Source: Minisyncoccota bacterium (GTDB taxonomy: Bacteria > Patescibacteriota > Minisyncoccia > Phycocordibacterales > Zambryskibacteraceae). From it: a DNA stretch of 64,000 nucleotides. The stretch spans positions 15,338-79,337 of the forward strand of contig DATDVZ010000010.1 of NCBI GenBank assembly GCA_036517475.1, written 5' to 3'. Each line of letters starts with the position of its first letter. Within the stretch, counting starts at the first letter, position 1. Below the pieces are notes generated by a model. It worked only from the letters and a program-made list of their open reading frames with translations. It ran no database searches and was not told where the DNA came from. Both the position numbers and the translations under genes were made by a program. Below are positions 1 to 64,000 of this stretch, piece by piece.

Positions 1-926
1 TCAAGAAAAAGAACACCTTTGTGGGCAAGGGTTGCTTCTCCCGGTTTAGGAGTGGCTCCGCCTCCGACAATTGAAACATAAGAAGATGTATGATGCGGTG
101 CTCTGAAAGGCGGGTCAATAATAAGCGAGCCAGAAAGTGTTCCCGCAACTGAATGAATTCCTGTCGCTTCAAGGATTTCATCAAAAGAGAGAGGTGGCAG
201 GATTCTGCTGAAAGCTTTTGCAAGCATCGTCTTGCCCGTGCCCGGCGGACCATAAAGAGCTACGTTGTGCCCGCCAGCAGCGGCAATTTCTAATCCTCTT
301 TTGGCCGACTCCTGCCCGCGAATATCTTCAAAATCAATTCCCTCGCCTTTTTTGCTTGGCGGAATCTTGGTTTTGGGCTGTACTGGGATTTGCAAGGCCT
401 CTTCTCTTGTCGTATCAACATGATTTAAAACTTCTTCAAGGGTTTCTACCCCATAGACTTCAATGCCGTCAATCAAAGCTGCTTCCTCGGCATTTTCCTT
501 CGGAACGAAAACTTTTTTAAACCCTTTCTCTTTTGCGTGTTTTACCAAAGGCAGTACACCATTAATTTTTCTGAGTTTTCCATCAAGCGAAAGTTCGCCC
601 AAAAAAATTATTTTTTCAGGGTCAAAATCAATTTCCTCTGCTGCCAGAAGATAGGCAAGAGCCATTCCCAGATCAAAGAACGGACCTTCCTTTTTGATAT
701 CTGCGGGAGCAAGAGAGATTACAACTTTCTGATTTTTATTTTTTGGAGATTTAAAACCGGAATTTTTTATTGCTGCTGAAATCCTGTCACGAGCTTCTTC
801 CACTGCTTTATCCGGAAGGCCCACAATTGCAAAACTATGCAGACCTTTTGAAAGATCCACTTCAATATCAATAATATGAGCTTTTAAAAAAGAAGTTTGC
901 GCGCTATGAACTTTAGCAAAAGACAT
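1..926 (-). CDS. Mg-chelatase-like AAA+ ATPase YifB/ComM family, N-terminal part (3' end runs off the window edge)
   Basis: Reverse-strand translation from ATG at 926-924: MSFAKVHSAQTSFLKAHIIDIEVDLSKGLHSFAIVGLPDKAVEEARDRI..., Lon-like N-domain then Walker A ALYGPPGTGKTMLAKAF. Frame open to position 1. Plus-strand ORFs 218-779 are shadow ORFs. Confidence 0.8.
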   Translation of the reverse strand, partial: MSFAKVHSAQTSFLKAHIIDIEVDLSKGLHSFAIVGLPDKAVEEARDRISAAIKNSGFKSPKNKNQKVVISLAPADIKKEGPFFDLGMALAYLLAAEEIDFDPEKIIFLGELSLDGKLRKINGVLPLVKHAKEKGFKKVFVPKENAEEAALIDGIEVYGVETLEEVLNHVDTTREEALQIPVQPKTKIPPSKKGEGIDFEDIRGQESAKRGLEIAAAGGHNVALYGPPGTGKTMLAKAFSRILPPLSFDEILEATGIHSVAGTLSGSLIIDPPFRAPHHTSSYVSIVGGGATPKPGEATLAHKGVLFL

Positions 927-1016
927 AAATCATTATTCATAAAACACAGAACATATACTGAAATTAATTATAAAAATAATATGAACTCTTATTTTTCATG
1001 TTTCATATTTAATGCT

Positions 1017-1388
1017 TTATTTACTCATGTGACTTCTACAAGTTGTGGCAGCTGGGTTTGCTTCCAGGCGGTCCTCTTCAATTTCTTCCCCACCCACGGA
1101 GCATATTCCATATTTACCAGTTTCAGTTTTTTTTAGAGCATCTTGGATTTCATTAAATCGGATTTCAAGCTGCTTTAAAATAGCGGTATTGTTCTCAAAC
1201 TCCTCAATTGTGTCTGCAACTTCATTTTCATCGGTGTTTAATCCTGTATCCATGACAGGAGGAGTTGCTTGCCAATCAGAAGGGTTTTCGGGGTTAATTC
1301 TGCCCACAGACTGAAGCTCTTTCTCCAAAAGAGCTTTTTCCTTTTCAAGTTTATCTTTAAAATATTTAAGTTTCTCTGAATCAAACAT
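1017..1388 (-). CDS. DksA/TraR-family C4 zinc-finger protein
   Basis: 123 aa, coiled-coil N-term, C-terminal CxxG...C motif (GKYGICSVGGEEIEEDRLEANPAATTC). Confidence 0.55.
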   Translation of the reverse strand: MFDSEKLKYFKDKLEKEKALLEKELQSVGRINPENPSDWQATPPVMDTGLNTDENEVADTIEEFENNTAILKQLEIRFNEIQDALKKTETGKYGICSVGGEEIEEDRLEANPAATTCRSHMSK

Positions 1389-1433
1389 TGTGGCTATATT
1401 AACAAGTCGGAGGATTTAAGGCAAAGGTCAATT

Positions 1434-2528
1434 TTATCTTGTCACAGTTGAGGTAAGAATTTTATCTATCATCGCTTTTAGTACCTCAACACTGGAGGTT
1501 ATTAGTAGAGTATTTTTATTGACGAAAGAATAAAGAATAATTGTCTCCCCTTTTGAGTTTTTTAGAATTCTTAAATCTTTGTTTCTTATTGTCTCGTCAC
1601 TCCAACCACTTTCAGTTTCTGGATTCAGTATCATGGTCGTTGTGCCAGTTACATCTCTCACAGGCAAAGAATACCTACTGAAGATCGCACCGATATCATC
1701 ATTCATTAATGACTCCCATTTGAGCATACCGCTGTAGGTATGATCAAAAGATGAAATAGAGAGAAGTAAAAATGGTTCATTTCTTGAACCTCCGTAGTAT
1801 CCGAACATAAATCTGGAACCAAATGAACGCAATAATGAGCTGGGTGCATTGATTTTCAAAATATTCAGGAATTCTGAAGCATCAATATCAGTTTCAACCT
1901 CGCCATTTTTTTTAATAAAATTTATATAGAAAATTTCAGACGGATTAACCTGCAATTTATCTCTTTGTGAAATAAGAAATTCCAATAACTTCTCACGGCT
2001 GCTTTGAGTTGTGTCAAAGACCGTTTTCTGATTGAAAGGAATTATGGAATTTTCTGAGGGCGTTACGTCTACAATTCCCATGTTGTCCTTTTTAAGAGTA
2101 AAAAGAAAATAAACTGATCCGGCGCCCAAAATTACAAGAGTGGCGCTTACAATCAAAGTAATAATTTTTTTTCTCCTTTCAGGATTAACCTGGGGTTCTG
2201 TTTTTTTTCTTTCCTGCTCTCTTTTTTTCTCGGCAAGAGCTAAATCCAGTACTGAAGTTTTTTCTCTTTTTATTGCTTCGGCGGCATCACCCTGAAAAGT
2301 CCGAAGATTTCTTAATTTAACATCGGGAAACTGCTCTCTGAGACTGGTTCTCTGGGGAACATTTTGATTAATAGTGTCGGGTTTAGAATTAACGACTTGC
2401 TCCTTTGGGAATATGTCCTCTCCGAGAGCTTTTTTTGCTTCAATAAATTTTTTTTCGCCCCCCGAAGTCAGATTTTGAGTAATTTTTGATATTTCTTCAT
2501 CATCTAATTTCAAGTCATCTTGTACCAT
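1434..2528 (-). CDS. hypothetical single-pass membrane protein
   Basis: 364 aa, charged N-terminal region, one TM helix (IITLIVSATLVILGAGSVYFLF), no recognised domain. Confidence 0.45.
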   Translation of the reverse strand: MVQDDLKLDDEEISKITQNLTSGGEKKFIEAKKALGEDIFPKEQVVNSKPDTINQNVPQRTSLREQFPDVKLRNLRTFQGDAAEAIKREKTSVLDLALAEKKREQERKKTEPQVNPERRKKIITLIVSATLVILGAGSVYFLFTLKKDNMGIVDVTPSENSIIPFNQKTVFDTTQSSREKLLEFLISQRDKLQVNPSEIFYINFIKKNGEVETDIDASEFLNILKINAPSSLLRSFGSRFMFGYYGGSRNEPFLLLSISSFDHTYSGMLKWESLMNDDIGAIFSRYSLPVRDVTGTTTMILNPETESGWSDETIRNKDLRILKNSKGETIILYSFVNKNTLLITSSVEVLKAMIDKILTSTVTR

Positions 2529-2610
2529 GAGATAATTTTAGCACCCCGTTAAAATAATTTCACAAATTAAATTCCTGGGACGAGAGAGTTTAAGGCACTT
2601 TTTGAAATTT

Positions 2611-3135
2611 TTAGCGTGATTTTGCGCGCCCAAAACCCATAAGATATTTCCTGGGATTTTCATCAAGATCAAGAAAGTCGTCCACTGTTTCAATAAGGCG
2701 GCTTGAAGTTGATTTTCCGAACCCAACAGCTTCAACTTGGCAGCCGCGTGTATTTTTCAAGTATTCAACTAAGGGAATATAATCTCCGTCTCCTGAAACT
2801 AGAATTATTGTATCCAAATTCTGTGCCATTTTAACTGCATCAATTGCAATCCCGACGTCCCAGTCAGCTTTTTTTGCACCTCCAAAAAATATCTGAAGGT
2901 TTTTAGTTTTTGTTTCAATCCCAGCTTTAGCAAGCGCCTCAAAAAAAGCCTTTTCTTCTCCAGTTTCTGTGGTTATCACGTAAGCAATTGCTCTAATAAG
3001 GGTTCTTCCGGCAAGGGCGTCCTTAACCACTTGGGCAAAATTAACTTTAGCTTTGTATAGATTTTTCGCGCTGTGATAGAGATTCTGCGTATCTATTAAA
3101 ATTCCAACTCTCTGTTCTTTATGTTTGATGGCCAT
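2611..3135 (-). CDS. NYN (LabA-like, PIN-like) domain protein
   Basis: 174 aa; RVGILIDTQNLYHS...ILVSGDGDYIPLV pattern typical of NYN/LabA. Confidence 0.65.
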   Translation of the reverse strand: MAIKHKEQRVGILIDTQNLYHSAKNLYKAKVNFAQVVKDALAGRTLIRAIAYVITTETGEEKAFFEALAKAGIETKTKNLQIFFGGAKKADWDVGIAIDAVKMAQNLDTIILVSGDGDYIPLVEYLKNTRGCQVEAVGFGKSTSSRLIETVDDFLDLDENPRKYLMGFGRAKSR

Positions 3136-3268
3136 GATTGATTTTTCTTATGAGCAAAGCGAATTAGAAATAATCATCACCCTGTTAAATCCTGCTTTGC
3201 AGGAATCCGCCATGGGCGGATTATTTAACAGGGTTAAGTAAATCATACTCGCTATACTCGTTGATTTT

Positions 3269-3541
3269 CTAAACTTTCTTCTTCAGTCCCATTTTCTTTA
3301 CTAGAGCTGAATATCTTTTGGGATTTTTCTTCTGCAGATAGCCCAAATGGGTCTGCCTCTGCGAAACCATACCAAGAAGACCTCTGCGGGAATGATTATC
3401 TTTTTTATTTTTTTTAAGATGCTTTGTTAATTCATCTATCCTTTTGGACAAAATAGAAATCTGGACCTCAGGGGACCCCGTGTCCTTGTCGTGAATTTGA
3501 ACTTCACCAATAATTCTGTGCTTTTTAGTCTTTGATATCAC
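3269..3541 (-). CDS. rpsO: 30S ribosomal protein S15
   Basis: 90 aa; [48 protein letters not shown] matches uS15. Confidence 0.9.
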
Positions 3542-3659
3542 TTATCTAAAATATCACAAATATCGTTTAATAGCAAGTATTTAACTGTGAAATTCCTCAA
3601 ATCAGCAATAAAATTATAGACAATGACTAAGTCGCACAATATTTTGATAGAATAGAGAA

Positions 3660-4616
3660 ATGAATGATATAGACAAGTTAAAAAGAGACTTTCTTGAATA
3701 TCTGGAGATTGAAAGAGGTTCGGCCTTAAAAACTATTGAGAACTATGACTTATACCTAAGCCGCTTCTTGGATTTTGCCCAGGTAAAAAAACCAAATGAT
3801 ATTACAGAAAATAGCGTCAGACAATTCCGTCTTTCACTTAATAAGCAGCTTGTTGGTAATGGTCAGACTCTTTCCAAAAAAACTCAAAATTACTACATGA
3901 TTGCTTTGAGAATGTTTCTCAAATACCTTGCTAAAAGAAATATCAAAGCCATGCCGGCAGACCAGATTGAACTTGCAAAAGTTAAGGAACATTCTTTAAA
4001 TTTAATAACCCCCAAAGAGCTTGAACGACTTCTTGATGCTTCAAAAGGTAATGATTTGAAGAGTCTGCGCGATAAGGCAATACTTGAACTCCTTTTTTCT
4101 ACAGGTATGAGGGTCTCCGAACTTTGCTCCCTGCCGCGCGATATATCCACATCATCAGAAGAGCTCTCCATCCGAGGCAAGGGCGGTAAGATCAGAGTAG
4201 TCTTTATTTCAGAGAGTGCGCGTGAAGCGCTAAAAAAATATCTCAACGCCCGCAAGGATATGGAAGAAGGGCTTTTTATACGTTTAGGCAATCTTTCAGG
4301 TAAAAATAAGAATCCACCAGAGCAAAAAAAAGGAAAGGAGAAAAAAAAGAAATATCTCGGCAAAGATTACGGCAACCTAGACCGACGATCCGTTGAAAGT
4401 ATTGTAAAACACTATGCAATAAAAGCTGGCATTTCAAAAAAAGTTACTCCGCATGTCATAAGACACTGCTTCGCCACTGATCTTCTGCAAAATGGAGCGG
4501 ACTTGCGTTCAGTGCAGATGCTTTTGGGACACGCTAATATTGGCACTACTCAAATTTATACTCATATTACCGACAAGCACTTGAGAGAGGTTCATAAAAA
4601 ATATCACTCAAAATAA
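3660..4616 (+). CDS. tyrosine site-specific recombinase, XerC/XerD-like
   Basis: 318 aa; N-terminal SAM-like domain, catalytic HVIRHCFATDLL...LLGHANIGTTQIYTH. Carries a Lys-rich about 30-aa insertion (GKNKNPPEQKKGKEKKKKYLGKDYGN). Confidence 0.8.
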   Translation: MNDIDKLKRDFLEYLEIERGSALKTIENYDLYLSRFLDFAQVKKPNDITENSVRQFRLSLNKQLVGNGQTLSKKTQNYYMIALRMFLKYLAKRNIKAMPADQIELAKVKEHSLNLITPKELERLLDASKGNDLKSLRDKAILELLFSTGMRVSELCSLPRDISTSSEELSIRGKGGKIRVVFISESAREALKKYLNARKDMEEGLFIRLGNLSGKNKNPPEQKKGKEKKKKYLGKDYGNLDRRSVESIVKHYAIKAGISKKVTPHVIRHCFATDLLQNGADLRSVQMLLGHANIGTTQIYTHITDKHLREVHKKYHSK

Positions 4617-4628
4617 ATTTCGCAGTGC

Positions 4629-4657
4629 TTGACAAGTAATTCATAATTTGCTATAAT
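4629..4657 (+). promoter_or_regulatory. sigma70-like promoter (TTGACA-17-TATAAT)
   Basis: ttgaca at 4629-4634, tataat at 4652-4657. Confidence 0.5.
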
Positions 4658-4683
4658 CTAAATAACCCTAACAAAAGGAGTTC

Positions 4684-4833
4684 ATGCATATCAACCGCCG
4701 GAAACTCCGTCAGGAACTCGGGAGTCGCGTCGGTCGTCGACGAGGCACCAAAAGTGGGCCGATGGGCGTCCGAGTTCCTCGCCCTCGCATCCGCCTCGCC
4801 GAGAAAATCGAGCGGATGAAGGTCAAGAGCTGA
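4684..4833 (+). other. GC-rich islet: 49-aa Arg-rich small ORF (MHINRRKLRQELGSRVGRRRGTKSGPMGVRVPRPRIRLAEKIERMKVKS), or alternatively a structured ncRNA
   Basis: Strong SD aaaaggag 3 nt before ATG. About 60% GC in a roughly 35% GC genome. Long internal inverted repeat aggaactcgg...ccgagttcct. Followed by an intrinsic terminator. Confidence 0.3.
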
Positions 4834-4844
4834 TAGTACTGCAC

Positions 4845-4880
4845 GAAAACCGCACAAGGTTTCGTGCGGTTTTGTTTACT
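4845..4880 (+). terminator. rho-independent terminator (aaaaccgcac-loop-gtgcggtttt + T-rich)
   Basis: 10-bp stem, T-run follows. Confidence 0.7.
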
Positions 4881-4883
4881 AGA

Positions 4884-4911
4884 AGCTGAAAGCTAAAAGC
4901 TGTAAGCTAGA
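4884..4911 (+). repeat. four tandem heptamers AGCTNNN (agctgaa agctaaa agctgta agctaga) directly 5' of the xth ATG
   Basis: exact 7-nt phasing of the AGCT core. Confidence 0.6.
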
Positions 4912-4914
4912 GTC

Positions 4915-5682
4915 ATGCGTATTATTTCGTGGAATGTAAATGGATTGCGCGCCTTACACAGAAAAGGTAAGTGGAATGAGATTCTTGATCTTGATCCTGA
5001 TATTCTCTGCCTTCAGGAAATCAAAGCAGAAGTAAAAGATCTTCCAGCAGAAGTACAGAGTCCGCTCAATTTTTATTCATATTTTGACTCTCCAAAAGAA
5101 AAAAAGGGTTACAGCGGAGTTGCCATGTACTCCAAAGTCAAAACAGAGGGTGTTAGTTATGACTTCCACGGCGATAAAGAGGGGCGTCTCATTGAAGCTC
5201 ATTTCAAGGATTTTATTCTTTTTAATGTTTATTTTCCCAACGGAGGGGGTGGCCCGGAAAGACTTAAATACAAATTAGAGTTTTACGAAAAGTTTTTGAA
5301 ATTTATTGAAAAGCACAGAAATCCGCCAACTGGCGGAAAGCCGATAATTTTCTGCGGAGATATAAATACTGCTCACAAGGAAATTGATCTAGCTAGACCA
5401 AAAGAGAATGAAACTAGGACAGGTTTTTTACCGGAGGAAAGAGTATGGATAGATAAAGTAGTAAAAAAAGGTTATGTAGACATTTTCCGTCATCTTAATC
5501 CAGATAGATCGGGTGCATACACTTACTGGGATATGAAAACATTTGCACGCGACAGAAATGTCGGCTGGAGGATAGATTATTTTTTTATTTCGCCAGAATT
5601 GCTCTCAAAAGTTAAAAAGGTTGAAATTTTAGATGATATTTTTGGTTCCGATCACTGTCCTATCAGTTTGGAATTAAATTAA
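4915..5682 (+). CDS. xth: exodeoxyribonuclease III (AP endonuclease)
   Basis: 255 aa; MRIISWNVNGLRA...LCLQE...SDHCP motifs. Confidence 0.9.
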   Translation: MRIISWNVNGLRALHRKGKWNEILDLDPDILCLQEIKAEVKDLPAEVQSPLNFYSYFDSPKEKKGYSGVAMYSKVKTEGVSYDFHGDKEGRLIEAHFKDFILFNVYFPNGGGGPERLKYKLEFYEKFLKFIEKHRNPPTGGKPIIFCGDINTAHKEIDLARPKENETRTGFLPEERVWIDKVVKKGYVDIFRHLNPDRSGAYTYWDMKTFARDRNVGWRIDYFFISPELLSKVKKVEILDDIFGSDHCPISLELN

Positions 5683-5713
5683 AAAAGCGGACGTATGGTC
5701 CGCAAGTTAATCA

Positions 5714-6136
5714 CTAGCAATTTAATCTACCCCTCTCGCACTCGGTTATTGCCGCCAGAACCCTAACTCCAGCATGACGAACGATTTCTGCGGCATCCTG
5801 AATCTTCGAATACGGGAGATTTTTGTCTGCGCGAAAGAAAATAATTCTGTCAGTTCTGTCGTTATAGATTGATCGCAATCGAGGCCCCAGAGCATCTGCA
5901 GAAATAGGCGAACCATTCAGGAAATAGTTACCAGACTCATCAAGACCGAGAGTTATGTCTTCCTTTTCTTCAGGACGAGACAAGAGGTTCACTCCGACTG
6001 GTATACTTGCTTTGAAGCCGCCCATAAGAGGTGTTACCACCATAAAGATAATCAATAGGACCAGCATGATATCAATCATGGGAATGACGTTAGGCTCTGA
6101 ACTGATATCAGACTGCGGATATACTGATCGTGACAT
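5714..6136 (-). CDS. exbD: ExbD/TolR biopolymer transport protein
   Basis: 140 aa; IPMIDIMLVLLIIFMVVTP TM segment plus periplasmic domain. Confidence 0.75.
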   Translation of the reverse strand: MSRSVYPQSDISSEPNVIPMIDIMLVLLIIFMVVTPLMGGFKASIPVGVNLLSRPEEKEDITLGLDESGNYFLNGSPISADALGPRLRSIYNDRTDRIIFFRADKNLPYSKIQDAAEIVRHAGVRVLAAITECERGRLNC

Positions 6137-6175
6137 CTAAGATCTCCTTGAAAGAGCGTCCTTTATTATTATATA

Positions 6176-6203
6176 TTGACATAAATAATTTTGCGAGTAT
6201 AAT
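6176..6203 (+). promoter_or_regulatory. sigma70-like promoter for nusA (TTGACA-16-TATAAT)
   Basis: ttgaca 6176-6181, tataat 6198-6203. Confidence 0.5.
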
Positions 6204-6216
6204 GGGTCATTATTAT

Positions 6217-6247
6217 TAATGGTTCGCCCGAAAGGGCGAACCATTAG
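6217..6247 (+). promoter_or_regulatory. perfect 13-bp stem hairpin in the nusA 5' leader (taatggttcgccc gaaa gggcgaaccatta)
   Basis: seen directly, lies between the predicted TSS and the nusA ATG. Confidence 0.5.
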
Positions 6248-6281
6248 TTTAAATTATTCATTTCATTCATATAAATTTGGC

Positions 6282-7493
6282 ATGTTTGATCTAAAAGTAA
6301 TACATTCTGTTCTAGACCAGCTTCAAGATGAGAGGGGTATTCCAAAAGAAAAAGTCATTGAAGCAATAGGAGCTGCATTAGCAACAGCATACAGAAAAGA
6401 GTACGGGAAACGCGGACAGATTATTCGTGCTAATTTTGATATTAATACAGGAAAAACTGAATTTTATCAGGTAAAGGTTGTGGTTGATGAAAGCCGTGTG
6501 ATTTTTGCCGAAGAAGGTGAGGATGTTGAGAGGGCGGAAGGTGATGAGAGACCTTTTTTCAACCCAGAACACGACATAATTATTAATGATGCCAAAAAAA
6601 TAAAAAAAGACGTTGCGCTTGATGAGGAGTTGGTTTTCCCTCTGGAGACAAAAGATGATTTTGGCAGAATTGCATCTCAAACCGCAAAGCAGGTCATAAT
6701 GCAAAAAATACGCGAGGCGGAAAAAACTTCCGTTTTTTCCGAATTCGGCGAAAGAGAGGGAGAAATTGTTACTGGAACGGTGCAGAGGATTGAGAGAGGA
6801 AATATTTTTGTTGATATGGGAAGAGCAACTGGAATTCTCCCTTACGAAGAGCAGATTCCAACGGAGCGCTTCAGGCAAGGTGAGAGAGTACGTGCATATC
6901 TTTACAGAGTTGAAGAAACTCCCAGAGGAATTTTTCTTCGCCTCTCACGTTCTCATCCTAAACTTCTAGAAGAGCTTTTCAGGCAGGAAACCCCGGAAAT
7001 TGCAAATGATGTGGTAGAAATCAAAGCCGTGGCAAGGGAAGCGGGCTTTAGAAGCAAAATTGCAGCTTATTCAAAAGATGAACACATTGATCCAGTCGGT
7101 TCTATGGTCGGCCAAAGGGGGGTGCGAGTTTCAACTGTCATGAGCGAGCTTGGTGGAGAAAAAATCGATATTATTGAGTGGTCAGAGGATCCGAAGAAAT
7201 TTATTGAAGACGCCTTATCTCCCGCAAAAATCCTCTCTGTAGATGTTGATGAGGTGAATCATACTGCCAAAGTTGGGGTTTCAGAAGATCAGCAATCATT
7301 GGCAATTGGCCGTGGCGGACAAAACGTGCGTCTTGCGGCAAAACTCACGGGATGGAAAATAGACATCCAATCTGTCAAAGGGGAGAGTCTGGCAAATTCT
7401 GAAGTAGAGGAAAGTGAAATCCCAGAGAGGAAAGAAGGAAGGGAAATGACACCAGATATAGATATCCCATCTGAAAATCCCCAACTTACTTAA
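6282..7493 (+). CDS. nusA: transcription termination/antitermination factor NusA
   Basis: N-terminal domain, S1, two KH domains. Start placed at MFDLKVIHSV, since the ORF-track start at 6219 lies inside the leader hairpin. Confidence 0.9.
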   Translation: MFDLKVIHSVLDQLQDERGIPKEKVIEAIGAALATAYRKEYGKRGQIIRANFDINTGKTEFYQVKVVVDESRVIFAEEGEDVERAEGDERPFFNPEHDIIINDAKKIKKDVALDEELVFPLETKDDFGRIASQTAKQVIMQKIREAEKTSVFSEFGEREGEIVTGTVQRIERGNIFVDMGRATGILPYEEQIPTERFRQGERVRAYLYRVEETPRGIFLRLSRSHPKLLEELFRQETPEIANDVVEIKAVAREAGFRSKIAAYSKDEHIDPVGSMVGQRGVRVSTVMSELGGEKIDIIEWSEDPKKFIEDALSPAKILSVDVDEVNHTAKVGVSEDQQSLAIGRGGQNVRLAAKLTGWKIDIQSVKGESLANSEVEESEIPERKEGREMTPDIDIPSENPQLT

Positions 7494-7935
7494 AAATATA
7501 GACCCCCGAGGCAAGCCCCGAGGTAATTAATACCGAGCTCATTCCACTCGCATTGAAACGCGGCAAAGCCGTACGGTATTGGACTATATTATTTCATTAC
7601 ATGAACTGTACACTTTTCGCTCCGATAATATCGGAGCTCAAAGTCTTGCAGAAGCTCCATGTATTCGCTTCCTCACCTCGGCTCGTAAGTGAGAAAGTAA
7701 ACTTTCTCACTTCTCTATCAAAAGTATTTTTCTACTGAAAAATCTTTCGATCCTGTCTCGCACCGTCGTTCTCCGACCTTGCAAAAGCTCCATGTATTCG
7801 CTTTTTCACTCTACGTCGCTAATAAAATCACTGACAAACCCCTTAAATAAGGGGTTTATTACTACCTGACAAGAGTTATAATGTAAGGAAGAATATTCAA
7901 TAACGTCATTAATATTATTAAAATTAATTTTTAAA
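7494..7935 (+). other. 440-bp non-coding spacer with direct repeats and multiple hairpins
   Basis: 23-nt direct repeat gcaRaagctccatgtattcgctt (7660 and 7783). Hairpins at 7625-7645, 7689-7710, 7838-7860 (the last is terminator-like). Confidence 0.4.
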
Positions 7936-7937
7936 GT

Positions 7938-8639
7938 ATGATTACAAAAAAAATCGGGTTCACCTTGGCAATTACAATGATTGCAATAGGCGCTTATGCA
8001 AATGAAGTGAAGGTTAAAAGTGACGTTCGGGCAGATGTTAAGGCAAATATAAATATTGAACGCCCAAAACTTGATAAAATCCTCCAGAAATTTGCTTCAT
8101 CAAGTGATCGTATAAAGGAAGAGAGGGAGAAAAAAATGGAAAAGTTAAGTGAAAGAACTGAAAATAAACTTGAGAAGAAAAGAGAGCAGACAGAAAGAAG
8201 AGTGAAACATGAGCTTGAAATGATGAGTAGAAGAATCAAAGCCGCAATTGAAAGACTGGAAAAATTTGTTGAACGTATAAATTCAAGGATTGATAAAATC
8301 GAATCTCAGGGCAGAGATACCACCGTTGCAGAAAATGCAATGGTTGAGGCAAAAGCAGATATAAGTTCGGCTAAAATTAACTTTGAGGTCTTAAAAACAA
8401 TGACAGCAAATATTTCAGTCTGGGTAGGAACTTCAACTGCGACTTCTACAAACGCAACCTCAACAAAAGCAGAACTTAAGGCAAAATTTGCTGAACTGAG
8501 AGAACAAGTCAAAAAAATAAAACAAAACCTCAAGGATGCTCATAGCCATATTGTGGATGCTGTAAATAGCCTAAAAGGTCTTCGTATTGGAGTAGAATCC
8601 AATGCAACCACAACAGTTAACGCTACTACAACTCCATAA
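7938..8639 (+). CDS. secreted coiled-coil protein (signal peptide)
   Basis: 233 aa, N-terminal hydrophobic signal, Lys/Glu-rich heptad region, Thr/Ala-rich tail. Confidence 0.4.
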   Translation: MITKKIGFTLAITMIAIGAYANEVKVKSDVRADVKANINIERPKLDKILQKFASSSDRIKEEREKKMEKLSERTENKLEKKREQTERRVKHELEMMSRRIKAAIERLEKFVERINSRIDKIESQGRDTTVAENAMVEAKADISSAKINFEVLKTMTANISVWVGTSTATSTNATSTKAELKAKFAELREQVKKIKQNLKDAHSHIVDAVNSLKGLRIGVESNATTTVNATTTP

Positions 8640-8683
8640 ATGTTGATGATACAATTAACATAATAAAAATTAAATAATTAATC

Positions 8684-8992
8684 TTGATGGACCCAAATAA
8701 TCAAAATACTAACCAGACCCAAGAAAATCCGAAATCAATTGGACCGGCAATTGGAATAATTATCATTATTGCAATTATAGTTCTAGGGGGATTATATTTC
8801 TGGAATCAAAGGCAGAAACAAAATATAAACCCACAAACTCCCGCCAGTGAAGACGAGGTTACAAATCAGTTACAAGCCCAGAGTTCTTCCGATGAACTTG
8901 ATTCGATAGACGCCGATGCTAAGGCAACAAATTTCAACTCTATTGGAGGAGAAGTGGATTCGGCTGAGAGGGCGGCTGCAGAAGATCAATAG
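8684..8992 (+). CDS. small single-TM protein
   Basis: 102 aa, IGPAIGIIIIIAIIVLGGLYFW TM. Confidence 0.35.
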   Translation: MMDPNNQNTNQTQENPKSIGPAIGIIIIIAIIVLGGLYFWNQRQKQNINPQTPASEDEVTNQLQAQSSSDELDSIDADAKATNFNSIGGEVDSAERAAAEDQ

Positions 8993-9038
8993 TGTGAACT
9001 TTTTAGATGTTCATCTTGAACGATTCGAAAAAAATCCA

Positions 9039-9416
9039 TCAGAGATAAGTTAAAATACTAAAAAGGGTTATCATTGCTGAGGTAATATGCCAAAAACTAT
9101 GCCACAGTAAAAAGTCTTTATTTTGCAGGTAAAAATATTGATAAAGTGCAGTAAATACAAGAACTACTACGAATAAAAAATAAGGGAAAGAGAAATTTCC
9201 CAAATAACAAATATAAAAATTAGAAGCTATTAAAACCCACGCAAAAAAATTATCGTAAAAATAATATCTTTTTTGATCATGATAATGATATAAGAAAGAA
9301 AAAATTGTTACTCCAAGTAATGTTATCGCTGTGATCCAAATTTTATTGTAAAAAGCTACAAATAATGGGATTAGGAAAGCCAAAATACTTGCTTGTAAAA
9401 AACGTTTTGAATTCAT
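9039..9416 (-). CDS. small polytopic membrane protein
   Basis: 125 aa, 4 predicted TM helices, aromatic-rich. Confidence 0.35.
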   Translation of the reverse strand: MNSKRFLQASILAFLIPLFVAFYNKIWITAITLLGVTIFSFLYHYHDQKRYYFYDNFFAWVLIASNFYICYLGNFSFPYFLFVVVLVFTALYQYFYLQNKDFLLWHSFWHITSAMITLFSILTYL

Positions 9417-9419
9417 TTT

Positions 9420-10115
9420 TTACTGCAGTAATATTAAACTAGACACTGCAATTGCTGCAGTTTCTGATTTTAAAACCACATTTCCAAGCGAATAAATCTT
9501 CACTGAATTTTTATTGAAAAGAAATAGTTCCTTTTCGCTCCAGCCTCCTTCAGGACCAATAAAAACTCCTATTGGTGAGAGGTTATGGATATGTTCAATC
9601 CTGAACTCTTCCCCCTTTGTATGAAAAGCAAAACAAGGAAATTCATGGCTCAACGAATGCTCAAAGTGTTTTATTTCCGTGATCTCCGGAATCAGCGCCT
9701 TTTCTGATTGCTCAGCAGCTTCTTTGAGAATTACGCGAGCTCTGTCAAAATTAATTTCTTTTTTTTCGCTTCGATCAGAAATGATGGGAAAAAATTTTGA
9801 AACACCCAGTTCTGTCCCCTTTTCAATAATCCACTCAAATTTGTCTTTCTTTGTAAGAGAACAGAACAGATAAAGCTCGCGGTTAGGAATATTTTTACTT
9901 TCCTTGCGTGAAACTATTGAAAACATCAGATCACCCCTCTCAAAACTTGAGATCAAAGCGTGATATTCATAACCTGTATTATCTAGGAGTATAACCTGCC
10001 CACCTATATTGAATCTGAAAACGTTTCTCAACTGATTGTATAAAGAAGAATCACGAACAACAATCTCCTTTTTCTTGTCAATTTCTTTTGAAACAAAAAA
10101 ACGATGAAGTCTCAT
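9420..10115 (-). CDS. rsmE: 16S rRNA (uracil1498-N3)-methyltransferase RsmE
   Basis: 231 aa; MRLHRFFV N-term, GPEGGWSEKE SPOUT motif. Confidence 0.8.
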   Translation of the reverse strand: MRLHRFFVSKEIDKKKEIVVRDSSLYNQLRNVFRFNIGGQVILLDNTGYEYHALISSFERGDLMFSIVSRKESKNIPNRELYLFCSLTKKDKFEWIIEKGTELGVSKFFPIISDRSEKKEINFDRARVILKEAAEQSEKALIPEITEIKHFEHSLSHEFPCFAFHTKGEEFRIEHIHNLSPIGVFIGPEGGWSEKELFLFNKNSVKIYSLGNVVLKSETAAIAVSSLILLQ

Positions 10116-10215
10116 ACATTAGCAATTTAGCTATTAGGCATTAGGCTTTAGAATAATATAATTGTTCTGAGAAACAAAATTTTACTTTTAAATATGTTTT
10201 GTGTATTCTTTGTAT

Positions 10216-10236
10216 TGCTAAAAGCTAACAGTTAAA
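10216..10236 (+). repeat. three heptamers tgctaaa agctaac agttaaa upstream of the clpP leader
   Basis: same AGCT-heptamer family as 4884 and 19715. Confidence 0.35.
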
Positions 10237-10246
10237 AACTACTTAT

Positions 10247-10306
10247 ATGTTAATACCTACGGTTACCCCAGTACTGAGCAAAGCTCGCTACGGGGCAAGA
10301 AGTTAA
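10247..10306 (+). other. 19-codon leader ORF (MLIPTVTPVLSKARYGARS) duplicating the first 14 nt of clpP
   Basis: atgttaatacctac is identical to the clpP start. Contains a GC-rich imperfect hairpin ccccagtactgagc/gctcgctacgggg. Confidence 0.4.
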
Positions 10307-10353
10307 GACCGAGTGCATGATAATATAATTACCTGAAATTTAAATATTAAAAT

Positions 10354-10941
10354 ATGTTAATACCTACAGTAATAGAAAAATCCCAGTTCGGAGAGCGAGC
10401 ATATGATATTTACTCGCGTCTACTTAAAGATCGTATTATGTTCTTGGGCGGGTCAATAGATGACGATGTTGCAAATATTGTAATTGCTCAGCTTCTTTTC
10501 CTTGAGAATGAAGACTCTAAAAAAGATATCCATCTCTATATACATTCGCCCGGGGGTAATGTCTATTCTGGCTTAGCTATTTACGATACGATGCAGCATA
10601 TAAAACCCAGTATTGCCACATACTGCATTGGCATCGCTGCTTCGATGGCATCTATTTTGCTTTCTGCCGGCGCAAAAGGGAAAAGATTTGTTCTGCCAAA
10701 TGCTGAGGTTATGATTCACCAACCCCTCGGTGGTGCTGAAGGCCAAGCTTCTGACATAGAAATTTCCGCTCGTCAAATTCTTAAGGCAAAAGCCAGAATT
10801 AATGAAATACTAGCTAAAAATACTGGCCAACCAATATCAAAAATTGAAAAAGATGCTGATAGAGATTTCTTTTTAACTGCTGAAGAGGCAGTCAAATACG
10901 GCATTGTTGATAAGATTCTCAAGCCAAAAAACGGCCACTAA
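10354..10941 (+). CDS. clpP: ATP-dependent Clp protease proteolytic subunit
   Basis: 195 aa; catalytic GIAASMAS (Ser) and MIHQP (His). Confidence 0.92.
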
Positions 10942-11147
10942 ACCAAAATTGATACCCCTTTTCTTGACTGATAGACCATTTTTTTGTAGATTATACTTGT
11001 TAATCTTTAAAAAATTTAATTTTTACATTGTCCAGATTTTCCTTAATTTTCTGAAATTCTCTTTCCAAAACCGCATTATACATTATGAGTATTCAAGCCG
11101 TTTGACTAACTTAGTGTGATTTGATTTAAGAAATCTCTGGGCAATTA

Positions 11148-12683
11148 TTGCCTATGTCATTAAAAATAGTTCTGTTACTGCTAACCATTGCAGCATCTGC
11201 CGGTATTGCTTTCGGTTATTTTTTACGCTGGATAATATCTCTGGGTCAGAAGGGCTCAGTTGAATTGGATATTAAGGAGAAACTGCTTAATACGGAAGAG
11301 CAGGCAAAAAAAATCACTAACGAAGCGGAAAATAAAGCCGAGCAAATTATCAATGAAGCCAGAATAGAAATAAAAGAGCGAGAAGAAAAAATAAAAAAAA
11401 GCGAGGATCGTATTATTAAGAAAGAAGACTTTCTCGATAAGCGACAACTTGATATTGATAAAGAAATTGAGGCCGTCAAGGAAAAAATCTCTGAGGTGCG
11501 TGGCCTCAAGGAAAAAACTGAAGAGCTTCTCAATGAACGTCTTGAGGCCCTGCAAAAAATTTCAAAGCTATCAAAAGAAGAAGCCAAATCAGAACTCCTT
11601 AAAGAAATAGAGAAGGAGGCCGAGGAGGACGCCCTCTCAAGAGTCAGAAAGTTTGAAATGCACGCTTCTGAAATAATGGAGGAAAAAGCAAAGGAAATTC
11701 TTGCTTCCTCTATTCAACGACTTGCTTCGTCAGTTCCTTCTGAAATTATGGCTACAGCCGTTTCAATTCCTTCTGAGGAGGTAAAAGGTAAAATTATAGG
11801 TAAAGAAGGGCGTAATATAAAAGCCTTTGAAAGATCTACGGGAGTTGAAATAATAATTGACGACACTCCGGGATCAATCACACTCTCTTCCTTTGACCCA
11901 GTCAGACGCCAGATTGCGAGAGTAGCTTTGGAAAATCTAATCTTGGATGGCAGAATTCAGCCAGCAAAAATTGAAGAAGCTGTAGAAAAAGCAAAACAGG
12001 ATGTTAATAAAATTATCAAAGAAAAAGGCGAGCAGGCAGTATATGAATGCGGTGTTTATAATCTTGATCCAAGGGTTATTTCAATTCTCGGAAGATTATA
12101 TTTTCGTACAAGTTATGGACAGAATGTTCTTCAACATTCAATTGAGATGGCGCACATTGCAAGAATGCTTGCTGAAGAACTCGGTGCTGATGTTGCAGTG
12201 GCAAAAGCTGGAGCCCTGCTTCATGATATAGGCAAAGCCGTAGATCATGAAGTGGTTGGAACACATGTTGAAATTGGTAGAAGAATACTTCAGAAATTCG
12301 GAGTCAGTAATGAAATTATCAAGGCAATGCAGTCTCATCACGGTGAATATCCTTACGAAACAGTTGAATCAATAATTGTTCAGACAGCAGATGCTATTTC
12401 CGGCGGAAGGCCCGGCGCAAGACGCGATACTGTAGAAAATTATCTAAAACGATTGAAAGAACTTGAGGCAATTGCAGCCAGCTTTAGCGGTGTTGAGAAA
12501 TCATATGCAATAGCAGCAGGAAGAGAAATAAGAGTTTTTGTAACACCGGGCGAAATTTCAGATTTTGAAGCTCAAAAACTTGCAAGAAGTATTGCAAATA
12601 AAATAGAAAATGAACTCAAATATCCTGGAGAGATAAAAATAACAGTCATCCGGGAAAACAGGATTGTGGAATTTGCCCGCTAA
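11148..12683 (+). CDS. rny: ribonuclease Y
   Basis: 511 aa; N-terminal TM, coiled coil, KH domain, HD domain (LLHDIGKA). Confidence 0.9.
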   Translation: MPMSLKIVLLLLTIAASAGIAFGYFLRWIISLGQKGSVELDIKEKLLNTEEQAKKITNEAENKAEQIINEARIEIKEREEKIKKSEDRIIKKEDFLDKRQLDIDKEIEAVKEKISEVRGLKEKTEELLNERLEALQKISKLSKEEAKSELLKEIEKEAEEDALSRVRKFEMHASEIMEEKAKEILASSIQRLASSVPSEIMATAVSIPSEEVKGKIIGKEGRNIKAFERSTGVEIIIDDTPGSITLSSFDPVRRQIARVALENLILDGRIQPAKIEEAVEKAKQDVNKIIKEKGEQAVYECGVYNLDPRVISILGRLYFRTSYGQNVLQHSIEMAHIARMLAEELGADVAVAKAGALLHDIGKAVDHEVVGTHVEIGRRILQKFGVSNEIIKAMQSHHGEYPYETVESIIVQTADAISGGRPGARRDTVENYLKRLKELEAIAASFSGVEKSYAIAAGREIRVFVTPGEISDFEAQKLARSIANKIENELKYPGEIKITVIRENRIVEFAR

Positions 12684-12898
12684 ATCAGATGTATCTTCTG
12701 TTTTAACTGATTATAGCTTTATTTTAAGCCATATTTTTTTATAATGGAAAAAATACCTTTATTTTTCAATAGATTTTACTTGCCACTAAAATAGCTTGAT
12801 ATATAATGGCTCTACGACTAGAGATAAGGTTGGCAGCATATTATTCCTTAGTCTCGACGGTCGAGGATATTAACAGAAATAAATTTTCAATATAGAAA

Positions 12899-13171
12899 AT
12901 GAATAAAGCAGCATTAATTGAGGCGGTTCACGCTAAACTTGGAGGAACTAAAGTCCAAGCAGAACAAGCAGTTGAAACAATGATTGATACAATCGTTGAC
13001 ACTCTTAAAAAAGGCGGCGAAATGTCAATTGCTGGTCTTGGAATTTTCTCAACTAAGACTCGCGCAGCCAGACAAGCTCGCAATCCCCGAACCGGCGAAA
13101 CTATTCAAGTTTCAGCTATGAGAGTTCCTAAATTCCGCGCCGCAAAAGCTCTCAAGGACGCAGTAAAATAA
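12899..13171 (+). CDS. hup: HU family DNA-binding protein
   Basis: 90 aa; MNKAALIEAV...RNPRTGETIQV... Confidence 0.9.
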   Translation: MNKAALIEAVHAKLGGTKVQAEQAVETMIDTIVDTLKKGGEMSIAGLGIFSTKTRAARQARNPRTGETIQVSAMRVPKFRAAKALKDAVK

Positions 13172-13189
13172 TTTTTAAGATTTCATACA

Positions 13190-13218
13190 AAAAAAACGCG
13201 ATCTAACGCGTTTTTTTG
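13190..13218. terminator. bidirectional intrinsic terminator (aaaaaacgcg atctaa cgcgttttttt)
   Basis: 8-bp stem flanked by A-run and T-run. Confidence 0.7.
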
Positions 13219-13235
13219 TATGTAAAATCCCGCAA

Positions 13236-13631
13236 CTAAGTTACGGGATTGTCCTCTACCTCCAGTGGATCTCGAACGAAGGCCTCCGCTCCGAACCACT
13301 CGCCAGAACTTCTTTGAGAAAATCCGGTTTCCTCTGATTCCTCTCTAATAAGACCGGACTTGATCATAACCCTTCGGATTCTCATCTGTTTTTCATTCCG
13401 ACAGATATGAATGTACTCTTGCAAGAGCCAAACAAAAAATGGGTTGATTCTTTTAATTCCTTCCCTCTCCTGAATCTCCATTTGTTTAGCAAATGGAGTC
13501 CCCTCTCCAGTAAGACCAACCTCATATACATCAATTCTATCAAGAAGATTTTTATACCAGAGATGAAATTTTGGAATTCTGATTTGCAATTTACCGAATA
13601 CCAGCAAGATCAGATTCCTTAACAAATTCAT
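13236..13631 (-). CDS. hypothetical protein (131 aa), last gene of the tRNA-mRNA island
   Basis: no recognised domain; hairpin aatcccg...cgggatt at 13226-13251 overlaps its stop. Confidence 0.35.
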   Translation of the reverse strand: MNLLRNLILLVFGKLQIRIPKFHLWYKNLLDRIDVYEVGLTGEGTPFAKQMEIQEREGIKRINPFFVWLLQEYIHICRNEKQMRIRRVMIKSGLIREESEETGFSQRSSGEWFGAEAFVRDPLEVEDNPVT

Positions 13632-13805
13632 ATCCCACCTCCAGAGCTAGAGAGTTTGTTAGAAAAGCGCATCTGAGTAATAAACTAATATGGATAACAA
13701 ATTAATGCAATATTCCATTCAAATTTAAGAAAATTTATTTGCGTCAGTGCGACGCGCTTTGCGCCTTCCACCTTCTGGCTTTGAAAAAGCCGTTGAGTTC
13801 TGTAT

Positions 13806-13879
13806 TGGTGCGGCCAGCGAGAATCGAACTCGCGTCCCGTCCTTGGCAAGGACGTATTCTGCCACTAAACCATGGCCGC
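13806..13879 (-). tRNA. tRNA-Gly (GCC), CCA encoded
   Basis: GCGGCCA acceptor, anticodon stem CGTCC/GGACG, loop TTGCCAA, T-arm GCGAG-TTCGATT-CTCGC. Confidence 0.8.
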
Positions 13880-13926
13880 ATAAAAAAGAATTTTAAAATC
13901 CTATCAAATTAATAGAAATCAAACAA

Positions 13927-14466
13927 TTATTTGGCACCTAAGAAATTTATTATCTTTAATGCACATTTTTGTGGAGATAGGTGCGTATTGTTAATAATAA
14001 TTGGCGGATAAGATTTTAATCCTTGAAAAATTTTCGCTTTCAATTTTTCTTTAAACTTTTTGATTGTATTAGTTTTTGTTTTTTCTTTTCTTGAAGGCAT
14101 TAGAATTCTATTTTTATGCTCCTGCCAATCACACTCTATCCTGAAGAAAAAAATTTCGGCGTTCATTTTTTTTGCTAATTGTACAGATTTTTTCGCAATC
14201 TGCGTTGTTGGATGAAGTCTTATACTCAAAGTACAAATAATACCCCCTACTCCTGACTTAAGAAGCATTTTGAGTATTGCTAGATGCATTTTTCCATTTA
14301 GTAGGTGTGCATTTGGGGTTCCTTGGGGTATGAAATGACAGATCTCTCTGTAAGTAAGATGGTTATCCAACAATGCATATCCAGTCAACTTGCTGATAGC
14401 AAGACCGATCGTAGTTTTACCCACTCCAGGCAAACCAATCAAATAAATTACTCTTTTTCTTCTCAT
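13927..14466 (-). CDS. P-loop NMP/shikimate-kinase-like protein
   Basis: Walker A LIGLPGVGKTTIGLAISKLTGYALLDNHL (shikimate/gluconate kinase-like N-term). ATG at 14466. Confidence 0.5.
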   Translation of the reverse strand: MRRKRVIYLIGLPGVGKTTIGLAISKLTGYALLDNHLTYREICHFIPQGTPNAHLLNGKMHLAILKMLLKSGVGGIICTLSIRLHPTTQIAKKSVQLAKKMNAEIFFFRIECDWQEHKNRILMPSRKEKTKTNTIKKFKEKLKAKIFQGLKSYPPIIINNTHLSPQKCALKIINFLGAK

Positions 14467-14543
14467 TTTATTGCTTAATGCCAATATTTACTCAGGCAAT
14501 CCCAACCAAAGGATAATCAATTATATTTTAACCCTAATTATAT

Positions 14544-14614
14544 TCGGGCTGCCGGGAATTGAACCCGGGCCTTACCCACCCCATGGGCAAATACTACCGT
14601 TATACTACAGCCCG
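14544..14614 (-). tRNA. tRNA-Pro (GGG), no encoded CCA
   Basis: C1:G70 first pair, discriminator A, loop ATGGGGT, T-arm CCGGG-TTCAATT-CCCGG. Confidence 0.75.
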
Positions 14615-14617
14615 TTA

Positions 14618-15130
14618 TTATTCAAAAAAACCCTTCTCTTTGTACTCCTTTACCAATGCATCCGCAGTTTCTTTTTCAAGGTCTATGGGAATCTGGCTTG
14701 CCCACTCTTCAGCCTCTTCCAATTTATCATTTATCAAAAGATATAGAAGTTTTGTGATGGTATTTGGGTGATTCTCAGACTGGTACTCGAGTGCTTTTGC
14801 AGCATGAAACTGTGCTTTTTCTTTATCTTTATATCTCCATGTCGCACAGCTAATTGCATGATGATGCCAAAACCAGAGAATTTCTTGCCAATATTCTTTT
14901 TCTTCTTCCGTAAGAGTTGCTGAATCAACAGCTTCTAAAATTTCTTTTACTTTATTTACTACTAGATTAGGATTGTTATAATCCCAGGAACCATCCTTCA
15001 TGAGTTTCTGATCTTCTTCGCTGTATCTATGCGACAACCCAAGAGGTGTTTTTGCCGCCAGCAGAACATAAGCTGCCCTTAGTGGGCTTCTCTCTATTTC
15101 AAATACTTCATTACCGGTGGAACCTTCCAT
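14618..15130 (-). CDS. hypothetical protein (170 aa) wedged between two tRNA-Pro genes
   Basis: ATG 2 nt after the tRNA-Pro(UGG) 3' end; stop 3 nt before the tRNA-Pro(GGG) 5' end. Confidence 0.4.
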   Translation of the reverse strand: MEGSTGNEVFEIERSPLRAAYVLLAAKTPLGLSHRYSEEDQKLMKDGSWDYNNPNLVVNKVKEILEAVDSATLTEEEKEYWQEILWFWHHHAISCATWRYKDKEKAQFHAAKALEYQSENHPNTITKLLYLLINDKLEEAEEWASQIPIDLEKETADALVKEYKEKGFFE

Positions 15131-15132
15131 TG

Positions 15133-15203
15133 TCGGGGCGCCGAGAATCGAACTCGGCCCTCATGCTCCCAAAGCATGCATACTACCGATATACTACGCC
15201 CCG
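15133..15203 (-). tRNA. tRNA-Pro (UGG), no encoded CCA
   Basis: C1:G pair, anticodon stem CATGC/GCATG, loop TTTGGGA, T-arm CCGAG-TTCGATT-CTCGG. Confidence 0.8.
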
Positions 15204-15252
15204 AATTTCGGATTAATTTACACTGGTCGGCACCTCACTGGTATTCATTCGT

Positions 15253-15323
15253 TCGGGGTGCCGGGAATTGAACCCGATTCTCACGAACCCGAATCGTGTA
15301 TACTACCGGTGTACTACACCCCG
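15253..15323 (-). tRNA. tRNA-Pro (CGG), no encoded CCA
   Basis: C1:G pair, anticodon stem CACGA/TCGTG, loop TTCGGGT. Confidence 0.75.
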
Positions 15324-15370
15324 AAAATAACTTTCAAATCCTATCATAGAGACAGAAGAGCAGCGAATTT

Positions 15371-15754
15371 TTACAAAACAATATTTTCCATGTACTTCAC
15401 CTTAACTTTTTTATTCCCCTCATCAATCACCACTACCGCTACATCAAATTGCCAGTCAACCTCTAAATCTTTTTCAAGTAAATAAGTCTGAATTGTTCTT
15501 GATAACCTTTTCATTTTCCAGGGGTGAATGTTATCCTCCGGATTCCAAGAATCTAATGTTTCACGTGAAAACTCAGAAAAACTGACTGTTTTTACCTCAA
15601 CAAAATGAATTTTCCCGTCAATTTCTGCAATTATGTCAATTTCGCCCCATTTTCTTAGATAATTTCTTTCAATAATATTAGATTTTCTACTCTCAAGAAA
15701 TTTACAGGTAATTTCCTCACCAATATCACCAAATCTTCTTCTCTCGCTTTTCAT
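15371..15754 (-). CDS. YraN-family (UPF0102) endonuclease
   Basis: 127 aa; GDIGEEITCKFLESRKSNIIERNY...GEIDIIAEIDGKIHFVEVKT. Confidence 0.7.
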   Translation of the reverse strand: MKSERRRFGDIGEEITCKFLESRKSNIIERNYLRKWGEIDIIAEIDGKIHFVEVKTVSFSEFSRETLDSWNPEDNIHPWKMKRLSRTIQTYLLEKDLEVDWQFDVAVVVIDEGNKKVKVKYMENIVL

Positions 15755-15970
15755 AATTTAATTGATTTCACGTGAAACTAAAATATTAGTTACTAAGTAA
15801 CTTATTCAAAAATGTTACTTAGAAACACAATTAACTGATCTGTAATTAAATTCCTAATTAAAGGACGTCCTTTATACACATATCCACAGTTTTATCCCCA
15901 ATTCTTTGTCCTTTATATTTTAAATACAACCATACATATTTAAAGAATTGGGATTAAAATAAAGGACATT

Positions 15971-16041
15971 TGCGGGATGGGAGAATCGAACTCCCGACCA
16001 CAGTTTGGAAAACTGTTGTTTTGCCACTAAACTAATCCCGC
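15971..16041 (-). tRNA. tRNA-Gly (UCC), no encoded CCA
   Basis: GCGGGAT acceptor, anticodon stem ACAGT/ACTGT, loop TTTCCAA. Confidence 0.8.
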
Positions 16042-16043
16042 AT

Positions 16044-16115
16044 CGCACCCGTCAGGAATCGAACCCGAAATACGAAGTCCGAAGCTTCGCGTGATATCCG
16101 TTTCACTACGGGTGC
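16044..16115 (-). tRNA. tRNA-Arg (UCG), no encoded CCA
   Basis: GCACCCG acceptor, anticodon stem CGAAG/CTTCG, loop CTTCGGA. 2 nt from tRNA-Gly. Confidence 0.8.
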
Positions 16116-16157
16116 ACAGCTATATCATAACTTCAATTCTCCTAAATTTAAGGCTTA

Positions 16158-16186
16158 ATATTAAACTAAAAGAATAAATGATACAA
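16158..16186 (-). promoter_or_regulatory. candidate promoter of the tRNA-mRNA island (TTGTAT-17-TAATAT on the minus strand)
   Basis: located about 40 nt upstream of the tRNA-Arg 5' end. Confidence 0.35.
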
Positions 16187-16194
16187 TCATTCTT

Positions 16195-17667
16195 ATGTCA
16201 AATTCTACCTTTGAAATACCCCCCGAAGTTTCACGTATAACCAAAAAATTAGAGGAAAATGGTTTTGAAGCTTATTTAATAGGTGGATGTGTACGTGACT
16301 TATTTCTTGGTAAAAAACCAAAAGATTGGGATATAACAACTAATGCTAAACCTGATGATATAGTTTCACTCTTTGAAAACACATTTTACGAAAACGAATT
16401 TGGCACAGTGGGGGTGGTAAACGAGACTGATGACCAAACTCTTAAGGTTATTGAGGTTACACCTTACAGAACAGAGGGTAAGTACACGGACAGAAGAAGG
16501 CCTGATAATGTTTCATTTGATGCCACTTTAGAGGATGACCTGAAAAGACGTGATTTTACCATTAATGCTATTGCATTAAATAGTGAGAAAAACATCGTTG
16601 TTGACCCTTTTTTGGGCAGAAAAGATATTCAGGATGGTCTAATCCGGACAGTTGGTAATCCAAATGACAGATTTGAGGAAGATGGATTAAGGCTTATTAG
16701 GGCAATAAGAATTTATTCAGAGTTAGGTTTTTATGTTGAAAAGGAAACTCTTAATGCAATAGAGGGTACGTCTTATCTGCTTAAAAATATTGCTAAGGAA
16801 AGAATCCGTGATGAATTTATAAAAATTATTGAATCCCCGAACCCAATGAATGGCCTAATACTTGCTCAAAAAACCGGTGTTCTAAAGTATATTATTCCTG
16901 AACTCCAGGATGCGGTCGGGATTGAGCAAAATAAAGCACATGCCTACGATGTCTGGACCCATTTGCAAAAAACACTACAGCATTCAGCAGATAAGAAATT
17001 ACCCCTTCATGTCCGTCTGGCAGCTTTGTTTCATGATATTTCCAAACCGGCTGCCCGCCGAAGATCAGAAAATGGCGAAGATTGGACATTTTATGGTCAC
17101 GATGTACTGGGCGCCAAGATTACAGAGAAAATACTTGAAGACCTAAAGTTCCCAAGGGACACAATTAATAAGGTAGCTAAACTGGTACGCTGGCATATGT
17201 TCTTTTCAGACACTGAAAAAATAACCCTTTCTGCCGTCAGACGCCTAGTTGCTAATGTCGGAGAACAAAATGTATGGGATTTAATGGATTTAAGAGCCTG
17301 CGACAGGGTGGGGACAGGCAGACCCAAGGAACATCCCTACCGCTTGCGCAAGTATAAAGCTATGGTGGAAGAGGTGATGCGTGATCCTGTAACAGTCGGG
17401 ATGTTGAAAATTAATGGAGATAAAATTATGAAAATTACCAGTCTGCCAGCTGGTCCAAAAATTGGGTTTATACTTCACGCCCTACTTGAAGAAGTTCTTG
17501 AAAAACCAGATCTAAATACAGAGGAGGAATTGATAAAAATAACTAAGAAATTAGGCCTACTTTCTGATGATGAATTAAAAAAAATAGGAGAAGCGGGAAA
17601 AAGAAAAAGAGAAGAAGAGGAAGAAAAGGTTATCAAAGAAATTAGGGGTAAATACTGGGTCAAGTAA
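16195..17667 (+). CDS. cca: CCA-adding tRNA nucleotidyltransferase with HD domain
   Basis: 490 aa; GGCVRDLFLGKKPKDWDITT head motif, HD domain LFHDISKP. Confidence 0.85.
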   Translation: MSNSTFEIPPEVSRITKKLEENGFEAYLIGGCVRDLFLGKKPKDWDITTNAKPDDIVSLFENTFYENEFGTVGVVNETDDQTLKVIEVTPYRTEGKYTDRRRPDNVSFDATLEDDLKRRDFTINAIALNSEKNIVVDPFLGRKDIQDGLIRTVGNPNDRFEEDGLRLIRAIRIYSELGFYVEKETLNAIEGTSYLLKNIAKERIRDEFIKIIESPNPMNGLILAQKTGVLKYIIPELQDAVGIEQNKAHAYDVWTHLQKTLQHSADKKLPLHVRLAALFHDISKPAARRRSENGEDWTFYGHDVLGAKITEKILEDLKFPRDTINKVAKLVRWHMFFSDTEKITLSAVRRLVANVGEQNVWDLMDLRACDRVGTGRPKEHPYRLRKYKAMVEEVMRDPVTVGMLKINGDKIMKITSLPAGPKIGFILHALLEEVLEKPDLNTEEELIKITKKLGLLSDDELKKIGEAGKRKREEEEEKVIKEIRGKYWVK

Positions 17668-17761
17668 ATTTAAATCAAAATGTAAATATTAAATTGTAAA
17701 ACTCTGGAATCCCGCGAGGCGGGATACAATAATTTTGATTTTTAAATTTTAATTTTTTATC

Positions 17762-18047
17762 TACAATAAAAAACCGCACTGCGTTGCGGAGCAGAGCGGC
17801 TTCTAGAAAGTACTCATCAGCCAAATTCAAGGGAAACATCAATCGTTCGCAAAAAATAGGTGGGGAACGTGACGATCCTCCCAAGAAAACACCAATGAAC
17901 CTTCCTTAGGTTATAACCATAAAGATCAATGCCCCGGCTTCACTCTTATAAGTTCCGCCGAAACGTCCGATATGATTATAACACGTGTCAAGGACAAAAA
18001 TCAGTAGCTGTGGAAAACTTTGTCCTTTAATTAAATATTGAAATATT
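17762..18047 (-). ncRNA. candidate small RNA: extended -10 promoter (TGTTATAAT) to intrinsic terminator, minus strand
   Basis: minus-strand ttgacacgtgttataat at about 17985-17968; terminator ccgcaacgcagtgcgg+T6 at 17790-17762; no convincing ORF. Confidence 0.25.
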
Positions 18048-18073
18048 AAAAAAACCCATTACTTAATGGGTTT
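18048..18073. terminator. hairpin aaacccatt-actta-atgggttt overlapping the stop of the 18059 gene
   Basis: 9-bp stem, A/T runs on both sides. Confidence 0.6.
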
Positions 18074-19513
18074 TGACCAATTTAAAACTGTGTCTTGTAT
18101 CTGAAAACTCATAGTCTTGACTTGTTTTGCCATTAAGCCAGGTAAAGAATCTGCCTGTGTTACTGATGTAAGCCAAGGATTATCATTCATAGCATTTCTC
18201 ACCCCAATAGGAACATTCGGTCCGTACCAATCATTACCTCCGGGGTCTATTTCATCAAACCACTCTCCATCGCATATTCCATTTGGCGCCAAATTCCCTC
18301 CAAACATGATGTCACTGCAATTATCGGTTGTATGGCCAGGATTCAGATTGTCATGATTTGGGGCGTTTTGGTCGACAAATTGTATCGTGTGAAAATATTC
18401 ATGGATTAAGGTAGTGCTTTTAGCGGGGTGAATAATCTGAGGACACTCATCACCACTACCCGTAATAATTGCCCCCCACCACGCAGCAACTCCGCCATGA
18501 CCAGCTGGATTGATACCTTGATAGAAGATCATCTGCTTTACTGAATCTCTTATCAGGTTGTAAGACTTCAGCTCATTATGTATGACTCCAAAGGCATTAC
18601 TTTCGCCCGGACCCATAATTTCAGAATGAGAGTATTTTGATTGAAAGAAAAGTATATCAAACTGACCCCCAAAAAGGTCAAATTCAATAGTCTTTCCTAT
18701 ACCATACTTTTGAATTGACTTATTTGCCAGCCAGAACCTTGCATTCTGAATGACCACCCTTAAATATCCAGTTGTATCTAGACCACAATCGGTTGCACCT
18801 CGTGGCAAAAGATAAATAACTTTTGCCATATGGTGGCTTAAAACAGGACTATCCATGCGATTCTTCGTTACCCTCTTTTCAGGAGAGGGGGGCGCAGATA
18901 CAGTCACTTTTATTGTGTCTTCAACAAATCCGTTGTTATTTACACAGCGGATAATGTATAAGCTGGTGGTATCGGGCGAGAACTTCTCTATCAGGGGAGG
19001 ATTTTTTGCACCACTCCAACCACCAGAAGCATTGCAATATAGCGAGTACTGAGCCTCAAGTTCAATTGTTGCCGAATCTGTAATTGAAAAAGCTATTGAA
19101 ACGGGGGTTGCCGTGAATTTTACGATAACAGGCAATTGCGGAGGGGGTGCCACCAAAACCTCCGAACTTGCAGTCGCACTAAGACCTTCCCTTTCAACTT
19201 TTGCAACAATCTTATGGCTACCTTGATTAAACGTCCGTGCAGTGGAATAAAGACTGTTTTCAGAAATCGTATCCACTTCAAATGTCTGTCCGTTATTGAA
19301 ACTTACAAGATAACGGACAGGTCCTTTAGCCGTGCCACCGACAGAGACACCGACATTTACAGAAAGTGGTTCATTCCCGGATTGGGTTGAAAGACTAATT
19401 AAAGCGGATAGAGTTAGGGGAGGTGGAGGCGGGGGTAAGATGATTTCTCCACCGCCACAGGCCGCAAGTGCCAATGCACTTACGGCAATGAAACTGCTCT
19501 GCCGTTTGTGCAT
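18059..19513 (-). CDS. lipoprotein with C-terminal HEXXH zinc-metalloprotease-like domain
   Basis: 484 aa; lipobox LALAACGGG, poly-Pro linker, Ig-like beta region, HEYFH motif. GC visibly above local average. Confidence 0.5.
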   Translation of the reverse strand: MHKRQSSFIAVSALALAACGGGEIILPPPPPPLTLSALISLSTQSGNEPLSVNVGVSVGGTAKGPVRYLVSFNNGQTFEVDTISENSLYSTARTFNQGSHKIVAKVEREGLSATASSEVLVAPPPQLPVIVKFTATPVSIAFSITDSATIELEAQYSLYCNASGGWSGAKNPPLIEKFSPDTTSLYIIRCVNNNGFVEDTIKVTVSAPPSPEKRVTKNRMDSPVLSHHMAKVIYLLPRGATDCGLDTTGYLRVVIQNARFWLANKSIQKYGIGKTIEFDLFGGQFDILFFQSKYSHSEIMGPGESNAFGVIHNELKSYNLIRDSVKQMIFYQGINPAGHGGVAAWWGAIITGSGDECPQIIHPAKSTTLIHEYFHTIQFVDQNAPNHDNLNPGHTTDNCSDIMFGGNLAPNGICDGEWFDEIDPGGNDWYGPNVPIGVRNAMNDNPWLTSVTQADSLPGLMAKQVKTMSFQIQDTVLNWSKPIK

Positions 19514-19714
19514 TTTTTTCTCCTATGTCAAAGAACTACGGGGGTTCTCAAAATCTATTCTAATTGTCCAACTTTGAGATGAATTAATCAAGAATTGACA
19601 ATTTATTAAAATGATTTGAAATTTTAAATTCAAAAATTATCTTGTACAGAAGTTAATCCACAATTATCAGTAGTAAACTGAAATTTATGATAAAATATGA
19701 CTAATTATTCTAAA

Positions 19715-19742
19715 AGCTTACAGCTTGTAGCTAAAAGCTGAC
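19715..19742 (+). repeat. four tandem heptamers AGCTNNN (agcttac agcttgt agctaaa agctgac) ending 5 nt before the ATG of the 19748 gene
   Basis: same family as 4884-4911. Confidence 0.6.
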
Positions 19743-19747
19743 ATAAT

Positions 19748-20275
19748 ATGCCCCCAGAAAATAATTCCAATTCATCATCTAACAAAAAACTGATTACTTT
19801 GGTCGTTGTTTTTGTCGTATTAATCGCATTGGCATTTCTAATGTTAAAAAGTACCCCCCAAACAGTTACTGATACAGGAACATCTGATCAGGTAACCAGG
19901 GAAAGTGTGAAATTTGAACAGGTTAACTTAGAGGGGGTAATAAGTGAAGAAGAAAAATTGCCTTCCGGCTTTCCAAGAGACATCCCTATTGAAACAAAAG
20001 AAATATTTATAAGCGACACGAAAGTTTATACTGACAGAACTCCAAACGTAACTCTTTATACAGTAAATTACAGAACAGACAAAAGTGTTTCCGTAAAATA
20101 TTCGGAATATTTAAACTACATGACTAAGGCTCTATACTCTTTTGAACAAAACGGTAAAGATGAAAAAAATCATGCACTATACGGTTCCAAAAGTGGAAAC
20201 ACACTCTTAGTTGCTATTTCCAACACTGAAGGTAAAACTGTAGTACAAATTGTTTATACAAAGATAGGTAACTAA
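19748..20275 (+). CDS. membrane-anchored hypothetical protein
   Basis: 175 aa, N-terminal TM (LITLVVVFVVLIALAFLML). Confidence 0.35.
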   Translation: MPPENNSNSSSNKKLITLVVVFVVLIALAFLMLKSTPQTVTDTGTSDQVTRESVKFEQVNLEGVISEEEKLPSGFPRDIPIETKEIFISDTKVYTDRTPNVTLYTVNYRTDKSVSVKYSEYLNYMTKALYSFEQNGKDEKNHALYGSKSGNTLLVAISNTEGKTVVQIVYTKIGN

Positions 20276-20279
20276 AACA

Positions 20280-23200
20280 ATGACTAAAAAAAAATCTATA
20301 AAGAAACCAGAAAGGTTCTCTCGACTAAATTTATTTTTCCTATCAGCTTCTTTATTTATAATTCTAGGAATTATCCCTGGTGCAAAGACTGATGCCCAAG
20401 CAAATGTTCGATTTGATGTGGTTGCAACTTCAGTAAATGACCTTGTAACTGCAAAAAGTAGTAGTCCCGGAACATCTTTCACATCAAACGGGATTTCGGG
20501 AACAACAGGAAGATTAATCACACCAAATGGATCGATAACAATAAGCCTTACACCTGAACAAGCGCTTCCAAACGGTTGGGAATGGCACCTTCTATGGGGA
20601 GATGGTGGACCGATACTGGCAAATAGTTCAACACCTCTGCCTGCAAATGCGGCGACAACTCCTGGCTGGCCTGGATACCCCGCATATGTTGACGCAAGTA
20701 CCCCAGGAACTCCCGGAAGTCCTGGCTTTAGCCCGCAATGTTCTGACAACTCCGATAACGATAACAACAGTTTAACTGATTATCCAAATGACCCAGGCTG
20801 TTTAGACCCAGAAGACAATGATGAAAGCGGTGGGGCAGCAAGTTTTAAATGGTTTAAACCCAAAAATGTATATGCTCAAACTTCTCAAACATTTACATTC
20901 AATATTTCAGGTCTTGATACAAGCCGCTTTTATTCCTTCGCTGTAGAACTTTGCGAACCACCAGGAATAACAACTTGCGGACAGATAGCTTGGGTAAGAG
21001 TAGGCGGACTTGATTTGAGAGGAACTTTAAATCAAACTGACTGGCAAAATTTTAATTTTTCAAATTATTCAAACGGACCAATAAGCGTGTCAGGAGATAA
21101 CTTGTATTTAGGTTCAGTGTGGGGTTCACCTGATGTCAGTTCTTGTCAATTAGTAAGTCCTTATAATACCAACTGGACAGTAAACTCATTCGGGGGGCCT
21201 GATTTGCAAAGATCACTTGGTCTACCATACTTTCCATCAACTTCAGGAAGTACTTACACTGTCATATGCACTTTTACTGATGGTGATGATGTTGCAGATA
21301 GTTTAACTGCAACAGATGCTGCTACAGCAACGATAAATGTAAACCAGCTTTGTACTAACGCTCAACCTGTATCATCCGGCGGCAGTTGGACTCTTAATCC
21401 AAGCGGACAAACTGGAGTTACAAATGCAGTTGTTCCCGGGACATACAATCTCACAGTTAACACACTACCTTCAAATGCCCTGTCAGTTTCATCCGTTACA
21501 AGCTCTGATGGGGGAAACAGCTTAAACATAATTTCCGGCCAGACTAAATCTTTTACAATCAATTACATCTGTATTCCTCCTTCCAATAATCCACCGGATG
21601 CTTATGCCGGACCCGATAAATTCATAACTTTACCAACTTCTTCTTCAGCCCCCACAGGAACATCGGCAACAGATTCAGACGGAACTATTTCAAGTACAGT
21701 CTGGACTAAAATTTCCGGTCCGTCGGCAACAATTACAAACGGAAATACTTTAAATCCCACATTCTCAAACATGAGTAGTGTCGGAACATATGTCTTCCAA
21801 TTAACAGTAACTGATAATGGAAGCCCGGCGCTTACAGATACTGATGATATGCAAGTTGTTGTCTCTGCAGCCCCAAACATTCCTCCTTCCGTATATGCCG
21901 GTACTGATAAAACAATTACTTTGCCGACAACAACTTCTGCCCCGACCAGCGCTTCAGCAACAGATTCAGATGGAACAATTATAAGCCAAAATTGGACTAA
22001 GATTTCAGGTCCATCTGCAACAATTACAAATGGCTCAACTCTCAATCCGACTTTTTCCAATATGAGCAGCGTCGGAACTTATGTTTTCAGATTAACAGCA
22101 ACAGATGACGATGGGGCTTCAGCTTCTGACGATATGCAGGTTACAGTCAATGACGTTTCACCACCGCCACCACCTGCTGGATTAACGGTCACAACATCTT
22201 CAACATGCGGCGGTTATATTAATGTCAGCTGGAATTCTGCCTCTGGAGCAACTGGCTATAAAATTTACAGAGATGGCAGTGGGTCAGGAATTGATGTTGG
22301 AAATGTTTTGACTTACTCTGATGGACCTTTTGCACTCGGTTCAAGTCACTCCTATAGAGTCACGGCGTATAATTCTGGCGGAGAATCTTCTCAAAGCGGC
22401 TCGCAATCAGGCACAGCTTCGGGAACTTGCAACATCTCTCCCACAGCAAATGCCGGACCAGATAAACCAATACAACTTCCAACAACAACATCGGCTCCAA
22501 CCGGAACATCTGCAACAGATTCAGACGGAACTATTTCAAGCACGGTTTGGAGTAAAGACTCTGGGCCGTCGGCAACAATTACCAATGGAAACACTTTGAA
22601 TCCCACATTCTCCAACATGACTACAGCTGGAACATATGTTTTCCGCCTGACTGTTACGGATAATCAAGGTTCGCAAGGATTTGATACTATGCAGGTGGTG
22701 GTGTCTCCGGCGGGCAACATCTCTCCCACAGCAAATGCCGGACCAGATAAATTCATAACTTTACCAACTTCTTCTTCAGCCCCCACTGGCACTTCCGCTA
22801 CTGATTCTGATGGAACGATTACAAGCACCGTTTGGAGTAAAATTTCGGGACCCTCAGCTACTATTTCCAATGGTTCAAGTTTGAGCCCAACATTTTCAAA
22901 TATGAATACTGTTGGAACTTACGTTTTCAGATTAACAGCAACAGATGATGATGGGGCATCGGCAACTAACGATATGCAAGTAGTTGTTTCTGCTGCAGCA
23001 AATGCTCCGCCATCAGCAAATGCCGGACCAGATAAATCAATACAACTTCCGACAAGCACATCAGCACCAACCGGAACTTCTGCGACTGACTCTGACAGCA
23101 CAATTTCAAGTACAGTCTGGACTAAAATTTCCGGTCCGTCGGCAACAATTACAAACGGAAGTACTTTAAATCCCACATTCTCAAACATGAGTAGTGTCGG

Positions 23201-24407
23201 AACATATGTATTCCGATTAACAGTAACTGATAATGGAAGCCCAGCGCTTACAGACACTGACGATATGCAGGTTGTAGTTACTCAATCAACGATAACAGTA
23301 ACAGAAAATGGTGGAGCTGGTGGTACTTGGACAATTAATCCAGGGGGCTATACTGGGGGAAATAACACAGTTACTCCCGCCGCAGCTCCAGGGGGAACAA
23401 CCTACACATTAACAGTTAATAGCGTGCCGGCGGGAAAAACTGTTTCTTCAATTACCTCAACTGATGGTGGCAACTCCCTGAATTTAATTCCTGGACAGAC
23501 GAAAAATTTCACAATCAATTACGGCAGTAACGCCGCACCCACTGCAAATGCTGGACCAGATAAGCCAATTACCCTCCCGACAACAACTTCTGCCCCAACA
23601 GGAACATCTGCTACTGACTCTGATGGAACAATAGCAAGTACAATCTGGAGTTTTCAGGGGGGACCGGGGCCGACTCCGACAATTACAAATGGTTCTACTC
23701 TTAACCCATCATTTTCTGGTATGACTGTAGCAGGAACTTATACTTTCCGTCTGACAGCAACCGATAATCTGGGTGCCACAGGGTCGGATAACATGAATGT
23801 TGTAGTATCTTCTCCGCCTTTTAACTATTCACTTTCAAATAATGGCCCGATAACAATTGTTAAGGGTGGCTCACAGGGCCAAGTTACAATAACTAAAACT
23901 TTAAGTAGCGGCACTGGCCAGAACGTAACCTTAACTGCAACAGGACAACCCGCAGATGTGTCAGTAACATATCCAAATCAGGATTGTGCTCCGACTTGTT
24001 CTGGTTTTGTGACATTTCAAGTCCCCGCTGGTTCCTCTGATAGCCCCGGTCCTTACACCATTACAGTTACTGGACAACCCCTTGGAAAAACTACAATTTT
24101 CAATCTTACAATAAACAATCCAGCCAATGTAACAATCTCACCGTGTAACTCTTTGGGATGCCCGAGTGGAGGCGGACTTATTGGAGACCCAAACACATTT
24201 ACAGCAAATCCAGTGGGGTGCAGTTCTTATACATGGAGCGGAACTGATTTACCAACATCCCCGGCCCCAACAGGCAACCCCCTAAGTTGGACTTATCAGA
24301 CTACTGGCCTTAAAACCATAACAGTTGATACAGTATGTAGTGGAGTACCACGCCAAGGCCAGACAACATTACAGATAAATGTGAATCCATTGTTTAGAGA
24401 ATTTTGA
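20280..24407 (+). CDS. giant secreted surface protein with 7 PKD-type repeats and one FN3 domain
   Basis: 1375 aa; signal peptide; repeated AGPDKxIxLPTxxSAPTGTSATDSDGTIxSTVWxKISGPSATITNGxTLNPTFSNMxxxGTYVFRLTVTDxxG units; FN3 at about 22160-22430. Stop TGA is followed by a terminator. Confidence 0.75.
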   Translation: MTKKKSIKKPERFSRLNLFFLSASLFIILGIIPGAKTDAQANVRFDVVATSVNDLVTAKSSSPGTSFTSNGISGTTGRLITPNGSITISLTPEQALPNGWEWHLLWGDGGPILANSSTPLPANAATTPGWPGYPAYVDASTPGTPGSPGFSPQCSDNSDNDNNSLTDYPNDPGCLDPEDNDESGGAASFKWFKPKNVYAQTSQTFTFNISGLDTSRFYSFAVELCEPPGITTCGQIAWVRVGGLDLRGTLNQTDWQNFNFSNYSNGPISVSGDNLYLGSVWGSPDVSSCQLVSPYNTNWTVNSFGGPDLQRSLGLPYFPSTSGSTYTVICTFTDGDDVADSLTATDAATATINVNQLCTNAQPVSSGGSWTLNPSGQTGVTNAVVPGTYNLTVNTLPSNALSVSSVTSSDGGNSLNIISGQTKSFTINYICIPPSNNPPDAYAGPDKFITLPTSSSAPTGTSATDSDGTISSTVWTKISGPSATITNGNTLNPTFSNMSSVGTYVFQLTVTDNGSPALTDTDDMQVVVSAAPNIPPSVYAGTDKTITLPTTTSAPTSASATDSDGTIISQNWTKISGPSATITNGSTLNPTFSNMSSVGTYVFRLTATDDDGASASDDMQVTVNDVSPPPPPAGLTVTTSSTCGGYINVSWNSASGATGYKIYRDGSGSGIDVGNVLTYSDGPFALGSSHSYRVTAYNSGGESSQSGSQSGTASGTCNISPTANAGPDKPIQLPTTTSAPTGTSATDSDGTISSTVWSKDSGPSATITNGNTLNPTFSNMTTAGTYVFRLTVTDNQGSQGFDTMQVVVSPAGNISPTANAGPDKFITLPTSSSAPTGTSATDSDGTITSTVWSKISGPSATISNGSSLSPTFSNMNTVGTYVFRLTATDDDGASATNDMQVVVSAAANAPPSANAGPDKSIQLPTSTSAPTGTSATDSDSTISSTVWTKISGPSATITNGSTLNPTFSNMSSVGTYVFRLTVTDNGSPALTDTDDMQVVVTQSTITVTENGGAGGTWTINPGGYTGGNNTVTPAAAPGGTTYTLTVNSVPAGKTVSSITSTDGGNSLNLIPGQTKNFTINYGSNAAPTANAGPDKPITLPTTTSAPTGTSATDSDGTIASTIWSFQGGPGPTPTITNGSTLNPSFSGMTVAGTYTFRLTATDNLGATGSDNMNVVVSSPPFNYSLSNNGPITIVKGGSQGQVTITKTLSSGTGQNVTLTATGQPADVSVTYPNQDCAPTCSGFVTFQVPAGSSDSPGPYTITVTGQPLGKTTIFNLTINNPANVTISPCNSLGCPSGGGLIGDPNTFTANPVGCSSYTWSGTDLPTSPAPTGNPLSWTYQTTGLKTITVDTVCSGVPRQGQTTLQINVNPLFREF
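21590..23810 (+). repeat. intragenic tandem repeat region (about 280-bp PKD units). Units 21706-21870 and 23123-23285 are about 95% identical.
   Basis: seen directly at DNA and protein level. Confidence 0.8.
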
Positions 24408-24408
24408 G

Positions 24409-24445
24409 CGAGGACACATAATAACTTTCCATCAGGAAAGTTATT
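24409..24445 (+). terminator. perfect 13-bp stem hairpin (ataataactttcc atcag ggaaagttattat) after the adhesin gene
   Basis: seen directly. Confidence 0.6.
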
Positions 24446-24497
24446 ATGTTTGCGGTATTGTCCGAGCTCACCCTGTCAAATAAAATCAAATTCAAAT

Positions 24498-24761
24498 ATG
24501 GGTAGATATTATTATGTGTATGCCCTGCTATCAAAAAAAGATAAAAAATTCTATACTGGTTACACAAATAATTTGATTTTAAGATTTGAGCAACATCAAC
24601 TCGGTCGGGTTGAATCAACGAAATTACGTGGGCCATTTATTCCTGTATATTATGAGGCATGCTTAAGCAAGAAGGATGCTATTCATTGAGAAAGATACTT
24701 GATAACCACATACGGTAAAAGATATCTAAGAAACAGGCTCAAATCTTATTTGACAGGGTAA
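24498..24761 (+). pseudogene. GIY-YIG nuclease family gene with in-frame TGA at 24687-24689 (likely CGA to TGA); reading frame and conserved C-terminus continue to TAA at 24759
   Basis: MGRYYYVYALLSKKDKKFYTGYTNNLILRFEQH...YYEACLSKKDAIH-TGA-ERYLITTYGKRYLRNRLKSYLTG. The C-terminal ERY.KTT.GK..LR motif is typical of this family. Confidence 0.5.
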
Positions 24762-26513
24762 ATGCACATTGAAGAAAAACAACTGAAAGAATTTATTCTT
24801 GATTCGGGACTTGTGTCTCGAAGCCAGATTGATGCGGCGGAAAAAGAGGCAAAAGCAAAAAAACAAAGCGTGGGTAAAATTCTGGTAAGTCAGGGCAAAA
24901 TTACAGAGGACGACCTAAGAAGAATCCAGGCCTATATACTTGGAATCCCCTTCGTTGACCTCAAGACCACTCATACTGATTTTGAAACCCTCTCCCTTAT
25001 ACCCGAGCCGATTGCAAGAAGCCATAATATTATCGCTTTCCGCAGGAAAGATGATTCTCTAGAAGTTGCCATGCTTGAAATTGAGGATTTGGCAGCAATT
25101 GATTTTATCCGGAAAAAAACAGGACTCAAAATTCTGCCCCGTCTTACTGACACTGAGTCAATAAAAAGCGCGCTTCTCTCATATCAAAAATCCCTTAAAG
25201 CAGAGTTCGGCGATATTATTGAAAAAGAGGTTGGATCAATAAAAAATCTCAAGGTCGGAACAGATGAAGACTTAAATGAAGTTGATTTAAAAAAACTTGC
25301 CGAAGATATTCCTGTTGTCCGCATAGTAGATACGCTGCTCAAGCATGCCATCATTCAGGATGCTTCAGATATCCATATTGAACCTCAAGAAAAAGAGGTA
25401 TTGGTACGTTATCGTATTGACGGAATTTTGCGTGATGCTATGGTCTTGCCCAAAAATACAGCGGGAGCAATAACTGCAAGAATAAAAGTCCTTGCAAATT
25501 TAAAGCTAGATGAAAAAAGAATCCCGCAGGACGGCAGATTTAAAATAGATACCAGCAGTGAAAGAGTTTCGCTTCGAGTTTCTACTCTGCCTACATATTT
25601 CGGTGAAAAAACAGTCATGAGACTTCTGCGCGAGGGTTCTTCAGGATTTACTCTTGAAGCTTTGGGCTTCCATGGTGATGGTCTTGAGAAATTGCATAAG
25701 GCGGTCAAACTTGCAAATGGCATGATTTTAACAACTGGCCCGACAGGTTGCGGTAAAACTACAACTCTTTACACCCTCCTTGATATTTTAAACACTCCGG
25801 ACGTCAATATTTCCACAATTGAAGATCCTATTGAATATCAGATTCAAAGAATTAACCAGACACAAGTTAAACCTGAAATTGGTTTTACTTTTGCAACAGG
25901 ATTAAGAACCCTTGTCCGTCAGGATCCAGATATAATCATGGTTGGAGAAATCAGAGATACCGAGACGGCCGCCCTTGCGGTAAATGCGGCCCTGACCGGA
26001 CATTTGGTCTTATCGTCTCTGCATACCAACTCCGCCGCCGGAACAATAGCGCGTTTAATTGATATGAAAATTGAGCCGTTTCTCCTGACTTCCACGCTTT
26101 CAGTTATTGTTGCCCAACGTCTTATCAGGCGTCTTTCTGAAACTAAAGAAAAATATTTTATGTCAAAAGAGGAAATCGACTCCCTTTCCAAAATTGTTGA
26201 TCTTGAAAGAGTTATGCGTTTTCTGAAAGAAGAAAAGATAGTAACTAAAAACACCGAATGGCAGGAAATACCAGTTTACAAACCGATTCCTTCATCAGAA
26301 AGTGAGGATGGTTATAAATCTAGAATCGGCATCCACGAGGTTTTGGTCGTAAGCCAATCAGCGCGTGACCTTATTATGAAAGGAGTTACCACAGAAGAAT
26401 TAGAAGAGCAAGCAAAAAAAGAGGGGATGCTTACAATGCTTGAAGATGGAGTATTCAAAGTAGTTCAAGGTATTACAACAGTGGAGGAAGTTTTGAGGGT
26501 AGTTTCAGAATAG
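24762..26513 (+). CDS. pilB: type IV pilus assembly ATPase PilB (GspE family)
   Basis: 583 aa; N-terminal T2SE_N-like domain, Walker A TGPTGCGKTTTL, Asp/His boxes. Confidence 0.9.
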   Translation: MHIEEKQLKEFILDSGLVSRSQIDAAEKEAKAKKQSVGKILVSQGKITEDDLRRIQAYILGIPFVDLKTTHTDFETLSLIPEPIARSHNIIAFRRKDDSLEVAMLEIEDLAAIDFIRKKTGLKILPRLTDTESIKSALLSYQKSLKAEFGDIIEKEVGSIKNLKVGTDEDLNEVDLKKLAEDIPVVRIVDTLLKHAIIQDASDIHIEPQEKEVLVRYRIDGILRDAMVLPKNTAGAITARIKVLANLKLDEKRIPQDGRFKIDTSSERVSLRVSTLPTYFGEKTVMRLLREGSSGFTLEALGFHGDGLEKLHKAVKLANGMILTTGPTGCGKTTTLYTLLDILNTPDVNISTIEDPIEYQIQRINQTQVKPEIGFTFATGLRTLVRQDPDIIMVGEIRDTETAALAVNAALTGHLVLSSLHTNSAAGTIARLIDMKIEPFLLTSTLSVIVAQRLIRRLSETKEKYFMSKEEIDSLSKIVDLERVMRFLKEEKIVTKNTEWQEIPVYKPIPSSESEDGYKSRIGIHEVLVVSQSARDLIMKGVTTEELEEQAKKEGMLTMLEDGVFKVVQGITTVEEVLRVVSE

Positions 26514-26541
26514 CTAAAATTTTAATTTAAATTTTAATATC

Positions 26542-27759
26542 GTGGCAATATACAAATTTAAGGCAATAGGAAAAGAAGGAAAAACTTACGAGAGTACGAT
26601 TGAAGCAACTGATCGTGCCGCAGTATTTGAGAAAATAAAAAAGGATGGCGGAACGATCCTATATCTTGATGAGATAAAATCAAAAGTAAATCCTCTTTCA
26701 AAAATATTTTCCCAGTTTTCAACAATAAAAACGTATGAAAAAATTACTTTTGCTAGAAACCTTGGATCAATGATTGAGGCGGGTCTTTCAGTCACACGTG
26801 CTCTAGGAGTTATGGAAAAACAAACTAAAAACAAAAAACTTAAGGAGCTCCTTAACAAAGTCTACGATGACATTTCACATGGTAAAAATTTAAGTGAGGC
26901 CTTAAGAAATTTTCAGAAAGTTTTTTCACCGCTTTTTATCTCAATGGTTAAGGCTGGAGAAGAGAGCGGCAATCTGGCTCAATCTTTAAAAATCATATCT
27001 TTGCAGATGGAGCGTTCCTATGCATTAGTAAGAAAAGTTCGTGGCGCCCTAATCTATCCTGCAGTGATAATTTCAGTTATGATCGTAATCGGTATTCTTA
27101 TGATGATTTATATGGTTCCTACTCTTTCTGCGACCTTTCAAGGTCTGGGAATTGATTTGCCTCTTACAACTAGAATAATAATTTCAATAAGTGATTTCTT
27201 GAGATATAAATTCTTGCTATTCATTAGCATTGTGGTTGTAATCGCACTTGGAACCATACTTTTCTTCAGAAGTGTGAAGGGTAGAAGGATTTTTGATTTT
27301 CTGGTTATAAGATTGCCGCTTGTTGGATCTCTTGTACGCGAAGTTAATGCCGCTAGAACCGCCAGAACTCTTTCTTCGCTCTTATCCTCTGGAGTTGAAG
27401 TGGTGGGAGCGCTATCAGTTACTAGAGATGTGATACAAAACAGTTATTACAAGGAAGTCTTAGGAAAGGCGGAAGTTGTAATTCAAAAAGGAGAACCAAT
27501 ATCATCAATCTTTATCCAAAATGAAAAACTTTATCCCATTTTCGTCGGTGAAATGATTGCGGTGGGGGAAGAAACAGGAAAACTCTCCGACATGCTTCTG
27601 GGGGTTGCAAACTTTTATGAAGAGGAGGTTGATCAAAAAACAAAAAATCTCTCAACTGTCATTGAGCCGGTTTTGATGGTGATAATCGGGGTAGCTGTCG
27701 GAATTTTTGCAATATCAATGCTTATGCCGACATACTCTTTGGTTGATAAAATCGGTTGA
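26542..27759 (+). CDS. pilC: type IV pilus platform protein PilC (GspF family)
   Basis: 405 aa, two GspF repeats, 3 TM. Confidence 0.88.
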   Translation: MAIYKFKAIGKEGKTYESTIEATDRAAVFEKIKKDGGTILYLDEIKSKVNPLSKIFSQFSTIKTYEKITFARNLGSMIEAGLSVTRALGVMEKQTKNKKLKELLNKVYDDISHGKNLSEALRNFQKVFSPLFISMVKAGEESGNLAQSLKIISLQMERSYALVRKVRGALIYPAVIISVMIVIGILMMIYMVPTLSATFQGLGIDLPLTTRIIISISDFLRYKFLLFISIVVVIALGTILFFRSVKGRRIFDFLVIRLPLVGSLVREVNAARTARTLSSLLSSGVEVVGALSVTRDVIQNSYYKEVLGKAEVVIQKGEPISSIFIQNEKLYPIFVGEMIAVGEETGKLSDMLLGVANFYEEEVDQKTKNLSTVIEPVLMVIIGVAVGIFAISMLMPTYSLVDKIG

Positions 27760-27768
27760 TAAAATCCA

Positions 27769-28269
27769 ATGAGACCAAATGTTAATTACAAAAAAAAGAG
27801 ACTCTTTACCCCGTTAGAGAAAACCCCAACTGGGTTTACTGCAATAGAAATCTTAATATCTGTGGCAATTCTTGCCGCCCTTGCAATTCTTACCTTCTCA
27901 TCATTTTCTAGCCTCTCTCAAAGCCAGATTTTGGAAAAAGAGTCTCTAAATGTTCTTTCAGCAATTGAAAAAGCCCGGTCAATGACTCTATCGTCAGAGA
28001 AGGATTCAGTGTGGGGGGTTCGTTTTGACACAGACTCCGTTGTAATTTTTAAGGAGAATTACTCTTCAGGAGACCCAGATAATATTACAATTGATCTTAA
28101 CTCTGGAGTTACGATAAGTTCCACCAACTTAAACGGGGGTGGAAGTAGTGTTATTTTTGAAAAATTAACTGGTGAAACACAAAACTTTGGTACTACCACA
28201 TTGAGATCTAAGATAAATTCAACAAAAAATATTATAATTTTAAGTACCGGAATAGCCCAAATAAAATGA
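27769..28269 (+). CDS. prepilin-type N-terminal domain protein (pilin/pseudopilin)
   Basis: GFTAIEILISVAILAALA class III signal motif. Confidence 0.6.
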   Translation: MRPNVNYKKKRLFTPLEKTPTGFTAIEILISVAILAALAILTFSSFSSLSQSQILEKESLNVLSAIEKARSMTLSSEKDSVWGVRFDTDSVVIFKENYSSGDPDNITIDLNSGVTISSTNLNGGGSSVIFEKLTGETQNFGTTTLRSKINSTKNIIILSTGIAQIK

Positions 28270-28751
28270 TAAAGTTCAAACAACAAAAAAAGGAAGGGCT
28301 AGCATTACTTGAGGCAGTTATTGCTACTTCAATTGTTGTTTTGTTTCTCTCGTCCCTAATTGGCGCTTACAACCTTTATCTGCGAGTTTCTCTAGAAAAT
28401 TTAAGAAAAGTCCAGGCAACTTTTCTGGCAGAAGAAGGAGTTGAGGCGCTGAGACTGCTACGGGACAACTCCTGGTCAAATATTTCAAACTTGTCTCTTA
28501 CTACTGATTACAAACTAGTTTGGAACGGCGTTTCTTGGGCAACCACAACAAACACTATTGTGAGTGATGGCAAATTTTTCAGAACATTCAGACTGGGAGA
28601 AGTGCTGAGAGATTCTAATTCTGACATAGTTTTAAGCAGTGGAACAAGCGATCAAAACAGTCGAAAAATTACAGTCAAGGTTGAGTGGAACGAACACGGA
28701 GCTACTAGTACAAAAATTATTGAGGCTTATACTAGTAATCTTTTTAACTGA
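28266..28751 (+). CDS. prepilin-like minor pilin
   Basis: EGLALLEAVIATSIVVLFL N-terminal motif. Confidence 0.5.
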   Translation: MIKFKQQKKEGLALLEAVIATSIVVLFLSSLIGAYNLYLRVSLENLRKVQATFLAEEGVEALRLLRDNSWSNISNLSLTTDYKLVWNGVSWATTTNTIVSDGKFFRTFRLGEVLRDSNSDIVLSSGTSDQNSRKITVKVEWNEHGATSTKIIEAYTSNLFN

Positions 28752-29272
28752 TGGCTATTCAAACAAAAAAAATTTATAAGAGGGGAACTTCAATTGTGGA
28801 AATGCTTATTTACTTAGCAATTCTTTCATTTTTGCTTGTTGTAATCGTCAGCCTGCTTTCAAACTTGCTAAATTCCCAAAAAAGATCCAATGCCTCAAGG
28901 AATGTCGAAAGAGCTGGTATTTTCGCAATCGAAAGAATAGTCAGGGAGATCCGCAATGCCTCAAGTGTTGATACGGCCGGATCTGTTCTTTCCTCAAATC
29001 CGGGAGTACTGAAGTTAAATTACACATCCGGAGGCGCCAGTCATAACGTGAGATTCTATCTTGAGAACGGCATTTTATATCTGGAGGAAGACGGCAACCT
29101 TGTGGGAGCGCTAACTAATGACAAATCTAGGCTTACAAATTTGGTTTTTTATAGAATTTTAAGTTCAAATTCTGAGGCAATAAAAGTTGAAGTGACTGCG
29201 GAATCAGGCCTTGAGGAAGCGTATAAATCGGCAAATTTCTTTACCACTGCTGTTATGCGTGGCTCATATTAA
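28751..29272 (+). CDS. prepilin-like minor pilin
   Basis: RGTSIVEMLIYLAILSFLLVV N-terminal motif. Confidence 0.55.
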   Translation: MAIQTKKIYKRGTSIVEMLIYLAILSFLLVVIVSLLSNLLNSQKRSNASRNVERAGIFAIERIVREIRNASSVDTAGSVLSSNPGVLKLNYTSGGASHNVRFYLENGILYLEEDGNLVGALTNDKSRLTNLVFYRILSSNSEAIKVEVTAESGLEEAYKSANFFTTAVMRGSY

Positions 29273-29420
29273 TATGAAAAATATTTTTGAAAAAATTTTG
29301 AAAGACTATAAGAGTTATTACGGGCTCGGCCACCGAAATCCCGCCACGGCGGGATTAGACGGCCAAGCCCCGTTAGAAACTTTTAATTCAAAAGATAAGC
29401 AAAATCATGATCGATTTCAA

Positions 29421-31157
29421 ATGGGGCAAGCAATGATAATAGCTGTTATGTTATTCGTCTTTATCTCACTTGTAGTATTAATGGGTATAGTTGGACCCTC
29501 CCTACGGCAAAAGGCAATCGTGGCTGATTTACTGCAGTCCAGAGACAGTTATTTTTTGGCTGAATCCGGAACAGAGGATGTGATTTACAGACTCAAAAAT
29601 AATCTGCCTGTTGCCTCAAACGGTCAGACAACAAACATTTCAGGAAAGGTTGGGACAACAAATACGGTCGATGCCGGCGGCACAAAAACTGTCACAACAG
29701 TAGCCGACTGGAACGGCAGAATAAGAAAAGTCTCAGTTGAGCTAAACGCCGGTGTCGGAATTTCATTCAGCTACGGAATTCAAACTGGTTACGGCGGTCT
29801 GATTCTGAGTAACAATGCAGGTATAAACGGCAATGTTTATGCCAATGGAAATATTTTTGGGGAAAATGGATCATTTATTACCGGCGGGGCAATAGCTGCC
29901 AACAGTCCTTCTCTTACGGCGGATCAAAGCAATCTTCAACCAACTTCGCCGCCCCATTCAATTAAATTCAGAGACACGTCGGGAACTCAGGACTTGGGAC
30001 AAAAATTTCAGGTAAGCACCACTGCGCCGTTAAACAAACTGCAGTTTTATATAAAAAAGAACGGAAGTCCCTCAAGTGCGACTGTAAAAGTAGTAAATGA
30101 CAACGGCGATAAGCCCGGAACAACTGTATATGCTTCTGGTTCGCTTATCTCATCTCAAGTAACAACAAACTATTCTCTTGTTGATGTGGTTTTGACTTCA
30201 AACCCCTCCCTTCTTCTTAATACAAACTACTGGGTAGTAATTGATAACAGTAGCCAGTCCACTACCAACTACTACACTGTTGCAGCAAACACTTTTTATG
30301 CTTCAGGTTACGCAAAAGTCGGTCAGCAGGGCGGCACATGGAATAACACTTCACCTTCAGCGCTTGACTCCTATTTTTCTGTTCTTGTCGGCGGAACTGT
30401 GGCAACTATAAGCGGAGTAACCATAGGATCGGCAGGCACGGGGGATGCATGGGCTCACATTGTAAACAACTCATCAATAGCTGGAAACCTTTACTGCCAT
30501 ACTGGTTCAAACAACAACAAATCCTGCAATACCTCACGATCTGATCCGAGTCAGCAGCCTTTTCCAATCTCTCAGGGTAATATTGACCAATGGAAAACTG
30601 AAGCTGAATCCGGAACTATATTCAACGGCAATAAAACAATAACTTCAACAAATGCGAGTCTTGGGCCTATGAAAATTGTTGGGAATCTAACTATTTCAAA
30701 CAATGCTACTCTGACGGTAACCGGAACAATATGGGTTACTGGTGATGTAAGTACTTCAAACAACGTTAACGTTCGGCTCTCACCTTCATACGGAGCCGGA
30801 AGTGGAGTGATAGTAACTGACGGAAAGATAAACATTTCCAACAATGCCACCTTCAGCGGCTCAGGAACACAAGGAAGTTATCTGATGGTCCTTTCTACAA
30901 GCAACTGTCCGACAGGACCATCATGCGGCGGTAGTAATGCAGTAAGTGTTGGCAATAATGCCGGCGCAGTAATCCTAGTTGCCCAAGACGGAACAATATA
31001 TTTCAGCAATAACGCTGGTGCAAAAGAGGTAATAGCTGGCAAACTTTCTTTGAGCAATAACGCCGTAATTACATATGAAAGCGGCCTCATTGATCTAAAC
31101 TTTACTAACGGACCTTCCGGGGGTTGGGATATCTTAAACTGGACTGAAACAGAATAA
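29421..31157 (+). CDS. large PilX-like minor pilin / pilus-associated beta-rich adhesin
   Basis: N-term GQAMIIAVMLFVFISLVVLMG resembles the PilX N-domain, then a Ser/Thr/Asn-rich beta region. The ORF-track start 29211 was rejected because the upstream part is a GC-rich hairpin region. Confidence 0.5.
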   Translation: MGQAMIIAVMLFVFISLVVLMGIVGPSLRQKAIVADLLQSRDSYFLAESGTEDVIYRLKNNLPVASNGQTTNISGKVGTTNTVDAGGTKTVTTVADWNGRIRKVSVELNAGVGISFSYGIQTGYGGLILSNNAGINGNVYANGNIFGENGSFITGGAIAANSPSLTADQSNLQPTSPPHSIKFRDTSGTQDLGQKFQVSTTAPLNKLQFYIKKNGSPSSATVKVVNDNGDKPGTTVYASGSLISSQVTTNYSLVDVVLTSNPSLLLNTNYWVVIDNSSQSTTNYYTVAANTFYASGYAKVGQQGGTWNNTSPSALDSYFSVLVGGTVATISGVTIGSAGTGDAWAHIVNNSSIAGNLYCHTGSNNNKSCNTSRSDPSQQPFPISQGNIDQWKTEAESGTIFNGNKTITSTNASLGPMKIVGNLTISNNATLTVTGTIWVTGDVSTSNNVNVRLSPSYGAGSGVIVTDGKINISNNATFSGSGTQGSYLMVLSTSNCPTGPSCGGSNAVSVGNNAGAVILVAQDGTIYFSNNAGAKEVIAGKLSLSNNAVITYESGLIDLNFTNGPSGGWDILNWTETE

Positions 31158-31189
31158 TTATATGAAAATTTTCAAATTAGAATTACATC

Positions 31190-31951
31190 ATGTCTAAACG
31201 ACTAATCATTGCAAACTGGAAAATGAACCCCACTACTTTAATTGAGGCGAAAAAAATCTTCATTAAATCAAAACTACTGTCGGCAAAATTAAAAAAAACA
31301 TCAATAATAGTTTGTCCACCATCTGTATACCTATCAGCTTTCAGAATTAAAAAATCACAAAAATTTTCTTTAGGTGCACAGGATATTTTCTGGAAATTAA
31401 GCGGAGCCCATACCGGAGAAATTTCTCCTCTCATGATTGCAAACTTAGGGGCGAGCTTCTGTATTGTTGGCCACTCAGAAAGACGAATTCTGGGTGAAAC
31501 TGATGAAGTTGTTTCAAAAAAATTGAGATCTCTATTTAAGGAAAAAATTACTCCAATACTTTGTGTGGGTGAAAGAGAAAGAGACGTTCAGGGGCACTAT
31601 CTAGAGACTTTATCAGCTCAGATAAGAGGTTCACTACGCAGTGTGGAAAGAAAGAATGCTTCAAAATTAATCATAGCCTACGAACCAATCTGGGCAATAG
31701 GCAAAACTGCTGACGACGCAATAAATCCACGTAAATTGCATGAAATGGTCATATTTGTCCGCAAAGTTCTTGCGCAAATTTTCGGCGCTGAAACTGCAAA
31801 AAAAATCAGAATTCTCTACGGGGGTTCTGTTGAGGGCAAAAATGCGCATGAACTTATATCAAACGGCCATGTTTCAGGTTTTCTTGTGGGACACGCCTCG
31901 CTTGATATGCGGGAATTTAGCGAAATTATTAAAGCAGTAGAAAAATCTTAA
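31190..31951 (+). CDS. tpiA: triosephosphate isomerase
   Basis: NWKMN, GHSERR, AYEPIWAIGKTA catalytic motifs. Confidence 0.9.
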   Translation: MSKRLIIANWKMNPTTLIEAKKIFIKSKLLSAKLKKTSIIVCPPSVYLSAFRIKKSQKFSLGAQDIFWKLSGAHTGEISPLMIANLGASFCIVGHSERRILGETDEVVSKKLRSLFKEKITPILCVGERERDVQGHYLETLSAQIRGSLRSVERKNASKLIIAYEPIWAIGKTADDAINPRKLHEMVIFVRKVLAQIFGAETAKKIRILYGGSVEGKNAHELISNGHVSGFLVGHASLDMREFSEIIKAVEKS

Positions 31952-31965
31952 TCCTGAACGACATC

Positions 31966-33075
31966 ATGCGTTTTGTAAAAGACATAGGTGACATAAAAGG
32001 TAAAACAATTTTACTCCATCTTGATTTAAATGTTGAAATTTTAGGCAATGAGGTGGCCGATGACTTCAGAATCAAGAAATCGATGCCACTAATTGATTTT
32101 TTGAGAAATAAGGGAGCAAATTTGATTTTTGCAAGCCATATTGACCCAGACCCGGAAACTTCCTTGCGACCAGTTTTTGAATATTTGAAAAAACAGTTAC
32201 CTGTTGTCCTCCTGGAAGACTATTTTCCAGAAGCTCCTGATCTTAATGTTCATTTTGCAAAAGGTAATATTGTTCTCCTAGAAAATCTGCGTAAGTACAA
32301 AGAAGAAAAGGAGAATGACGAAAATTTCGCGCGGCATTTGGCATCATTTGCAGACTTTTTTGTGAATGAGGCTTTCTCAATTTCCCATCGCAAACACGCT
32401 TCAATTGTCGGCATCCCAAAATATCTCCCGAGTTTTGCTGGTTTTGCCTTTGAAGAAGAAATGGTTAATTTGAGCAGAGCTTTTAGTCCTCCGCATCCTT
32501 TTTTATTTGTTCTGGGCGGGGCTAAATTTGATACAAAACTTCCGCTTTTGAAGAGGTTTTTTAATTTAGCTGACTCAATCTTTATTGGCGGAGCACTAGC
32601 CAATGATTTTTTGAAAGCTAGGGGCTATAGTGTCGGAAAATCTCTTGTTTCAACGGAAAATATTAATTTAGATGAATTTCCTGAAGATAAGTTAATTATG
32701 CCAATAGATGTGGTCGTAAAAAATTCAAATGGTTTATCTACAAAAAAGATTGAAGAAGTGATTGCACAAGATTGCATAGTAGATGTTGGTCTGCAGTCTG
32801 TAACTGCGTTATATTCAACCATTGAAAATGCAAATTTTATTCTTTGGAACGGACCCTTGGGTAATTATGAGGAAGGCTTTAAACAAGCAACTCTGACTTT
32901 GGCAAAAAAAATTGCGGAAGCAAGTGCAACTTCAATTGTTGGTGGCGGAGATACTATCGCATCTATCGCAGAACTTGGGTTAGGAGATAAATTTTCTTTT
33001 ATTTCTACCGGCGGTGGTGCAATGCTTGAATTTTTAGCCAACGAAACCTTGCCAGGTATAGAGGCTTTGGGCTAG
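31966..33075 (+). CDS. pgk: phosphoglycerate kinase
   Basis: 369 aa; FVLGGAKFDTKL, ILWNGPLGNYE, GGGDTIASI motifs. Confidence 0.85.
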   Translation: MRFVKDIGDIKGKTILLHLDLNVEILGNEVADDFRIKKSMPLIDFLRNKGANLIFASHIDPDPETSLRPVFEYLKKQLPVVLLEDYFPEAPDLNVHFAKGNIVLLENLRKYKEEKENDENFARHLASFADFFVNEAFSISHRKHASIVGIPKYLPSFAGFAFEEEMVNLSRAFSPPHPFLFVLGGAKFDTKLPLLKRFFNLADSIFIGGALANDFLKARGYSVGKSLVSTENINLDEFPEDKLIMPIDVVVKNSNGLSTKKIEEVIAQDCIVDVGLQSVTALYSTIENANFILWNGPLGNYEEGFKQATLTLAKKIAEASATSIVGGGDTIASIAELGLGDKFSFISTGGGAMLEFLANETLPGIEALG

Positions 33076-33102
33076 TTTGCTTGAATTTTAAATAAAGAAA
33101 AT

Positions 33103-33124
33103 GCACGGACTTCTTAGTCCGTGC
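33103..33124. terminator. hairpin gcacggact-tctt-agtccgtgc between pgk and a minus-strand small gene
   Basis: 9-bp GC-rich stem. Confidence 0.5.
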
Positions 33125-33371
33125 GGCGACTTTCTCTTATCACTCTCCTTATATGTTTCTGGGTGTTCCAGCGTCTCCACCCCAGGATTAGGAATATTGT
33201 CCCCGGCATTGCACCAAGAACAGTTCCAGTAGCGCGGAGAACCCATTTGGATGTGGGACTCAGTGGTGGGGTTTCTAAAAAAGATCTGAGCCAAAATGCT
33301 CCTGCAACAACAAAAAGTAGTAACCCCACCAAGATGTCTTGTCGGATGGGATTTGAGGAACGAGGTGTCAC
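33114..33371 (-). CDS. small 2-TM membrane protein (GC-rich)
   Basis: 85 aa; doubtful, the region is GC-rich and has an overlapping plus-strand ORF. Confidence 0.3.
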   Translation of the reverse strand: MTPRSSNPIRQDILVGLLLFVVAGAFWLRSFLETPPLSPTSKWVLRATGTVLGAMPGTIFLILGWRRWNTQKHIRRVIRESRRTD

Positions 33372-33493
33372 AACATGCTCCCGGTTAAGGTTCTATTGAA
33401 AGTCTAGCTTATTAAATTTAACTTTCAAGTTGTTTCATTTTTGTTCTAATCTTCTCTCCGATTTATTCAATTTTTAGAGAACTGTCATGTTTT

Positions 33494-33931
33494 TTACTGC
33501 CCCCGAATCCTTTCACAGATTTGCTCAAGAGTTTCTGTCGGTGGATTGTGAACAATAGTTTGCATGATTCCACCCTTATCATTTTCCCAACGTGGAATTA
33601 TATGAATATGAAGGTGAGGAACACCCCGTTTTTCCATGTGGTTTATGCCAATTGTAAGTGAATCTGGAGAAAGAGCGAGAGAAATTTTTTCTGAGACTTT
33701 TTTAACCGAAGCCATAATTAAACCCAACTCCTTTTCTTCGAAATCTAAAATTGATTCCCCGTGTTTTTTAGGAATAACCATCGTGTGACCGGGGGCTGAT
33801 GGTTTTATTTCCAAAAAAGCTATTGTGTTTTCATTTTCAAATATAATTTCAGCGGGAATCTCTTTCTTAATAATATTACAGAACACGCAACTTGCCCGTT
33901 CAGAATTTTCACTCGCCTCAGTTTTTATCAT
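33494..33931 (-). CDS. HIT-family (histidine triad) hydrolase
   Basis: 145 aa; HLHIHIIPR triad. Confidence 0.85.
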   Translation of the reverse strand: MIKTEASENSERASCVFCNIIKKEIPAEIIFENENTIAFLEIKPSAPGHTMVIPKKHGESILDFEEKELGLIMASVKKVSEKISLALSPDSLTIGINHMEKRGVPHLHIHIIPRWENDKGGIMQTIVHNPPTETLEQICERIRGQ

Positions 33932-34075
33932 AATATTGGGTTTCTATCTTAACCTTATAAATTGGTGAGTGGTATCAATTTTTAAAAAATTCTGTGTGGG
34001 TTTGGATCAATGTTATTCATAAAATAATCATACAATATAAAGTAAGAATTACATTCTAGTGTTACAATATCCTGC

Positions 34076-35827
34076 ATGTCCACAGATCTAGCTAGACCTG
34101 AAATTTCAGTTGATAATAGCCTTGAAATCTATCCGGAATTCTTAAGAAAACTTCTTTTAAACCGCGGAATCACAAATCTAGAGGAAGCACAAAATTTTTT
34201 GGAGCCTGACTATGAAAACCACCTGCATGACCCTTATTTGTTAAAGGATATTGAAAAAGCAGTTGAGAGAATCCTAAAAGCTGTTGAAACTGGTGAAAAA
34301 ATATTAATTTACAGCGATTACGACGCGGATGGGATTCCGGGTGGAGTAATTTTGCGCGAATTTTTTGAAAGAATTGGGCATAAAAACGTTGAAAATTATA
34401 TACCTGACCGCCACGAAGAAGGCTTTGGAGTCCATAAACAGGCGGTTGAAAATTTTGCAAAGGAAGGAATTAAACTTTTAATTACAGTTGACTGCGGAAC
34501 AGCGGACGTGGAATCCATCAACCGCGCCGTAGAACTCGGCCTTGACGTAATCATAACTGACCACCACGAGCCAAACGGTCATTTTCCAAAAGCTTGCGCC
34601 ATTATTAATCCCAAACAAAAAGACTGCCATTATCCTTTCAAAGAACTTTGCGGAAGCGGAGTTGTTTATAAGCTAATTCAGGCAATTCTTGCAAAAAACC
34701 GTTTTGAAATGAAAGAGGGATACGAAAAATGGTTTTTGGACTTAGTGGGACTTGCCACTTTATCTGACATGGTCCCGCTAGTGGGTGAAAATCGGGTGCT
34801 CTCCCACTACGGGCTCAAAGTAATCCGCAAATCACCACGCCCCGGACTTCAAAAGCTTTTCAGTAAAGTTAGAATTAGCCAGCCGAATATAAATGAAGAT
34901 GATATTACTTTTTCAGTAACGCCGCGCCTCAATGCCGCATCCCGTATGGGGCACCCCATGGATGCTTTTAAACTTCTGAGAACCAAAGATGAGATTGAAG
35001 CAGATCAATTGAGCGATTATCTCAATCGCATCAATGATGAACGCAAGGGGGTTGTGGCAGCTATTGTAAAAGATATTAAAAAACATTTAAAAGAAAGAGG
35101 TGAACTTAAAAAAGTAATTGTTCACGGCAACCCAGAATGGAAGCCAGCACTTCTTGGTCTTGCGGCAAGCTCAGTCATGGCAGATTTTCCGAGAACAATT
35201 TTCCTTTGGGGCAGAAATGGCGATTCTATTATCAAGGGTTCGTGCCGCTCCGAAGGCAATATCAATCTGATGGCTCTTATGGAGAGCGCAAAAGATTCGT
35301 TTCTGCAATTTGGTGGACATAAATTAGCGGGGGGTTTTTCAATTTCAACTGAAAAGGTCCATACTCTTGAAGATGAGCTCAACCGAGCGTATGAAAAATT
35401 GTTTCCGGTACACCACGAGAGTTCCCCTCAGATTTCAATTCCCGAGGGGAACTCTCGTGGCTCTGATGAAAACTGGATTGATATGAAGTTAAATTTAAAT
35501 GATGTGAACTGGGACACATATAAGCACATTGAAAGACTCGCGCCATTTGGCATCGGCAATCCCAAACCCACTTTTCTTTTTGAAAATGTTTCACCGAAAA
35601 CTGTTAAGCAGTTTGGCAAAGAGAAAAATCACCTAGAGTTAATCTTTTCCGCCCCAGGCGGATCCGCCTCTGGCGGAGCAATATCTGCCATAGCTTTTTT
35701 CAAAAGACCTGAAAGTTTTGAAACAAAACTTGAGGAGGGTAAACCCATTAACCTCATAGCCACATTTGAAAAATCGAATTTTAGAAACTATCCGCAATTG
35801 CGACTGCATATAGTTGACATTGTGTAA
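34076..35827 (+). CDS. recJ: single-stranded-DNA-specific exonuclease RecJ
   Basis: 583 aa; DHH motifs (YSDYDADGI, ITDHHEP), DHHA1 GGHKLAGG. Confidence 0.85.
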   Translation: MSTDLARPEISVDNSLEIYPEFLRKLLLNRGITNLEEAQNFLEPDYENHLHDPYLLKDIEKAVERILKAVETGEKILIYSDYDADGIPGGVILREFFERIGHKNVENYIPDRHEEGFGVHKQAVENFAKEGIKLLITVDCGTADVESINRAVELGLDVIITDHHEPNGHFPKACAIINPKQKDCHYPFKELCGSGVVYKLIQAILAKNRFEMKEGYEKWFLDLVGLATLSDMVPLVGENRVLSHYGLKVIRKSPRPGLQKLFSKVRISQPNINEDDITFSVTPRLNAASRMGHPMDAFKLLRTKDEIEADQLSDYLNRINDERKGVVAAIVKDIKKHLKERGELKKVIVHGNPEWKPALLGLAASSVMADFPRTIFLWGRNGDSIIKGSCRSEGNINLMALMESAKDSFLQFGGHKLAGGFSISTEKVHTLEDELNRAYEKLFPVHHESSPQISIPEGNSRGSDENWIDMKLNLNDVNWDTYKHIERLAPFGIGNPKPTFLFENVSPKTVKQFGKEKNHLELIFSAPGGSASGGAISAIAFFKRPESFETKLEEGKPINLIATFEKSNFRNYPQLRLHIVDIV

Positions 35828-35830
35828 TTA

Positions 35831-36088
35831 TTGTTTATTCTTTCTTTTGGATCTATTCAGGAGGTAGTGATGGTCAAGTCTTTGTTCGTAATTTCTTTAG
35901 TAAATATAATTAAATCTCCCCACGCAACTTTCTTGCTGGGAATGCTGATACTTGGATTTATTGTCATATTAGATCCTACTATTGGTGATACAAAAGTCTG
36001 GAGACTTGCTTTTGTACTAAATTTCCTATGGGGAGTATTTGGACCTTATATATTGGGGTGGATAAGAAAGGAAAAAACCCATAGCTAA
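35831..36088 (+). CDS. small 2-TM membrane protein
   Basis: 85 aa. Confidence 0.3.
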   Translation: MFILSFGSIQEVVMVKSLFVISLVNIIKSPHATFLLGMLILGFIVILDPTIGDTKVWRLAFVLNFLWGVFGPYILGWIRKEKTHS

Positions 36089-36118
36089 TTGCTAAGGGTT
36101 TTTTGTTATACTTTTTTA

Positions 36119-36883
36119 ATGAAAATAACTATTTTTACTGATGGTGCGGCCAGAGGAAATCCAGGTCCCGGCGGATGGGGAGCAATCGTTATTTTTCCAG
36201 TAAGAAAGACACCGATTGCGAATAACAATCGAATAACGAATAAGGAATGGGTGCAAGAACTCGGCGGATCGGAAAAACACACGACCAATAATCGAATGGA
36301 GCTCACTGCAGTTATAAAGGCGCTTGAATTTATATCTAAAAAAATCGTTATTCCTAATTCCTCATTCATAATTCTTCTTTGCACCGATTCCTCCTACGTC
36401 ATGCGTGGTGCAAAGACCTGGGTTCATGATTGGGCTAAAAACAAGTGGAAAACAAAGCAAAAAAAGGATGTTTTGAATAAAGATTTATGGAAAAAATTTT
36501 TAAAAGTCAGTAAAGACTTTAATATTGGATGGAAATTATTGCCTGGACACTCTGGAATTCCCGCAAATGACCGCTGTGACCAAATTGCAACTGCATTTGC
36601 AGATAACAAGAAGCCAAAACTATATTCTGGAATTCTGCAGAATTATGGAATAGATATTCAAGGTCGAATCTTAAGAATCCCTAAAGGTTCGACCTTAATT
36701 TCAAAGAAGAAAAGAAGTTCCTCAAAACCATATTCATACGTCAGTTTAGTCGGTGGAATTGTGCAAACTCACGTCACCTGGGCAGAGTGCGAGAGACGTG
36801 TAAAAGGTGTAAGTAATGCTAAATTTAAAAAATCAATTTCTTTTGAGGACGAGCAATTAATAATTAATAGGTTCAGAGTTTAA
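36119..36883 (+). CDS. rnhA: ribonuclease HI with C-terminal RNA-DNA hybrid-binding (HBD/Cauli_VI-like) domain
   Basis: TIFTDGAARGNPGPGGWG, NNRMELTAV, CTDSSYV, HSGIPANDRCDQ catalytic core, plus C-term YSYVSLVGGIVQTHVTWAECERRVKGVSNAKFKKSISFEDEQ. Confidence 0.75.
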   Translation: MKITIFTDGAARGNPGPGGWGAIVIFPVRKTPIANNNRITNKEWVQELGGSEKHTTNNRMELTAVIKALEFISKKIVIPNSSFIILLCTDSSYVMRGAKTWVHDWAKNKWKTKQKKDVLNKDLWKKFLKVSKDFNIGWKLLPGHSGIPANDRCDQIATAFADNKKPKLYSGILQNYGIDIQGRILRIPKGSTLISKKKRSSSKPYSYVSLVGGIVQTHVTWAECERRVKGVSNAKFKKSISFEDEQLIINRFRV

Positions 36884-36946
36884 ATGATTAATCTATTCTC
36901 TTATTCGTGAGAATAAGAGAATAGATTTGAAAAAAGTCTCAGGAAA

Positions 36947-38422
36947 ATGCTAAATGATTTGTTAAAAGATTTGCTTATTGTCTCTGGATTAGCCTTTCTT
37001 CTAGGAATAGCAACCTCTTCTTTTATTAACTTGGGTTTAGTGTTTGCCTTATTCATTTTATTTTTGGGAGTAATAATCACTGCCTATACATTGATCTTTG
37101 TTGAATCTGAAAGCAGAAATATTTTTAAGATAGTCGCTCTAGCACTAATATTTTTCTCACTAGGGCTAGCCAGATATGATTTAAAAGAGAGATACAACCC
37201 AGATCCAAAATTAATTTCAGCTATAAACTCTAAAACTGAAATTATTGGTGTAGTTGTAGAAGAGCCAAAATATAAAAATACATATCGTGAATACATAATT
37301 AAAACAGAGGCTGGAGATAAAATTTTAGTTAGAGCGGAAGTATATCCAGAATATAGATACGGCGATAGGATCAAATTCAGAGGCAAACTTGAAAAGCCTA
37401 AAAATTTTGAAGATGAGCGAGGAAAAACCTTTGATTATAGCTCTTTCCTAGCTAAAGAAGATATTTACTTTATTCTCTCATTTGCTAAAGGAGAGTTTAT
37501 TGAGAATGACCAGGGTTCTAAGTTAAAATCCACTCTTCTTACTTTTAAAAGTCAGTTGAAGGAAAGTTATGAAGCAAGAGTGGGTGAACCCGCTTCATCT
37601 TTACTTGGTGGAATTCTTCTTGGTTTTGACGAAATTGGCAAAGAATGGGAGGAAATTTTTCGTCAGATCGGAATAATTCATATTATAGTGCTCTCAGGTT
37701 ACAACATTACTATTATTGCAGATTCAATCTATTGGCTCTTATCCCGTATTAAGTACTTATCAAAAAAATGGATACTTTCCACAGAGTTAATCGGAATAAT
37801 TTTATTTGTAATTATGGTAGGAGGGACTCCTTCAATTATACGCGCCGCCCTAATGGCGCTTCTGGTTCTGCTCGCTCGCTATACAGGCAGAACTTTTCTA
37901 GCTGGCAGGGCGCTTCTGGCGGCTGCTTCCTTTATGGTTTTGTGGAACCCTAAAGTTTTAGTTTTTGATACGGGATTCCAGCTTTCATTTCTTGCTACAG
38001 CCGGATTAATCTGGGTGACACCTCTCTTAAAAAACAAACTAAACTGGATCACTGAAAAATTTGCCTTGCGCAATATTGTTACTGATACAATCTCAACGCA
38101 AATTCTGGTTTTACCACTTCTTCTTTATAAAACTGGATTATTTTCAGTAGTATCCATTCCGGCAAATATTCTTGTTCTTCCAGCAGTTCCCTTTGCCATG
38201 TTTTTTGGATTTTTAACAGGTATAATGGGCCTAATATCTTCAATCGCTGCGGTTCCTTTTGCATTTATTTCACAAATTTTGCTTGACTACATATTGAAAA
38301 TCTCAGAGTTGTCCGCCTCTTTGCCTTTATCTTCAGTTTCAGTGGCAGAGTTTCCGTTGATTTTTACACTTTTTATTTATTTAGCTTACTGCTTATTTTA
38401 TTTAAAAATACGGACAAAATGA
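36947..38422 (+). CDS. comEC: ComEC/Rec2-family competence channel protein (no beta-lactamase domain)
   Basis: 491 aa polytopic; GIIHIIVLSGYNITII competence motif. Confidence 0.7.
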   Translation: MLNDLLKDLLIVSGLAFLLGIATSSFINLGLVFALFILFLGVIITAYTLIFVESESRNIFKIVALALIFFSLGLARYDLKERYNPDPKLISAINSKTEIIGVVVEEPKYKNTYREYIIKTEAGDKILVRAEVYPEYRYGDRIKFRGKLEKPKNFEDERGKTFDYSSFLAKEDIYFILSFAKGEFIENDQGSKLKSTLLTFKSQLKESYEARVGEPASSLLGGILLGFDEIGKEWEEIFRQIGIIHIIVLSGYNITIIADSIYWLLSRIKYLSKKWILSTELIGIILFVIMVGGTPSIIRAALMALLVLLARYTGRTFLAGRALLAAASFMVLWNPKVLVFDTGFQLSFLATAGLIWVTPLLKNKLNWITEKFALRNIVTDTISTQILVLPLLLYKTGLFSVVSIPANILVLPAVPFAMFFGFLTGIMGLISSIAAVPFAFISQILLDYILKISELSASLPLSSVSVAEFPLIFTLFIYLAYCLFYLKIRTK

Positions 38423-39213
38423 TCTTCCATAAGAAAAAGTCATTAGGCCAAAATTTCCTTATAAATAAAGGGATTCTGGAGATAATTGCCAAAGAAGCAG
38501 AAATAAAAAAGGGGGAGATTGTAGTTGAAGTGGGCCCAGGTAGTGGGTATCTAACTCAAAGTCTTCTTGAGGCAGGAGCAGTAGTATTTGCGATAGAAAA
38601 AGATAACCGCCTGATACAAATTTTAAATGAAAAATTTACCAAAAAAATAAAAAATAAAAGATTAATTTTGATTAATGATGATATTCTAAAATTTAATTTT
38701 GCAAAATTAGTCAGAAGTAAAAAGTATAAAATTGTTGCAAATATTCCTTATTATATAACTGGTGCCTTGTTCAAAAAAATCTTTTCTCAAAAAAATCTAC
38801 CGAGTCTGGTTGTTCTTACGCTCCAGAAAGAGGTTGCAAAAAGAATAATTGTAATGGATGGTAAAGAAAGCATTTTATCAATTTCAGTTAAAGCATATGG
38901 CAAGCCAAAAATTGTAAAAATTGTCTCACGGGGAAGTTTTTCACCTGTGCCGAGTGTTGATTCTGCGATATTAAAAATTACCGATATCTCAAAAAACTTT
39001 TTTAAGGAATTTCCAGAGGAGAAATTTTTTAGTATTTTACATGCTGGATTTTCTTCAAAAAGAAAATTTTTAATTAGTAATCTTCAAAAAATTGAAAGTA
39101 AAGAGAAATTAGAAAAAATCTTTAACAGACTAAATATAAACAAAAAAATCCGCGCAGAAGATCTGGATTTAAATGAATGGAAAAAATTAACCACCATGCT
39201 TCATGATCTATGA
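38419..39213 (+). CDS. rsmA: 16S rRNA A1518/A1519 dimethyltransferase
   Basis: KSLGQNFLINKGIL, VVEVGPGSGYLT SAM motif. Confidence 0.9.
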   Translation: MIFHKKKSLGQNFLINKGILEIIAKEAEIKKGEIVVEVGPGSGYLTQSLLEAGAVVFAIEKDNRLIQILNEKFTKKIKNKRLILINDDILKFNFAKLVRSKKYKIVANIPYYITGALFKKIFSQKNLPSLVVLTLQKEVAKRIIVMDGKESILSISVKAYGKPKIVKIVSRGSFSPVPSVDSAILKITDISKNFFKEFPEEKFFSILHAGFSSKRKFLISNLQKIESKEKLEKIFNRLNINKKIRAEDLDLNEWKKLTTMLHDL

Positions 39214-39251
39214 TCTATGTTCTATGTTCTATGTTCTATGTTCTATGGTAA
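39196..39251. repeat. heptamer tandem array (atgcttc atgatct x2 atgttct x4 atggtaa) between convergent rsmA and the 39243 gene
   Basis: 8 units; overlaps the TGA of rsmA and the TAG of the minus-strand gene. Confidence 0.85.
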
Positions 39252-39662
39252 CGCTCCCGGCGCGCTTGTGCCCACTCTGGCAATTTGGCCAAATGAAGGA
39301 AGCGGGACACAAAAAGGAGGAAAACCAATCCAACATGATTGTACTGCCGGTACATAGTCACCCAGATGTGCTGTGGTTGGAATTCCAATAAAAAAATTGG
39401 CAAATAGAGTACTGATGCCAAGATTAAATGTCAGGGCTCCCGCAAAAGGAAAGGGTACCGGGGCGGGGTAAAGTGGGGCCATAAATATCCATAATCCAGG
39501 GGGTGGACAGGTACATGGAATAAAAAACTGAACAAACCCCCCAAAAGGGATACCTGTCGCAATATTTGATCCAGCCTGCCCAAAAGCCGAAAATGGAATC
39601 ACAAATATAAATATGATCAAAAATATTATTATTTTTTTTCTTGTAGATTGTTCCTTGTTCAT
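39243..39662 (-). CDS. hypothetical hydrophobic Pro/Phe-rich protein
   Basis: 139 aa, signal-like N-term. Confidence 0.3.
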   Translation of the reverse strand: MNKEQSTRKKIIIFLIIFIFVIPFSAFGQAGSNIATGIPFGGFVQFFIPCTCPPPGLWIFMAPLYPAPVPFPFAGALTFNLGISTLFANFFIGIPTTAHLGDYVPAVQSCWIGFPPFCVPLPSFGQIARVGTSAPGALP

Positions 39663-39672
39663 TGCTCCTTGT

Positions 39673-40701
39673 CTAATTAATTCTTAGTATAACCTTTTGG
39701 GGGTTAAGCGTCACACCGTGGGAGTTTTTTACAAAGAAATACAAATCAATTGACTGGCCCTGAAGATATTTAAATGCTTTTGCAAAATCACTTGCCTTTG
39801 GAAAATCCGAGAGATGAATTTTTATTTCACCCCCATTTGATACAACCCCTCCTAGATTTCCCAGAGACGACCAAACTTCATTTGAAGATTCAAAGTTGTC
39901 CCCTCTTAAAATTATTACATCCCCCAAACTTGAAACAGAGATAACTGAAGTTGAATTAAATGTCGGCGGATTCGTGGGATCTGGGGTCACTGTAAAAAAT
40001 TTCTCTTTAATCTGGTTTCTGCTGTTTCCTCTTTCATTCTCAATCCAGATATTATATTTACCAAGTTCGACGCTTGAAGGAACAATGAATTTCAAATTTT
40101 TACCCTCGCTGCTTTCCAAATTCTCCACAATTTTTTTATCGTCAAAATAAATTGAATTATTTTTTGTAAAATACCAACCTGTTATCTCAACAGTATCTCC
40201 CGGAGCTGCTTCAATTTTTGAAAAATTCAAAACCTGCGGTGGCTGTAAAAATAATTTATTAGTCAGAGGTTGTAAATCTGAATTCTGAAACTTTTGGTTT
40301 TGGTTTTCTGGTAACTGTGTGTTTGTTGTTTGTTGTTTGTTGTTAGTTGTTAGTTCATTTAGCTTTTTTCTCGTTAGTGGCCCCACATAACCAGTGCCTA
40401 CAAAACTTGTGTCATTTCCCACAATTTCTTCCCTGTAAAGATTTTGAAAACGTATCACAGCATCAAGTGTAAGTTTGCCGAAATATGTCGTTTCATTACC
40501 AAATGAGCCGTAGCCATTGTTAGAAACGATAGTCTTTGAATAACTGTTTAATATTTTCTGTAATTGCTTAACGTCTTCGACGTTATCTCCAATTCTTAAA
40601 TTACGGCTAAAAATAAAGTTCTGTTGGGCTTTGGAATCAGGAATCACGAATGAAGAATAAAGAATAAAAATTAAAGTAACCAGTAAAAATCTTCTAAGCA
40701 T
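39673..40701 (-). CDS. secreted protein with N-terminal peptidoglycan-binding-like domain and IPT/TIG-like repeats
   Basis: 342 aa; LRIGDNVEDVKQLQKILNS...GKLTLDAVIRFQ. Contains the TTNNKQQTTNTQ low-complexity stretch. Confidence 0.45.
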   Translation of the reverse strand: MLRRFLLVTLIFILYSSFVIPDSKAQQNFIFSRNLRIGDNVEDVKQLQKILNSYSKTIVSNNGYGSFGNETTYFGKLTLDAVIRFQNLYREEIVGNDTSFVGTGYVGPLTRKKLNELTTNNKQQTTNTQLPENQNQKFQNSDLQPLTNKLFLQPPQVLNFSKIEAAPGDTVEITGWYFTKNNSIYFDDKKIVENLESSEGKNLKFIVPSSVELGKYNIWIENERGNSRNQIKEKFFTVTPDPTNPPTFNSTSVISVSSLGDVIILRGDNFESSNEVWSSLGNLGGVVSNGGEIKIHLSDFPKASDFAKAFKYLQGQSIDLYFFVKNSHGVTLNPQKVILRIN

Positions 40702-40815
40702 GGGGAAATTATAACAAAATATGGCTAAATACGTGTTAAAATTTAATTAAATCTAGTGTAAATTATTGTAGTCATTCATAGATTCGTATCTATTCGTAGA
40801 TTTGTATATTTTTTA

Positions 40816-41769
40816 ATGAAGCTCCCAAGCAAAAAAATTATCGCCCTGATTATTGTCTGCGTTTCAGCTGTGGTTTTCGCATTTTCTTATCAAAAATACA
40901 GCAATAGAACTGTGGCAGGAAGCATAAAACAAGCTGATTTGGTTCAGGTAGCCGGTGAAAAGGACTCTGATACAGACGGTGTTTCAGACTGGCAGGAAGT
41001 TTTATGGGGTCTTGACCCCCAAAACGCCGTCAGTAATACCGACAAAATTCCCGATAGCGAATATTTAAATAAAAAGAAAGAGGAATTGGCCAAAAACCCC
41101 AGTCAAATAAAAAACCAATTTGACACAACAGGTAGTAATGCGGGCACGACTTCAAATTTGAGCCCGACTGAAAAACTTGCCATAGAAACATTCAGTGAGT
41201 ATACATCTTTAAAACAATCAGGTGTTTTAACCACACCAAACATTAATATTACTACTGAAGGTATTGCTAATAATAACTCCTATACATTTGAGAACTCTTA
41301 TAAAATCAGTGATATTAAAACTATACCTGACTCTGATCTGGGTGGTGTAAAACTATATGGCAATGAGTTTGCCGCCCTGCGTTCAAAATACGTAAACCAA
41401 TATCAAAAAAACCCTCTGACCTCGGATATTTTCAATCAGGACAATGTTTCGGGTAATAATTTTCAAAACAAAATAAACTCCATATCAAATATATATCTTT
41501 CTCTTTCAAACGAACTCTCAATACTAAAAGTTCCTTCTTCTCTGGCACAAACTCATCTAAAACTAATAAATAACTACGCAAAAAGCGCCTCTGCATTCAA
41601 GATATTGAGTAATCTTTCAGAAGATCCGCTTTCTGCAGCCTATGCCCTCAATGAACACTCCATTGCCGAAAGTGAGGAACCCCAATTACTAAGCCAGATA
41701 AGGCTCTTTTTCCAAAGTAATGGTATAATTTTTTTATCCGATGAGACTGGGATTTTTTGGTCACAATGA
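40816..41769 (+). CDS. secreted hypothetical protein (first gene of the T4SS-like cluster)
   Basis: 317 aa, N-terminal TM, DSDTDGVSDW calcium-binding-like motif. Confidence 0.35.
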   Translation: MKLPSKKIIALIIVCVSAVVFAFSYQKYSNRTVAGSIKQADLVQVAGEKDSDTDGVSDWQEVLWGLDPQNAVSNTDKIPDSEYLNKKKEELAKNPSQIKNQFDTTGSNAGTTSNLSPTEKLAIETFSEYTSLKQSGVLTTPNINITTEGIANNNSYTFENSYKISDIKTIPDSDLGGVKLYGNEFAALRSKYVNQYQKNPLTSDIFNQDNVSGNNFQNKINSISNIYLSLSNELSILKVPSSLAQTHLKLINNYAKSASAFKILSNLSEDPLSAAYALNEHSIAESEEPQLLSQIRLFFQSNGIIFLSDETGIFWSQ

Positions 41770-43400
41770 AATTTTTTAAAAAAACTCTTTGCTTGATTCT
41801 TGTAGTAAGTATTATACTTCCCTCTCTTTTATTTTCTCCAAAGAAAGTTTCAGCTTTTACACTTCCCCCCGGCTTAGTTCCCATTCCGGCAGATAAACTT
41901 CCGCCAGTACCAACATCTGATGCTAGTATAAGACAAAAAGAGGTCGGGATTACGATTTTTGGCATTACAATACCGGGAATTACCCTTGATTCCTTTATGA
42001 TAATTTTTGCAAAAATTCTCCTTTCAAGAATGGCTGATGCTACTGTGGATTGGATAAACCGCGGTTTTGACGGCTCACCAGTATATGCCACAGACCCGCA
42101 GGCATTTTTTCTTCAAACCGCAGACAATGTTGCTGGAGAATTTCTAAACAGTGCCGGCTGGGGAGCCCTATGCTCACCCTTCAGGCTTGAGGTCAATACG
42201 GCTCTGCGAAATATTTACTCATCTTCAAGAATCACTTCTCGCACGCCTTTCCAAGCCAGATGCCCGCTATCGCAAGTAGTAAATAATATTGATGCATTTC
42301 TTAATGGTGATTTCAGTCAAGGGGGGTGGGATGCCTGGTTTGCTATGACACAAAATGCTTATGGAAATCCTTTTGATGCAACTCTTAATGCTCAGGCCCA
42401 ACTTTCACTGAGGATAAACAACGAGAAAACAATTGAACTTGCGAAACTAAACTGGGCCGGGGGATTTCTTTCGTGGTCGGATTGTATTGAAAGGGAAGGT
42501 AATGACGATTCGGGCGGTCCTGATGGGGACCCAGCTACCTCTGACGGTGAATGTACAAAACGCGGACCGACAAAGACTCCCGGAAAAGTTATAGAAACCC
42601 AGCTTGAAAATGTTCTGGGTTCTGAGGTTAAACAACTGGAACTTGCTGATGAATTTGATGAGATGGTAAGCGCCCTTGTGGGACAACTGGTTAAAAAAAT
42701 ATTCACTTCCGCAGGCGGTCTTTTCTCCGGCGGAGGATCAAATCGCTACTCTGATGGAGGCAGACAGCAAGATACTGGGGGCAGTTGTTCTGCAAACAGA
42801 GATACTGCCGTAATTGGCGATGAAATAACTTGGACTGTTTCTGTTTTTGGAACGGATCCGGAAAATTCAACAATTCAATGGAGTGGTGATGAAGGATTAT
42901 CTGGCAACACAAATCAGGTTAAGAAAGTTTACACAATACCGGGAGTAAAATCCGCAAGTGTTGTCATAACTGATCCGGCCGGTAGAACTTCAACTGTTAC
43001 TTGCACTGATACAGTTGAAGTTTCCAGATACCCCGCTCTTGCCGGATCATGCAGGCCAAACAGATACTCTGCTGGTGCATTTATTATAACTTCTAGCGGA
43101 GATCCGGTAACTTGGTATGGCACATTTACCGGCGGCTCCGGAGTTTTGGATCAGGCAATCTTTAGTGATCAGTTTGAGGGGGATTCGGAGGGCGCCGCAA
43201 TCGTTCCTCCATCATCTCCGCCCCCAGGAATAACTTTCAATCCTCCAGTAGGGGGGGGTGTCAGAGGCGTTTACGCAACATTTCAATACAATAGAATTGG
43301 CGATCACAATGTAACACTGCGATTAATTGATACAGATCCGACGGTACGACCAGCCACAATTCAATGCACTGATTCCGTAACAGTCTTCCTCAAACCATGA
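41757..43400 (+). CDS. secreted protein with C-terminal PKD-like domain
   Basis: 547 aa, signal peptide, Cys-containing globular region, PKD-like GDEITWTVSVFGTDPENSTIQWSGDEG. Confidence 0.4.
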   Translation: MVTMKFFKKTLCLILVVSIILPSLLFSPKKVSAFTLPPGLVPIPADKLPPVPTSDASIRQKEVGITIFGITIPGITLDSFMIIFAKILLSRMADATVDWINRGFDGSPVYATDPQAFFLQTADNVAGEFLNSAGWGALCSPFRLEVNTALRNIYSSSRITSRTPFQARCPLSQVVNNIDAFLNGDFSQGGWDAWFAMTQNAYGNPFDATLNAQAQLSLRINNEKTIELAKLNWAGGFLSWSDCIEREGNDDSGGPDGDPATSDGECTKRGPTKTPGKVIETQLENVLGSEVKQLELADEFDEMVSALVGQLVKKIFTSAGGLFSGGGSNRYSDGGRQQDTGGSCSANRDTAVIGDEITWTVSVFGTDPENSTIQWSGDEGLSGNTNQVKKVYTIPGVKSASVVITDPAGRTSTVTCTDTVEVSRYPALAGSCRPNRYSAGAFIITSSGDPVTWYGTFTGGSGVLDQAIFSDQFEGDSEGAAIVPPSSPPPGITFNPPVGGGVRGVYATFQYNRIGDHNVTLRLIDTDPTVRPATIQCTDSVTVFLKP

Positions 43401-45583
43401 TTAGTTATTTTATTAAAAATGAAAAAATAGTCCGCTTAATAACAATAGGATTATTGGTTAGCGTTTCATTTATCGCTCCAATTCAAACTTATGCTGCCTG
43501 GTGGTTTATTCCAGCAGCAGTTGGAGGAGTGTTTGCAGCATTGGGTATTGCGAAGGGCACAATTGGTGAAGCGGTTGATTATGTGACTAGATTCGTTGGA
43601 AATTTGATTTTGGGAATAATGGGCGTTTTGCTTGGTATAGCCGGTCTTCTTATAAATCAGGTAATAAATTTTACGGTAGTTGAACTCAAGGAAAATATCG
43701 ACAAAATTGGCGGAATTAATACGGTTTGGGGAGTAATAAGAGATTTAATAAATATTTCATTCATTTTTGTTCTTCTTTACGGTGCAATAAAAACAATTCT
43801 TGGAGTAGGTGATGTCAAAGTCAAAAATTTGATTATTGGAGTAGTGATTTCTGCGATACTCATTAACTTCAGCATGTTTTTTACCAAGTTAATGGTGGAC
43901 GCATCAAATATCGTTGCTTTGGTTTTTTACGAAAAGATAGCGCCCCAAAGTCAAACACTTACAGGCGGCATATCAGACACTTTTATGGATAGACTGGGGT
44001 TGGTTTCACTTTATGACCCTGAAGAAGGAGTGCTTGAAGAGGTTGGCAAGACTTTTCTTAGGACATTATTGAGTTCAATAATATTGGTTATTGCGGCATT
44101 CACTTTCTTTGCCGGAGCAATTATGTTTTTAATCCGGTTTGTAAATATCATCTTGCTTATAATGCTCTCCCCTGTCGCTTTTCTTATAGGAATAAACATC
44201 CCTGCCATCAACGAACAAGCAAAATGGTGGTGGGGAATAATGAATAAAGAGCTGTTATGGGCACCTGTTTATATGATTTTAATGTGGATGGTTCTTACAG
44301 TAATTGGAACGGCAAATTATTTCGGATCTGAAGACTCAGGACTTAGTCTGTTAGTCAACTTTGGAATAGTAATAATCTTACTTAATGCGGTGCTTATAAT
44401 TTCCAGAAAACTTGCCGGTCAGGGTGGAACTATTGGAGCACAAGTAGTTGGAAAATTTGTTGGTGGTGTGGGTGGTTGGGCGGGCAGACAAGCAATCGGT
44501 CGCCCAATGCATAAAATCGGCCAGAGTAAATGGTTCAATAAAGCTGCTAGTAAAATGCCTTTGGTAGGTGCTGCAGCAATACGTGGTGTAAAGCAAGTCG
44601 GAGAAAAATCCACTTTTGATGTTCGTGCTGGAAAGACTTTTGGTGACTTGGGAGCAGGTACGCCAAAAGGTGGTGGGTTCAGAGAAAGACAAATGGCTGA
44701 TGAAAAAGAAATAATGGGAGCTAAAGAAAGAGTAAGGATCGCCGAAGCCAAAGAAAGCATCAAAAAGGGCACCCGAGCTGCTGAAGACCCGGCTTATGCT
44801 GCTGCATTAGCTACAACCGTTGGGGCAAGAACACTACAACAACAAGCTCTGGTTGACGCAGTTGACCAGATGGAAATAGCTATTGGGAAAATGACTGGTA
44901 AGGAAATTGAAACTATTGTCTATGAGAATAAAAAATTACTACAAAGTGAGGCGTTTGCAAACAAAATCAGCGTTCAGCAGTTAGATACCCTTAACAAAAG
45001 CGAGAAATTATCAGAGGCTGAGAAAAATATTCTTAAAGACGCTCGTTTTGGTGAGATTGCTAGAGCAATCAGAACAGGTCCCTTGGCAACAGGTTCAAAT
45101 GAAGAAAAGAGACTTAAGGCTCTCACTGATACAGAACTTGAAATGTTGCCTGCAGACTTATGGCAAACTCACGGTGCAAATTTTGCTAATAATCTTAAGC
45201 GATCACAGATCGACGACATTATGAAAAGTAAAGCCATCACTAGCTCACAAAAGAAAGCAATTACAGACAGTAGAAAAGCCGCTCAACTTAATAACATTGC
45301 AGTGGGTGTCCCGGCTGGTCCAGGCGTGCCAATGTTCCTTGCTCCCGGTGAATACGTTAAAAAAATGGACATAAAGGATATCGCTGGTTTAGATTTCTTC
45401 ACAGCTGGTGTGCCGAACCCCGCGCTTGATCCTATATATCAATACATTACCCCACAAATGATTAGAAAGATTGGTAGAGAACTTGAACCACAAAAAGCAC
45501 TTGAACTAAAAACTCAAATTATGGCACATGGAGATCCAGCAACAATAACATGGCTTAATAATCATCCTGATGCGCTCGGCTAA
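43397..45583 (+). CDS. polytopic membrane protein, VirB6/TrbL-like topology
   Basis: 728 aa, at least 6 TM in the first 350 aa, long hydrophilic C-terminal domain. Confidence 0.35.
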   Translation: MISYFIKNEKIVRLITIGLLVSVSFIAPIQTYAAWWFIPAAVGGVFAALGIAKGTIGEAVDYVTRFVGNLILGIMGVLLGIAGLLINQVINFTVVELKENIDKIGGINTVWGVIRDLINISFIFVLLYGAIKTILGVGDVKVKNLIIGVVISAILINFSMFFTKLMVDASNIVALVFYEKIAPQSQTLTGGISDTFMDRLGLVSLYDPEEGVLEEVGKTFLRTLLSSIILVIAAFTFFAGAIMFLIRFVNIILLIMLSPVAFLIGINIPAINEQAKWWWGIMNKELLWAPVYMILMWMVLTVIGTANYFGSEDSGLSLLVNFGIVIILLNAVLIISRKLAGQGGTIGAQVVGKFVGGVGGWAGRQAIGRPMHKIGQSKWFNKAASKMPLVGAAAIRGVKQVGEKSTFDVRAGKTFGDLGAGTPKGGGFRERQMADEKEIMGAKERVRIAEAKESIKKGTRAAEDPAYAAALATTVGARTLQQQALVDAVDQMEIAIGKMTGKEIETIVYENKKLLQSEAFANKISVQQLDTLNKSEKLSEAEKNILKDARFGEIARAIRTGPLATGSNEEKRLKALTDTELEMLPADLWQTHGANFANNLKRSQIDDIMKSKAITSSQKKAITDSRKAAQLNNIAVGVPAGPGVPMFLAPGEYVKKMDIKDIAGLDFFTAGVPNPALDPIYQYITPQMIRKIGRELEPQKALELKTQIMAHGDPATITWLNNHPDALG

Positions 45584-45585
45584 AT

Positions 45586-46335
45586 ATGACTTTCACACAA
45601 CAACAAAAAAAAACTGCCTACATTTCGCTTAACCCAAGTGTTCAGTATTTTATAACTGACCCGGAAAGCAGAGAAATTTCAGAGAAAATTTCAAAACAAT
45701 ACTCACTTGATTTTGATCAGACAGATAATCTTGATGAGGAGATAGACAATACAATTTTAGGCCTCCAAAGTTTTAGAGAAATGATTATTAATCTTAGACA
45801 AAAACTTGGATTATCGGACGATAAAATAATTGAACTTGCTCGTGATCTTAAACAACAAATCTTTGACAAGTTGGATGAAATTAAAAAAGGAGAAATACAA
45901 TATCAAATTCCGGAAACTTTTATTTCGACACCCACACAGTTGAAAGCGAAAATTAACCCACCAACAACCTACAACTCACAACCAACAACTTATAAAGAAC
46001 CCAATCAAACAAATACTAAGCAAAATGCTTTGGAAAGGATGGATGGAGTTTTTAATAAGACAGCGCCGGCGCCGGGGAATTTACCGAGTCAACCAACAAC
46101 CGACAACAAACAACAAACAACAAACTTTCAAATTCCGAAAACTAAAGTAGTGGAGGAATATCATCAGGAATTAAAACCACCAACAACTAACAACCAACAA
46201 CTTACAACAAATAATAGACAACCTAATCAACCTATACAAAAATCACCCATGGAGAGGAAATTGGAGCAAAATCCAAATGTTATGAAAAGTTCATATGGTA
46301 ATAAACCAGATCCTTATCGCGAGTCACCACAATGA
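45586..46335 (+). CDS. Gln/Asn/Thr-rich low-complexity protein
   Basis: 249 aa; contains QLTTNNRQPNQP. Confidence 0.35.
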   Translation: MTFTQQQKKTAYISLNPSVQYFITDPESREISEKISKQYSLDFDQTDNLDEEIDNTILGLQSFREMIINLRQKLGLSDDKIIELARDLKQQIFDKLDEIKKGEIQYQIPETFISTPTQLKAKINPPTTYNSQPTTYKEPNQTNTKQNALERMDGVFNKTAPAPGNLPSQPTTDNKQQTTNFQIPKTKVVEEYHQELKPPTTNNQQLTTNNRQPNQPIQKSPMERKLEQNPNVMKSSYGNKPDPYRESPQ

Positions 46336-46745
46336 TATTCAAATTTCCGCAATATATTGATGTTGAAGACAAAATTTTCGGGCCGCTTACTATAAAGCAG
46401 TTCATTTATCTTCTAGGTGGGGCTGGAATTATCGTCACCATTTTCAGATTCTTGCCGGGTTTTATAGCCTTTTTTCTTGCTATACCAATAATTGCCCTGT
46501 CGCTTTCGCTTGCGTTTTGGAGAGTCAATAATCAACCTTTTATAAGTGTATTGGAATCCTTTATGAAATATGTCTTTGGGGAAAAGCTCTATATATGGAA
46601 AAAAGAAGCAAAAAAAATATCAAAAAAAGAACAAGAATCTATTAATCCACAGGTTTATATTCCAAAAGTTACTGATGGAAACCTTAAAAACTTGAAATGG
46701 AACATTGACGTTAAAAAATCACAGGACATAGAACCTGAGACATAG
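46332..46745 (+). CDS. small 2-TM protein, VirB3-like
   Basis: 137 aa; GPLTIKQFIYLLGGAGIIVTIFRFLPGFIAFFLAIPIIAL. Confidence 0.35.
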   Translation: MIFKFPQYIDVEDKIFGPLTIKQFIYLLGGAGIIVTIFRFLPGFIAFFLAIPIIALSLSLAFWRVNNQPFISVLESFMKYVFGEKLYIWKKEAKKISKKEQESINPQVYIPKVTDGNLKNLKWNIDVKKSQDIEPET

Positions 46746-46824
46746 AACATGGAACATGGGGCATGAGGCATGGAACATAAAACATGGAGCGTAAAACATT
46801 AAACATATAACAAGGAATATGGAA
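46727..46824. repeat. heptamer array, 14 units (catagaa cctgaga catagaa catggaa catgggg catgagg catggaa cataaaa catggag cgtaaaa cattaaa catataa caaggaa tATGgaa)
   Basis: begins inside the last codons of the 46332 gene (TAG in catagaa) and ends with the ATG of the 46819 gene. Confidence 0.85.
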
Positions 46825-47169
46825 AAAAGTTACAATGAGAGGTTGAAAAAATTAATAAATCAGTATGTCCATAAAGTTTATGATTACAGCGTTAACTTTC
46901 CAAAGAATGAAGTATTTGGACTAACTTCTCAACTCAAACGCTCTGCAATGTCTGTCGCATTGAACTATGTCGAGGGATACGCCAGAAGAAGAAAGCTTGT
47001 TTTTAAAAATTTTATTGAAATTTCCTACGGCTCATTGAAAGAAAGTGTTTATTTAGTTGAATTCTCGTATAATAGAAAGTACCTGAATATAAACCAATAT
47101 AAGGAACTAAACAATTTAGCAGAAGAAGTAGCTAAAATGCTTTGGGGAATTATGGATAAGTTAGACTAA
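46819..47169 (+). CDS. four-helix-bundle protein (23S rRNA intervening-sequence protein family)
   Basis: 116 aa; FPKNEVFGLTSQLKRSAMSVALNYVEGYARR...ISYGSLKES. Confidence 0.6.
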   Translation: MEKSYNERLKKLINQYVHKVYDYSVNFPKNEVFGLTSQLKRSAMSVALNYVEGYARRRKLVFKNFIEISYGSLKESVYLVEFSYNRKYLNINQYKELNNLAEEVAKMLWGIMDKLD

Positions 47170-47203
47170 TGGTCTATGTTCTATGATAAATGATCTATGA
47201 CTT
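47169..47203. repeat. heptamer array, 5 units (atggtct atgttct atgataa atgatct ATGactt)
   Basis: the last unit is the start codon of the 47197 gene. Confidence 0.8.
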
Positions 47204-47832
47204 TAAACGCAAAAGCAACACAAGAGTTTGTTCCAATTGAAGAGGTGCGTGACGGCATTATTGTCATGAAAGACAGCGGAATGCGCGCTGTTCTTCTGTG
47301 TTCTTCTCTGAATTTTTCACTCAAATCAGATGATGAGCGAACAGCAACCCTTCTGCAATTTCAGGACTTTTTGAATTCTCTGGATTTTTCGATTCAAATT
47401 TATATTGAGTCCCGCCGGCTTGATATCAGGCCGTATCTTGCGCTGTTGGAGAACCAGAAAAAGAATCAGACAAACAGTCTGATGAAAATACAGATTCAGG
47501 AATATATTGAATTTGTTAAAAGTTTCACTGAACAAACAAATATAATGAAAAAAAGTTTTTATGTTGTCGTGCCGTTTTCTCCAGCGATAATAAGACAAAA
47601 AGGAAACATTCTTTCAAACATATTGCCGTCACAGAAACAAACAAGCGAGAAAGAGTCCGCAAACTTTGAGGAGAGTCGTACCCAAATTGAACAGCGTCTC
47701 TCGGTTGTTGAACAAGGACTCATGCGCTGCGGTATAAGAGTTGCCAGACTCGGTACAGAAGCAATAGTTGAATTGTTCTATAAAATATTTAATCCGGGGG
47801 AAAGCGAAAAACCGATTCAGTTGAAGACATAG
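47197..47832 (+). CDS. VirB4/TraC N-terminal-domain-like protein (N-terminal fragment of a split VirB4)
   Basis: 211 aa; FVPIEEVRDGIIVMKDSGMRAVLLCSSLNFSLKSDDE...RLGTEAIVELFYKIFNP. Confidence 0.5.
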   Translation: MTLNAKATQEFVPIEEVRDGIIVMKDSGMRAVLLCSSLNFSLKSDDERTATLLQFQDFLNSLDFSIQIYIESRRLDIRPYLALLENQKKNQTNSLMKIQIQEYIEFVKSFTEQTNIMKKSFYVVVPFSPAIIRQKGNILSNILPSQKQTSEKESANFEESRTQIEQRLSVVEQGLMRCGIRVARLGTEAIVELFYKIFNPGESEKPIQLKT

Positions 47833-47947
47833 AACATTAAACATGAAACATAGAATATTAGACATAGAACATAAAACACTTGAATTGAAAGTCCGAATTC
47901 AAAGCATGTTTCATGCTTCATGTTCCATGACTAATGATAAATGACCA
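47828..47947. repeat. inverted heptamer array: 8 units in catagaa phase, central gaattgaaagtccgaattc, then 6 units in atgttct phase ending in the ATG at 47941
   Basis: imperfect palindrome about 120 bp. The TAG stop of the upstream gene is inside the first unit. Confidence 0.85.
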
Positions 47948-49770
47948 CAATGGGAATATTTGATTTTTTAAAAAAGAAAAAAAGTGAAAATTCATTAGCG
48001 AGTATATCTATTCTGCCCCATGAAATTTATGAGGCAAATACTCTTGATTTAAAGGATATTATCGCTCCCAGCGCCCTTAAGGTCGGGCCAAAGGATATTA
48101 ACCTCGGCGAAAAGATAATGCGCTCTTTCTTTGTTATTTCCTATCCTTCTTCTTTGGGAGAAAGCTGGTTTGCGCCGATAATAAATTTGGACAGAGTTTT
48201 TGATGTTGCTATATTCGTCCACCCTATTGAAACTTCAAAAATTCTCAAGAAATTTCAAAAAAAAGTCGCAGAAGTCCAGAGTCAGATCCATGAAAGAGAA
48301 GAGAAGGGGCTTGTGCGCGATCCCATGCTTGATATTGCCTACCAAGACCTGGAAAATCTGCGGGATCAGCTGCAGCAAGCGCAAGAAAAACTATTTGACG
48401 TAGGATTATATATTTCAATTTACGCTGATAACGAAAATGAGCTGGATAAAATTGAATCTGAAATTAAGTCCATTCTTGAGTCCAAACTTGTCTATATCAA
48501 GCCGGCTCTTTTCCAGCAACAAGAAGCATTTAAAAGCATCCTGCCTATGGGAGATGATATTATTGCGGTAAATTCAAAACTTAACTCCTCCCCGCTTTCA
48601 TCACTTTTCCCTTTTATATCATTTGATCTTTCTACCGAGGAGGGAATTCTTTATGGCATTAACAGACATAACTCATCTCTTGTACTTTTTGACCGTTTTT
48701 CGCTTGAAAATTACAACTCAATAATTTTTGCAAAATCCGGTGCCGGCAAAAGCTATGCCACCAAGCTTGAAATCCTAAGGACACTAATGTTTGATACGGA
48801 AGTCATAGTAATTGACCCGGAAAGAGAATATGAATTCATGGCTGACGCCATCGGCGGAAGATATTTTAAAATTTCTCTGACCTCCGAACACCACATCAAC
48901 CCTTTTGATCTTCCGCCACCCGGACCGGATGAATCATTCGCCAATATTTTGCGCTCCAATATTATTAATCTTGTCGGACTCTTCCGCCTGATGATGGGGG
49001 GTCTCAGCGCCGAGGAAGATGCAATAATTGACAGGGCAATTACTGAAACTTACGCTCTCAAAGACATAACACCAGATTCGGATTTTACAAATATTGAACC
49101 TCCGCTTCTTACTGACTTTGAGCTAGTTCTATCTGGAATGGAGGGCGGAGCATCTTTGGCCCAGCGTCTTACAAAATACACAAAGGGTACGTGGGCCGGG
49201 TTTATAAACCGGCCGACAAATGTGGATATAAACAAGAAATTTGTTGTTTTTTCTTTGCGTGACATGGAAGACGAACTCAAGCCCATTGCAATGTATATCG
49301 TCACTCATTACATCTGGAGTGCTGTTAGAAAAGAACTTAAAAAAAGGCTTTTGGTTATTGACGAAGCTTGGTGGATGATGAAATCGGAAGATACCGCCTC
49401 ATTTGTGCTCAATATTGCAAAAAGGGGTAGAAAATATTTCTTAGGTCTTGCCACAATAACGCAGGATGTGGACGATTTCCTTGCCTCTCCCTACGGCACT
49501 CCTATCATTACCAATTCCTCAATTCAACTGCTCTTGAAACAGTCTCCGACAGCCATTGACCGCCTTCAGGGGGTTTTTAATCTGACTGATGAAGAAAAAT
49601 ATCTTTTACTTGAATCAAATGTTGGGGAAGGAATATTTTTTGCCGGGCTAAAGCACGTGGCGATAAAAATCGTTGCCTCTTATACCGAAGATCAGATTAT
49701 AACTTCCGATCCTGCCCAGATATTGGCAATACAAAAAGCAAAACAAGAACTCGAATCTGCTTCCGCGTAA
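47941..49770 (+). CDS. VirB4/TrbE/CagE-family T4SS ATPase (C-terminal ATPase part)
   Basis: 609 aa; Walker A SGAGKSYATK, Walker B LLVIDEAWWMM, RGRKYFLGLATITQ. Confidence 0.7.
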   Translation: MTTMGIFDFLKKKKSENSLASISILPHEIYEANTLDLKDIIAPSALKVGPKDINLGEKIMRSFFVISYPSSLGESWFAPIINLDRVFDVAIFVHPIETSKILKKFQKKVAEVQSQIHEREEKGLVRDPMLDIAYQDLENLRDQLQQAQEKLFDVGLYISIYADNENELDKIESEIKSILESKLVYIKPALFQQQEAFKSILPMGDDIIAVNSKLNSSPLSSLFPFISFDLSTEEGILYGINRHNSSLVLFDRFSLENYNSIIFAKSGAGKSYATKLEILRTLMFDTEVIVIDPEREYEFMADAIGGRYFKISLTSEHHINPFDLPPPGPDESFANILRSNIINLVGLFRLMMGGLSAEEDAIIDRAITETYALKDITPDSDFTNIEPPLLTDFELVLSGMEGGASLAQRLTKYTKGTWAGFINRPTNVDINKKFVVFSLRDMEDELKPIAMYIVTHYIWSAVRKELKKRLLVIDEAWWMMKSEDTASFVLNIAKRGRKYFLGLATITQDVDDFLASPYGTPIITNSSIQLLLKQSPTAIDRLQGVFNLTDEEKYLLLESNVGEGIFFAGLKHVAIKIVASYTEDQIITSDPAQILAIQKAKQELESASA

Positions 49771-49807
49771 TTTTTAATTTCAAATTAAAAATTATATAAT
49801 CAATTAA

Positions 49808-50536
49808 ATGAACCTTGATTCAGATATAAATGAAAATATAGGGAGAGGCCACTCTGCTCTCATCAGAAGTCCGGAAATTGACAGGCAGAGGGCAGAACAG
49901 AAAAAGCGCGCCGGACAAGTTCTTCAGAGTGCCGGTAAAGTCCTATCAAAAACGGGGGAAGGAGCAATAGTGGGAGTTCCAATGCAAGTTGCAGGAACAA
50001 TTTTAAGAAATAGAAACAATAAACAAAGAACGGGGGACGAGGAACAAGAAACAATTGGAACAACAGTGCCAAGTATTACAAGTGAATTTTCAAAGGATTC
50101 TAAAATTGTAAACGAATCGGCACAAAGATCGGAAAAAAGAAATAGAGTGACATTAACAACTACATATCTAATGTTTGGAACGGCTCTCTTTTTTGATTCC
50201 CTGCAATTTGTATTCAGTTTTGTGCCATTTCTTGGCTGGATATTGTCGGGCATCGTTGGTATTTTTGCCTGGTTAACTTTCTATACATGGACCTCAATAA
50301 AGGGCTGGGGCTGGTCAGATACTGTCAAAAAGATTGCAATTAATTGGGCATTGCCTTTGGTAGAAGTTTTTCCCATTATTAACGGCCTGCCACTGTGGAC
50401 ATTGCGAGTAGCAATACAAATTGCAATTATTAAAGCAGAAGATGTCCTATACAACAGTACTCAAGGAAAGGTGGATGTAAAAAATATACTCAATTTCAAA
50501 AGCAAGTATGGGGCAATCTTGAAACCTAGAACATAG
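49808..50536 (+). CDS. membrane protein (3-4 TM in the C-terminal half)
   Basis: 242 aa; stop TAG inside catagaa. Confidence 0.35.
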   Translation: MNLDSDINENIGRGHSALIRSPEIDRQRAEQKKRAGQVLQSAGKVLSKTGEGAIVGVPMQVAGTILRNRNNKQRTGDEEQETIGTTVPSITSEFSKDSKIVNESAQRSEKRNRVTLTTTYLMFGTALFFDSLQFVFSFVPFLGWILSGIVGIFAWLTFYTWTSIKGWGWSDTVKKIAINWALPLVEVFPIINGLPLWTLRVAIQIAIIKAEDVLYNSTQGKVDVKNILNFKSKYGAILKPRT

Positions 50537-50574
50537 AACATGCTTCATGCTCTATGTTTTATGTTCCATGATCA
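50525..50574. repeat. inverted heptamer array (cctagaa catagaa | atgcttc atgctct atgtttt atgttcc atgatca)
   Basis: seen directly. Confidence 0.8.
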
Positions 50575-50592
50575 ACAGGTTATAATTAAAAT

Positions 50593-51582
50593 ATGAGAAA
50601 AATTTTACTTCTTCTGACTGCATTTTTTTTAGTTAATGTCGGGATTATCTTTGCACAGATCAATATCAGCGACATTATCCCCAGTTTCAGTATAAAAATT
50701 TTTCCGGAAATCCCTGTTTCCGGAGACAAAATCAATATTTCAGTTGACAGTTTCTCGGGAATCAATATTGATTCTGCCTCCATTCGTTGGAGTATTAACA
50801 GCAAAATAGTTAAAGAGGGTGTTGGAGAAAAAAATTTCTCCTTTCAGGTAGGAGAATCAGGAAGTGAGACGGAGATCAGAGTGGATATCAACCCTCAAAA
50901 AGGACTGCCTTTTTCAAAAACAATTATTATTCGCCCTTCCGAAATTGATCTAGTATGGGAGGCAGATACATCAGTCCCCCTCCTTTACAGTGGAAAATCG
51001 CTTTTTTCCAGAGAAAGTCTCCTTAGATTTGAAGCTATTCCACATTTTGTTAGAAGAGATAAGACAGAAATCCCAAAAGAATCTTTAATTTATGAATGGA
51101 GAGCAAATAACAAGCTTTACCCAAATTCTTCAGGATATGGAAAAAACTTCTTTTCAATTTCCGGATCGCAATTTGAACAGGTTGAAACAATTGAGGTCAC
51201 GGCTCGTTCAACAGATGGGGGGTTTATTGCAAAGAAATTCGTAACAGTTGAACCTGTTTCTCCGGAAGTTTTAATTTATGAGAACAATCCGCTTCAGGGA
51301 ATACTTTATAATAGAGATGTCGGCTCACAATACAAGCTTTCAAATCAGGAAATCACCTTTAGAGCCGCCCCTTATTATTTTTCCACAAAGGATATCTTCT
51401 CATTTACATTTGACTGGCTTATAAACGGAGCAAAAGTAAGTGCTCCAGAAAAAGACGAGATGACATTAAGAGTGGAAGATGACTCTGCCGGATCATCACG
51501 AATATCAATTCAGGTCAAAAATCCAAAAAAAATTTTCCAGAATTCTAAAAAGGAATTCCTAATAAATTATGGCAATAACTAA
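50593..51582 (+). CDS. secreted beta-rich protein
   Basis: 329 aa, signal peptide. Confidence 0.35.
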   Translation: MRKILLLLTAFFLVNVGIIFAQINISDIIPSFSIKIFPEIPVSGDKINISVDSFSGINIDSASIRWSINSKIVKEGVGEKNFSFQVGESGSETEIRVDINPQKGLPFSKTIIIRPSEIDLVWEADTSVPLLYSGKSLFSRESLLRFEAIPHFVRRDKTEIPKESLIYEWRANNKLYPNSSGYGKNFFSISGSQFEQVETIEVTARSTDGGFIAKKFVTVEPVSPEVLIYENNPLQGILYNRDVGSQYKLSNQEITFRAAPYYFSTKDIFSFTFDWLINGAKVSAPEKDEMTLRVEDDSAGSSRISIQVKNPKKIFQNSKKEFLINYGNN

Positions 51583-52708
51583 CTCACAACTTACAACCAA
51601 CAACCGACAACCAAAATTGCTTTTGATTTTATTTTTATTTCTCTTCCTTTTTCCTTTTTCCTTTGTCAGCGCTGAAATACCACAGTCTGCCAGAGGTAAG
51701 CAATGTTTTGTTTTTGGATATGGCGGAGCAGCAAGTCTTTTCCCCTGTGAAAATCCACCAGCACAAGTGGTCGGCAGAGACTGTGTTGTTTGTGGTAACC
51801 CATCAAATGGTCAGTGTCCAACGCCAATTTCTACAACAAACGGAGGTGGGACAACATTCATATGCGAAGTAGGAACTGCTACTCCACCACCAAACAATCC
51901 TCCACCAACAAGTCTAGGATATATTCCATTGGCCCCACTTCCAGGTGATACACCAGGTCAACCTATAAAAGTTACTGACTATATTCCGAAGGTTTTTAGA
52001 CTTGCCATTGCTGTAGCAGGAGCACTGGCAGTAATTATGATTACAATCGGCGGAATTGAATACATTACTTCCGAAACTATTAACGGCAAAAAGGACGGCA
52101 AAGAAAAAATAACAAACGCTCTGGTTGGACTTCTTTTGGCAATCGGTTCCTGGATTATTTTAAATACGATTGCTCCCGACAGATTCACCCAATTTGATTT
52201 GAGTACGATAAGAACACCGCCACAAATTACAACCGCAACAACCACACCACCATCGCCTGGAAGCTGGCCGAGTGATCAGGGCGTCAGACAAAGGCTTGGG
52301 CTTAGCGGAATATCCATTAATAATAGTAACTGCACTTATATTGGACAGGTCGGATGCACTAGCGTCTATGGATTGAGAGAGAATATTATAAGTGGTCTTG
52401 AGCAGTTAGTGCGGGATTGTTTCGGCCAGTGCAATATCGTAATAACCGGCGGCACTGAATGGTGGCTGCACGGTAACAGAATTGATATCAATTCTACCCA
52501 GCATCGACCAGGTGGAAATGCTGTTGATTTGTCAAAAAATGATTCAGTATTAAATAACTTCATCATGCGTTTCCCGAAGATAGGTTCAGCAACTGGCGGA
52601 AACGGCTGCGCTACAGGCCAAGGATACAATGTTGGCGGAAAAATTTATGTTGATGAGATAAGTTCAGGGGCAAGCACCGGTCCTCATTGGCATATATGTT
52701 TTCCATAA
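51569..52708 (+). CDS. fusion: VirB2/TrbC-like two-helix membrane hairpin plus C-terminal peptidase M15-like (VanY/L-Ala-D-Glu peptidase-type) domain
   Basis: 379 aa; Cys-rich secreted N-region, FRLAIAVAGALAVIMITIGGIEYITS...ALVGLLLAIGSWIILNTI, then STQHRPGGNAVD (SxHxxGxAxD) and GPHWH. Confidence 0.45.
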   Translation: MAITNSQLTTNNRQPKLLLILFLFLFLFPFSFVSAEIPQSARGKQCFVFGYGGAASLFPCENPPAQVVGRDCVVCGNPSNGQCPTPISTTNGGGTTFICEVGTATPPPNNPPPTSLGYIPLAPLPGDTPGQPIKVTDYIPKVFRLAIAVAGALAVIMITIGGIEYITSETINGKKDGKEKITNALVGLLLAIGSWIILNTIAPDRFTQFDLSTIRTPPQITTATTTPPSPGSWPSDQGVRQRLGLSGISINNSNCTYIGQVGCTSVYGLRENIISGLEQLVRDCFGQCNIVITGGTEWWLHGNRIDINSTQHRPGGNAVDLSKNDSVLNNFIMRFPKIGSATGGNGCATGQGYNVGGKIYVDEISSGASTGPHWHICFP

Positions 52709-53976
52709 AAATGAAAATATTTAAAAACAAAAAAAATATTTACATCAGTTTAGGTATTGTCGCAATTCTTATAATCGTATTTGCCTCATTTTTTATTTTT
52801 TCTGGAAAATCAACTCCCTCTCAAAATCAAATAGACACCAATGCACCCTTTGGCACAGGAGGAGGTGATACTTCTTTTCCCACTGAAGTTAGTGGCGAGG
52901 GTTTTGAAAACACATCGCCAGTAAATCCACCAACAGGCTTGTCTATGTGGAAAATCTCTGAAATTCCAGTTACAGGAGCGGGGATTTTTGGTACAGGAAC
53001 CAGCACAACTATAAAGTTTGTTGAGAAAGCTACGGGACATGTGTACAAATACGATCCTGTTTCTGGAGTTAAAGAAAGAATTTCAAACACAACTATCCCA
53101 AAAACTTCAAAAATTGTCTGGGGAAAGGGCGGTGATTCTTTATTATTTCAATATGAAGAAAACGGCTCTATTAAAACCTATTACGCCCAAATTGCCACAA
53201 GCTCTGCCACCTCAACCCCTTCTGGGGATCAGGGATTAGTTAATGGATTTTTCTTTGAAGATAATATTAATAATTTAGTCACTTCGCCCAGTGGAAACAA
53301 AATTTTTTACACGCTTTCCGGAGGAAGCATTTTTAACTTCATAATTTCAGAATTTAATGGATCCAAACCTCTGAAAATCTATTCATCACGGCTTAAGGGG
53401 TGGCAAAATTCATTCCCGAATGAAAATTCTGTGTCAATTACTTCTAGTCCTTCATATGCGGCAGAAGGATACTCATATCTTATAAATTTAAAAAGTGGGT
53501 TGGTAGAAAAAACTATCGGCGGCAAAATTGGATTAACAACCCTTTATTCAAGCAGTACAAAGGGTGTTTTATATTCAAAGAGTGTGAACAATAGTTTCAC
53601 ATCATTTCTACTCAACAGGGAAAATAAAATCGATTTAGAAACAAACATATCAACCCTTCCGGAGAAATGTGTTTGGGGAGAAAAAAATTCTTCATTTATT
53701 TACTGCGGTGTTCCTAAAAATATCCCGGCTGGCACTTACCCCGATGATTGGTATAAAGGCAAGATATCGTTCTCCGATAATGTTTGGATCTATGATACTA
53801 ATACCAGTGCAACAGAATCAGTTATTGATCCGTTGAAAAGCGTTGGAGAGGATATTGACATGGTTGAACCGAAGTTGAGCAAAGATGAAACACTGCTAAT
53901 AATCAGAAACAAAAAAGATTCCTCTCTCTGGGCGCTGAAGCTTGATCCAAAGAGAATTATTGAGTATGTGGATTAG
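52687..53976 (+). CDS. membrane-anchored secreted protein (beta-rich, possibly propeller-like)
   Basis: 429 aa, N-terminal TM. Confidence 0.35.
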   Translation: MAYMFSIKMKIFKNKKNIYISLGIVAILIIVFASFFIFSGKSTPSQNQIDTNAPFGTGGGDTSFPTEVSGEGFENTSPVNPPTGLSMWKISEIPVTGAGIFGTGTSTTIKFVEKATGHVYKYDPVSGVKERISNTTIPKTSKIVWGKGGDSLLFQYEENGSIKTYYAQIATSSATSTPSGDQGLVNGFFFEDNINNLVTSPSGNKIFYTLSGGSIFNFIISEFNGSKPLKIYSSRLKGWQNSFPNENSVSITSSPSYAAEGYSYLINLKSGLVEKTIGGKIGLTTLYSSSTKGVLYSKSVNNSFTSFLLNRENKIDLETNISTLPEKCVWGEKNSSFIYCGVPKNIPAGTYPDDWYKGKISFSDNVWIYDTNTSATESVIDPLKSVGEDIDMVEPKLSKDETLLIIRNKKDSSLWALKLDPKRIIEYVD

Positions 53977-54078
53977 TTAAAAATATAAAAATCAAAATAA
54001 AAGTAATGGTAGTTATTTAGACACTAGGTTTTGTTAACAATTTTGAATTTTATAAATCGTAAATTTTAAATCTTAAGT

Positions 54079-54792
54079 CTACACTTTGAATTTTCTTCTG
54101 ATGAGTTTTTCCTGCACTAACGTAAAAATATTGCTTGTAAACCAATATAGAGCCACCACTCCTGAAATACTATAGGAAATAAAAAGGACAATCACAGGAA
54201 AAAAATATCTCATTTGGATATTCATACTTCTGGCCAGATCACTCTGAAAACTGCGTTTGCCGTCTGTGGATATTGGCGGGGCGGAAACCCGCATCTGGAA
54301 AAAGCTCGATACACCAGCAGCAATAGCAAGTATCCAGCTCTTGCCAGTGATATCAATAAATCCGAGAAAGTTCATGTTAATTTTTTCTGGCAAAGGAATA
54401 AATGAATATTTAAGTGTCTCATCAACAGCCGGTAGACCAGATTTTAAAAATATAAAATAGAGAGCAAAAATTATCGGAAGTTGTATGAGAATGGGTAAAA
54501 TACTTCCAAAGGGGCTGACTTTTTTATTTTTATACAATTCCCATGTTCTCTTAGCTTGTTCCTGCTTGTCAGTTTTATATTTTTCTCTAATTTTGGTGAG
54601 CTCAGGCTCAATCTTTTTCATTTCAATTCCTGCAACTGTAGCTTTGCGTGATAAGGGAAAAAGTATGAATTTCACAATAAGAGTAAAGAATATGATAGCG
54701 AAACCAGCATCCAACCAAGGAAAAGTATGTATAAAGAGAATAAGGCCATTATATAGAGGCTGATAGAAGACATCATGGAAAATAGATTTCAT
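54079..54792 (-). CDS. yidC: membrane protein insertase YidC (short form)
   Basis: 237 aa; LFPLSRKATVAGIEMKKIEPELTKI...PILIQLPIIFALY. Confidence 0.85.
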   Translation of the reverse strand: MKSIFHDVFYQPLYNGLILFIHTFPWLDAGFAIIFFTLIVKFILFPLSRKATVAGIEMKKIEPELTKIREKYKTDKQEQAKRTWELYKNKKVSPFGSILPILIQLPIIFALYFIFLKSGLPAVDETLKYSFIPLPEKINMNFLGFIDITGKSWILAIAAGVSSFFQMRVSAPPISTDGKRSFQSDLARSMNIQMRYFFPVIVLFISYSISGVVALYWFTSNIFTLVQEKLIRRKFKV

Positions 54793-54872
54793 CCTTTGTT
54801 GAAAAATGGTACCACTCTTATGAGCCTTGCCACTTTATTTAATAATATTTCCCCATTGAAATATTAGTAATA

Positions 54873-55202
54873 TTATATCAGACCGCTTTTGCTAAGAAGA
54901 CTCTCTATATCATCATACAAATCTTCTTTAGATATATTACCCAACCTGGATTTAAAATAAAATGCTAACAAAAAACCATCGGTGATTTTTTTCAGAAAAC
55001 TTTTTATCTGCCCGTAACCCCTTCTTCTGAGACGGTTGCGGTCAGCTGCATTCTTTGCAACTTTTTTTGAAACAATAAAAGTAACTTTTGAATTTCCACT
55101 GGCGCGAGACACTTTCAATGACAAAAAATTCCCGCTGAAAGTTTTTCCACGTGACAAAAGATCGAAATCACTTCTCTTTATCCTTCTGTTCTTTGGAAGC
55201 AT
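54873..55202 (-). CDS. rnpA: ribonuclease P protein component
   Basis: 109 aa; Arg/Lys-rich, RNR-like motif. Confidence 0.85.
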   Translation of the reverse strand: MLPKNRRIKRSDFDLLSRGKTFSGNFLSLKVSRASGNSKVTFIVSKKVAKNAADRNRLRRRGYGQIKSFLKKITDGFLLAFYFKSRLGNISKEDLYDDIESLLSKSGLI

Positions 55203-55251
55203 AAATAAACCATTTGTATTTAAATGTATTTAAAAGTTTTAAATCTGGAAA

Positions 55252-55386
55252 TTAAACAGAAATTAACTTTCTGCCTTTTTGCCTTCGTCTCTTTAGTGTT
55301 CGTCGTCCGCCTGAGGATTTTTTTCTTTTAATAAACCCGTGAGCTCGGCTTCTTTTTCTTTTTTTTGGTTGATATGTACGAGACAT
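55252..55386 (-). CDS. rpmH: 50S ribosomal protein L34 (44 aa; not in the ORF track)
   Basis: [44 protein letters not shown]; classic rpmH-rnpA-yidC order. Confidence 0.85.
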
Positions 55387-55388
55387 AG

Positions 55389-55433
55389 AACTAACATAAT
55401 AACAAACAACTTATAACTTACAACTAGTAACTG
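55389..55433 (-). repeat. heptamer array 5' of rpmH on the minus strand (cagttac tagttgt aagttat aagttgt ttgttat tatgtta gttct-ATG)
   Basis: AGTT/TGTT core at 7-nt spacing. Confidence 0.5.
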
Positions 55434-55624
55434 AATTTCTTAAAAAAGTTTGCTTATTTGCCTAAATTTTTATTGATAAAAATTCAAACAGGTCAAGTTA
55501 TGATGTCCACTTTTTTTCCACTGTTTATCAACATAAAACATGCTTTTTTTCAAGTTTTTTAATATTTGGAGAAGTATATACTACGGGTACTATAACCCTG
55601 TTAATTTCATTCTTTTACTAAAAC

Positions 55625-56974
55625 ATGCCAGATCACAAAGAACTATGGAACTCCGTCCTGGTAGAAATGGAATTAAGTGTTTCCAAACCCAACTTTAACA
55701 CCTGGTTTAAAGACACCAATATCGTCCGACATGACGATAACACGGTTTATCTGGCTGTTCCTAACGCTTTTGTGAAAGAGTGGCTCCATAATAAATACCA
55801 CAACACAATATTGCGCCATATCCGTTCCATTGTGCCCTCCGTCCATTCAGTGGAATACATTATTACAAGGGAAGATGGTAAAAAAACCGAAACAAGGAGG
55901 GAAGAGATGTTGATTGCGCCCGTCCAAGAACTTCCTCTAAGCGATTATTACATCAACAAGGAGGATAATCTGAACCCCAGATACACATTTGAAAGTTTTA
56001 TAGTGGGTCCGTTCAATGAATTGGCACACGCTGCTTCCCAAGCTGTAATAAAAAAGCCGGGATTAACATATAACCCTCTTTTCATTTACGGAAATACGGG
56101 TCATGGCAAAACTCACCTCATACAGGCAGTTGGAAACCATATTAAAAACTTGTATAAGGATAAAAAAGTGATCTATGTTACCTCCGAAAAATTCGCTTCT
56201 GATGTGATAGGTGGAATTCAGAGCGGAAAAATTGCCCAAATCAAAGAAAAGTACAGAAAATATGATGTTTTAATCATGGATGACATCCAGTTTCTCTCCA
56301 GAACGGAAAAGACTCAGGAGGAGCTATTTCACCTCTTCAATACTCTTTTTGACAACAACAAACAAATTGTATTTTCTTCTGACAAACACCCCAATCTCAT
56401 ACCGGGAATAGAGGACCGCCTTAAAGGTAGATTTTCTGCAGGAATGACTGTAGATATTCCCGCCCCAGATCAGGATTCGCGAGCGGCAATAATAAAAGCC
56501 AAAACAACACAGAATAATTTCTCGCTTTCACAGGAAGTAATTGATTTTCTTGCTTTAAGTATTATTGGAAATATACGTGATCTGGAGGGGGTAATTAATC
56601 TCATAATCTGCCAGTCCCAACTTAAAGGTAGGGAACTCAGCCTCAATGAGGTCAAAAACACCATAAAGGCAAGCGCCAAACCAAAGAAGTCAGTGTCCAT
56701 TAAGGAGGTTGTTAAAATGGTCGCAGATTACTATAGAATCGAGGAAAACAACATTTACGAAAAAACCAGAAGAAAGGAAATAATAAAACCAAGACAAGTT
56801 GCTATGTATATATTAAGGGAGGATTTTAATATTTCTTACCCATCGATTGGACAGAAGTTGGGTGGTAGGGATCATACAACCGTAATTCACTCTTGTGAAA
56901 AAATCAAATCAGAAGTAAAAGATGATCAGATGCTGGCTCAAGAGATTGCACAACTACGTTCAATGATTGTTTAA
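55625..56974 (+). CDS. dnaA: chromosomal replication initiator DnaA
   Basis: 449 aa; AAA+ (GNTGHGKTHL), C-terminal DNA-binding domain. Confidence 0.95.
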   Translation: MPDHKELWNSVLVEMELSVSKPNFNTWFKDTNIVRHDDNTVYLAVPNAFVKEWLHNKYHNTILRHIRSIVPSVHSVEYIITREDGKKTETRREEMLIAPVQELPLSDYYINKEDNLNPRYTFESFIVGPFNELAHAASQAVIKKPGLTYNPLFIYGNTGHGKTHLIQAVGNHIKNLYKDKKVIYVTSEKFASDVIGGIQSGKIAQIKEKYRKYDVLIMDDIQFLSRTEKTQEELFHLFNTLFDNNKQIVFSSDKHPNLIPGIEDRLKGRFSAGMTVDIPAPDQDSRAAIIKAKTTQNNFSLSQEVIDFLALSIIGNIRDLEGVINLIICQSQLKGRELSLNEVKNTIKASAKPKKSVSIKEVVKMVADYYRIEENNIYEKTRRKEIIKPRQVAMYILREDFNISYPSIGQKLGGRDHTTVIHSCEKIKSEVKDDQMLAQEIAQLRSMIV

Positions 56975-57184
56975 AAGGTGTTGAATATTAAACTGATACT
57001 CTGTTGAAAATTACTAACAAAAAACCGATTTTAAAAATCAATGGGAAATTATTAACAATCAAAATTAATAGTAAACAGTTTATTAGTTTTGGTGGTGTTT
57101 GAATTGTGTTGTTATAAAACAATAAATATCATTTATCCACAAATCCACACAACTAAAAGTAGTAATAGTATTTATTTATAGAAA
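56975..57184 (+). promoter_or_regulatory. candidate oriC / DUE in the dnaA-dnaN spacer with DnaA boxes
   Basis: perfect TTATCCACA at 57133-57141, AAATCCACA at 57142-57150, very AT-rich flank. A further 1-mismatch box TTATCAACA lies at 55525-55533 upstream of dnaA. Confidence 0.55.
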
Positions 57185-58282
57185 ATGCATATTGAAACTA
57201 TAAAAGAAAAGTTACTTGATGCGGTATATAAAGCGGAAAAAATTACCGGTAGAAATATGGCCTTACAAATACTTTCAAATCTTGCAATTGAGGTATCTGG
57301 TTCTCAATTTAAAATAAAAGCTACAAATTTAGATCTTGGTTTGGAAATAATTGTGCCAGTTAAAGTAAAATCTCCCGGTAAAATCACAGTTTCTGCATTA
57401 ATACTTTCAAATTTTTTAGCAAACCTTCCAGTTGAGACAAAAATTGATATTCAAAGCAAGGAAAATGATGTTTTTATTCATACATCAAAAACCTCAACAA
57501 AAATTAAAAACCAGAATTTTTCCGATTTCCCCCTAATTCCAAAACTTGAAGGAAAGAAGTTTAAAATCGAGGCAAACTCAATTGTGAAAGGTTTAAAATC
57601 TGTTGTTTTCTCTGCTGCAACCTCATCAATAAAACCCGAGCTCTCAAGTATTAATATTTACCATGATGGTGAAAGTTTGGTTTTTGTTGCGACAGACTCA
57701 TTCCGACTCGCTGAAAAAAGAATCAAGACTACAAAAGCCAAGGAAATTAGCCAAATTTTAATACCTTTTAAAAATACCACTGATATTATTAGAATATTAG
57801 AGTCTGTTAATGGTGAATTAGATTTAACAATTTCCCAGAATCAAATATCGTTTAAAACTGATGAAATCTATCTGGTTTCAAGAGTTATTGAAGGGAATTT
57901 TCCAGATTATAAACAAATAATACCAAAAGAGACTAAAACTGAGGTTACTCTTTTGAAAGCTGACCTTCTTTCCGCACTTAAATTATCAAACGTTTTTTCT
58001 GACAGTTTCAATCAGGTTGTACTGAAAGTGATCCCAGATGAAAAATTATTTGAACTTACTACTAAAAATTCAGATGTTGGGGAAAATCACTATACACTTG
58101 ATTCTGTAATGAAAGGTGATGAAATTACTCTCGGTTTTAACCATAAATACATCGCCGACTGCCTTAACTCAATTGATTCTGACAGTATAACTCTTTCATT
58201 TGTTGGTCCGGGCAAACCCGTAATGATCAAGGGTGTTTCAGATAAGTCATTTTTATATATAGTAATGCCAATGAATAGATGA
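57185..58282 (+). CDS. dnaN: DNA polymerase III beta sliding clamp
   Basis: 365 aa, three-domain clamp, dnaA-dnaN order. Confidence 0.9.
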   Translation: MHIETIKEKLLDAVYKAEKITGRNMALQILSNLAIEVSGSQFKIKATNLDLGLEIIVPVKVKSPGKITVSALILSNFLANLPVETKIDIQSKENDVFIHTSKTSTKIKNQNFSDFPLIPKLEGKKFKIEANSIVKGLKSVVFSAATSSIKPELSSINIYHDGESLVFVATDSFRLAEKRIKTTKAKEISQILIPFKNTTDIIRILESVNGELDLTISQNQISFKTDEIYLVSRVIEGNFPDYKQIIPKETKTEVTLLKADLLSALKLSNVFSDSFNQVVLKVIPDEKLFELTTKNSDVGENHYTLDSVMKGDEITLGFNHKYIADCLNSIDSDSITLSFVGPGKPVMIKGVSDKSFLYIVMPMNR

Positions 58283-58537
58283 GTGATGAAGGATATAAGT
58301 GAATATTTAAAAAAGTTCAGGAGAATTATTTCTTCAGGAGATGAGGAGCGGGAAATAATATCAAAAGAAATTTCAGGAAAAGTAAATATAAAAATAATGC
58401 CAGCTGAAATTGATTTTCATGGCGGAATAGTTTATTTAAGTGTAAAACCAGCAGTCAGAAGCGAAATTTATATTAACAAAACAGAAATCATTAATGAATT
58501 ATTAAGGAAAGGATTAAATGTGAGTGACCTAAGGTAG
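58283..58537 (+). CDS. DUF721-like (DciA-like) small protein
   Basis: 84 aa, position immediately after dnaN, IVYLSVKPAVRSEIYINKTEII pattern. Confidence 0.35.
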   Translation: MMKDISEYLKKFRRIISSGDEEREIISKEISGKVNIKIMPAEIDFHGGIVYLSVKPAVRSEIYINKTEIINELLRKGLNVSDLR

Positions 58538-61060
58538 ATTAACCAAAAAAGTTATGACACTTTCACCTTTATTATAAATTTCATCATACAAAACCACCCT
58601 TAGACTGTTTTGTTTTTGAATAAAGGTTAAATTTTCCGGTATAAACGAAAACCTTAAAGGGATCGTAGTACTTTCTCCCAAATAACTGCCGTTTAGATAA
58701 AATTCTGCTTTTTTAATCCTATATCTTGATTCCCCCTGAACTAAAATGTCAATATTTTGATTTATATTGTAAACATCATTGTTTTTTGGGTTAAAAATAA
58801 TTACTTTAGGGGAAGATTGTGGATTGTGTATATCGTCATTTTCTGTAGGAATCATTGGGTTTATTGGTGGTGTATAACCAGTTTGTTTCAAGTATGTCTG
58901 TACGCCATATTCCCATCTTTCAAACTGTTGATCCTCGGCTGGATTACTCGGTTTCTGACCCCTTGGGTCATTCTTTTTAAGCCAATAAAGAATACTATGA
59001 ACCCCACCATCTAGAATTTCCTGGATAACTTCCCTTGGTGTATCTGCGGTTGCAAGTTTTCCTGAAACTGAATCTATCAGGTTTGAAAATCCACCCTGCC
59101 ATTTACCTCTTAATACTGGTTTTAAATCGTATGAATCTATGACCTGTGGCTCGGGGAAAAATTCCGGCGTAGTAGTTGCGAGGATTTTATCCATAAAGAC
59201 TCTCCACATCGGAGCCACTATGAGTCCTGAAATCTTTTTTTCCATCGGTGAGTTGTCATTATTTCCTGCCCAAGCACCCAGTGCCACAGAGGGTGTATAT
59301 CCGATTATCCAAGCATCTCTATAATCATTTGTTGTACCGGTTTTAACCGCCACATCTCTACTCTCAAAATTTATTACTGAACTCGGCCCGTAAAGAGGAG
59401 ACCTTGCCACATTATCGGAAAGAATACTTGAAATTTTTAAAGCAATCTCCTTTTCTAAAACTTGGTTTGGCGCTCTCTTCCATTCTTCCAAAATATTATC
59501 GCTTTTGTCTTTAACCTCAATTATTGAATGGTGGGGGTTTCGGACTCCTTCGTTTGCAAAAACTCCGTAGCCACTCACAATATCAAGAAGTGAAACCTCA
59601 CCACCCCCCAATACAAGCGTTAATCCATATTGATCGGCTACTCCCAAACTCTCTATTCCCATATTTTTTGCAAGTGAAATGGAATCTCTTATACCAGCAA
59701 GGTAGAGAGTCTTAACAGAAGTAACGTTAACCGACTGAGCGAGAGAGTCTCTCATTGAAATAGGCCCTCTGAATTTCTCGTCATAATTATCAGGTGAGTA
59801 ACATGGAAAAATTTTTGAAAAATCATCCGGCCGGCACTCGGAGGAGAATTGGGTTCTTACGTCAAATACCACCGTTTCTGGGGTATATCCTTTTTGAAAT
59901 GCCTTTGCGTATACGAATGGTTTAAAAGCTGAACCAGGCTGACGGTGAGCGGTTGCCACATTGAAGTTACCATCAATTTCTTTGTCAAAATAATCTCTGG
60001 AACCGACCATACTAAGAATTCCACCAGTTTTTGGGTCAATTGCTACGAATGCCGCGTTTTCGGCATTAAAACTGACTTTGTTCTTCAGGGCGTATTCCTT
60101 TGCAATTTCCTCTCCCTGTTTTTGTATTGCATAATCAAGAGTTGTTTTTACTCGCAACCCGCCATCTCTTACTGTTTCCTCTCCGTATTTTTTATTGAGT
60201 TCCTCTAAAACAAAAAATACAAAGTGCGGAGCTTTAATACCCGATGTTTCTCTTGGTTTGAACTGCACTTCTTCAGATAAAGCTTCTTTATATTCATTTT
60301 CATCTATAAAACCATTGCGAAGCATTTCTGAGAGCACAAGATTTTTACGCTCCTCCAACCTGTCTCTATGAGTACCATAAGGTGAATAGAAGGTTGGTGC
60401 CTGAGGCAGTGCCGCAAGATATGCCGACTCTGCTACAGAGAGTTCTGATGCACTCTTGCCCAAGAAAGCCAGGCTTGCTTCCTCAATCCCATAAAGATTG
60501 CCCCCGTATGGAATTTCATTCAGGTAAAGATATAAAATTTCATCCTTGGAAATAACTTTCTCGAGCTTTATGGCAATAAAAACCTCTTTTATTTTTCTTG
60601 TTATGGTTTTTTTTGGAGAAAGCAAAGAAACTTTTACCACCTGTTGGGTTATTGTTGACCCCCCCTGACTGAACCCAAGACTTGTTGTGTTTGCGAAAAA
60701 CGCTCTTAAAATTGACTTGATTTGAATTCCGTTATGCTCGTAAAATTCCCGATCCTCAATTGCAATGGTGGCATTTTTTGTATTCCTTGAAATTTTGTCA
60801 AAAGGAACAACTGTTCTTCTTATATCCTGATTGACATCATATAAAAGCACCTCGCCTGTACGGTCATAAATTTTTGTTGATTCAACGACTTTTCTTTTGG
60901 CAAATGAATCAAGAGCTGGTATTTCAAAAGTAGAAACCCAAAGAAAAAAAATCCCACCAAAAAATATTATTACTGAAACCACCAACATAAAAAGGTGTTT
61001 TCTGCTTAAACTGCGAAACTCTCTAATTATTTTTTTTGATTTACTTATATACCAAGACAT
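58529..61060 (-). CDS. class A penicillin-binding protein (glycosyltransferase + transpeptidase) with C-terminal extension
   Basis: 843 aa; GT51 motifs EDREFYEHNG, GGSTITQQ; SAFKPFVY (SxxK), SxN, KTG. Confidence 0.85.
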   Translation of the reverse strand: MSWYISKSKKIIREFRSLSRKHLFMLVVSVIIFFGGIFFLWVSTFEIPALDSFAKRKVVESTKIYDRTGEVLLYDVNQDIRRTVVPFDKISRNTKNATIAIEDREFYEHNGIQIKSILRAFFANTTSLGFSQGGSTITQQVVKVSLLSPKKTITRKIKEVFIAIKLEKVISKDEILYLYLNEIPYGGNLYGIEEASLAFLGKSASELSVAESAYLAALPQAPTFYSPYGTHRDRLEERKNLVLSEMLRNGFIDENEYKEALSEEVQFKPRETSGIKAPHFVFFVLEELNKKYGEETVRDGGLRVKTTLDYAIQKQGEEIAKEYALKNKVSFNAENAAFVAIDPKTGGILSMVGSRDYFDKEIDGNFNVATAHRQPGSAFKPFVYAKAFQKGYTPETVVFDVRTQFSSECRPDDFSKIFPCYSPDNYDEKFRGPISMRDSLAQSVNVTSVKTLYLAGIRDSISLAKNMGIESLGVADQYGLTLVLGGGEVSLLDIVSGYGVFANEGVRNPHHSIIEVKDKSDNILEEWKRAPNQVLEKEIALKISSILSDNVARSPLYGPSSVINFESRDVAVKTGTTNDYRDAWIIGYTPSVALGAWAGNNDNSPMEKKISGLIVAPMWRVFMDKILATTTPEFFPEPQVIDSYDLKPVLRGKWQGGFSNLIDSVSGKLATADTPREVIQEILDGGVHSILYWLKKNDPRGQKPSNPAEDQQFERWEYGVQTYLKQTGYTPPINPMIPTENDDIHNPQSSPKVIIFNPKNNDVYNINQNIDILVQGESRYRIKKAEFYLNGSYLGESTTIPLRFSFIPENLTFIQKQNSLRVVLYDEIYNKGESVITFLVNLP

Positions 61061-61135
61061 AAGTTTTTTCTGGCAAGGACTACTATAACATAATTATATG
61101 TTCCAAATTAGAAAATTTATGTTAGATTAATTGGG

Positions 61136-62512
61136 ATGAAAACATCTGATGAAACGGAGGATTTGTTGAGGCGGGGCGTGGCTGAGTTTGTTGATCCTGA
61201 AGATAAATTCAAAAACAAACTCCGTAACAGCCCGGATAAGGTAATTATAAAACTCGGGGTTGACCCGACTAAGCCTGACATTCATTTGGGTCATGCTGTT
61301 GTTCTGCGGAAACTTCGCCAGTTCCAGAATCTAGGATGCAAGGTGGTTTTTCTGATAGGGGATTACACTGCCCAAATAGGCGATCCCAGCGGAACAAGTA
61401 AAACCAGACCTGATCTTGAACAGAAAGAAATCGAGATAAATGCTAAAACCTATATTGATCAAGTTGGAAAAATTTTAAGCACAGATGCCAAGGTTTTTTC
61501 ATGGATTAGGAATTCTGATTGGTTCTACAGCGCATCAGATCTCACACCTGATCCGAACATCAAAACAATAGATTTGGAAATCAACAAATCTTCAGGAAAA
61601 GAAAAAATTTCACTCCAACCGGAATCTTTTTTAGGCAAATCAATTTTCTATGAAAGCACTAGAATGCAAACAAGCCACCTAAAAAAGAAGGAAATTGTCT
61701 CGGTTACTCTGCGAGGTCTTTTGTGGACTCTCAAACACCTTACACATTCTCGCCTTATCAGCAGGGATATGTTTCAGGAGCGCCTTAAAAAAGGAGACGA
61801 GCTTTATATGCATGAAGTACTCTATCCCGTTCTTCAGGGCATAGACTCATATGCCATTGCTAAAATTTACGGGTCGTGCGATTTAGAGGTTGGCGGCACT
61901 GATCAGGTTTTTAATATGCTTTTGGGCCGCGACATAATGAAAGACAATGGCGTAGAACCGCAGTCGGTTTTAGCCTTCGAAATTCTTACCGGAACTGACG
62001 GCAAGGAGAAAATGTCAAAAAGTCTGGGCAATTTCGTGGGTATTACCGAAAAACCAGATGAAATGTTCGGGAAAATCATGTCCATGCCGGACTATTTGAT
62101 AGTTAAATATTTTAATCTCTGCACTTACACCCCCCTGAAAGATATTGAGAACATTCAAAAGGAAATGGAGAGTGGTAATCCACGAGATTTTAAGTTACGG
62201 TTGGCAAAAGAAATTGTTGAAATTTATCACGGCAAAGGGGCTGCAGAGGAAGCAAATAAATTTTTTATTGAGACCTTCAGTAAGGGGAGCATCCCCCAGA
62301 ATATTCAGGAAATTGAAATTAAAAATGGGGAACTACTTTCAGAGACAATGGTTAGATCGGGTCTGGTTTCATCAAAAAGTGAGCTTCGCCGCTTGTTTGA
62401 GGGCGGAGCAGTTGAAAATCTTGATAGAAAGGAAGTTATAAACAAGACAGACACAAAAGCTCTATCAGGGACCTACCGAATCGGCAAAAAGAAATTTTTA
62501 AGACTCAAGTAA
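61136..62512 (+). CDS. tyrS: tyrosyl-tRNA synthetase
   Basis: 458 aa; HLGH (HIGH), GDYTAQIGDPSG, KMSKS, C-terminal S4-like domain; about 90-aa insertion. Confidence 0.85.
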   Translation: MKTSDETEDLLRRGVAEFVDPEDKFKNKLRNSPDKVIIKLGVDPTKPDIHLGHAVVLRKLRQFQNLGCKVVFLIGDYTAQIGDPSGTSKTRPDLEQKEIEINAKTYIDQVGKILSTDAKVFSWIRNSDWFYSASDLTPDPNIKTIDLEINKSSGKEKISLQPESFLGKSIFYESTRMQTSHLKKKEIVSVTLRGLLWTLKHLTHSRLISRDMFQERLKKGDELYMHEVLYPVLQGIDSYAIAKIYGSCDLEVGGTDQVFNMLLGRDIMKDNGVEPQSVLAFEILTGTDGKEKMSKSLGNFVGITEKPDEMFGKIMSMPDYLIVKYFNLCTYTPLKDIENIQKEMESGNPRDFKLRLAKEIVEIYHGKGAAEEANKFFIETFSKGSIPQNIQEIEIKNGELLSETMVRSGLVSSKSELRRLFEGGAVENLDRKEVINKTDTKALSGTYRIGKKKFLRLK

Positions 62513-62525
62513 ACAAAAATTGTAA

Positions 62526-62562
62526 ACAAAAAACAATGTCAGCTGACATTGTTTTTTGTTAT
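62526..62562. terminator. bidirectional terminator, perfect palindrome aacaatgtcag/ctgacattgtt flanked by A- and T-runs
   Basis: seen directly. Confidence 0.75.
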
Positions 62563-62762
62563 TAAATAGGTCCCTTTTCTTCTCCCATATCCTCAACCTC
62601 AGCTTCTACTTCTTCATCTTCTTCATCGTCTTCAACTTCATCTCCTACCAATTCTCCATCATCCACAAGAGAATCATCTTTTTGATCGTCCATATTCATT
62701 ATTTTTTTACTTTTAATTTCCGCATTTATACGAACCCACTTACCCCGTAAGATTATCATCAC
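62562..62762 (-). CDS. small highly acidic protein (Asp/Glu-rich)
   Basis: 66 aa; low complexity, doubtful. Confidence 0.3.
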   Translation of the reverse strand: MMIILRGKWVRINAEIKSKKIMNMDDQKDDSLVDDGELVGDEVEDDEEDEEVEAEVEDMGEEKGPI

Positions 62763-62981
62763 ACAAAATCAATTTGATGAAATAATTTTGAGACTGATAT
62801 TTATTCCGCTCAGAATTATTTTTTTAATTATCATTCTGGGGTAAGGATTCCATATTTGTACCAGATCATTTGGTCTTTGCAAGTGGTCAAAAATTATTCT
62901 GTGGAAAACCTCGTAGTAGATTTTACCCTAGCAACCAAGGTGTAATGATAAAACAAGGGCAGTTCACTCGGGCGGAAAACT

Positions 62982-63461
62982 CTATATAGACAGCCTGTTA
63001 GTTGCAAGATGCGTCAGAGCAATAGCTATGGCATCATACTCGTCGTCGTATTTTGGCAGTTTTGATACTTTCGTCAACCTTTTTACCATATTTGTAACCT
63101 GACTTTTATCTGCTCTGCCATAGCCTGTTATAGCAATTTTTATTTCAAGTGGCGTATATTCGCTTACATCAATACCTTTTTTTGAAGCTGCTCTAATAAT
63201 TGCTCCCCGTGCCTCGGAAACTTTCATAGCAGTTTTTTGGTTGCTGTTGAAAAAAAGTGTTTCAATACTCATTGAGTCTGGTCTATACTGATCAATCAAT
63301 TTCTCAACCTCGCTGCAGATTTCCTCAAGACGCTGTGAATGGGCCGATTTTCTAGAAGTTGTTATGCAGTCTGAAAAAACCAGAATTTCTTCGCTTCTAT
63401 CCTTGTCAACTATCGCAACTCCCACTCTCTCGTATCCGGGATCAATTCCTAGAACTCTCAT
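62982..63461 (-). CDS. ruvC: Holliday junction resolvase RuvC
   Basis: 159 aa; MRVLGIDPGYERVGVAIVD. Confidence 0.85.
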   Translation of the reverse strand: MRVLGIDPGYERVGVAIVDKDRSEEILVFSDCITTSRKSAHSQRLEEICSEVEKLIDQYRPDSMSIETLFFNSNQKTAMKVSEARGAIIRAASKKGIDVSEYTPLEIKIAITGYGRADKSQVTNMVKRLTKVSKLPKYDDEYDAIAIALTHLATNRLSI

Positions 63462-63504
63462 AAATTAACTTTACCACTTACAACCTATAACCAACAACCT
63501 CAAC
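63462..63504 (-). repeat. heptamer array 5' of ruvC on the minus strand (gttgagg ttgttgg ttatagg ttgtaag tggtaaa gttaatt-t-ATG)
   Basis: GGTT/TTG core at 7-nt spacing. Arm ccacttacaac (63470-63480) is inverted against gttgtaagtt (63518-63527). Confidence 0.45.
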
Positions 63505-63536
63505 TATATTCAAGTCGTTTGTTGTAAGTTGTCTAT

Positions 63537-64000
63537 TTATTCTGCATTCGTATAGACTTCCTGTACCTCATCATTATCTTCTAAATCATCAAGTAACTGT
63601 GAAAGTTTATTTCCATCTTCCTCCGACAAGGCAATGGAGTTTTTTGCAGTCCAGCTACTACCAGATTTTTCAAAAGCCCAAGTTGCCGAACCCATTCCAG
63701 CAAGCGATAACCCGTGTTCTCCCAGAATATGTTTTATTTCCTGTGATGCTTTATTACGGTTTGAAGTAAGAGCCTCAACTATTATGGCGCACCCGCCTGG
63801 TCCGTATGTTTCGTAAATCACAGTTTCAAGATTTTCTTTAATATCAGAAGCTTTTTTGATTGCTCTCTCTATGTTTTCATTGGGAACATTTGCGGCGCGG
63901 GCTTTCTCTACTGCCGTCTTAACGGTGGGAGAATTTGATCCCCCAATTTTTACTTCAGTAGAAATAGCACGCAGGAGTTTTCCAAAAATCTTACTTTTCT
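63537..64000 (-). CDS. YebC/PmpR-family (DUF28) transcriptional regulator, C-terminal part (5' end beyond the window)
   Basis: ...NVPNENIERAIKKASD...VIYETYGPGGCAIIVEALTSNRNKASQEIKHIL...; frame open to 64000; the ORF-track start is an internal GTG. Confidence 0.8.
   Translation of the reverse strand, partial: KSKIFGKLLRAISTEVKIGGSNSPTVKTAVEKARAANVPNENIERAIKKASDIKENLETVIYETYGPGGCAIIVEALTSNRNKASQEIKHILGEHGLSLAGMGSATWAFEKSGSSWTAKNSIALSEEDGNKLSQLLDDLEDNDEVQEVYTNAE

What the first reader, a model, noticed from the sequence alone, without database searches (positions are those of the whole stretch)
51569..52708. Single ORF fusing a Cys-rich secreted module, a VirB2/TrbC-like membrane hairpin and an M15-type peptidoglycan peptidase
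After a signal peptide and a Cys-rich region come two hydrophobic helices separated by a short charged loop (FRLAIAVAGALAVIMITIGGIEYI...ALVGLLLAIGSWIILNTI), reminiscent of T4SS pilins. The C-terminal domain has SxHxxGxAxD (STQHRPGGNAVD) and a terminal PHWH, the zinc-ligand pattern of VanY/L-Ala-D-Glu peptidase (M15). It could be the cell-wall-breaching hydrolase of the apparatus (a VirB1 functional analog), tethered in the membrane.
Basis: partly seen in the sequence, partly recalled or inferred. Interest (0 to 1): 0.5.

Follow-up and report, generated by a model that had tools for sequence, protein, structure and literature searches.

The report
Secretion pilin carrying a cell-wall peptidase
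In a tiny symbiotic (Patescibacteria) bacterium, the only pilin gene beside its type IV secretion genes is fused to a previously uncatalogued zinc enzyme that resembles cell-wall-cutting peptidases, and sister genomes carry different heads at the same position, which suggests how these bacteria get through a cell wall.

Summary
ORF 51569..52708 (+, 379 aa) encodes five parts:
- a signal peptide
- a 6-Cys N-terminal stretch specific to this genome
- a VirB2-like hairpin (Pfam T4SS_pilin, above its cut-off)
- a Pro/Thr linker
- a 148-aa C-terminal head

No Pfam, NCBIfam, PHROG or PDB-sequence search recognises the head. It still defines a large family: 2,347 cluster representatives, almost always C-terminal to such a hairpin.

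The family is Hedgehog/M15A-like (HxH), not VanY or M15C.

The gene sits in a fixed slot of the origin-proximal type IV secretion (T4SS) cluster. In 80 sister genomes the pilin core is conserved and the head is swapped. Alternatives include a second Hedgehog-like peptidase, VanY, M15_4, SLT, NlpC/P60, YkuD, coiled coils, Cys-rich modules, or no head.

Most likely this is a pilin-tethered peptidoglycan peptidase working at the T4SS. The head swapping points to the host interface rather than pure VirB1-type housekeeping. It is a new variant of known kinds. Interest 0.6.

The parts
51569..52708 (+). Whole ORF, 379 aa: pilin plus peptidase-like head fusion
   Evidence: 111 homologues, all those named coming from Patescibacteria.
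51569..51673 (+). Signal peptide, aa 1-35 (n-region with R13 and K16, hydrophobic core LLLILFLFLFLFPFSF, VSA|E cleavage-type site)
   Evidence: Hydropathy segment 14-39. The alignment shows an equivalent N-terminal hydrophobic leader ending in A/Q in homologues. The cleavage site is inferred; no signal-peptide predictor was available.
51674..51913 (+). Variable N-terminal extracellular stretch, aa 36-115, with six Cys (46, 60, 72, 75, 83, 99) and a Pro-rich end
   Evidence: pLDDT below 50. Absent from most homologues. No phmmer hit in 245 relatives apart from P0001, a 100%-identical copy of this protein. No BLASTP hit in 80 sister loci.
51914..52186 (+). VirB2-like pilin module, aa 116-206: conserved Y-x-P-L-A-P-L-P-G motif (aa 118-126), helix 135-167, loop SETINGKKDGKEK, helix 171-201, T-I-x-P end motif
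   Evidence: Pfam PF18895 T4SS_pilin over aa 136-201, 29.1 bits against a cut-off of 26.6. NCBIfam Mbov_0395 pilin-like family, E 2.5e-4, below its cut-off. Helices at pLDDT 83-94. Three of 70 sister pilins also hit PF04956 TrbC/VirB2.
52187..52261 (+). Pro/Thr-rich linker, aa 207-231
   Evidence: pLDDT below 50 for aa 215-226. Linker length varies from 20 to 114 aa across the family, median 42.
52262..52705 (+). C-terminal head, aa 232-379: Hedgehog/DD-peptidase (LAS)-fold domain, here called 'LAS-1', not covered by Pfam
52445..52528 (+). Motif block T293-G-G-T-E297-W-W-L-H301 ... T-Q-H312-R-P-G-G-N-A-V-D320: candidate zinc ligands H312 and D320, candidate catalytic or substrate residues E297 and H301
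   Evidence: H301 and D320 in 196 of 196 members, E297 in 194, H312 in 192. Aligns with ShhN VTEGWDEDGHH...SLHYEGRAVD.
52655..52693 (+). E363 ... H373-W-H375: candidate general base (equivalent to Shh E177) and HxH motif (H375 candidate third zinc ligand)
   Evidence: H373 in 196 of 196 members, H375 in 195, E363 in 187. Aligns with ShhN YYES...HIH. The roles of the Shh residues are taken from PMC6027127.
46332..46745 (+). PrgI / VirB3-like gene of the same cluster
   Evidence: Pfam PrgI, E 5.6e-10. Syntenic in L001, L003, L005 and L007.
47197..47832 (+). Separate VirB4 N-terminal-domain protein (listed as 'TraC-like' in sister loci)
   Evidence: NCBIfam VirB4_plasma positions 102-233, E 2.6e-11; CD1110 VirB4-like positions 2-166. 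PF26593 is recorded in sister loci.
47941..49770 (+). VirB4-type ATPase
   Evidence: P-loop_TraG 1.9e-26, AAA_10, TraC_F_IV, CagE_TrbE_VirB.
43397..45583 (+). Polytopic membrane protein with a long hydrophilic tail. VirB6-like by position only; homology was not tested.
   Evidence: At least six hydrophobic segments. No Pfam or NCBIfam hit.
50593..51582 (+). Conserved upstream neighbour: 329-aa secreted protein
   Evidence: N-terminal hydrophobic leader. Homologue in 70 of 80 sister loci, median 30% identity. Always lies between virB4 and the pilin gene.
52687..53976 (+). Conserved downstream neighbour: about 429-aa protein with one N-terminal membrane helix. The true start is probably a few codons later.
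   Evidence: Homologue in 56-60 of 80 loci. It follows the pilin gene directly whatever the head class.

Best explanation
What it is. This is the VirB2-type pilin of the origin-proximal type IV secretion system of a Paceibacteria-class Patescibacteria genome. It has been extended at its extracellular C-terminus by a zinc-dependent peptidoglycan peptidase of the Hedgehog/DD-peptidase (LAS, MEROPS clan MD) fold.

Proposed mechanism.
1. Shown by sequence features; the topology itself is inferred. The protein is exported by Sec through a cleavable signal peptide. The two pilin helices insert as a hairpin with the Lys-rich loop in the cytoplasm. The variable Cys-rich N-terminus and the linker-plus-head therefore both lie outside the membrane.
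2. Inferred. The head is stabilised by two disulfides, C255-C263 and C284-C288.
3. Inferred from motif, fold and conservation. H312, D320 and H375 bind Zn2+. E363 and H373 activate the water, with E297 and H301 assisting. The enzyme cuts a peptide bond in peptidoglycan stems or cross-links.
4. Inferred from the fixed gene position. The pilin core docks the enzyme to the VirB3/VirB4/VirB6-like machine, or is polymerised by it. Wall cutting is thereby confined to the point where the T4SS conduit or pilus has to cross a wall.

Which wall is not settled. The head is one of many interchangeable heads on a conserved pilin core in sister genomes, so I favour the partner (host) cell's wall or cell-cell interface. 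A role in the producer's own wall remains possible.
For: Pilin.
- Pfam T4SS_pilin is matched above its cut-off.
- There are two helices of about 30 residues with a short loop.
- Sister pilins also hit TrbC/VirB2 PF04956.

T4SS membership.
- The gene order is PrgI, VirB4 N-domain protein, VirB4, 329-aa protein, this gene, 429-aa protein, then YidC, RnpA, DnaA, DnaN. The window has one extra 242-aa ORF (49808..50536) between virB4 and the 329-aa gene.
- The order was seen in full in L001, L003, L005 and L007 and in its downstream part in L006.
- A pilin gene lies 1-3 kb downstream of virB4 in about 66 of 80 species loci.
- It is the only pilin-HMM hit in the 64-kb window.
- This layout matches the Patescibacteria T4SS described in PMC12102498.

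Enzyme fold.
- The model has pLDDT 91.3.
- The septet E297-H301-H312-D320-E363-H373-H375 is intact in 182 of 196 members.
- The alignment with human ShhN is collinear over 111 columns. It pairs H301/H134, H312/H140, D320/D147, E363/E176 and H373-H375/H180-H182.
- Family members with the canonical Hx6D spacing reach ShhN at hhalign E 5.7e-5 and VanY heads at E 1.6e-3.

Extracytoplasmic location. Cysteines are lost in pairs across the family.

Cell-wall substrate.
- The same syntenic slot holds pilin fused to YkuD, VanY or SLT_2.
- NlpC/P60, SLT and Amidase_5 fusions are seen on pilin homologues whose genomic context was not examined.
- A Peptidase_M15_4 match is seen on one of the 70 sister pilins.
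- The organism makes peptidoglycan: it encodes a class A PBP at 58529..61060.
Against: - There is no significant direct sequence-profile link for the window's own subfamily. A2 against ShhN gives E 0.11-0.18, and against VanY heads E 0.095.
- Foldseek against the PDB finds nothing significant; the best E is 0.49.
- I could not read model coordinates, so the geometry of the zinc site is unverified.
- The H-D spacing is 7 rather than the canonical 6.
- ShhN itself shows that this fold can serve as a binding module.
- About half of the sister pilins carry non-enzymatic heads or none, so wall cutting is not an obligatory function of this slot.
- No pilus has been seen in Paceibacteria.
- Nothing here shows whether the head stays attached to the pilin.
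Confidence: 0.6

Rival explanations
1. Strict VirB1 analogue. The head opens only the producer's own peptidoglycan, so that the T4SS channel or pilus can assemble. The pilin hairpin is merely the membrane tether that keeps it next to the machine.
For: - The gene is a fixed member of the cluster.
- No SLT, CHAP or NlpC/P60 domain was found in the 11 other ORFs scanned between 39673 and 53976.
- PMC12102498 reports that most Patescibacteria with VirB2 homologues lack a recognisable VirB1. A hidden hydrolase fused to the pilin would explain that.
- The producer has peptidoglycan: it encodes a PBP1.
Against: - Sister genomes with 76-88% identical VirB4 and the same neighbouring genes carry unrelated heads: about 17 coiled-coil, about 10 Cys-rich and about 6 with no head.
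- Their own walls and machines should need the same service.
- LAS-type heads never occur as stand-alone genes in those loci to compensate.
Confidence: 0.25
2. Precursor model. The fusion is a polyprotein-like pre-pro-pilin. After membrane insertion the linker is cut. A plain pilin goes to the pilus, and the peptidase is released as a soluble secreted lytic effector.
For: - The Pro/Thr-rich linker is disordered and of variable length.
- Plain pilins in sister loci end about 15-25 residues after the conserved T-I-N-P motif.
- From my own knowledge, not tested here: RP4 TrbC and Ti VirB2 are trimmed at the C-terminus during maturation.
Against: - The alignment shows no conserved cleavage motif in the linker.
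- No TraF-like maturation peptidase was identified in the cluster.
- This model is compatible with, rather than exclusive of, the best explanation.
Confidence: 0.15
3. Non-catalytic head. The Hedgehog-like domain is a zinc-containing binding module (adhesin or receptor-binding tip) that recognises a peptidoglycan-like or other ligand on the partner cell without cutting it.
For: - The best structural match is ShhN, a signalling ligand whose zinc site has been called a pseudo-active site (PMC6027127).
- Other heads in the slot look like adhesion or structural modules.
Against: - All seven candidate catalytic or zinc residues are kept in 182 of 196 diverse members, including the general-base equivalent E363.
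- Binding-only descendants of this fold tend to lose such residues. Drosophila Hh is an example given in PMC6027127.
- Every head in this slot that a Pfam model recognises is a bona fide wall enzyme.
Confidence: 0.1
4. Housekeeping wall-maturation enzyme. It is a membrane-anchored DD- or LD-carboxypeptidase (VanY/LdcB-like) that trims the cell's own stem peptides. It has no functional tie to the T4SS, and its position is a genomic coincidence near the origin.
For: - Many housekeeping genes lie near the origin.
Against: - The anchor is specifically a T4SS_pilin module.
- The gene is inside, not beside, the virB4 operon-like array in the five loci examined and in most of the 80 species loci.
- A housekeeping enzyme would not be replaced by coiled coils or lost in close relatives.
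Confidence: 0.05

Closest known systems
VirB2/TrbC-type T4SS pilins, and specifically the Patescibacteria 'T4SS_pilin' family (Pfam PF18895; pilin arrays of Southlakia epibionticum, PMC10633639; survey in PMC12102498)
   Same: - Signal peptide plus two hydrophobic helices with a short loop.
- HMM match above the cut-off.
- Encoded next to virB3/virB4 near dnaA, exactly as described for Paceibacteria.
   Different: - Carries an 80-aa variable N-terminal stretch and a 148-aa enzyme-like head, so the mature protein is about 345 aa. From my own knowledge, classical pilins are about 70-120 aa.
- It is a single gene rather than an array.
- In the papers I could search, such fusions are not mentioned.
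Hedgehog N-terminal domain, bacterial Hh-like proteins and M15A zinc DD-peptidases (Hh/DD-peptidase family; PMC6027127, PMC8052667)
   Same: - Same order of motifs: TE...H, H-x(6-7)-D, E, HxH.
- C-terminal position in a larger membrane-tethered bacterial protein with the peptidase outside the membrane.
   Different: - No HH_signal or M15 Pfam match.
- Only about 17-19% identity in the structural alignment.
- One extra residue in the H...D loop.
- Two family-specific disulfides.
- The Shh calcium-binding acidic cluster is not evident.
   Same: - Same H...D zinc motif, which hhalign aligns with the VanY heads of sister pilins.
- Peptidoglycan stem peptides are the substrates of all characterised members.
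   Different: - The last motif is HxH. The VanY heads of sister pilins show ExxH (EPWH). M15C has DxxH (my own knowledge).
- No Pfam VanY or Peptidase_M15_3/4 hit.
- These rank below Hedgehog, MepA and M15A structurally.
VirB1-type hydrolases of monoderm T4SSs (PrgK of pCF10, TraG of pIP501, CwlT of ICEBs1; cited in PMC12102498)
   Same: A cell-wall enzyme encoded inside a monoderm-type T4SS cluster and held at the membrane. The likely functional niche is local wall opening for the machine.
   Different: - Those enzymes are SLT, muramidase plus CHAP or NlpC/P60 domains on a single-pass anchor. This one is a LAS-type metallopeptidase on a pilin hairpin.
- The head is hypervariable between close relatives.
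Secretion-apparatus subunits that carry swappable enzymatic C-termini ('evolved' VgrG/PAAR of T6SS, e.g. the VgrG-3 peptidoglycan hydrolase; polymorphic toxin architectures). Cited from my own knowledge, as an analogy only.
   Same: A conserved structural or trafficking module with an interchangeable C-terminal domain, often a peptidoglycan hydrolase, at an interbacterial interface.
   Different: - A different machine.
- No co-varying immunity gene: the conserved 429-aa neighbour follows directly in all head classes.
- Many heads are not enzymes.

Membership tests
VirB2/TrbC-type T4SS pilin (Pfam PF18895 T4SS_pilin / PF04956) | Profile HMM match at or above the curated cut-off | tested here: met
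   PF18895 over aa 136-201, 29.1 bits against a cut-off of 26.6. 60 of 70 sister pilins match PF18895 and 3 of 70 also match PF04956, best E 9.9e-7.
VirB2/TrbC-type T4SS pilin (Pfam PF18895 T4SS_pilin / PF04956) | Signal peptide followed by two hydrophobic helices joined by a short, positively charged loop | tested here: met
   Hydropathy segments 14-39, 138-167 and 180-203. AlphaFold2 helices 135-167 and 171-201, pLDDT 83-94. Loop SETINGKKDGKEK.
VirB2/TrbC-type T4SS pilin (Pfam PF18895 T4SS_pilin / PF04956) | Encoded within a T4SS gene cluster with virB3/virB4 | tested here: met
   In the window the gene is the third after virB4 (the second in sister loci).
VirB2/TrbC-type T4SS pilin (Pfam PF18895 T4SS_pilin / PF04956) | Small protein consisting essentially of the hairpin | tested here: not met
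   379 aa, with an 80-aa N-terminal stretch and a 148-aa C-terminal head.
VirB2/TrbC-type T4SS pilin (Pfam PF18895 T4SS_pilin / PF04956) | Polymerises into an extracellular pilus | not testable with these tools
   [not shown]
LAS / Hedgehog-DD-peptidase zinc metallopeptidases (MEROPS clan MD: M15, M74, Hh) | Hedgehog/DD-peptidase fold | tested here: met
   [not shown]
LAS / Hedgehog-DD-peptidase zinc metallopeptidases (MEROPS clan MD: M15, M74, Hh) | H-x6-D plus H-x-H zinc motifs in that order (PMC6027127) | tested here: met
   H312-x7-D320 and H373-W-H375. The spacing is 7 in 169 of 196 members and 6 in 11. The residues are 98-100% conserved. One extra loop residue relative to the canonical spacing.
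LAS / Hedgehog-DD-peptidase zinc metallopeptidases (MEROPS clan MD: M15, M74, Hh) | Statistically supported sequence-profile relationship to a known member | tested here: inconclusive
   Direct comparisons are not significant: E 0.095-0.18. Through family members with Hx6D spacing: ShhN E 5.7e-5 (probability 66%), VanY E 1.6e-3, LAS-2 E 1.8e-4. LAS-2 against ShhN gives E 7.4e-6.
LAS / Hedgehog-DD-peptidase zinc metallopeptidases (MEROPS clan MD: M15, M74, Hh) | Zinc binding and peptidase activity | not testable with these tools
   Model coordinates are not readable, so even the ligand geometry is unchecked.
   No hit for any of 34 family members at E<=10, nor for the whole protein.
   The sequence is TQHRPGGNAVD, with one residue more, and the last motif is HWH. 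The VanY heads of sister pilins show SxHxxGxAxD and EPWH. The DxxH form for M15C comes from my own knowledge.
VirB1-type T4SS peptidoglycan hydrolases | SLT/lysozyme-like and/or CHAP or NlpC/P60 catalytic domain | tested here: not met
   No such Pfam or NCBIfam domain. The fold is LAS.
VirB1-type T4SS peptidoglycan hydrolases | Encoded in the T4SS cluster and needed for its assembly | tested here: inconclusive
   Cluster membership is met. The requirement for assembly cannot be tested. Head variability argues against a universal requirement.
Polymorphic toxin-type modular proteins | Conserved N-terminal module with a variable C-terminal domain between close relatives | tested here: met
   The pilin core is found in 66 of 80 loci at a median 45% identity. 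The head is found by BLASTP in 8 loci and by HMM in 15-16. At least 8 head classes are seen.
Polymorphic toxin-type modular proteins | Cognate immunity gene immediately downstream that co-varies with the toxin | tested here: not met
   The conserved 429-aa neighbour follows directly, with median gaps of 5-51 nt for the enzyme heads.

The most novel reading that the evidence does not exclude
The Paceibacteria T4SS pilus is a polymorphic display device. A conserved VirB2-like core polymerises. Because both pilin termini point outward, the pilus carries swappable N- and C-terminal heads along its surface or at its tip.

The enzyme heads include two Pfam-dark Hedgehog-like zinc peptidase families, VanY, M15_4, SLT, NlpC/P60 and YkuD. 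They would bore through the host bacterium's cell wall so that the symbiont can connect to the host. Head swapping would then track host wall chemistry and host range.

This would give a molecular handle on the unknown but essential role of the T4SS in epibiotic Patescibacteria. It would also explain the apparent absence of VirB1.
Probability: 0.3. Interest if true: 0.85.

Novelty: new variant of a known kind. Interest (0 to 1): 0.6.

Why it matters
Background. The T4SS and its pilins are essential for epibiotic growth in the one genetically tractable Patescibacterium (PMC10633639). Their function is called 'completely unknown' (PMC11665869). A 2025 survey concluded that pilus biogenesis there seems not to need a VirB1-like hydrolase, because none is found in most genomes (PMC12102498).

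What this locus shows.
- In Paceibacteria the only pilin gene found beside virB4 frequently is the hydrolase.
- It carries enzyme heads that domain databases do not see. There are at least two uncatalogued Hedgehog/DD-peptidase-like families, one with more than 2,300 sequence clusters.
- These heads are exchanged between close relatives for other wall enzymes, coiled coils or Cys-rich modules.

What it makes testable.
- Which wall is cut?
- Does head type predict host?
- Is the head displayed on a pilus?

It also adds a large bacterial branch to the Hedgehog/DD-peptidase superfamily.

Tried and rejected
- Pfam, NCBIfam and PHROG scans of the head and of 34 family members found nothing relevant.
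- phmmer and a 34-sequence profile against PDB sequences gave only chance hits, to designed proteins and talin.
- Foldseek against the PDB found nothing significant; VanXYc at E 0.49 was best.
- The AlphaFold-database fold library was not available.
- Direct hhalign of the head profile against four VanY heads and against human ShhN was not significant, although the motifs aligned as expected. A global-mode hhalign failed outright.
- I considered that the 23S-rRNA-IVP/bAvd-like gene in the cluster might mark a diversity-generating retroelement acting on the pilin. No template/variable-repeat pair appeared in 38-56 kb; only heptamer arrays and low-complexity repeats did. I did not scan for a reverse transcriptase, so the idea is dropped rather than disproved.
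- I considered a classical toxin-immunity module and rejected it, because no co-varying downstream gene exists.
- The 'QLTTNNRQP' peptide shared with ORF 45586..46335 is ACAAC-rich low complexity, not a meaningful repeat.
- No Rfam family was found in 38-64 kb.
Full report
**1. The observation**

The ORF is real: 51569..52708 on the + strand, ATG to stop, 379 aa. A Kyte-Doolittle scan finds three hydrophobic segments.
- aa 14-39 is an N-terminal leader ending in VSA|E.
- aa 138-167 and 180-203 are separated by the loop SETINGKKDGKEK.

A full-length AlphaFold2 model built on a 44-sequence alignment shows:
- two long helices, 135-167 and 171-201, at pLDDT 83-94
- a disordered N-terminal stretch, aa 29-111, at pLDDT below 50
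- a disordered linker, aa 215-226
- a confidently folded C-terminal domain

Six cysteines lie between aa 46 and 99.

Two corrections apply to the motif reading. The 'SxHxxGxAxD' match is really T-x-H-x-x-G-x-x-A-x-D, with one residue more than the canonical form. PHWH is at aa 372-375.

**2. The hairpin is a T4SS pilin module**

Pfam T4SS_pilin (PF18895) matches aa 136-201 at 29.1 bits, above the curated 26.6. NCBIfam gives sub-threshold hits to the Mycoplasma ICE pilin-like family.

Among the pilins of 70 sister loci, 60 match PF18895. Three also match TrbC/VirB2 PF04956, best E 9.9e-7.

An HMM of the pilin module finds no second pilin in the 64-kb window.

**3. Genomic setting**

The surrounding genes are:
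- ComEC and KsgA
- a run of membrane and secreted proteins
- PrgI/VirB3-like (46332..46745)
- a 23S-IVP-like gene
- a separate VirB4 N-domain protein (47197..47832)
- the VirB4 ATPase (47941..49770)
- a 242-aa membrane protein
- a 329-aa secreted protein
- the fusion
- a 429-aa single-pass protein
- then YidC, RnpA, DnaA, DnaN, a class A PBP and an aminoacyl-tRNA synthetase

This is the origin-proximal Patescibacteria T4SS described by Quinonero-Coronel et al. (PMC12102498).

The order PrgI, TraC-like, VirB4, a protein of about 328-376 aa, pilin fusion, a protein of about 440 aa, YidC, RnpA, DnaA is kept in full on contigs carrying four homologues (L001, L003, L005, L007). L006 shows only the part from the pilin fusion downstream.

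**4. The C-terminal head**

*Databases do not recognise it.* There is no Pfam, NCBIfam or PHROG match for it, nor for any of 34 aligned family members even at E<=10. There is no PDB sequence or profile match.

*It is nonetheless a large family.* A profile search of 1.84 billion representatives finds 2,347 clusters at E<=1e-3 and 1,521 at E<=1e-10. The domain is almost always at the very C-terminus of 270-340-aa proteins.
- Of 196 members I hold, 176 have a detectable pilin module upstream.
- Of the remaining 20, five are short proteins of 131-192 aa.
- Of the 8 longer ones I inspected, 6 still show a two-helix hairpin.

- Drosophila Hedgehog (5.9)
- MepA (5.6)
- Streptomyces albus Zn DD-peptidase 1lbu (5.4)
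- VanX (5.2)
- endolysin LysB4 (5.1)
- LdcB (5.0)
- Ply500, VanXYc and VanYB (4.7 each)

*Conserved residues.* Conservation fits an active enzyme.

| Residue | Members out of 196 |
|---|---|
| H301 | 196 |
| D320 | 196 |
| H373 | 196 |
| H375 | 195 |
| E297 | 194 |
| H312 | 192 |
| E363 | 187 |
| All seven together | 182 |

The four cysteines are lost in pairs, 255/263 and 284/288. That argues for two disulfides and an extracytoplasmic location.

*Alignment with ShhN.* I verified my remembered human ShhN sequence as 100% identical to PDB 6e1h_C. The deep head profile aligns with it collinearly over 111 columns. The residue pairs are:

| Head residue | Human ShhN residue |
|---|---|
| H301 | H134 |
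| H312 | H140 |
| D320 | D147 |
| E363 | E176 |
| H373 / H375 | H180 / H182 |

These are the Shh zinc ligands and the catalytic Glu described in PMC6027127. That direct alignment is not statistically significant (E 0.11-0.18).

*Profile bridge.* Family members that keep the canonical Hx6D spacing do reach known families:
- ShhN at probability 66%, E 5.7e-5
- VanY heads at E 1.6e-3
- the second head family described in section 5 at E 1.8e-4

*Assignment.* Fold, motif order, conservation and a profile bridge place the head in clan MD. It is closest to the Hedgehog/M15A type (HxH). It is not VanY or M15C.

**5. What the slot looks like in relatives**

*Pilin homologues from the protein search.* Those that lack this head carry VanY, SLT, SLT_2, NlpC/P60, Amidase_5 or YkuD instead. 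The YkuD, VanY and SLT_2 versions occupy exactly the same syntenic slot.

*Eighty species loci.* I retrieved these with a VirB4 alignment; VirB4 is 76-88% identical to the window's. In about 66 loci with enough sequence, a pilin gene lies 1-3 kb downstream of virB4. There is one per locus, and two in two loci.

The head classes are listed below. The coiled-coil, Cys-rich and plain classes were assigned by inspection. The totals are 30 enzyme heads and 33 non-enzymatic heads or none.

| Head after the hairpin | Loci |
|---|---|
| This head family (LAS-1) | 15 |
| Second Hedgehog-like family (LAS-2) | 12 |
| Peptidase_M15_4 | 1 |
| SLT-like (one locus also has an NlpC/P60-like second pilin) | 2 |
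| Long charged helical tails | about 17 |
| Small Cys-rich modules | about 10 |
| No head | about 6 |

*LAS-2.* Its motif is [VI]TE[AG][WFY]PPT..H....CH..G.C[VI]D...H[FYA][HS]. It aligns with ShhN at probability 84%, E 7.4e-6.

*Core against head.* Measured against the window protein:
- The pilin core is found in 66 loci at a median 45% identity. For comparison, PrgI is at 47%.
- The head is found by BLASTP in only 8 loci.
- The N-terminal Cys-rich stretch is found in none.

*Two further points.*
- LAS-type domains never occur as separate genes in these loci.
- The conserved 429-aa neighbour follows the pilin gene directly in every head class. There is no co-varying immunity gene.

**6. Mechanism**

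*Shown.*
- The module order and the T4SS slot.
- A LAS-like fold with a complete, conserved set of candidate zinc and catalytic residues.
- Every head in this slot that a Pfam model identifies is a cell-wall enzyme.
- The organism makes peptidoglycan.

*Inferred.*
- Sec export.
- Hairpin topology with both ends outside. This follows from a cleaved leader plus two helices, the Lys-rich loop, and the disulfide pattern.
- Zinc-dependent cleavage of a stem-peptide bond.
- Docking to, or polymerisation by, the T4SS through the pilin core.

*Unresolved.*
- Which bond is cut, and in which wall.
- Whether the head stays attached.

The head variability among close relatives argues that the slot serves the interface with the partner cell rather than a constant housekeeping need. 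I therefore rate the pure VirB1-analogue reading lower than a host-facing or dual role.

**7. Comparison with what is known, and novelty**

The Patescibacteria T4SS, its position near dnaA and its VirB2-like pilins are published (PMC10633639, PMC12102498, PMC12857230). LAS peptidases and bacterial Hedgehog-like domains are known (PMC6027127, PMC8052667).

I could not find the following in the searchable literature:
- the fusion of these pilins to wall enzymes
- the existence of these two Pfam-dark Hedgehog-like head families
- the head polymorphism at a fixed slot

PMC12102498 explicitly infers that pilus biogenesis seems not to need VirB1.

I classify the finding as a new variant of known kinds. 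Interest is 0.6. It is not categorically new, but it bears directly on the open question of what the essential Patescibacteria T4SS does.

Noticed in passing
Sister loci, e.g. L008:11266-12249, L019:12559-13425, L037:6786-7721, L050:11521-12477, L082:11523-12539: A second Hedgehog/DD-peptidase-like head family ('LAS-2') sits on the pilin in 12 of 80 sister loci. None of these 12 pilins matched any Pfam family other than pilin families at E<=0.001. Its motif is [VI]TE[AG][WFY]PPT..H....CH..G.C[VI]D ... H[FYA][HS]. hhalign against human ShhN gives probability 84%, E 7.4e-6. In many members the last His of HxH is replaced by Ser.
   Followed up: partly
Sister loci, e.g. L031:10837-12048, L038:10820-11989, L056:11231-12400, L071:11380-12696: About 17 of 80 sister pilins carry 200-290-aa charged, helix-prone (coiled-coil-like) C-terminal tails instead of an enzyme. 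About 10 carry small Cys-rich modules. These classes were assigned by eye only.
   Followed up: no
window 46712-46826, 47168-47202, 47820-47946, 50524-50573, 39195-39243: The intergenic spacers of the T4SS cluster contain tandem arrays of a 7-nt unit (GAACATA, GAACATG and similar). Arrays in opposite orientation face each other, so they could form long hairpins. There is no Rfam match.
   Followed up: no
window 46819-47169 (+); also L003:5428-5775 and L007:3573-3932: A 23S_rRNA_IVP / bAvd-like four-helix-bundle gene sits inside the T4SS cluster next to the PrgI gene in several genomes. No DGR-type template/variable repeats were seen in 38-56 kb. I did not scan for a reverse transcriptase.
   Followed up: partly
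window 47197-47832 (+): The N-terminal domain of VirB4 is encoded as a separate 211-aa protein upstream of the 609-aa ATPase. It matches NCBIfam VirB4_plasma positions 102-233 at E 2.6e-11. The gene is conserved in 76 of 80 sister loci.
   Followed up: partly
window 50593-51582 (+) and 52687-53976 (+): Two database-dark genes flank the pilin gene and are conserved in most sister loci at about 30% identity. One is a 329-aa secreted protein with a weak PKD-like hit. The other is a 429-aa single-pass protein. They may be pilus-associated or machine-associated partners.
   Followed up: partly
window 51587-51612 and 46169-46228: The peptide QLTTNNRQP occurs both at the N-terminus of the target ORF and in ORF 45586..46335. 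The underlying DNA is ACAAC-rich low complexity, so this is probably not meaningful.
   Followed up: yes
window 39673-40701 (-): A 341-aa protein with a PG_binding_1 domain and Ig-like (TIG) hits lies just upstream of the T4SS cluster on the opposite strand. No catalytic domain was recognised. It is a possible further cell-wall-associated component.
   Followed up: no
window 52687-52711: The listed TTG start of the downstream ORF overlaps the last 22 nt of the target ORF. An in-frame ATG at 52711, 3 nt after the stop, fits the 8-17-nt spacing seen in sister loci better.
   Followed up: no

Follow-up and report, generated by a model that had tools for sequence, protein, structure and literature searches.

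A probable dnaA-linked chromosomal origin with a BUS-type unwinding element in a Paceibacteria (Parcubacteria, CPR) genome

Described origins and the gene context of the locus

The oriC of Bacillus subtilis carries in its incC region, between dnaA and dnaN, a basal unwinding system (BUS) consisting of DnaA-box 6/7, a GC cluster, six DnaA-trios and an AT-rich 27-mer (Richardson 2016, 2019; Pelliciari 2021, 2023), with the string TTATCCACAAATCCACA-GGCC-CTA CTA TTA CTT CTA CTA. At the first position of each trio the B. subtilis system prefers G or A, the captured dinucleotide being 3'-GA-5'. In published BUS, the best box is separated from the first trio by at most 16 nt, with a peak at 10–13 nt, and most often (57% of predicted BUS) a second box of the same orientation follows in tandem straight after the first. 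Bipartite origins, with oriC1 upstream and oriC2 downstream of dnaA, a DUE and DnaA-trios, are those of Helicobacter pylori and Clostridioides difficile. The oriC of Escherichia coli, whose R1 box and right 13-mer read TTATCCACA, a spacer and CTA ATA on the equivalent strand, is located away from dnaA, and comprises a single proximal box with a 10-nt spacer as well as elaborately arrayed low-affinity and IHF/Fis sites. This genome (NC_000913) is included in the BUS table, according to which its oriC trios also include TAT.

Here we analysed a window of 64 kb, the term by which we refer to the whole stretch of DNA under study, around the dnaA gene of an uncultured bacterium. Judged from its motifs, the locus is likely (probability of about 0.78) to be the oriC of a Paceibacteria (Parcubacteria, CPR) genome with a dnaA-flanking layout similar to those of B. 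subtilis and H. pylori, and the region would thus be an ordinary dnaA-linked chromosomal origin region of this lineage. A search of the literature on CPR origins and on BUS retrieved no paper joining the two topics, and CPR genomes are absent from the accessible part of the BUS survey table.

The first-pass annotation had recognized the origin gene order rpmH-rnpA-yidC / dnaA-dnaN, and all five genes were confirmed by Pfam. The minus strand encodes the membrane insertase YidC (54079–54792; PF02096, E=9.6e-45), whose gene is the outermost of the origin-proximal conserved block, the RNase P protein RnpA (54873–55202; PF00825, E=2.6e-13) and the 44-aa ribosomal protein L34, the product of rpmH (55252–55386; PF00468, E=1.5e-16, profile positions 1–44 of 44). 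The plus strand encodes the 449-aa initiator DnaA (55625–56974; PF11638 DnaA_N, PF00308 Bac_DnaA and PF08299 Bac_DnaA_C) and the beta sliding clamp DnaN (57185–58282; PF00712, PF02767 and PF02768, all three beta-clamp domains). It was fair to describe rpmH as unannotated, since in the source record a 34-aa ORF in the wrong frame (L081 18065–18169) stands at that place, rpmH itself occupying L081 18076–18210. An Rfam scan returned only tRNAs, with no RNA element in the spacers.

The rpmH-dnaA-dnaN order is kept in nearly every relative with flanking sequence: dnaN was found in 76 and rpmH in 77 of 80 genome relatives, and rpmH in 73 of 74 metagenome relatives. A yidC match in the same position and orientation was present in 78 of the 80 genome relatives (tblastn table). 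The combination of this conserved context with box clusters in both spacers flanking dnaA is that of a dnaA-linked origin, and it is shared with B. subtilis; as in H. pylori and C. difficile, the trios and the unwinding element lie in the downstream part. The adjoining T4SS-like cluster had been taken for an oddly placed accessory block, a view that did not hold, because most relatives keep these genes in synteny with yidC; the VirB4 of the cluster is better conserved than DnaA. The cluster is a conserved synteny of the lineage and no unusual insertion. The genes on either side of the five-to-six-gene core, including 38 kb on the left, point toward the site and would therefore be head-on to departing forks, which counts against an origin here.

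Tandem boxes, trios and unstable DNA between dnaA and dnaN

The dnaA-dnaN spacer (56975–57184, 210 bp) is, as noted earlier, very AT-rich, with 77% A+T versus about 62% for the window. It contains on the plus strand a perfect DnaA box, TTATCCACA (box 1, 57133–57141, equivalent to B. subtilis DnaA-box 6), the sole perfect copy in the 64 kb, and a second box with two mismatches, AAATCCACA (box 2, 57141–57149, equivalent to DnaA-box 7). Both had been reported in the first-pass annotation, but the second does not directly follow the first: they are offset by 8 nt and overlap by 1 nt. Among relatives, tandem boxes most often have this offset (31 of 76 best pairs).

A single perfect box is at chance level (0.52 expected; at least one in 42 of 100 shuffles). 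The tandem 17-mer TTATCCACAAATCCACA, however, is far above chance in the window, where three matches with up to three mismatches were found versus 0.31 expected, a count reached in 0 of 100 shuffles; the copy at 57133 is exact. This 17-mer is identical to the DnaA-box 6/7 sequence of the B. subtilis BUS scaffold oligo oHM778. Elsewhere in the spacer there are a degenerate inverted box in its distal part, TTTTCAACA (57002–57010, minus strand, two mismatches), weak as evidence, whose region has a 12-nt direct-repeat partner at 56979–56990, and the degenerate box TTATTAACA (57049–57057, plus strand, two mismatches), a variant common in relatives. Many relatives have a stronger cluster of two to three boxes about 105–125 nt upstream of dnaN. 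The relaxed box motif TWTNMACA was not enriched across the window (68 found, 68.6 expected) and was concentrated only locally, near the dnaA 3' end and in the spacer. The region thus holds one consensus box in total and a few degenerate ones, whereas B. subtilis has seven boxes in incC plus the incA and incB clusters.

From box 1 onwards the plus strand reads TTATCCACAAATCCACA-CAA-CTA AAA GTA GTA ATA GTA-TTTATTTATAG. The 3-nt gap CAA (57150–57152), which is not GC-rich, separates box 2 from a DnaA-trio array (57153–57170) which on the minus strand is 3'-GAT TTT CAT CAT TAT CAT-5'. The relatives' consensus gap is likewise 3 nt long (NNC), in contrast to GGCC in B. subtilis. Box 1 lies 11 nt from the first trio (57142–57152), within the published limit of 16 nt, versus 12 nt in B. 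subtilis; box 2 represents the tandem second box of the commonest BUS arrangement and, beside the trios, keeps to the limit of two mismatches to TTATCCACA. The trio strand is complementary to 5'-TTATCCACA-3' and runs 3' to 5' away from the boxes, the same polarity as in B. subtilis, as a comparison with the oligos of that species and with the trio sequence of C. difficile showed. It is the predicted single-strand binding track for a DnaA oligomer. When both strands of the window were scanned for a box with up to two mismatches, a 2–4-nt gap and at least five of six NTA units, the site at 57153 was unique.

Six consecutive units with a central A (CAT CAT TAT CAT AAA TAA), where at least three consecutive 3'-NAN-5' are expected, start 9 nt from box 2; they are preceded by GAT and then by the second trio, whose bound strand reads TTT; having no central A, this trio interrupts the run. 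Only the first trio, GAT, fits the stringent consensus 3'-[G/A]A[T/A]-5', the others being CAT or TAT both in the window, where trios 3–6 start with a pyrimidine, and in the relatives' consensus. The relatives read GAT TAT CAT YAT TAT, compared with GAT GAT AAT GAA GAT GAT in B. subtilis. Together with the CAA gap and the single consensus box, the TTT unit and the pyrimidines of trios 3–6 depart from the canonical element and count against the assignment. The first two trios of E. coli, 3'-GAT TAT-5', equal the relatives' consensus. The plus-strand series TAA TAG TAG TAA TAG, which would offer perfect 3'-GAT/AAT-5' units, was rejected as a trio array because its polarity is opposite to that of the experimentally defined system and no inverted box lies downstream of it.

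The least stable DNA of the spacer, in 30-bp and 50-bp stretches alike (57154–57184 and 57154–57204), starts exactly at the trios and extends across the dnaN start codon. In a nearest-neighbour scan this predicted DNA unwinding element (57154–57204) came out at -50.8 kcal/mol per 50 steps, which within the window corresponds to z=2.7 and the 99.9th percentile. AT-rich DNA directly after the trios is also found in B. subtilis, although there the unwinding region does not overlap the dnaN start codon.

The conservation of this arrangement was assessed with a strict BUS pattern, defined as a box with up to two mismatches, a gap of 2–4 nt and at least four of five NTA units. On the dnaN-ward strand the pattern occurred in 59 of 145 dnaA-dnaN spacers (34 of 75 genome relatives and 25 of 70 metagenome relatives), and on the opposite strand in 0 of 145. 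Shuffled spacers gave a mean of 0.17 of 75 loci with a match, and the remainder of the loci 0.012 matches per kb. An alignment anchored on the boxes alone yielded NNC CTA ATA GTA RTA ATA, with period 3 and frequencies of 0.81–0.90 for T and 0.58–0.87 for A, that is, five uninterrupted trios straight after the gap. Taken together, the tandem boxes, the gap, the trios of correct polarity and the AT-rich DNA, their conservation in relatives and their match to the B. subtilis element support the view that the dnaA-dnaN spacer contains a complete BUS-type element, and they bear out the earlier proposal that the unwinding element and oriC lie downstream of dnaA.

The upstream spacer, strand composition and competing explanations

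The rpmH-dnaA spacer had been said to contain only a one-mismatch box. That box, TTATCAACA, is present at 55525–55533, but it is not alone: together with ATGTCCACT (55503) and TTTTCCACT (55514) it forms a conserved array of three degenerate plus-strand boxes (55503–55533), arranged head-to-tail with starts 11 nt apart. Most relatives carry two to three boxes with 2-nt gaps just upstream of conserved TTTTTAACAAGT and TATATAAT motifs, with which the plus-strand pair TTTTTTTCAAGT (55544–55555) and TATATACT (55575–55582) of the window aligns; from this alignment we infer a dnaA promoter function for the pair at 55544–55582. A generic sigma-70 promoter/terminator scan gave results at chance level (16 found, 15.0 expected). 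The array probably serves as an operator for dnaA autoregulation, as the distal cluster of boxes in a bipartite origin, or as both. Compared with H. pylori and C. difficile, the upstream cluster here has only three degenerate boxes, overlapping the dnaA promoter region, and its bipartite role is putative.

The 11-nt phasing and conservation of the array, the 75% AT content of the rpmH-dnaA spacer and the low stability of its weakest windows (98.5th percentile for 30 and 50 bp, 99.3rd for 100 bp) would fit an origin at this locus in which unwinding takes place upstream of dnaA and the dnaA-dnaN boxes form merely an auxiliary cluster. The strict BUS pattern was even formally matched in the upstream spacer of 13 of 75 relatives; however, all 13 matches are artefacts in which the box array itself is read as trios, e.g. 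TTATACACAtaTTATTAACA. Since, moreover, the window has no NTA run after the last upstream box, and the array is followed by promoter-like motifs instead of the least stable DNA, we consider upstream unwinding very unlikely.

Raw GC skew in the window is governed by gene orientation, has no minimum at the site and is therefore uninformative. A skew test set beforehand and run on 73 kb of the genome revealed no inversion at 57.15 kb, and for GC3 over the same 73 kb a model without any switch fitted better than one switching there (delta logL 3.65). To the left of the site (10–55 kb) GC3 skew fits forks leaving DNA located rightward; the 16 kb on the right show no inversion. At four-fold sites, plus-strand genes of this genome have values of about -0.19 and minus-strand genes of -0.02 to -0.06 on both sides, the counts on the right arm being small. 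Among relatives, non-core flanking genes show opposite GC3 skew on the two sides of the locus. We dropped this reversal as a clean origin signature because at four-fold sites the coding-strand baseline is strong (about -0.13) and the asymmetry is confined to the right arm; conserved synteny, which couples gene identity to orientation, confounds such comparisons. Strand-composition skew thus gives mixed signals, and the proposed origin is identified by motif architecture and conservation, with skew excluded as a basis.

The raw skew does change locally near 14–17 kb, close to a second tandem-box cluster (15872–15900) where three boxes with at most one mismatch lie within 29 nt, two of them at the 8-nt tandem offset, and where genes diverge, with minus-strand genes and tRNAs on the left and 38 kb of plus-strand genes on the right. 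That this cluster is the real origin, at the divergence of gene orientation, is hardly credible, given that its boxes are not followed by trios, dnaA is not adjacent and the change in raw skew tracks gene orientation. A GC3 switch at 16.15 kb was also worse than no switch (delta logL -6.45), with a fitted sign resembling that of a terminus. We rejected the cluster as an alternative origin on the missing trios and the GC3 fit.

In E. coli, oriC lies 42 kb from dnaA. If replication likewise started elsewhere in this genome, the boxes described here would act in transcription only, as operators for the autoregulation of dnaA and dnaN by DnaA. Such an explanation would agree with the absence of a skew inversion at the site in 73 kb, with the upstream array directly adjoining promoter-like motifs, with the position of the downstream element just 14–35 nt from the dnaN start and with the cluster at 15872–15900, which demonstrates that tandem boxes occur outside the locus. 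That tandem, however, lacks trios, and an operator needs no strand- and register-specific run of five NTA units at a fixed 3 nt, followed by the least stable DNA. The box and trio architecture, which 59 of 145 relatives share, always on the same strand, combines with AT-rich DNA into the layout that defines an unwinding element. We therefore regard operators alone as an improbable explanation and favour an origin with its unwinding element between dnaA and dnaN.

The initiator protein and the proposed mechanism

The encoded DnaA aligns with B. subtilis DnaA (8BTG) at E=7.6e-104. It has domains I, III (AAA+) and IV, an intact DNA-reading motif (GGRDHTTVIH) that would recognize the boxes, and the isoleucine involved in ssDNA binding (I190 in B. 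subtilis, I195 here). In the alignment, some residues essential in B. subtilis DnaA differ here: Asn187, which contacts the trio adenine, corresponds to Ser192, and K222 to T227. Among relatives, Gln is the commonest residue at the position equivalent to N187.

No helicase loaders of the DnaD/DnaB/DnaI type found in B. subtilis are evident here; instead, a conserved 84-aa ORF located right after dnaN (58283–58537, plus strand) is a candidate divergent DciA, the helicase operator. Of the 71 relatives with an extractable ORF behind dnaN, nearly all have a similar one, and 8 of 33 orthologs matched PF05258 (DciA) at E values up to 1, the best being 4.9e-4. The ORF of the window had no significant Pfam match, and no PDB sequence was matched in a profile search; its single-sequence structure model had a pLDDT of 43, too low for use in a fold search.

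In the mechanism that we infer for each binding, melting and loading step from the sequence elements observed, DnaA-ATP would use its domain IV to bind both co-oriented boxes (57133–57149). From this anchor an AAA+ oligomer would grow along the minus strand in the 3'-to-5' direction, leaving the boxes behind, with one DnaA protomer engaging each 3'-NAT-5' trio (57153–57170). Stretching of the trio strand would melt the adjoining AT-rich DNA at 57154–57204, overlapping the dnaN start, after which loading of the replicative helicase would follow, perhaps together with the DciA-like protein encoded behind dnaN. The 11-nt-phased upstream boxes (55503–55533) would most likely serve dnaA autoregulation and may supply distal DnaA that aids the downstream element.

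The element adds another case of the already-known dnaA-linked BUS origin and leaves the current understanding of replication initiation unchanged. For the Paceibacteria, which form a large lineage of uncultured bacteria with reduced genomes, it provides a concrete origin model specifying exact boxes, trio register, bound strand and melting site, and it lends further support to the ancestry of box-plus-trio unwinding in bacteria. Such an origin could serve in practice as an anchor to orient and close genomes of this kind, and in replication-rate estimates from metagenome coverage.

Because the strand asymmetry over 73 kb does not change sign across the site, the conserved dnaA-dnaN BUS may be inactive as an origin in this genome; this, or else, less radically, a DnaA of Paceibacteria that reads a shifted trio code, seems to us an unlikely but distinct reading. 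The shifted code would be 3'-YAT-5', with an invariant A-T and a pyrimidine replacing the G or A captured by B. subtilis DnaA, and would accompany Ser or Gln at the adenine-contacting Asn187 position.

Core genes and a predicted unwinding element in the dnaA–dnaN spacer

We assign a probability of just under four in five to this locus being an ordinary dnaA-linked bacterial origin, with a predicted unwinding element of the basal unwinding system (BUS) type in the dnaA–dnaN spacer. All five genes claimed in the first-pass annotation were borne out by Pfam matches: yidC (54079–54792, minus strand), rnpA (54873–55202, minus), rpmH (55252–55386, minus; L34, E=1.5e-16, over all 44 residues), dnaA (55625–56974, plus; domains I, III and IV) and dnaN (57185–58282, plus; three clamp domains). 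The remark that rpmH was unannotated is fair, since the public gene calls of the source scaffold record (L081) carry a wrong-frame 34-aa ORF there (18065–18169; rpmH lies at 18076–18210 of that record).

The 210-bp dnaA–dnaN spacer is AT-rich as described, with an A+T content of 77%. The perfect TTATCCACA box at 57133–57141 was recovered as the sole copy within the 64-kb window; AAATCCACA (57141–57149) does adjoin it, but the two share one base rather than being directly consecutive. A single perfect box is within chance (0.52 expected; at least one in 42 of 100 shuffles), whereas the tandem exceeds it: three 17-mers with ≤3 mismatches were found against 0.31 expected, none of 100 shuffles had as many, and the 57133 copy is free of mismatches.

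In a BUS, a DnaA box, mostly present as a tandem pair, is followed by a short spacer, then by three or more DnaA-trios whose central base is adenine, and finally by AT-rich DNA. The first trio begins ≤16 nt from the best box, with a peak at 10–13 nt, and the 5' end of the trio strand is directed away from the boxes. In the window, the plus strand reads TTATCCACA-AATCCACA-CAA-CTA AAA GTA GTA ATA GTA-TTTATTTATAGAAA-ATG(dnaN), so that the minus-strand triplets past the boxes are 3'-GAT TTT CAT CAT TAT CAT-5', with trio 1 starting 11 nt beyond box 1 (57133–57141). The B. subtilis element consists of ACTTATCCACAAATCCACAGGCCC and then TACTATTACTTCTACTA (supplementary oligonucleotide table, Pelliciari et al. 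2021), and therefore the strand with 5'-TTATCCACA-3' carries, downstream of it, repeats of 5'-CTA-3'; the trios of C. difficile have the same polarity. The 17-nt tandem of the window is thus identical to B. subtilis DnaA-box 6/7, and the predicted trios after it, one of them non-canonical, keep the correct register and polarity. Across both strands of the window, a box followed by a gap and at least 5/6 NTA triplets occurs only at 57141. In a nearest-neighbour stability scan, the spacer is least stable, over both 30 and 50 bp, at 57154–57184/57204, which runs exactly from the first trio into the dnaN start and ranks at the 99.9th percentile of the window.

Conservation in relatives and the initiator DnaA

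A scan of one genome per species yielded 80 relatives with DnaA 61–76% identical, belonging to Paceibacteria/Parcubacteria and including Zambryskibacteria and Taylorbacteria. The order yidC-rnpA-rpmH | dnaA-dnaN was kept wherever the genes were detected (dnaN downstream in 76/80, rpmH upstream in 77/80, yidC in 78/80). The spacer consensus, which is clear, runs TTATCCAn-(T/A)TATCCACA, a 3-nt gap with C as its last base, CTA ATA GTA (A/G)TA ATA, then T-rich and A-rich DNA; box 2 ends ~35–55 nt before the dnaN start. With a strict pattern (box with ≤2 mismatches, gap of 2–4 nt, at least 4/5 NTA triplets), 34 of 75 spacers matched on the dnaN-ward strand and 0 of 75 on the opposite strand; shuffled spacers gave a mean of 0.17 matching loci of 75, and match density was ~1.8 per kb in spacers versus 0.012 per kb in the rest of the loci. 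In 80 further relatives from metagenomes, the 70 scored spacers gave 25 matches on the correct strand and none on the other. As a circularity check, alignments were re-anchored on the tandem boxes alone, and the 31 loci left retained a period-3 signal (T 0.81–0.90, A 0.58–0.87) with triplet first positions C, A, G, A/G, A. The proposal of an origin with its unwinding element downstream of dnaA is supported; the predicted element belongs to the already known BUS kind, and what is added here is its definition to the base and its strand-specific conservation in many relatives.

The window DnaA matches the B. subtilis DnaA of the BUS cryo-EM structure 8BTG (E=7.6e-104), with an intact GGRDHTTVIH box-reading motif and the ssDNA-binding isoleucine kept (I190 in B. 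subtilis, I195 here). Asn187 of B. subtilis DnaA, which hydrogen-bonds the central trio adenine, is replaced by Ser192. Among the relatives that could be scored, Gln was the commonest residue at this position, which is also Gln in E. coli DnaA. The trios differ in one systematic respect: beyond the initial GAT, those of the family start with a pyrimidine (TAT, CAT) in place of the G or A favoured in B. subtilis, where the captured dinucleotide is 3'-GA-5'. Pyrimidine-first trios are within the known range, since the third listed E. coli trio is also TAT (oligonucleotide/BUS table, Pelliciari et al. 2021); in this lineage they could reflect a somewhat different DnaA preference.

The rpmH–dnaA spacer and strand-composition skew

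The one-mismatch box TTATCAACA at 55525–55533 is present upstream of dnaA, not as the only box of this spacer but as the last of three head-to-tail boxes that start at 11-nt intervals, after ATGTCCACT (55503) and TTTTCCACT (55514). TTTTTTTCAAGT follows 10 nt past the array and TATATACT later. Most relatives share this layout, with two or three boxes 2 nt apart, then TTTTTAACAAGT, and TATATAAT near the dnaA start. The array is most simply read as a putative operator through which DnaA controls the dnaA promoter; in addition, it may form the distal cluster of boxes in a bipartite origin, by analogy with B. subtilis. The formal BUS matches in 13/75 of these upstream spacers do not point to a second unwinding element, being the box array itself read as triplets. 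In most relatives only ~5–12 nt separate TATATAAT from the dnaA ATG, a distance that suggests a dnaA mRNA with a very short leader or none; its window equivalent, TATATACT, lies 42 nt upstream of the ATG (55575–55624).

The GC-skew test proposed for the origin was applied to the relatives and to the window plus ~9.5 kb to its right, part of a 157,665-bp scaffold (ANAN16-1_SAMN03842431 scaffold_193), with a divided outcome. Raw GC skew of the window tracks gene orientation and has no minimum at the dnaA–dnaN site. By GC3, the left arm (10–55 kb) behaves as if forks go leftward, which fits an origin to its right, but no reversal was seen in the 16 kb right of the site, and a model with no switch beats one with a switch at 57.15 kb (delta logL 3.65). 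At 4-fold sites, plus-strand genes lie at about -0.19 and minus-strand genes at -0.02 to -0.06 on both sides, with small per-gene counts. Across the family, GC3 of non-core flanking genes (left plus -0.064, left minus +0.080, right plus +0.128, right minus -0.133) depends on gene orientation in opposite ways on the two sides of the locus, as expected for an origin, whereas 4-fold sites (-0.140, -0.143, -0.029 and -0.195, respectively) are asymmetric on the right arm only. Gene identity is confounded with orientation because synteny is conserved. Our confidence in the origin is not higher mainly because skew neither confirms nor refutes it. The best single third-position switch in the available sequence, near 9.5 kb, has a terminus-like sign (delta logL 2.9, few genes) and is probably noise.

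Gene neighbourhood and other features of the window

The T4SS-like cluster (40816–53976, plus) includes a VirB4/TraC-like ATPase (47941–49770; PF19044, E=1.9e-26), with a possible split N-terminal piece at 47197–47832, and a T4SS pilin-like protein (51569–52708; PF18895, E=1.1e-6). It had been viewed as an oddly placed accessory block, a view that the relatives contradict. The gene adjoining yidC has a positionally equivalent homolog in 69/80 genome relatives and the pilin-like gene in 51/80, and VirB4 is more conserved than DnaA (73–86% versus 62–72% identity). Within 10-kb flanks (loci L085–L164), the shared order is g211, virB4, (g242), g329, g379 and g429 on the plus strand, converging on yidC, rnpA and rpmH (minus), then dnaA and dnaN (plus), PBP (minus), tyrS (plus), and ruvC, yebC, ruvB and T2SSE (minus). 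Given this conserved placement, the cluster is a lineage-typical neighbour, not a recent insertion.

Genes flanking the 5–6-gene core on both sides are directed toward it, an unusual but conserved arrangement (toward versus away in relatives: 135 versus 18 on the left, 70 versus 7 on the right), and would be head-on to departing forks. In the window, the mostly plus-strand genes of 16195–53976 (38 kb) would meet a fork leaving the origin head-on.

Directly 3' of dnaN lies a conserved 84-aa ORF with a GTG start (58283–58537, plus), which shares 9 nt with the 3' end of the convergent PBP gene; nearly all examined relatives have a comparable ORF after dnaN. Weak Pfam DciA matches came from 8/33 orthologs (best E=4.9e-4), so the ORF may encode a divergent helicase operator (DciA). 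The window copy gave no significant match, and a structure model predicted from its sequence alone could not be used.

A second DnaA-box cluster (15872–15900, plus) contains TTATACACA and ATATCCACA, arranged in tandem at the 8-nt offset also seen in the dnaA–dnaN spacer, and TTATCCCCA 12 nt further. It lies between tRNA-Gly(tcc) (15970–16042, minus) and a UPF0102/YraN-like gene (15371–15754, minus); no DnaA-trios were found after its boxes, and it may represent a DnaA-regulated promoter or a DnaA-titrating cluster. Six tRNA genes (Gly-GCC, Pro-GGG, Pro-TGG, Pro-CGG, Gly-TCC and Arg-TCG) with small ORFs between them occupy 13806–16116 on the minus strand, all three proline isoacceptors falling inside 800 nt.
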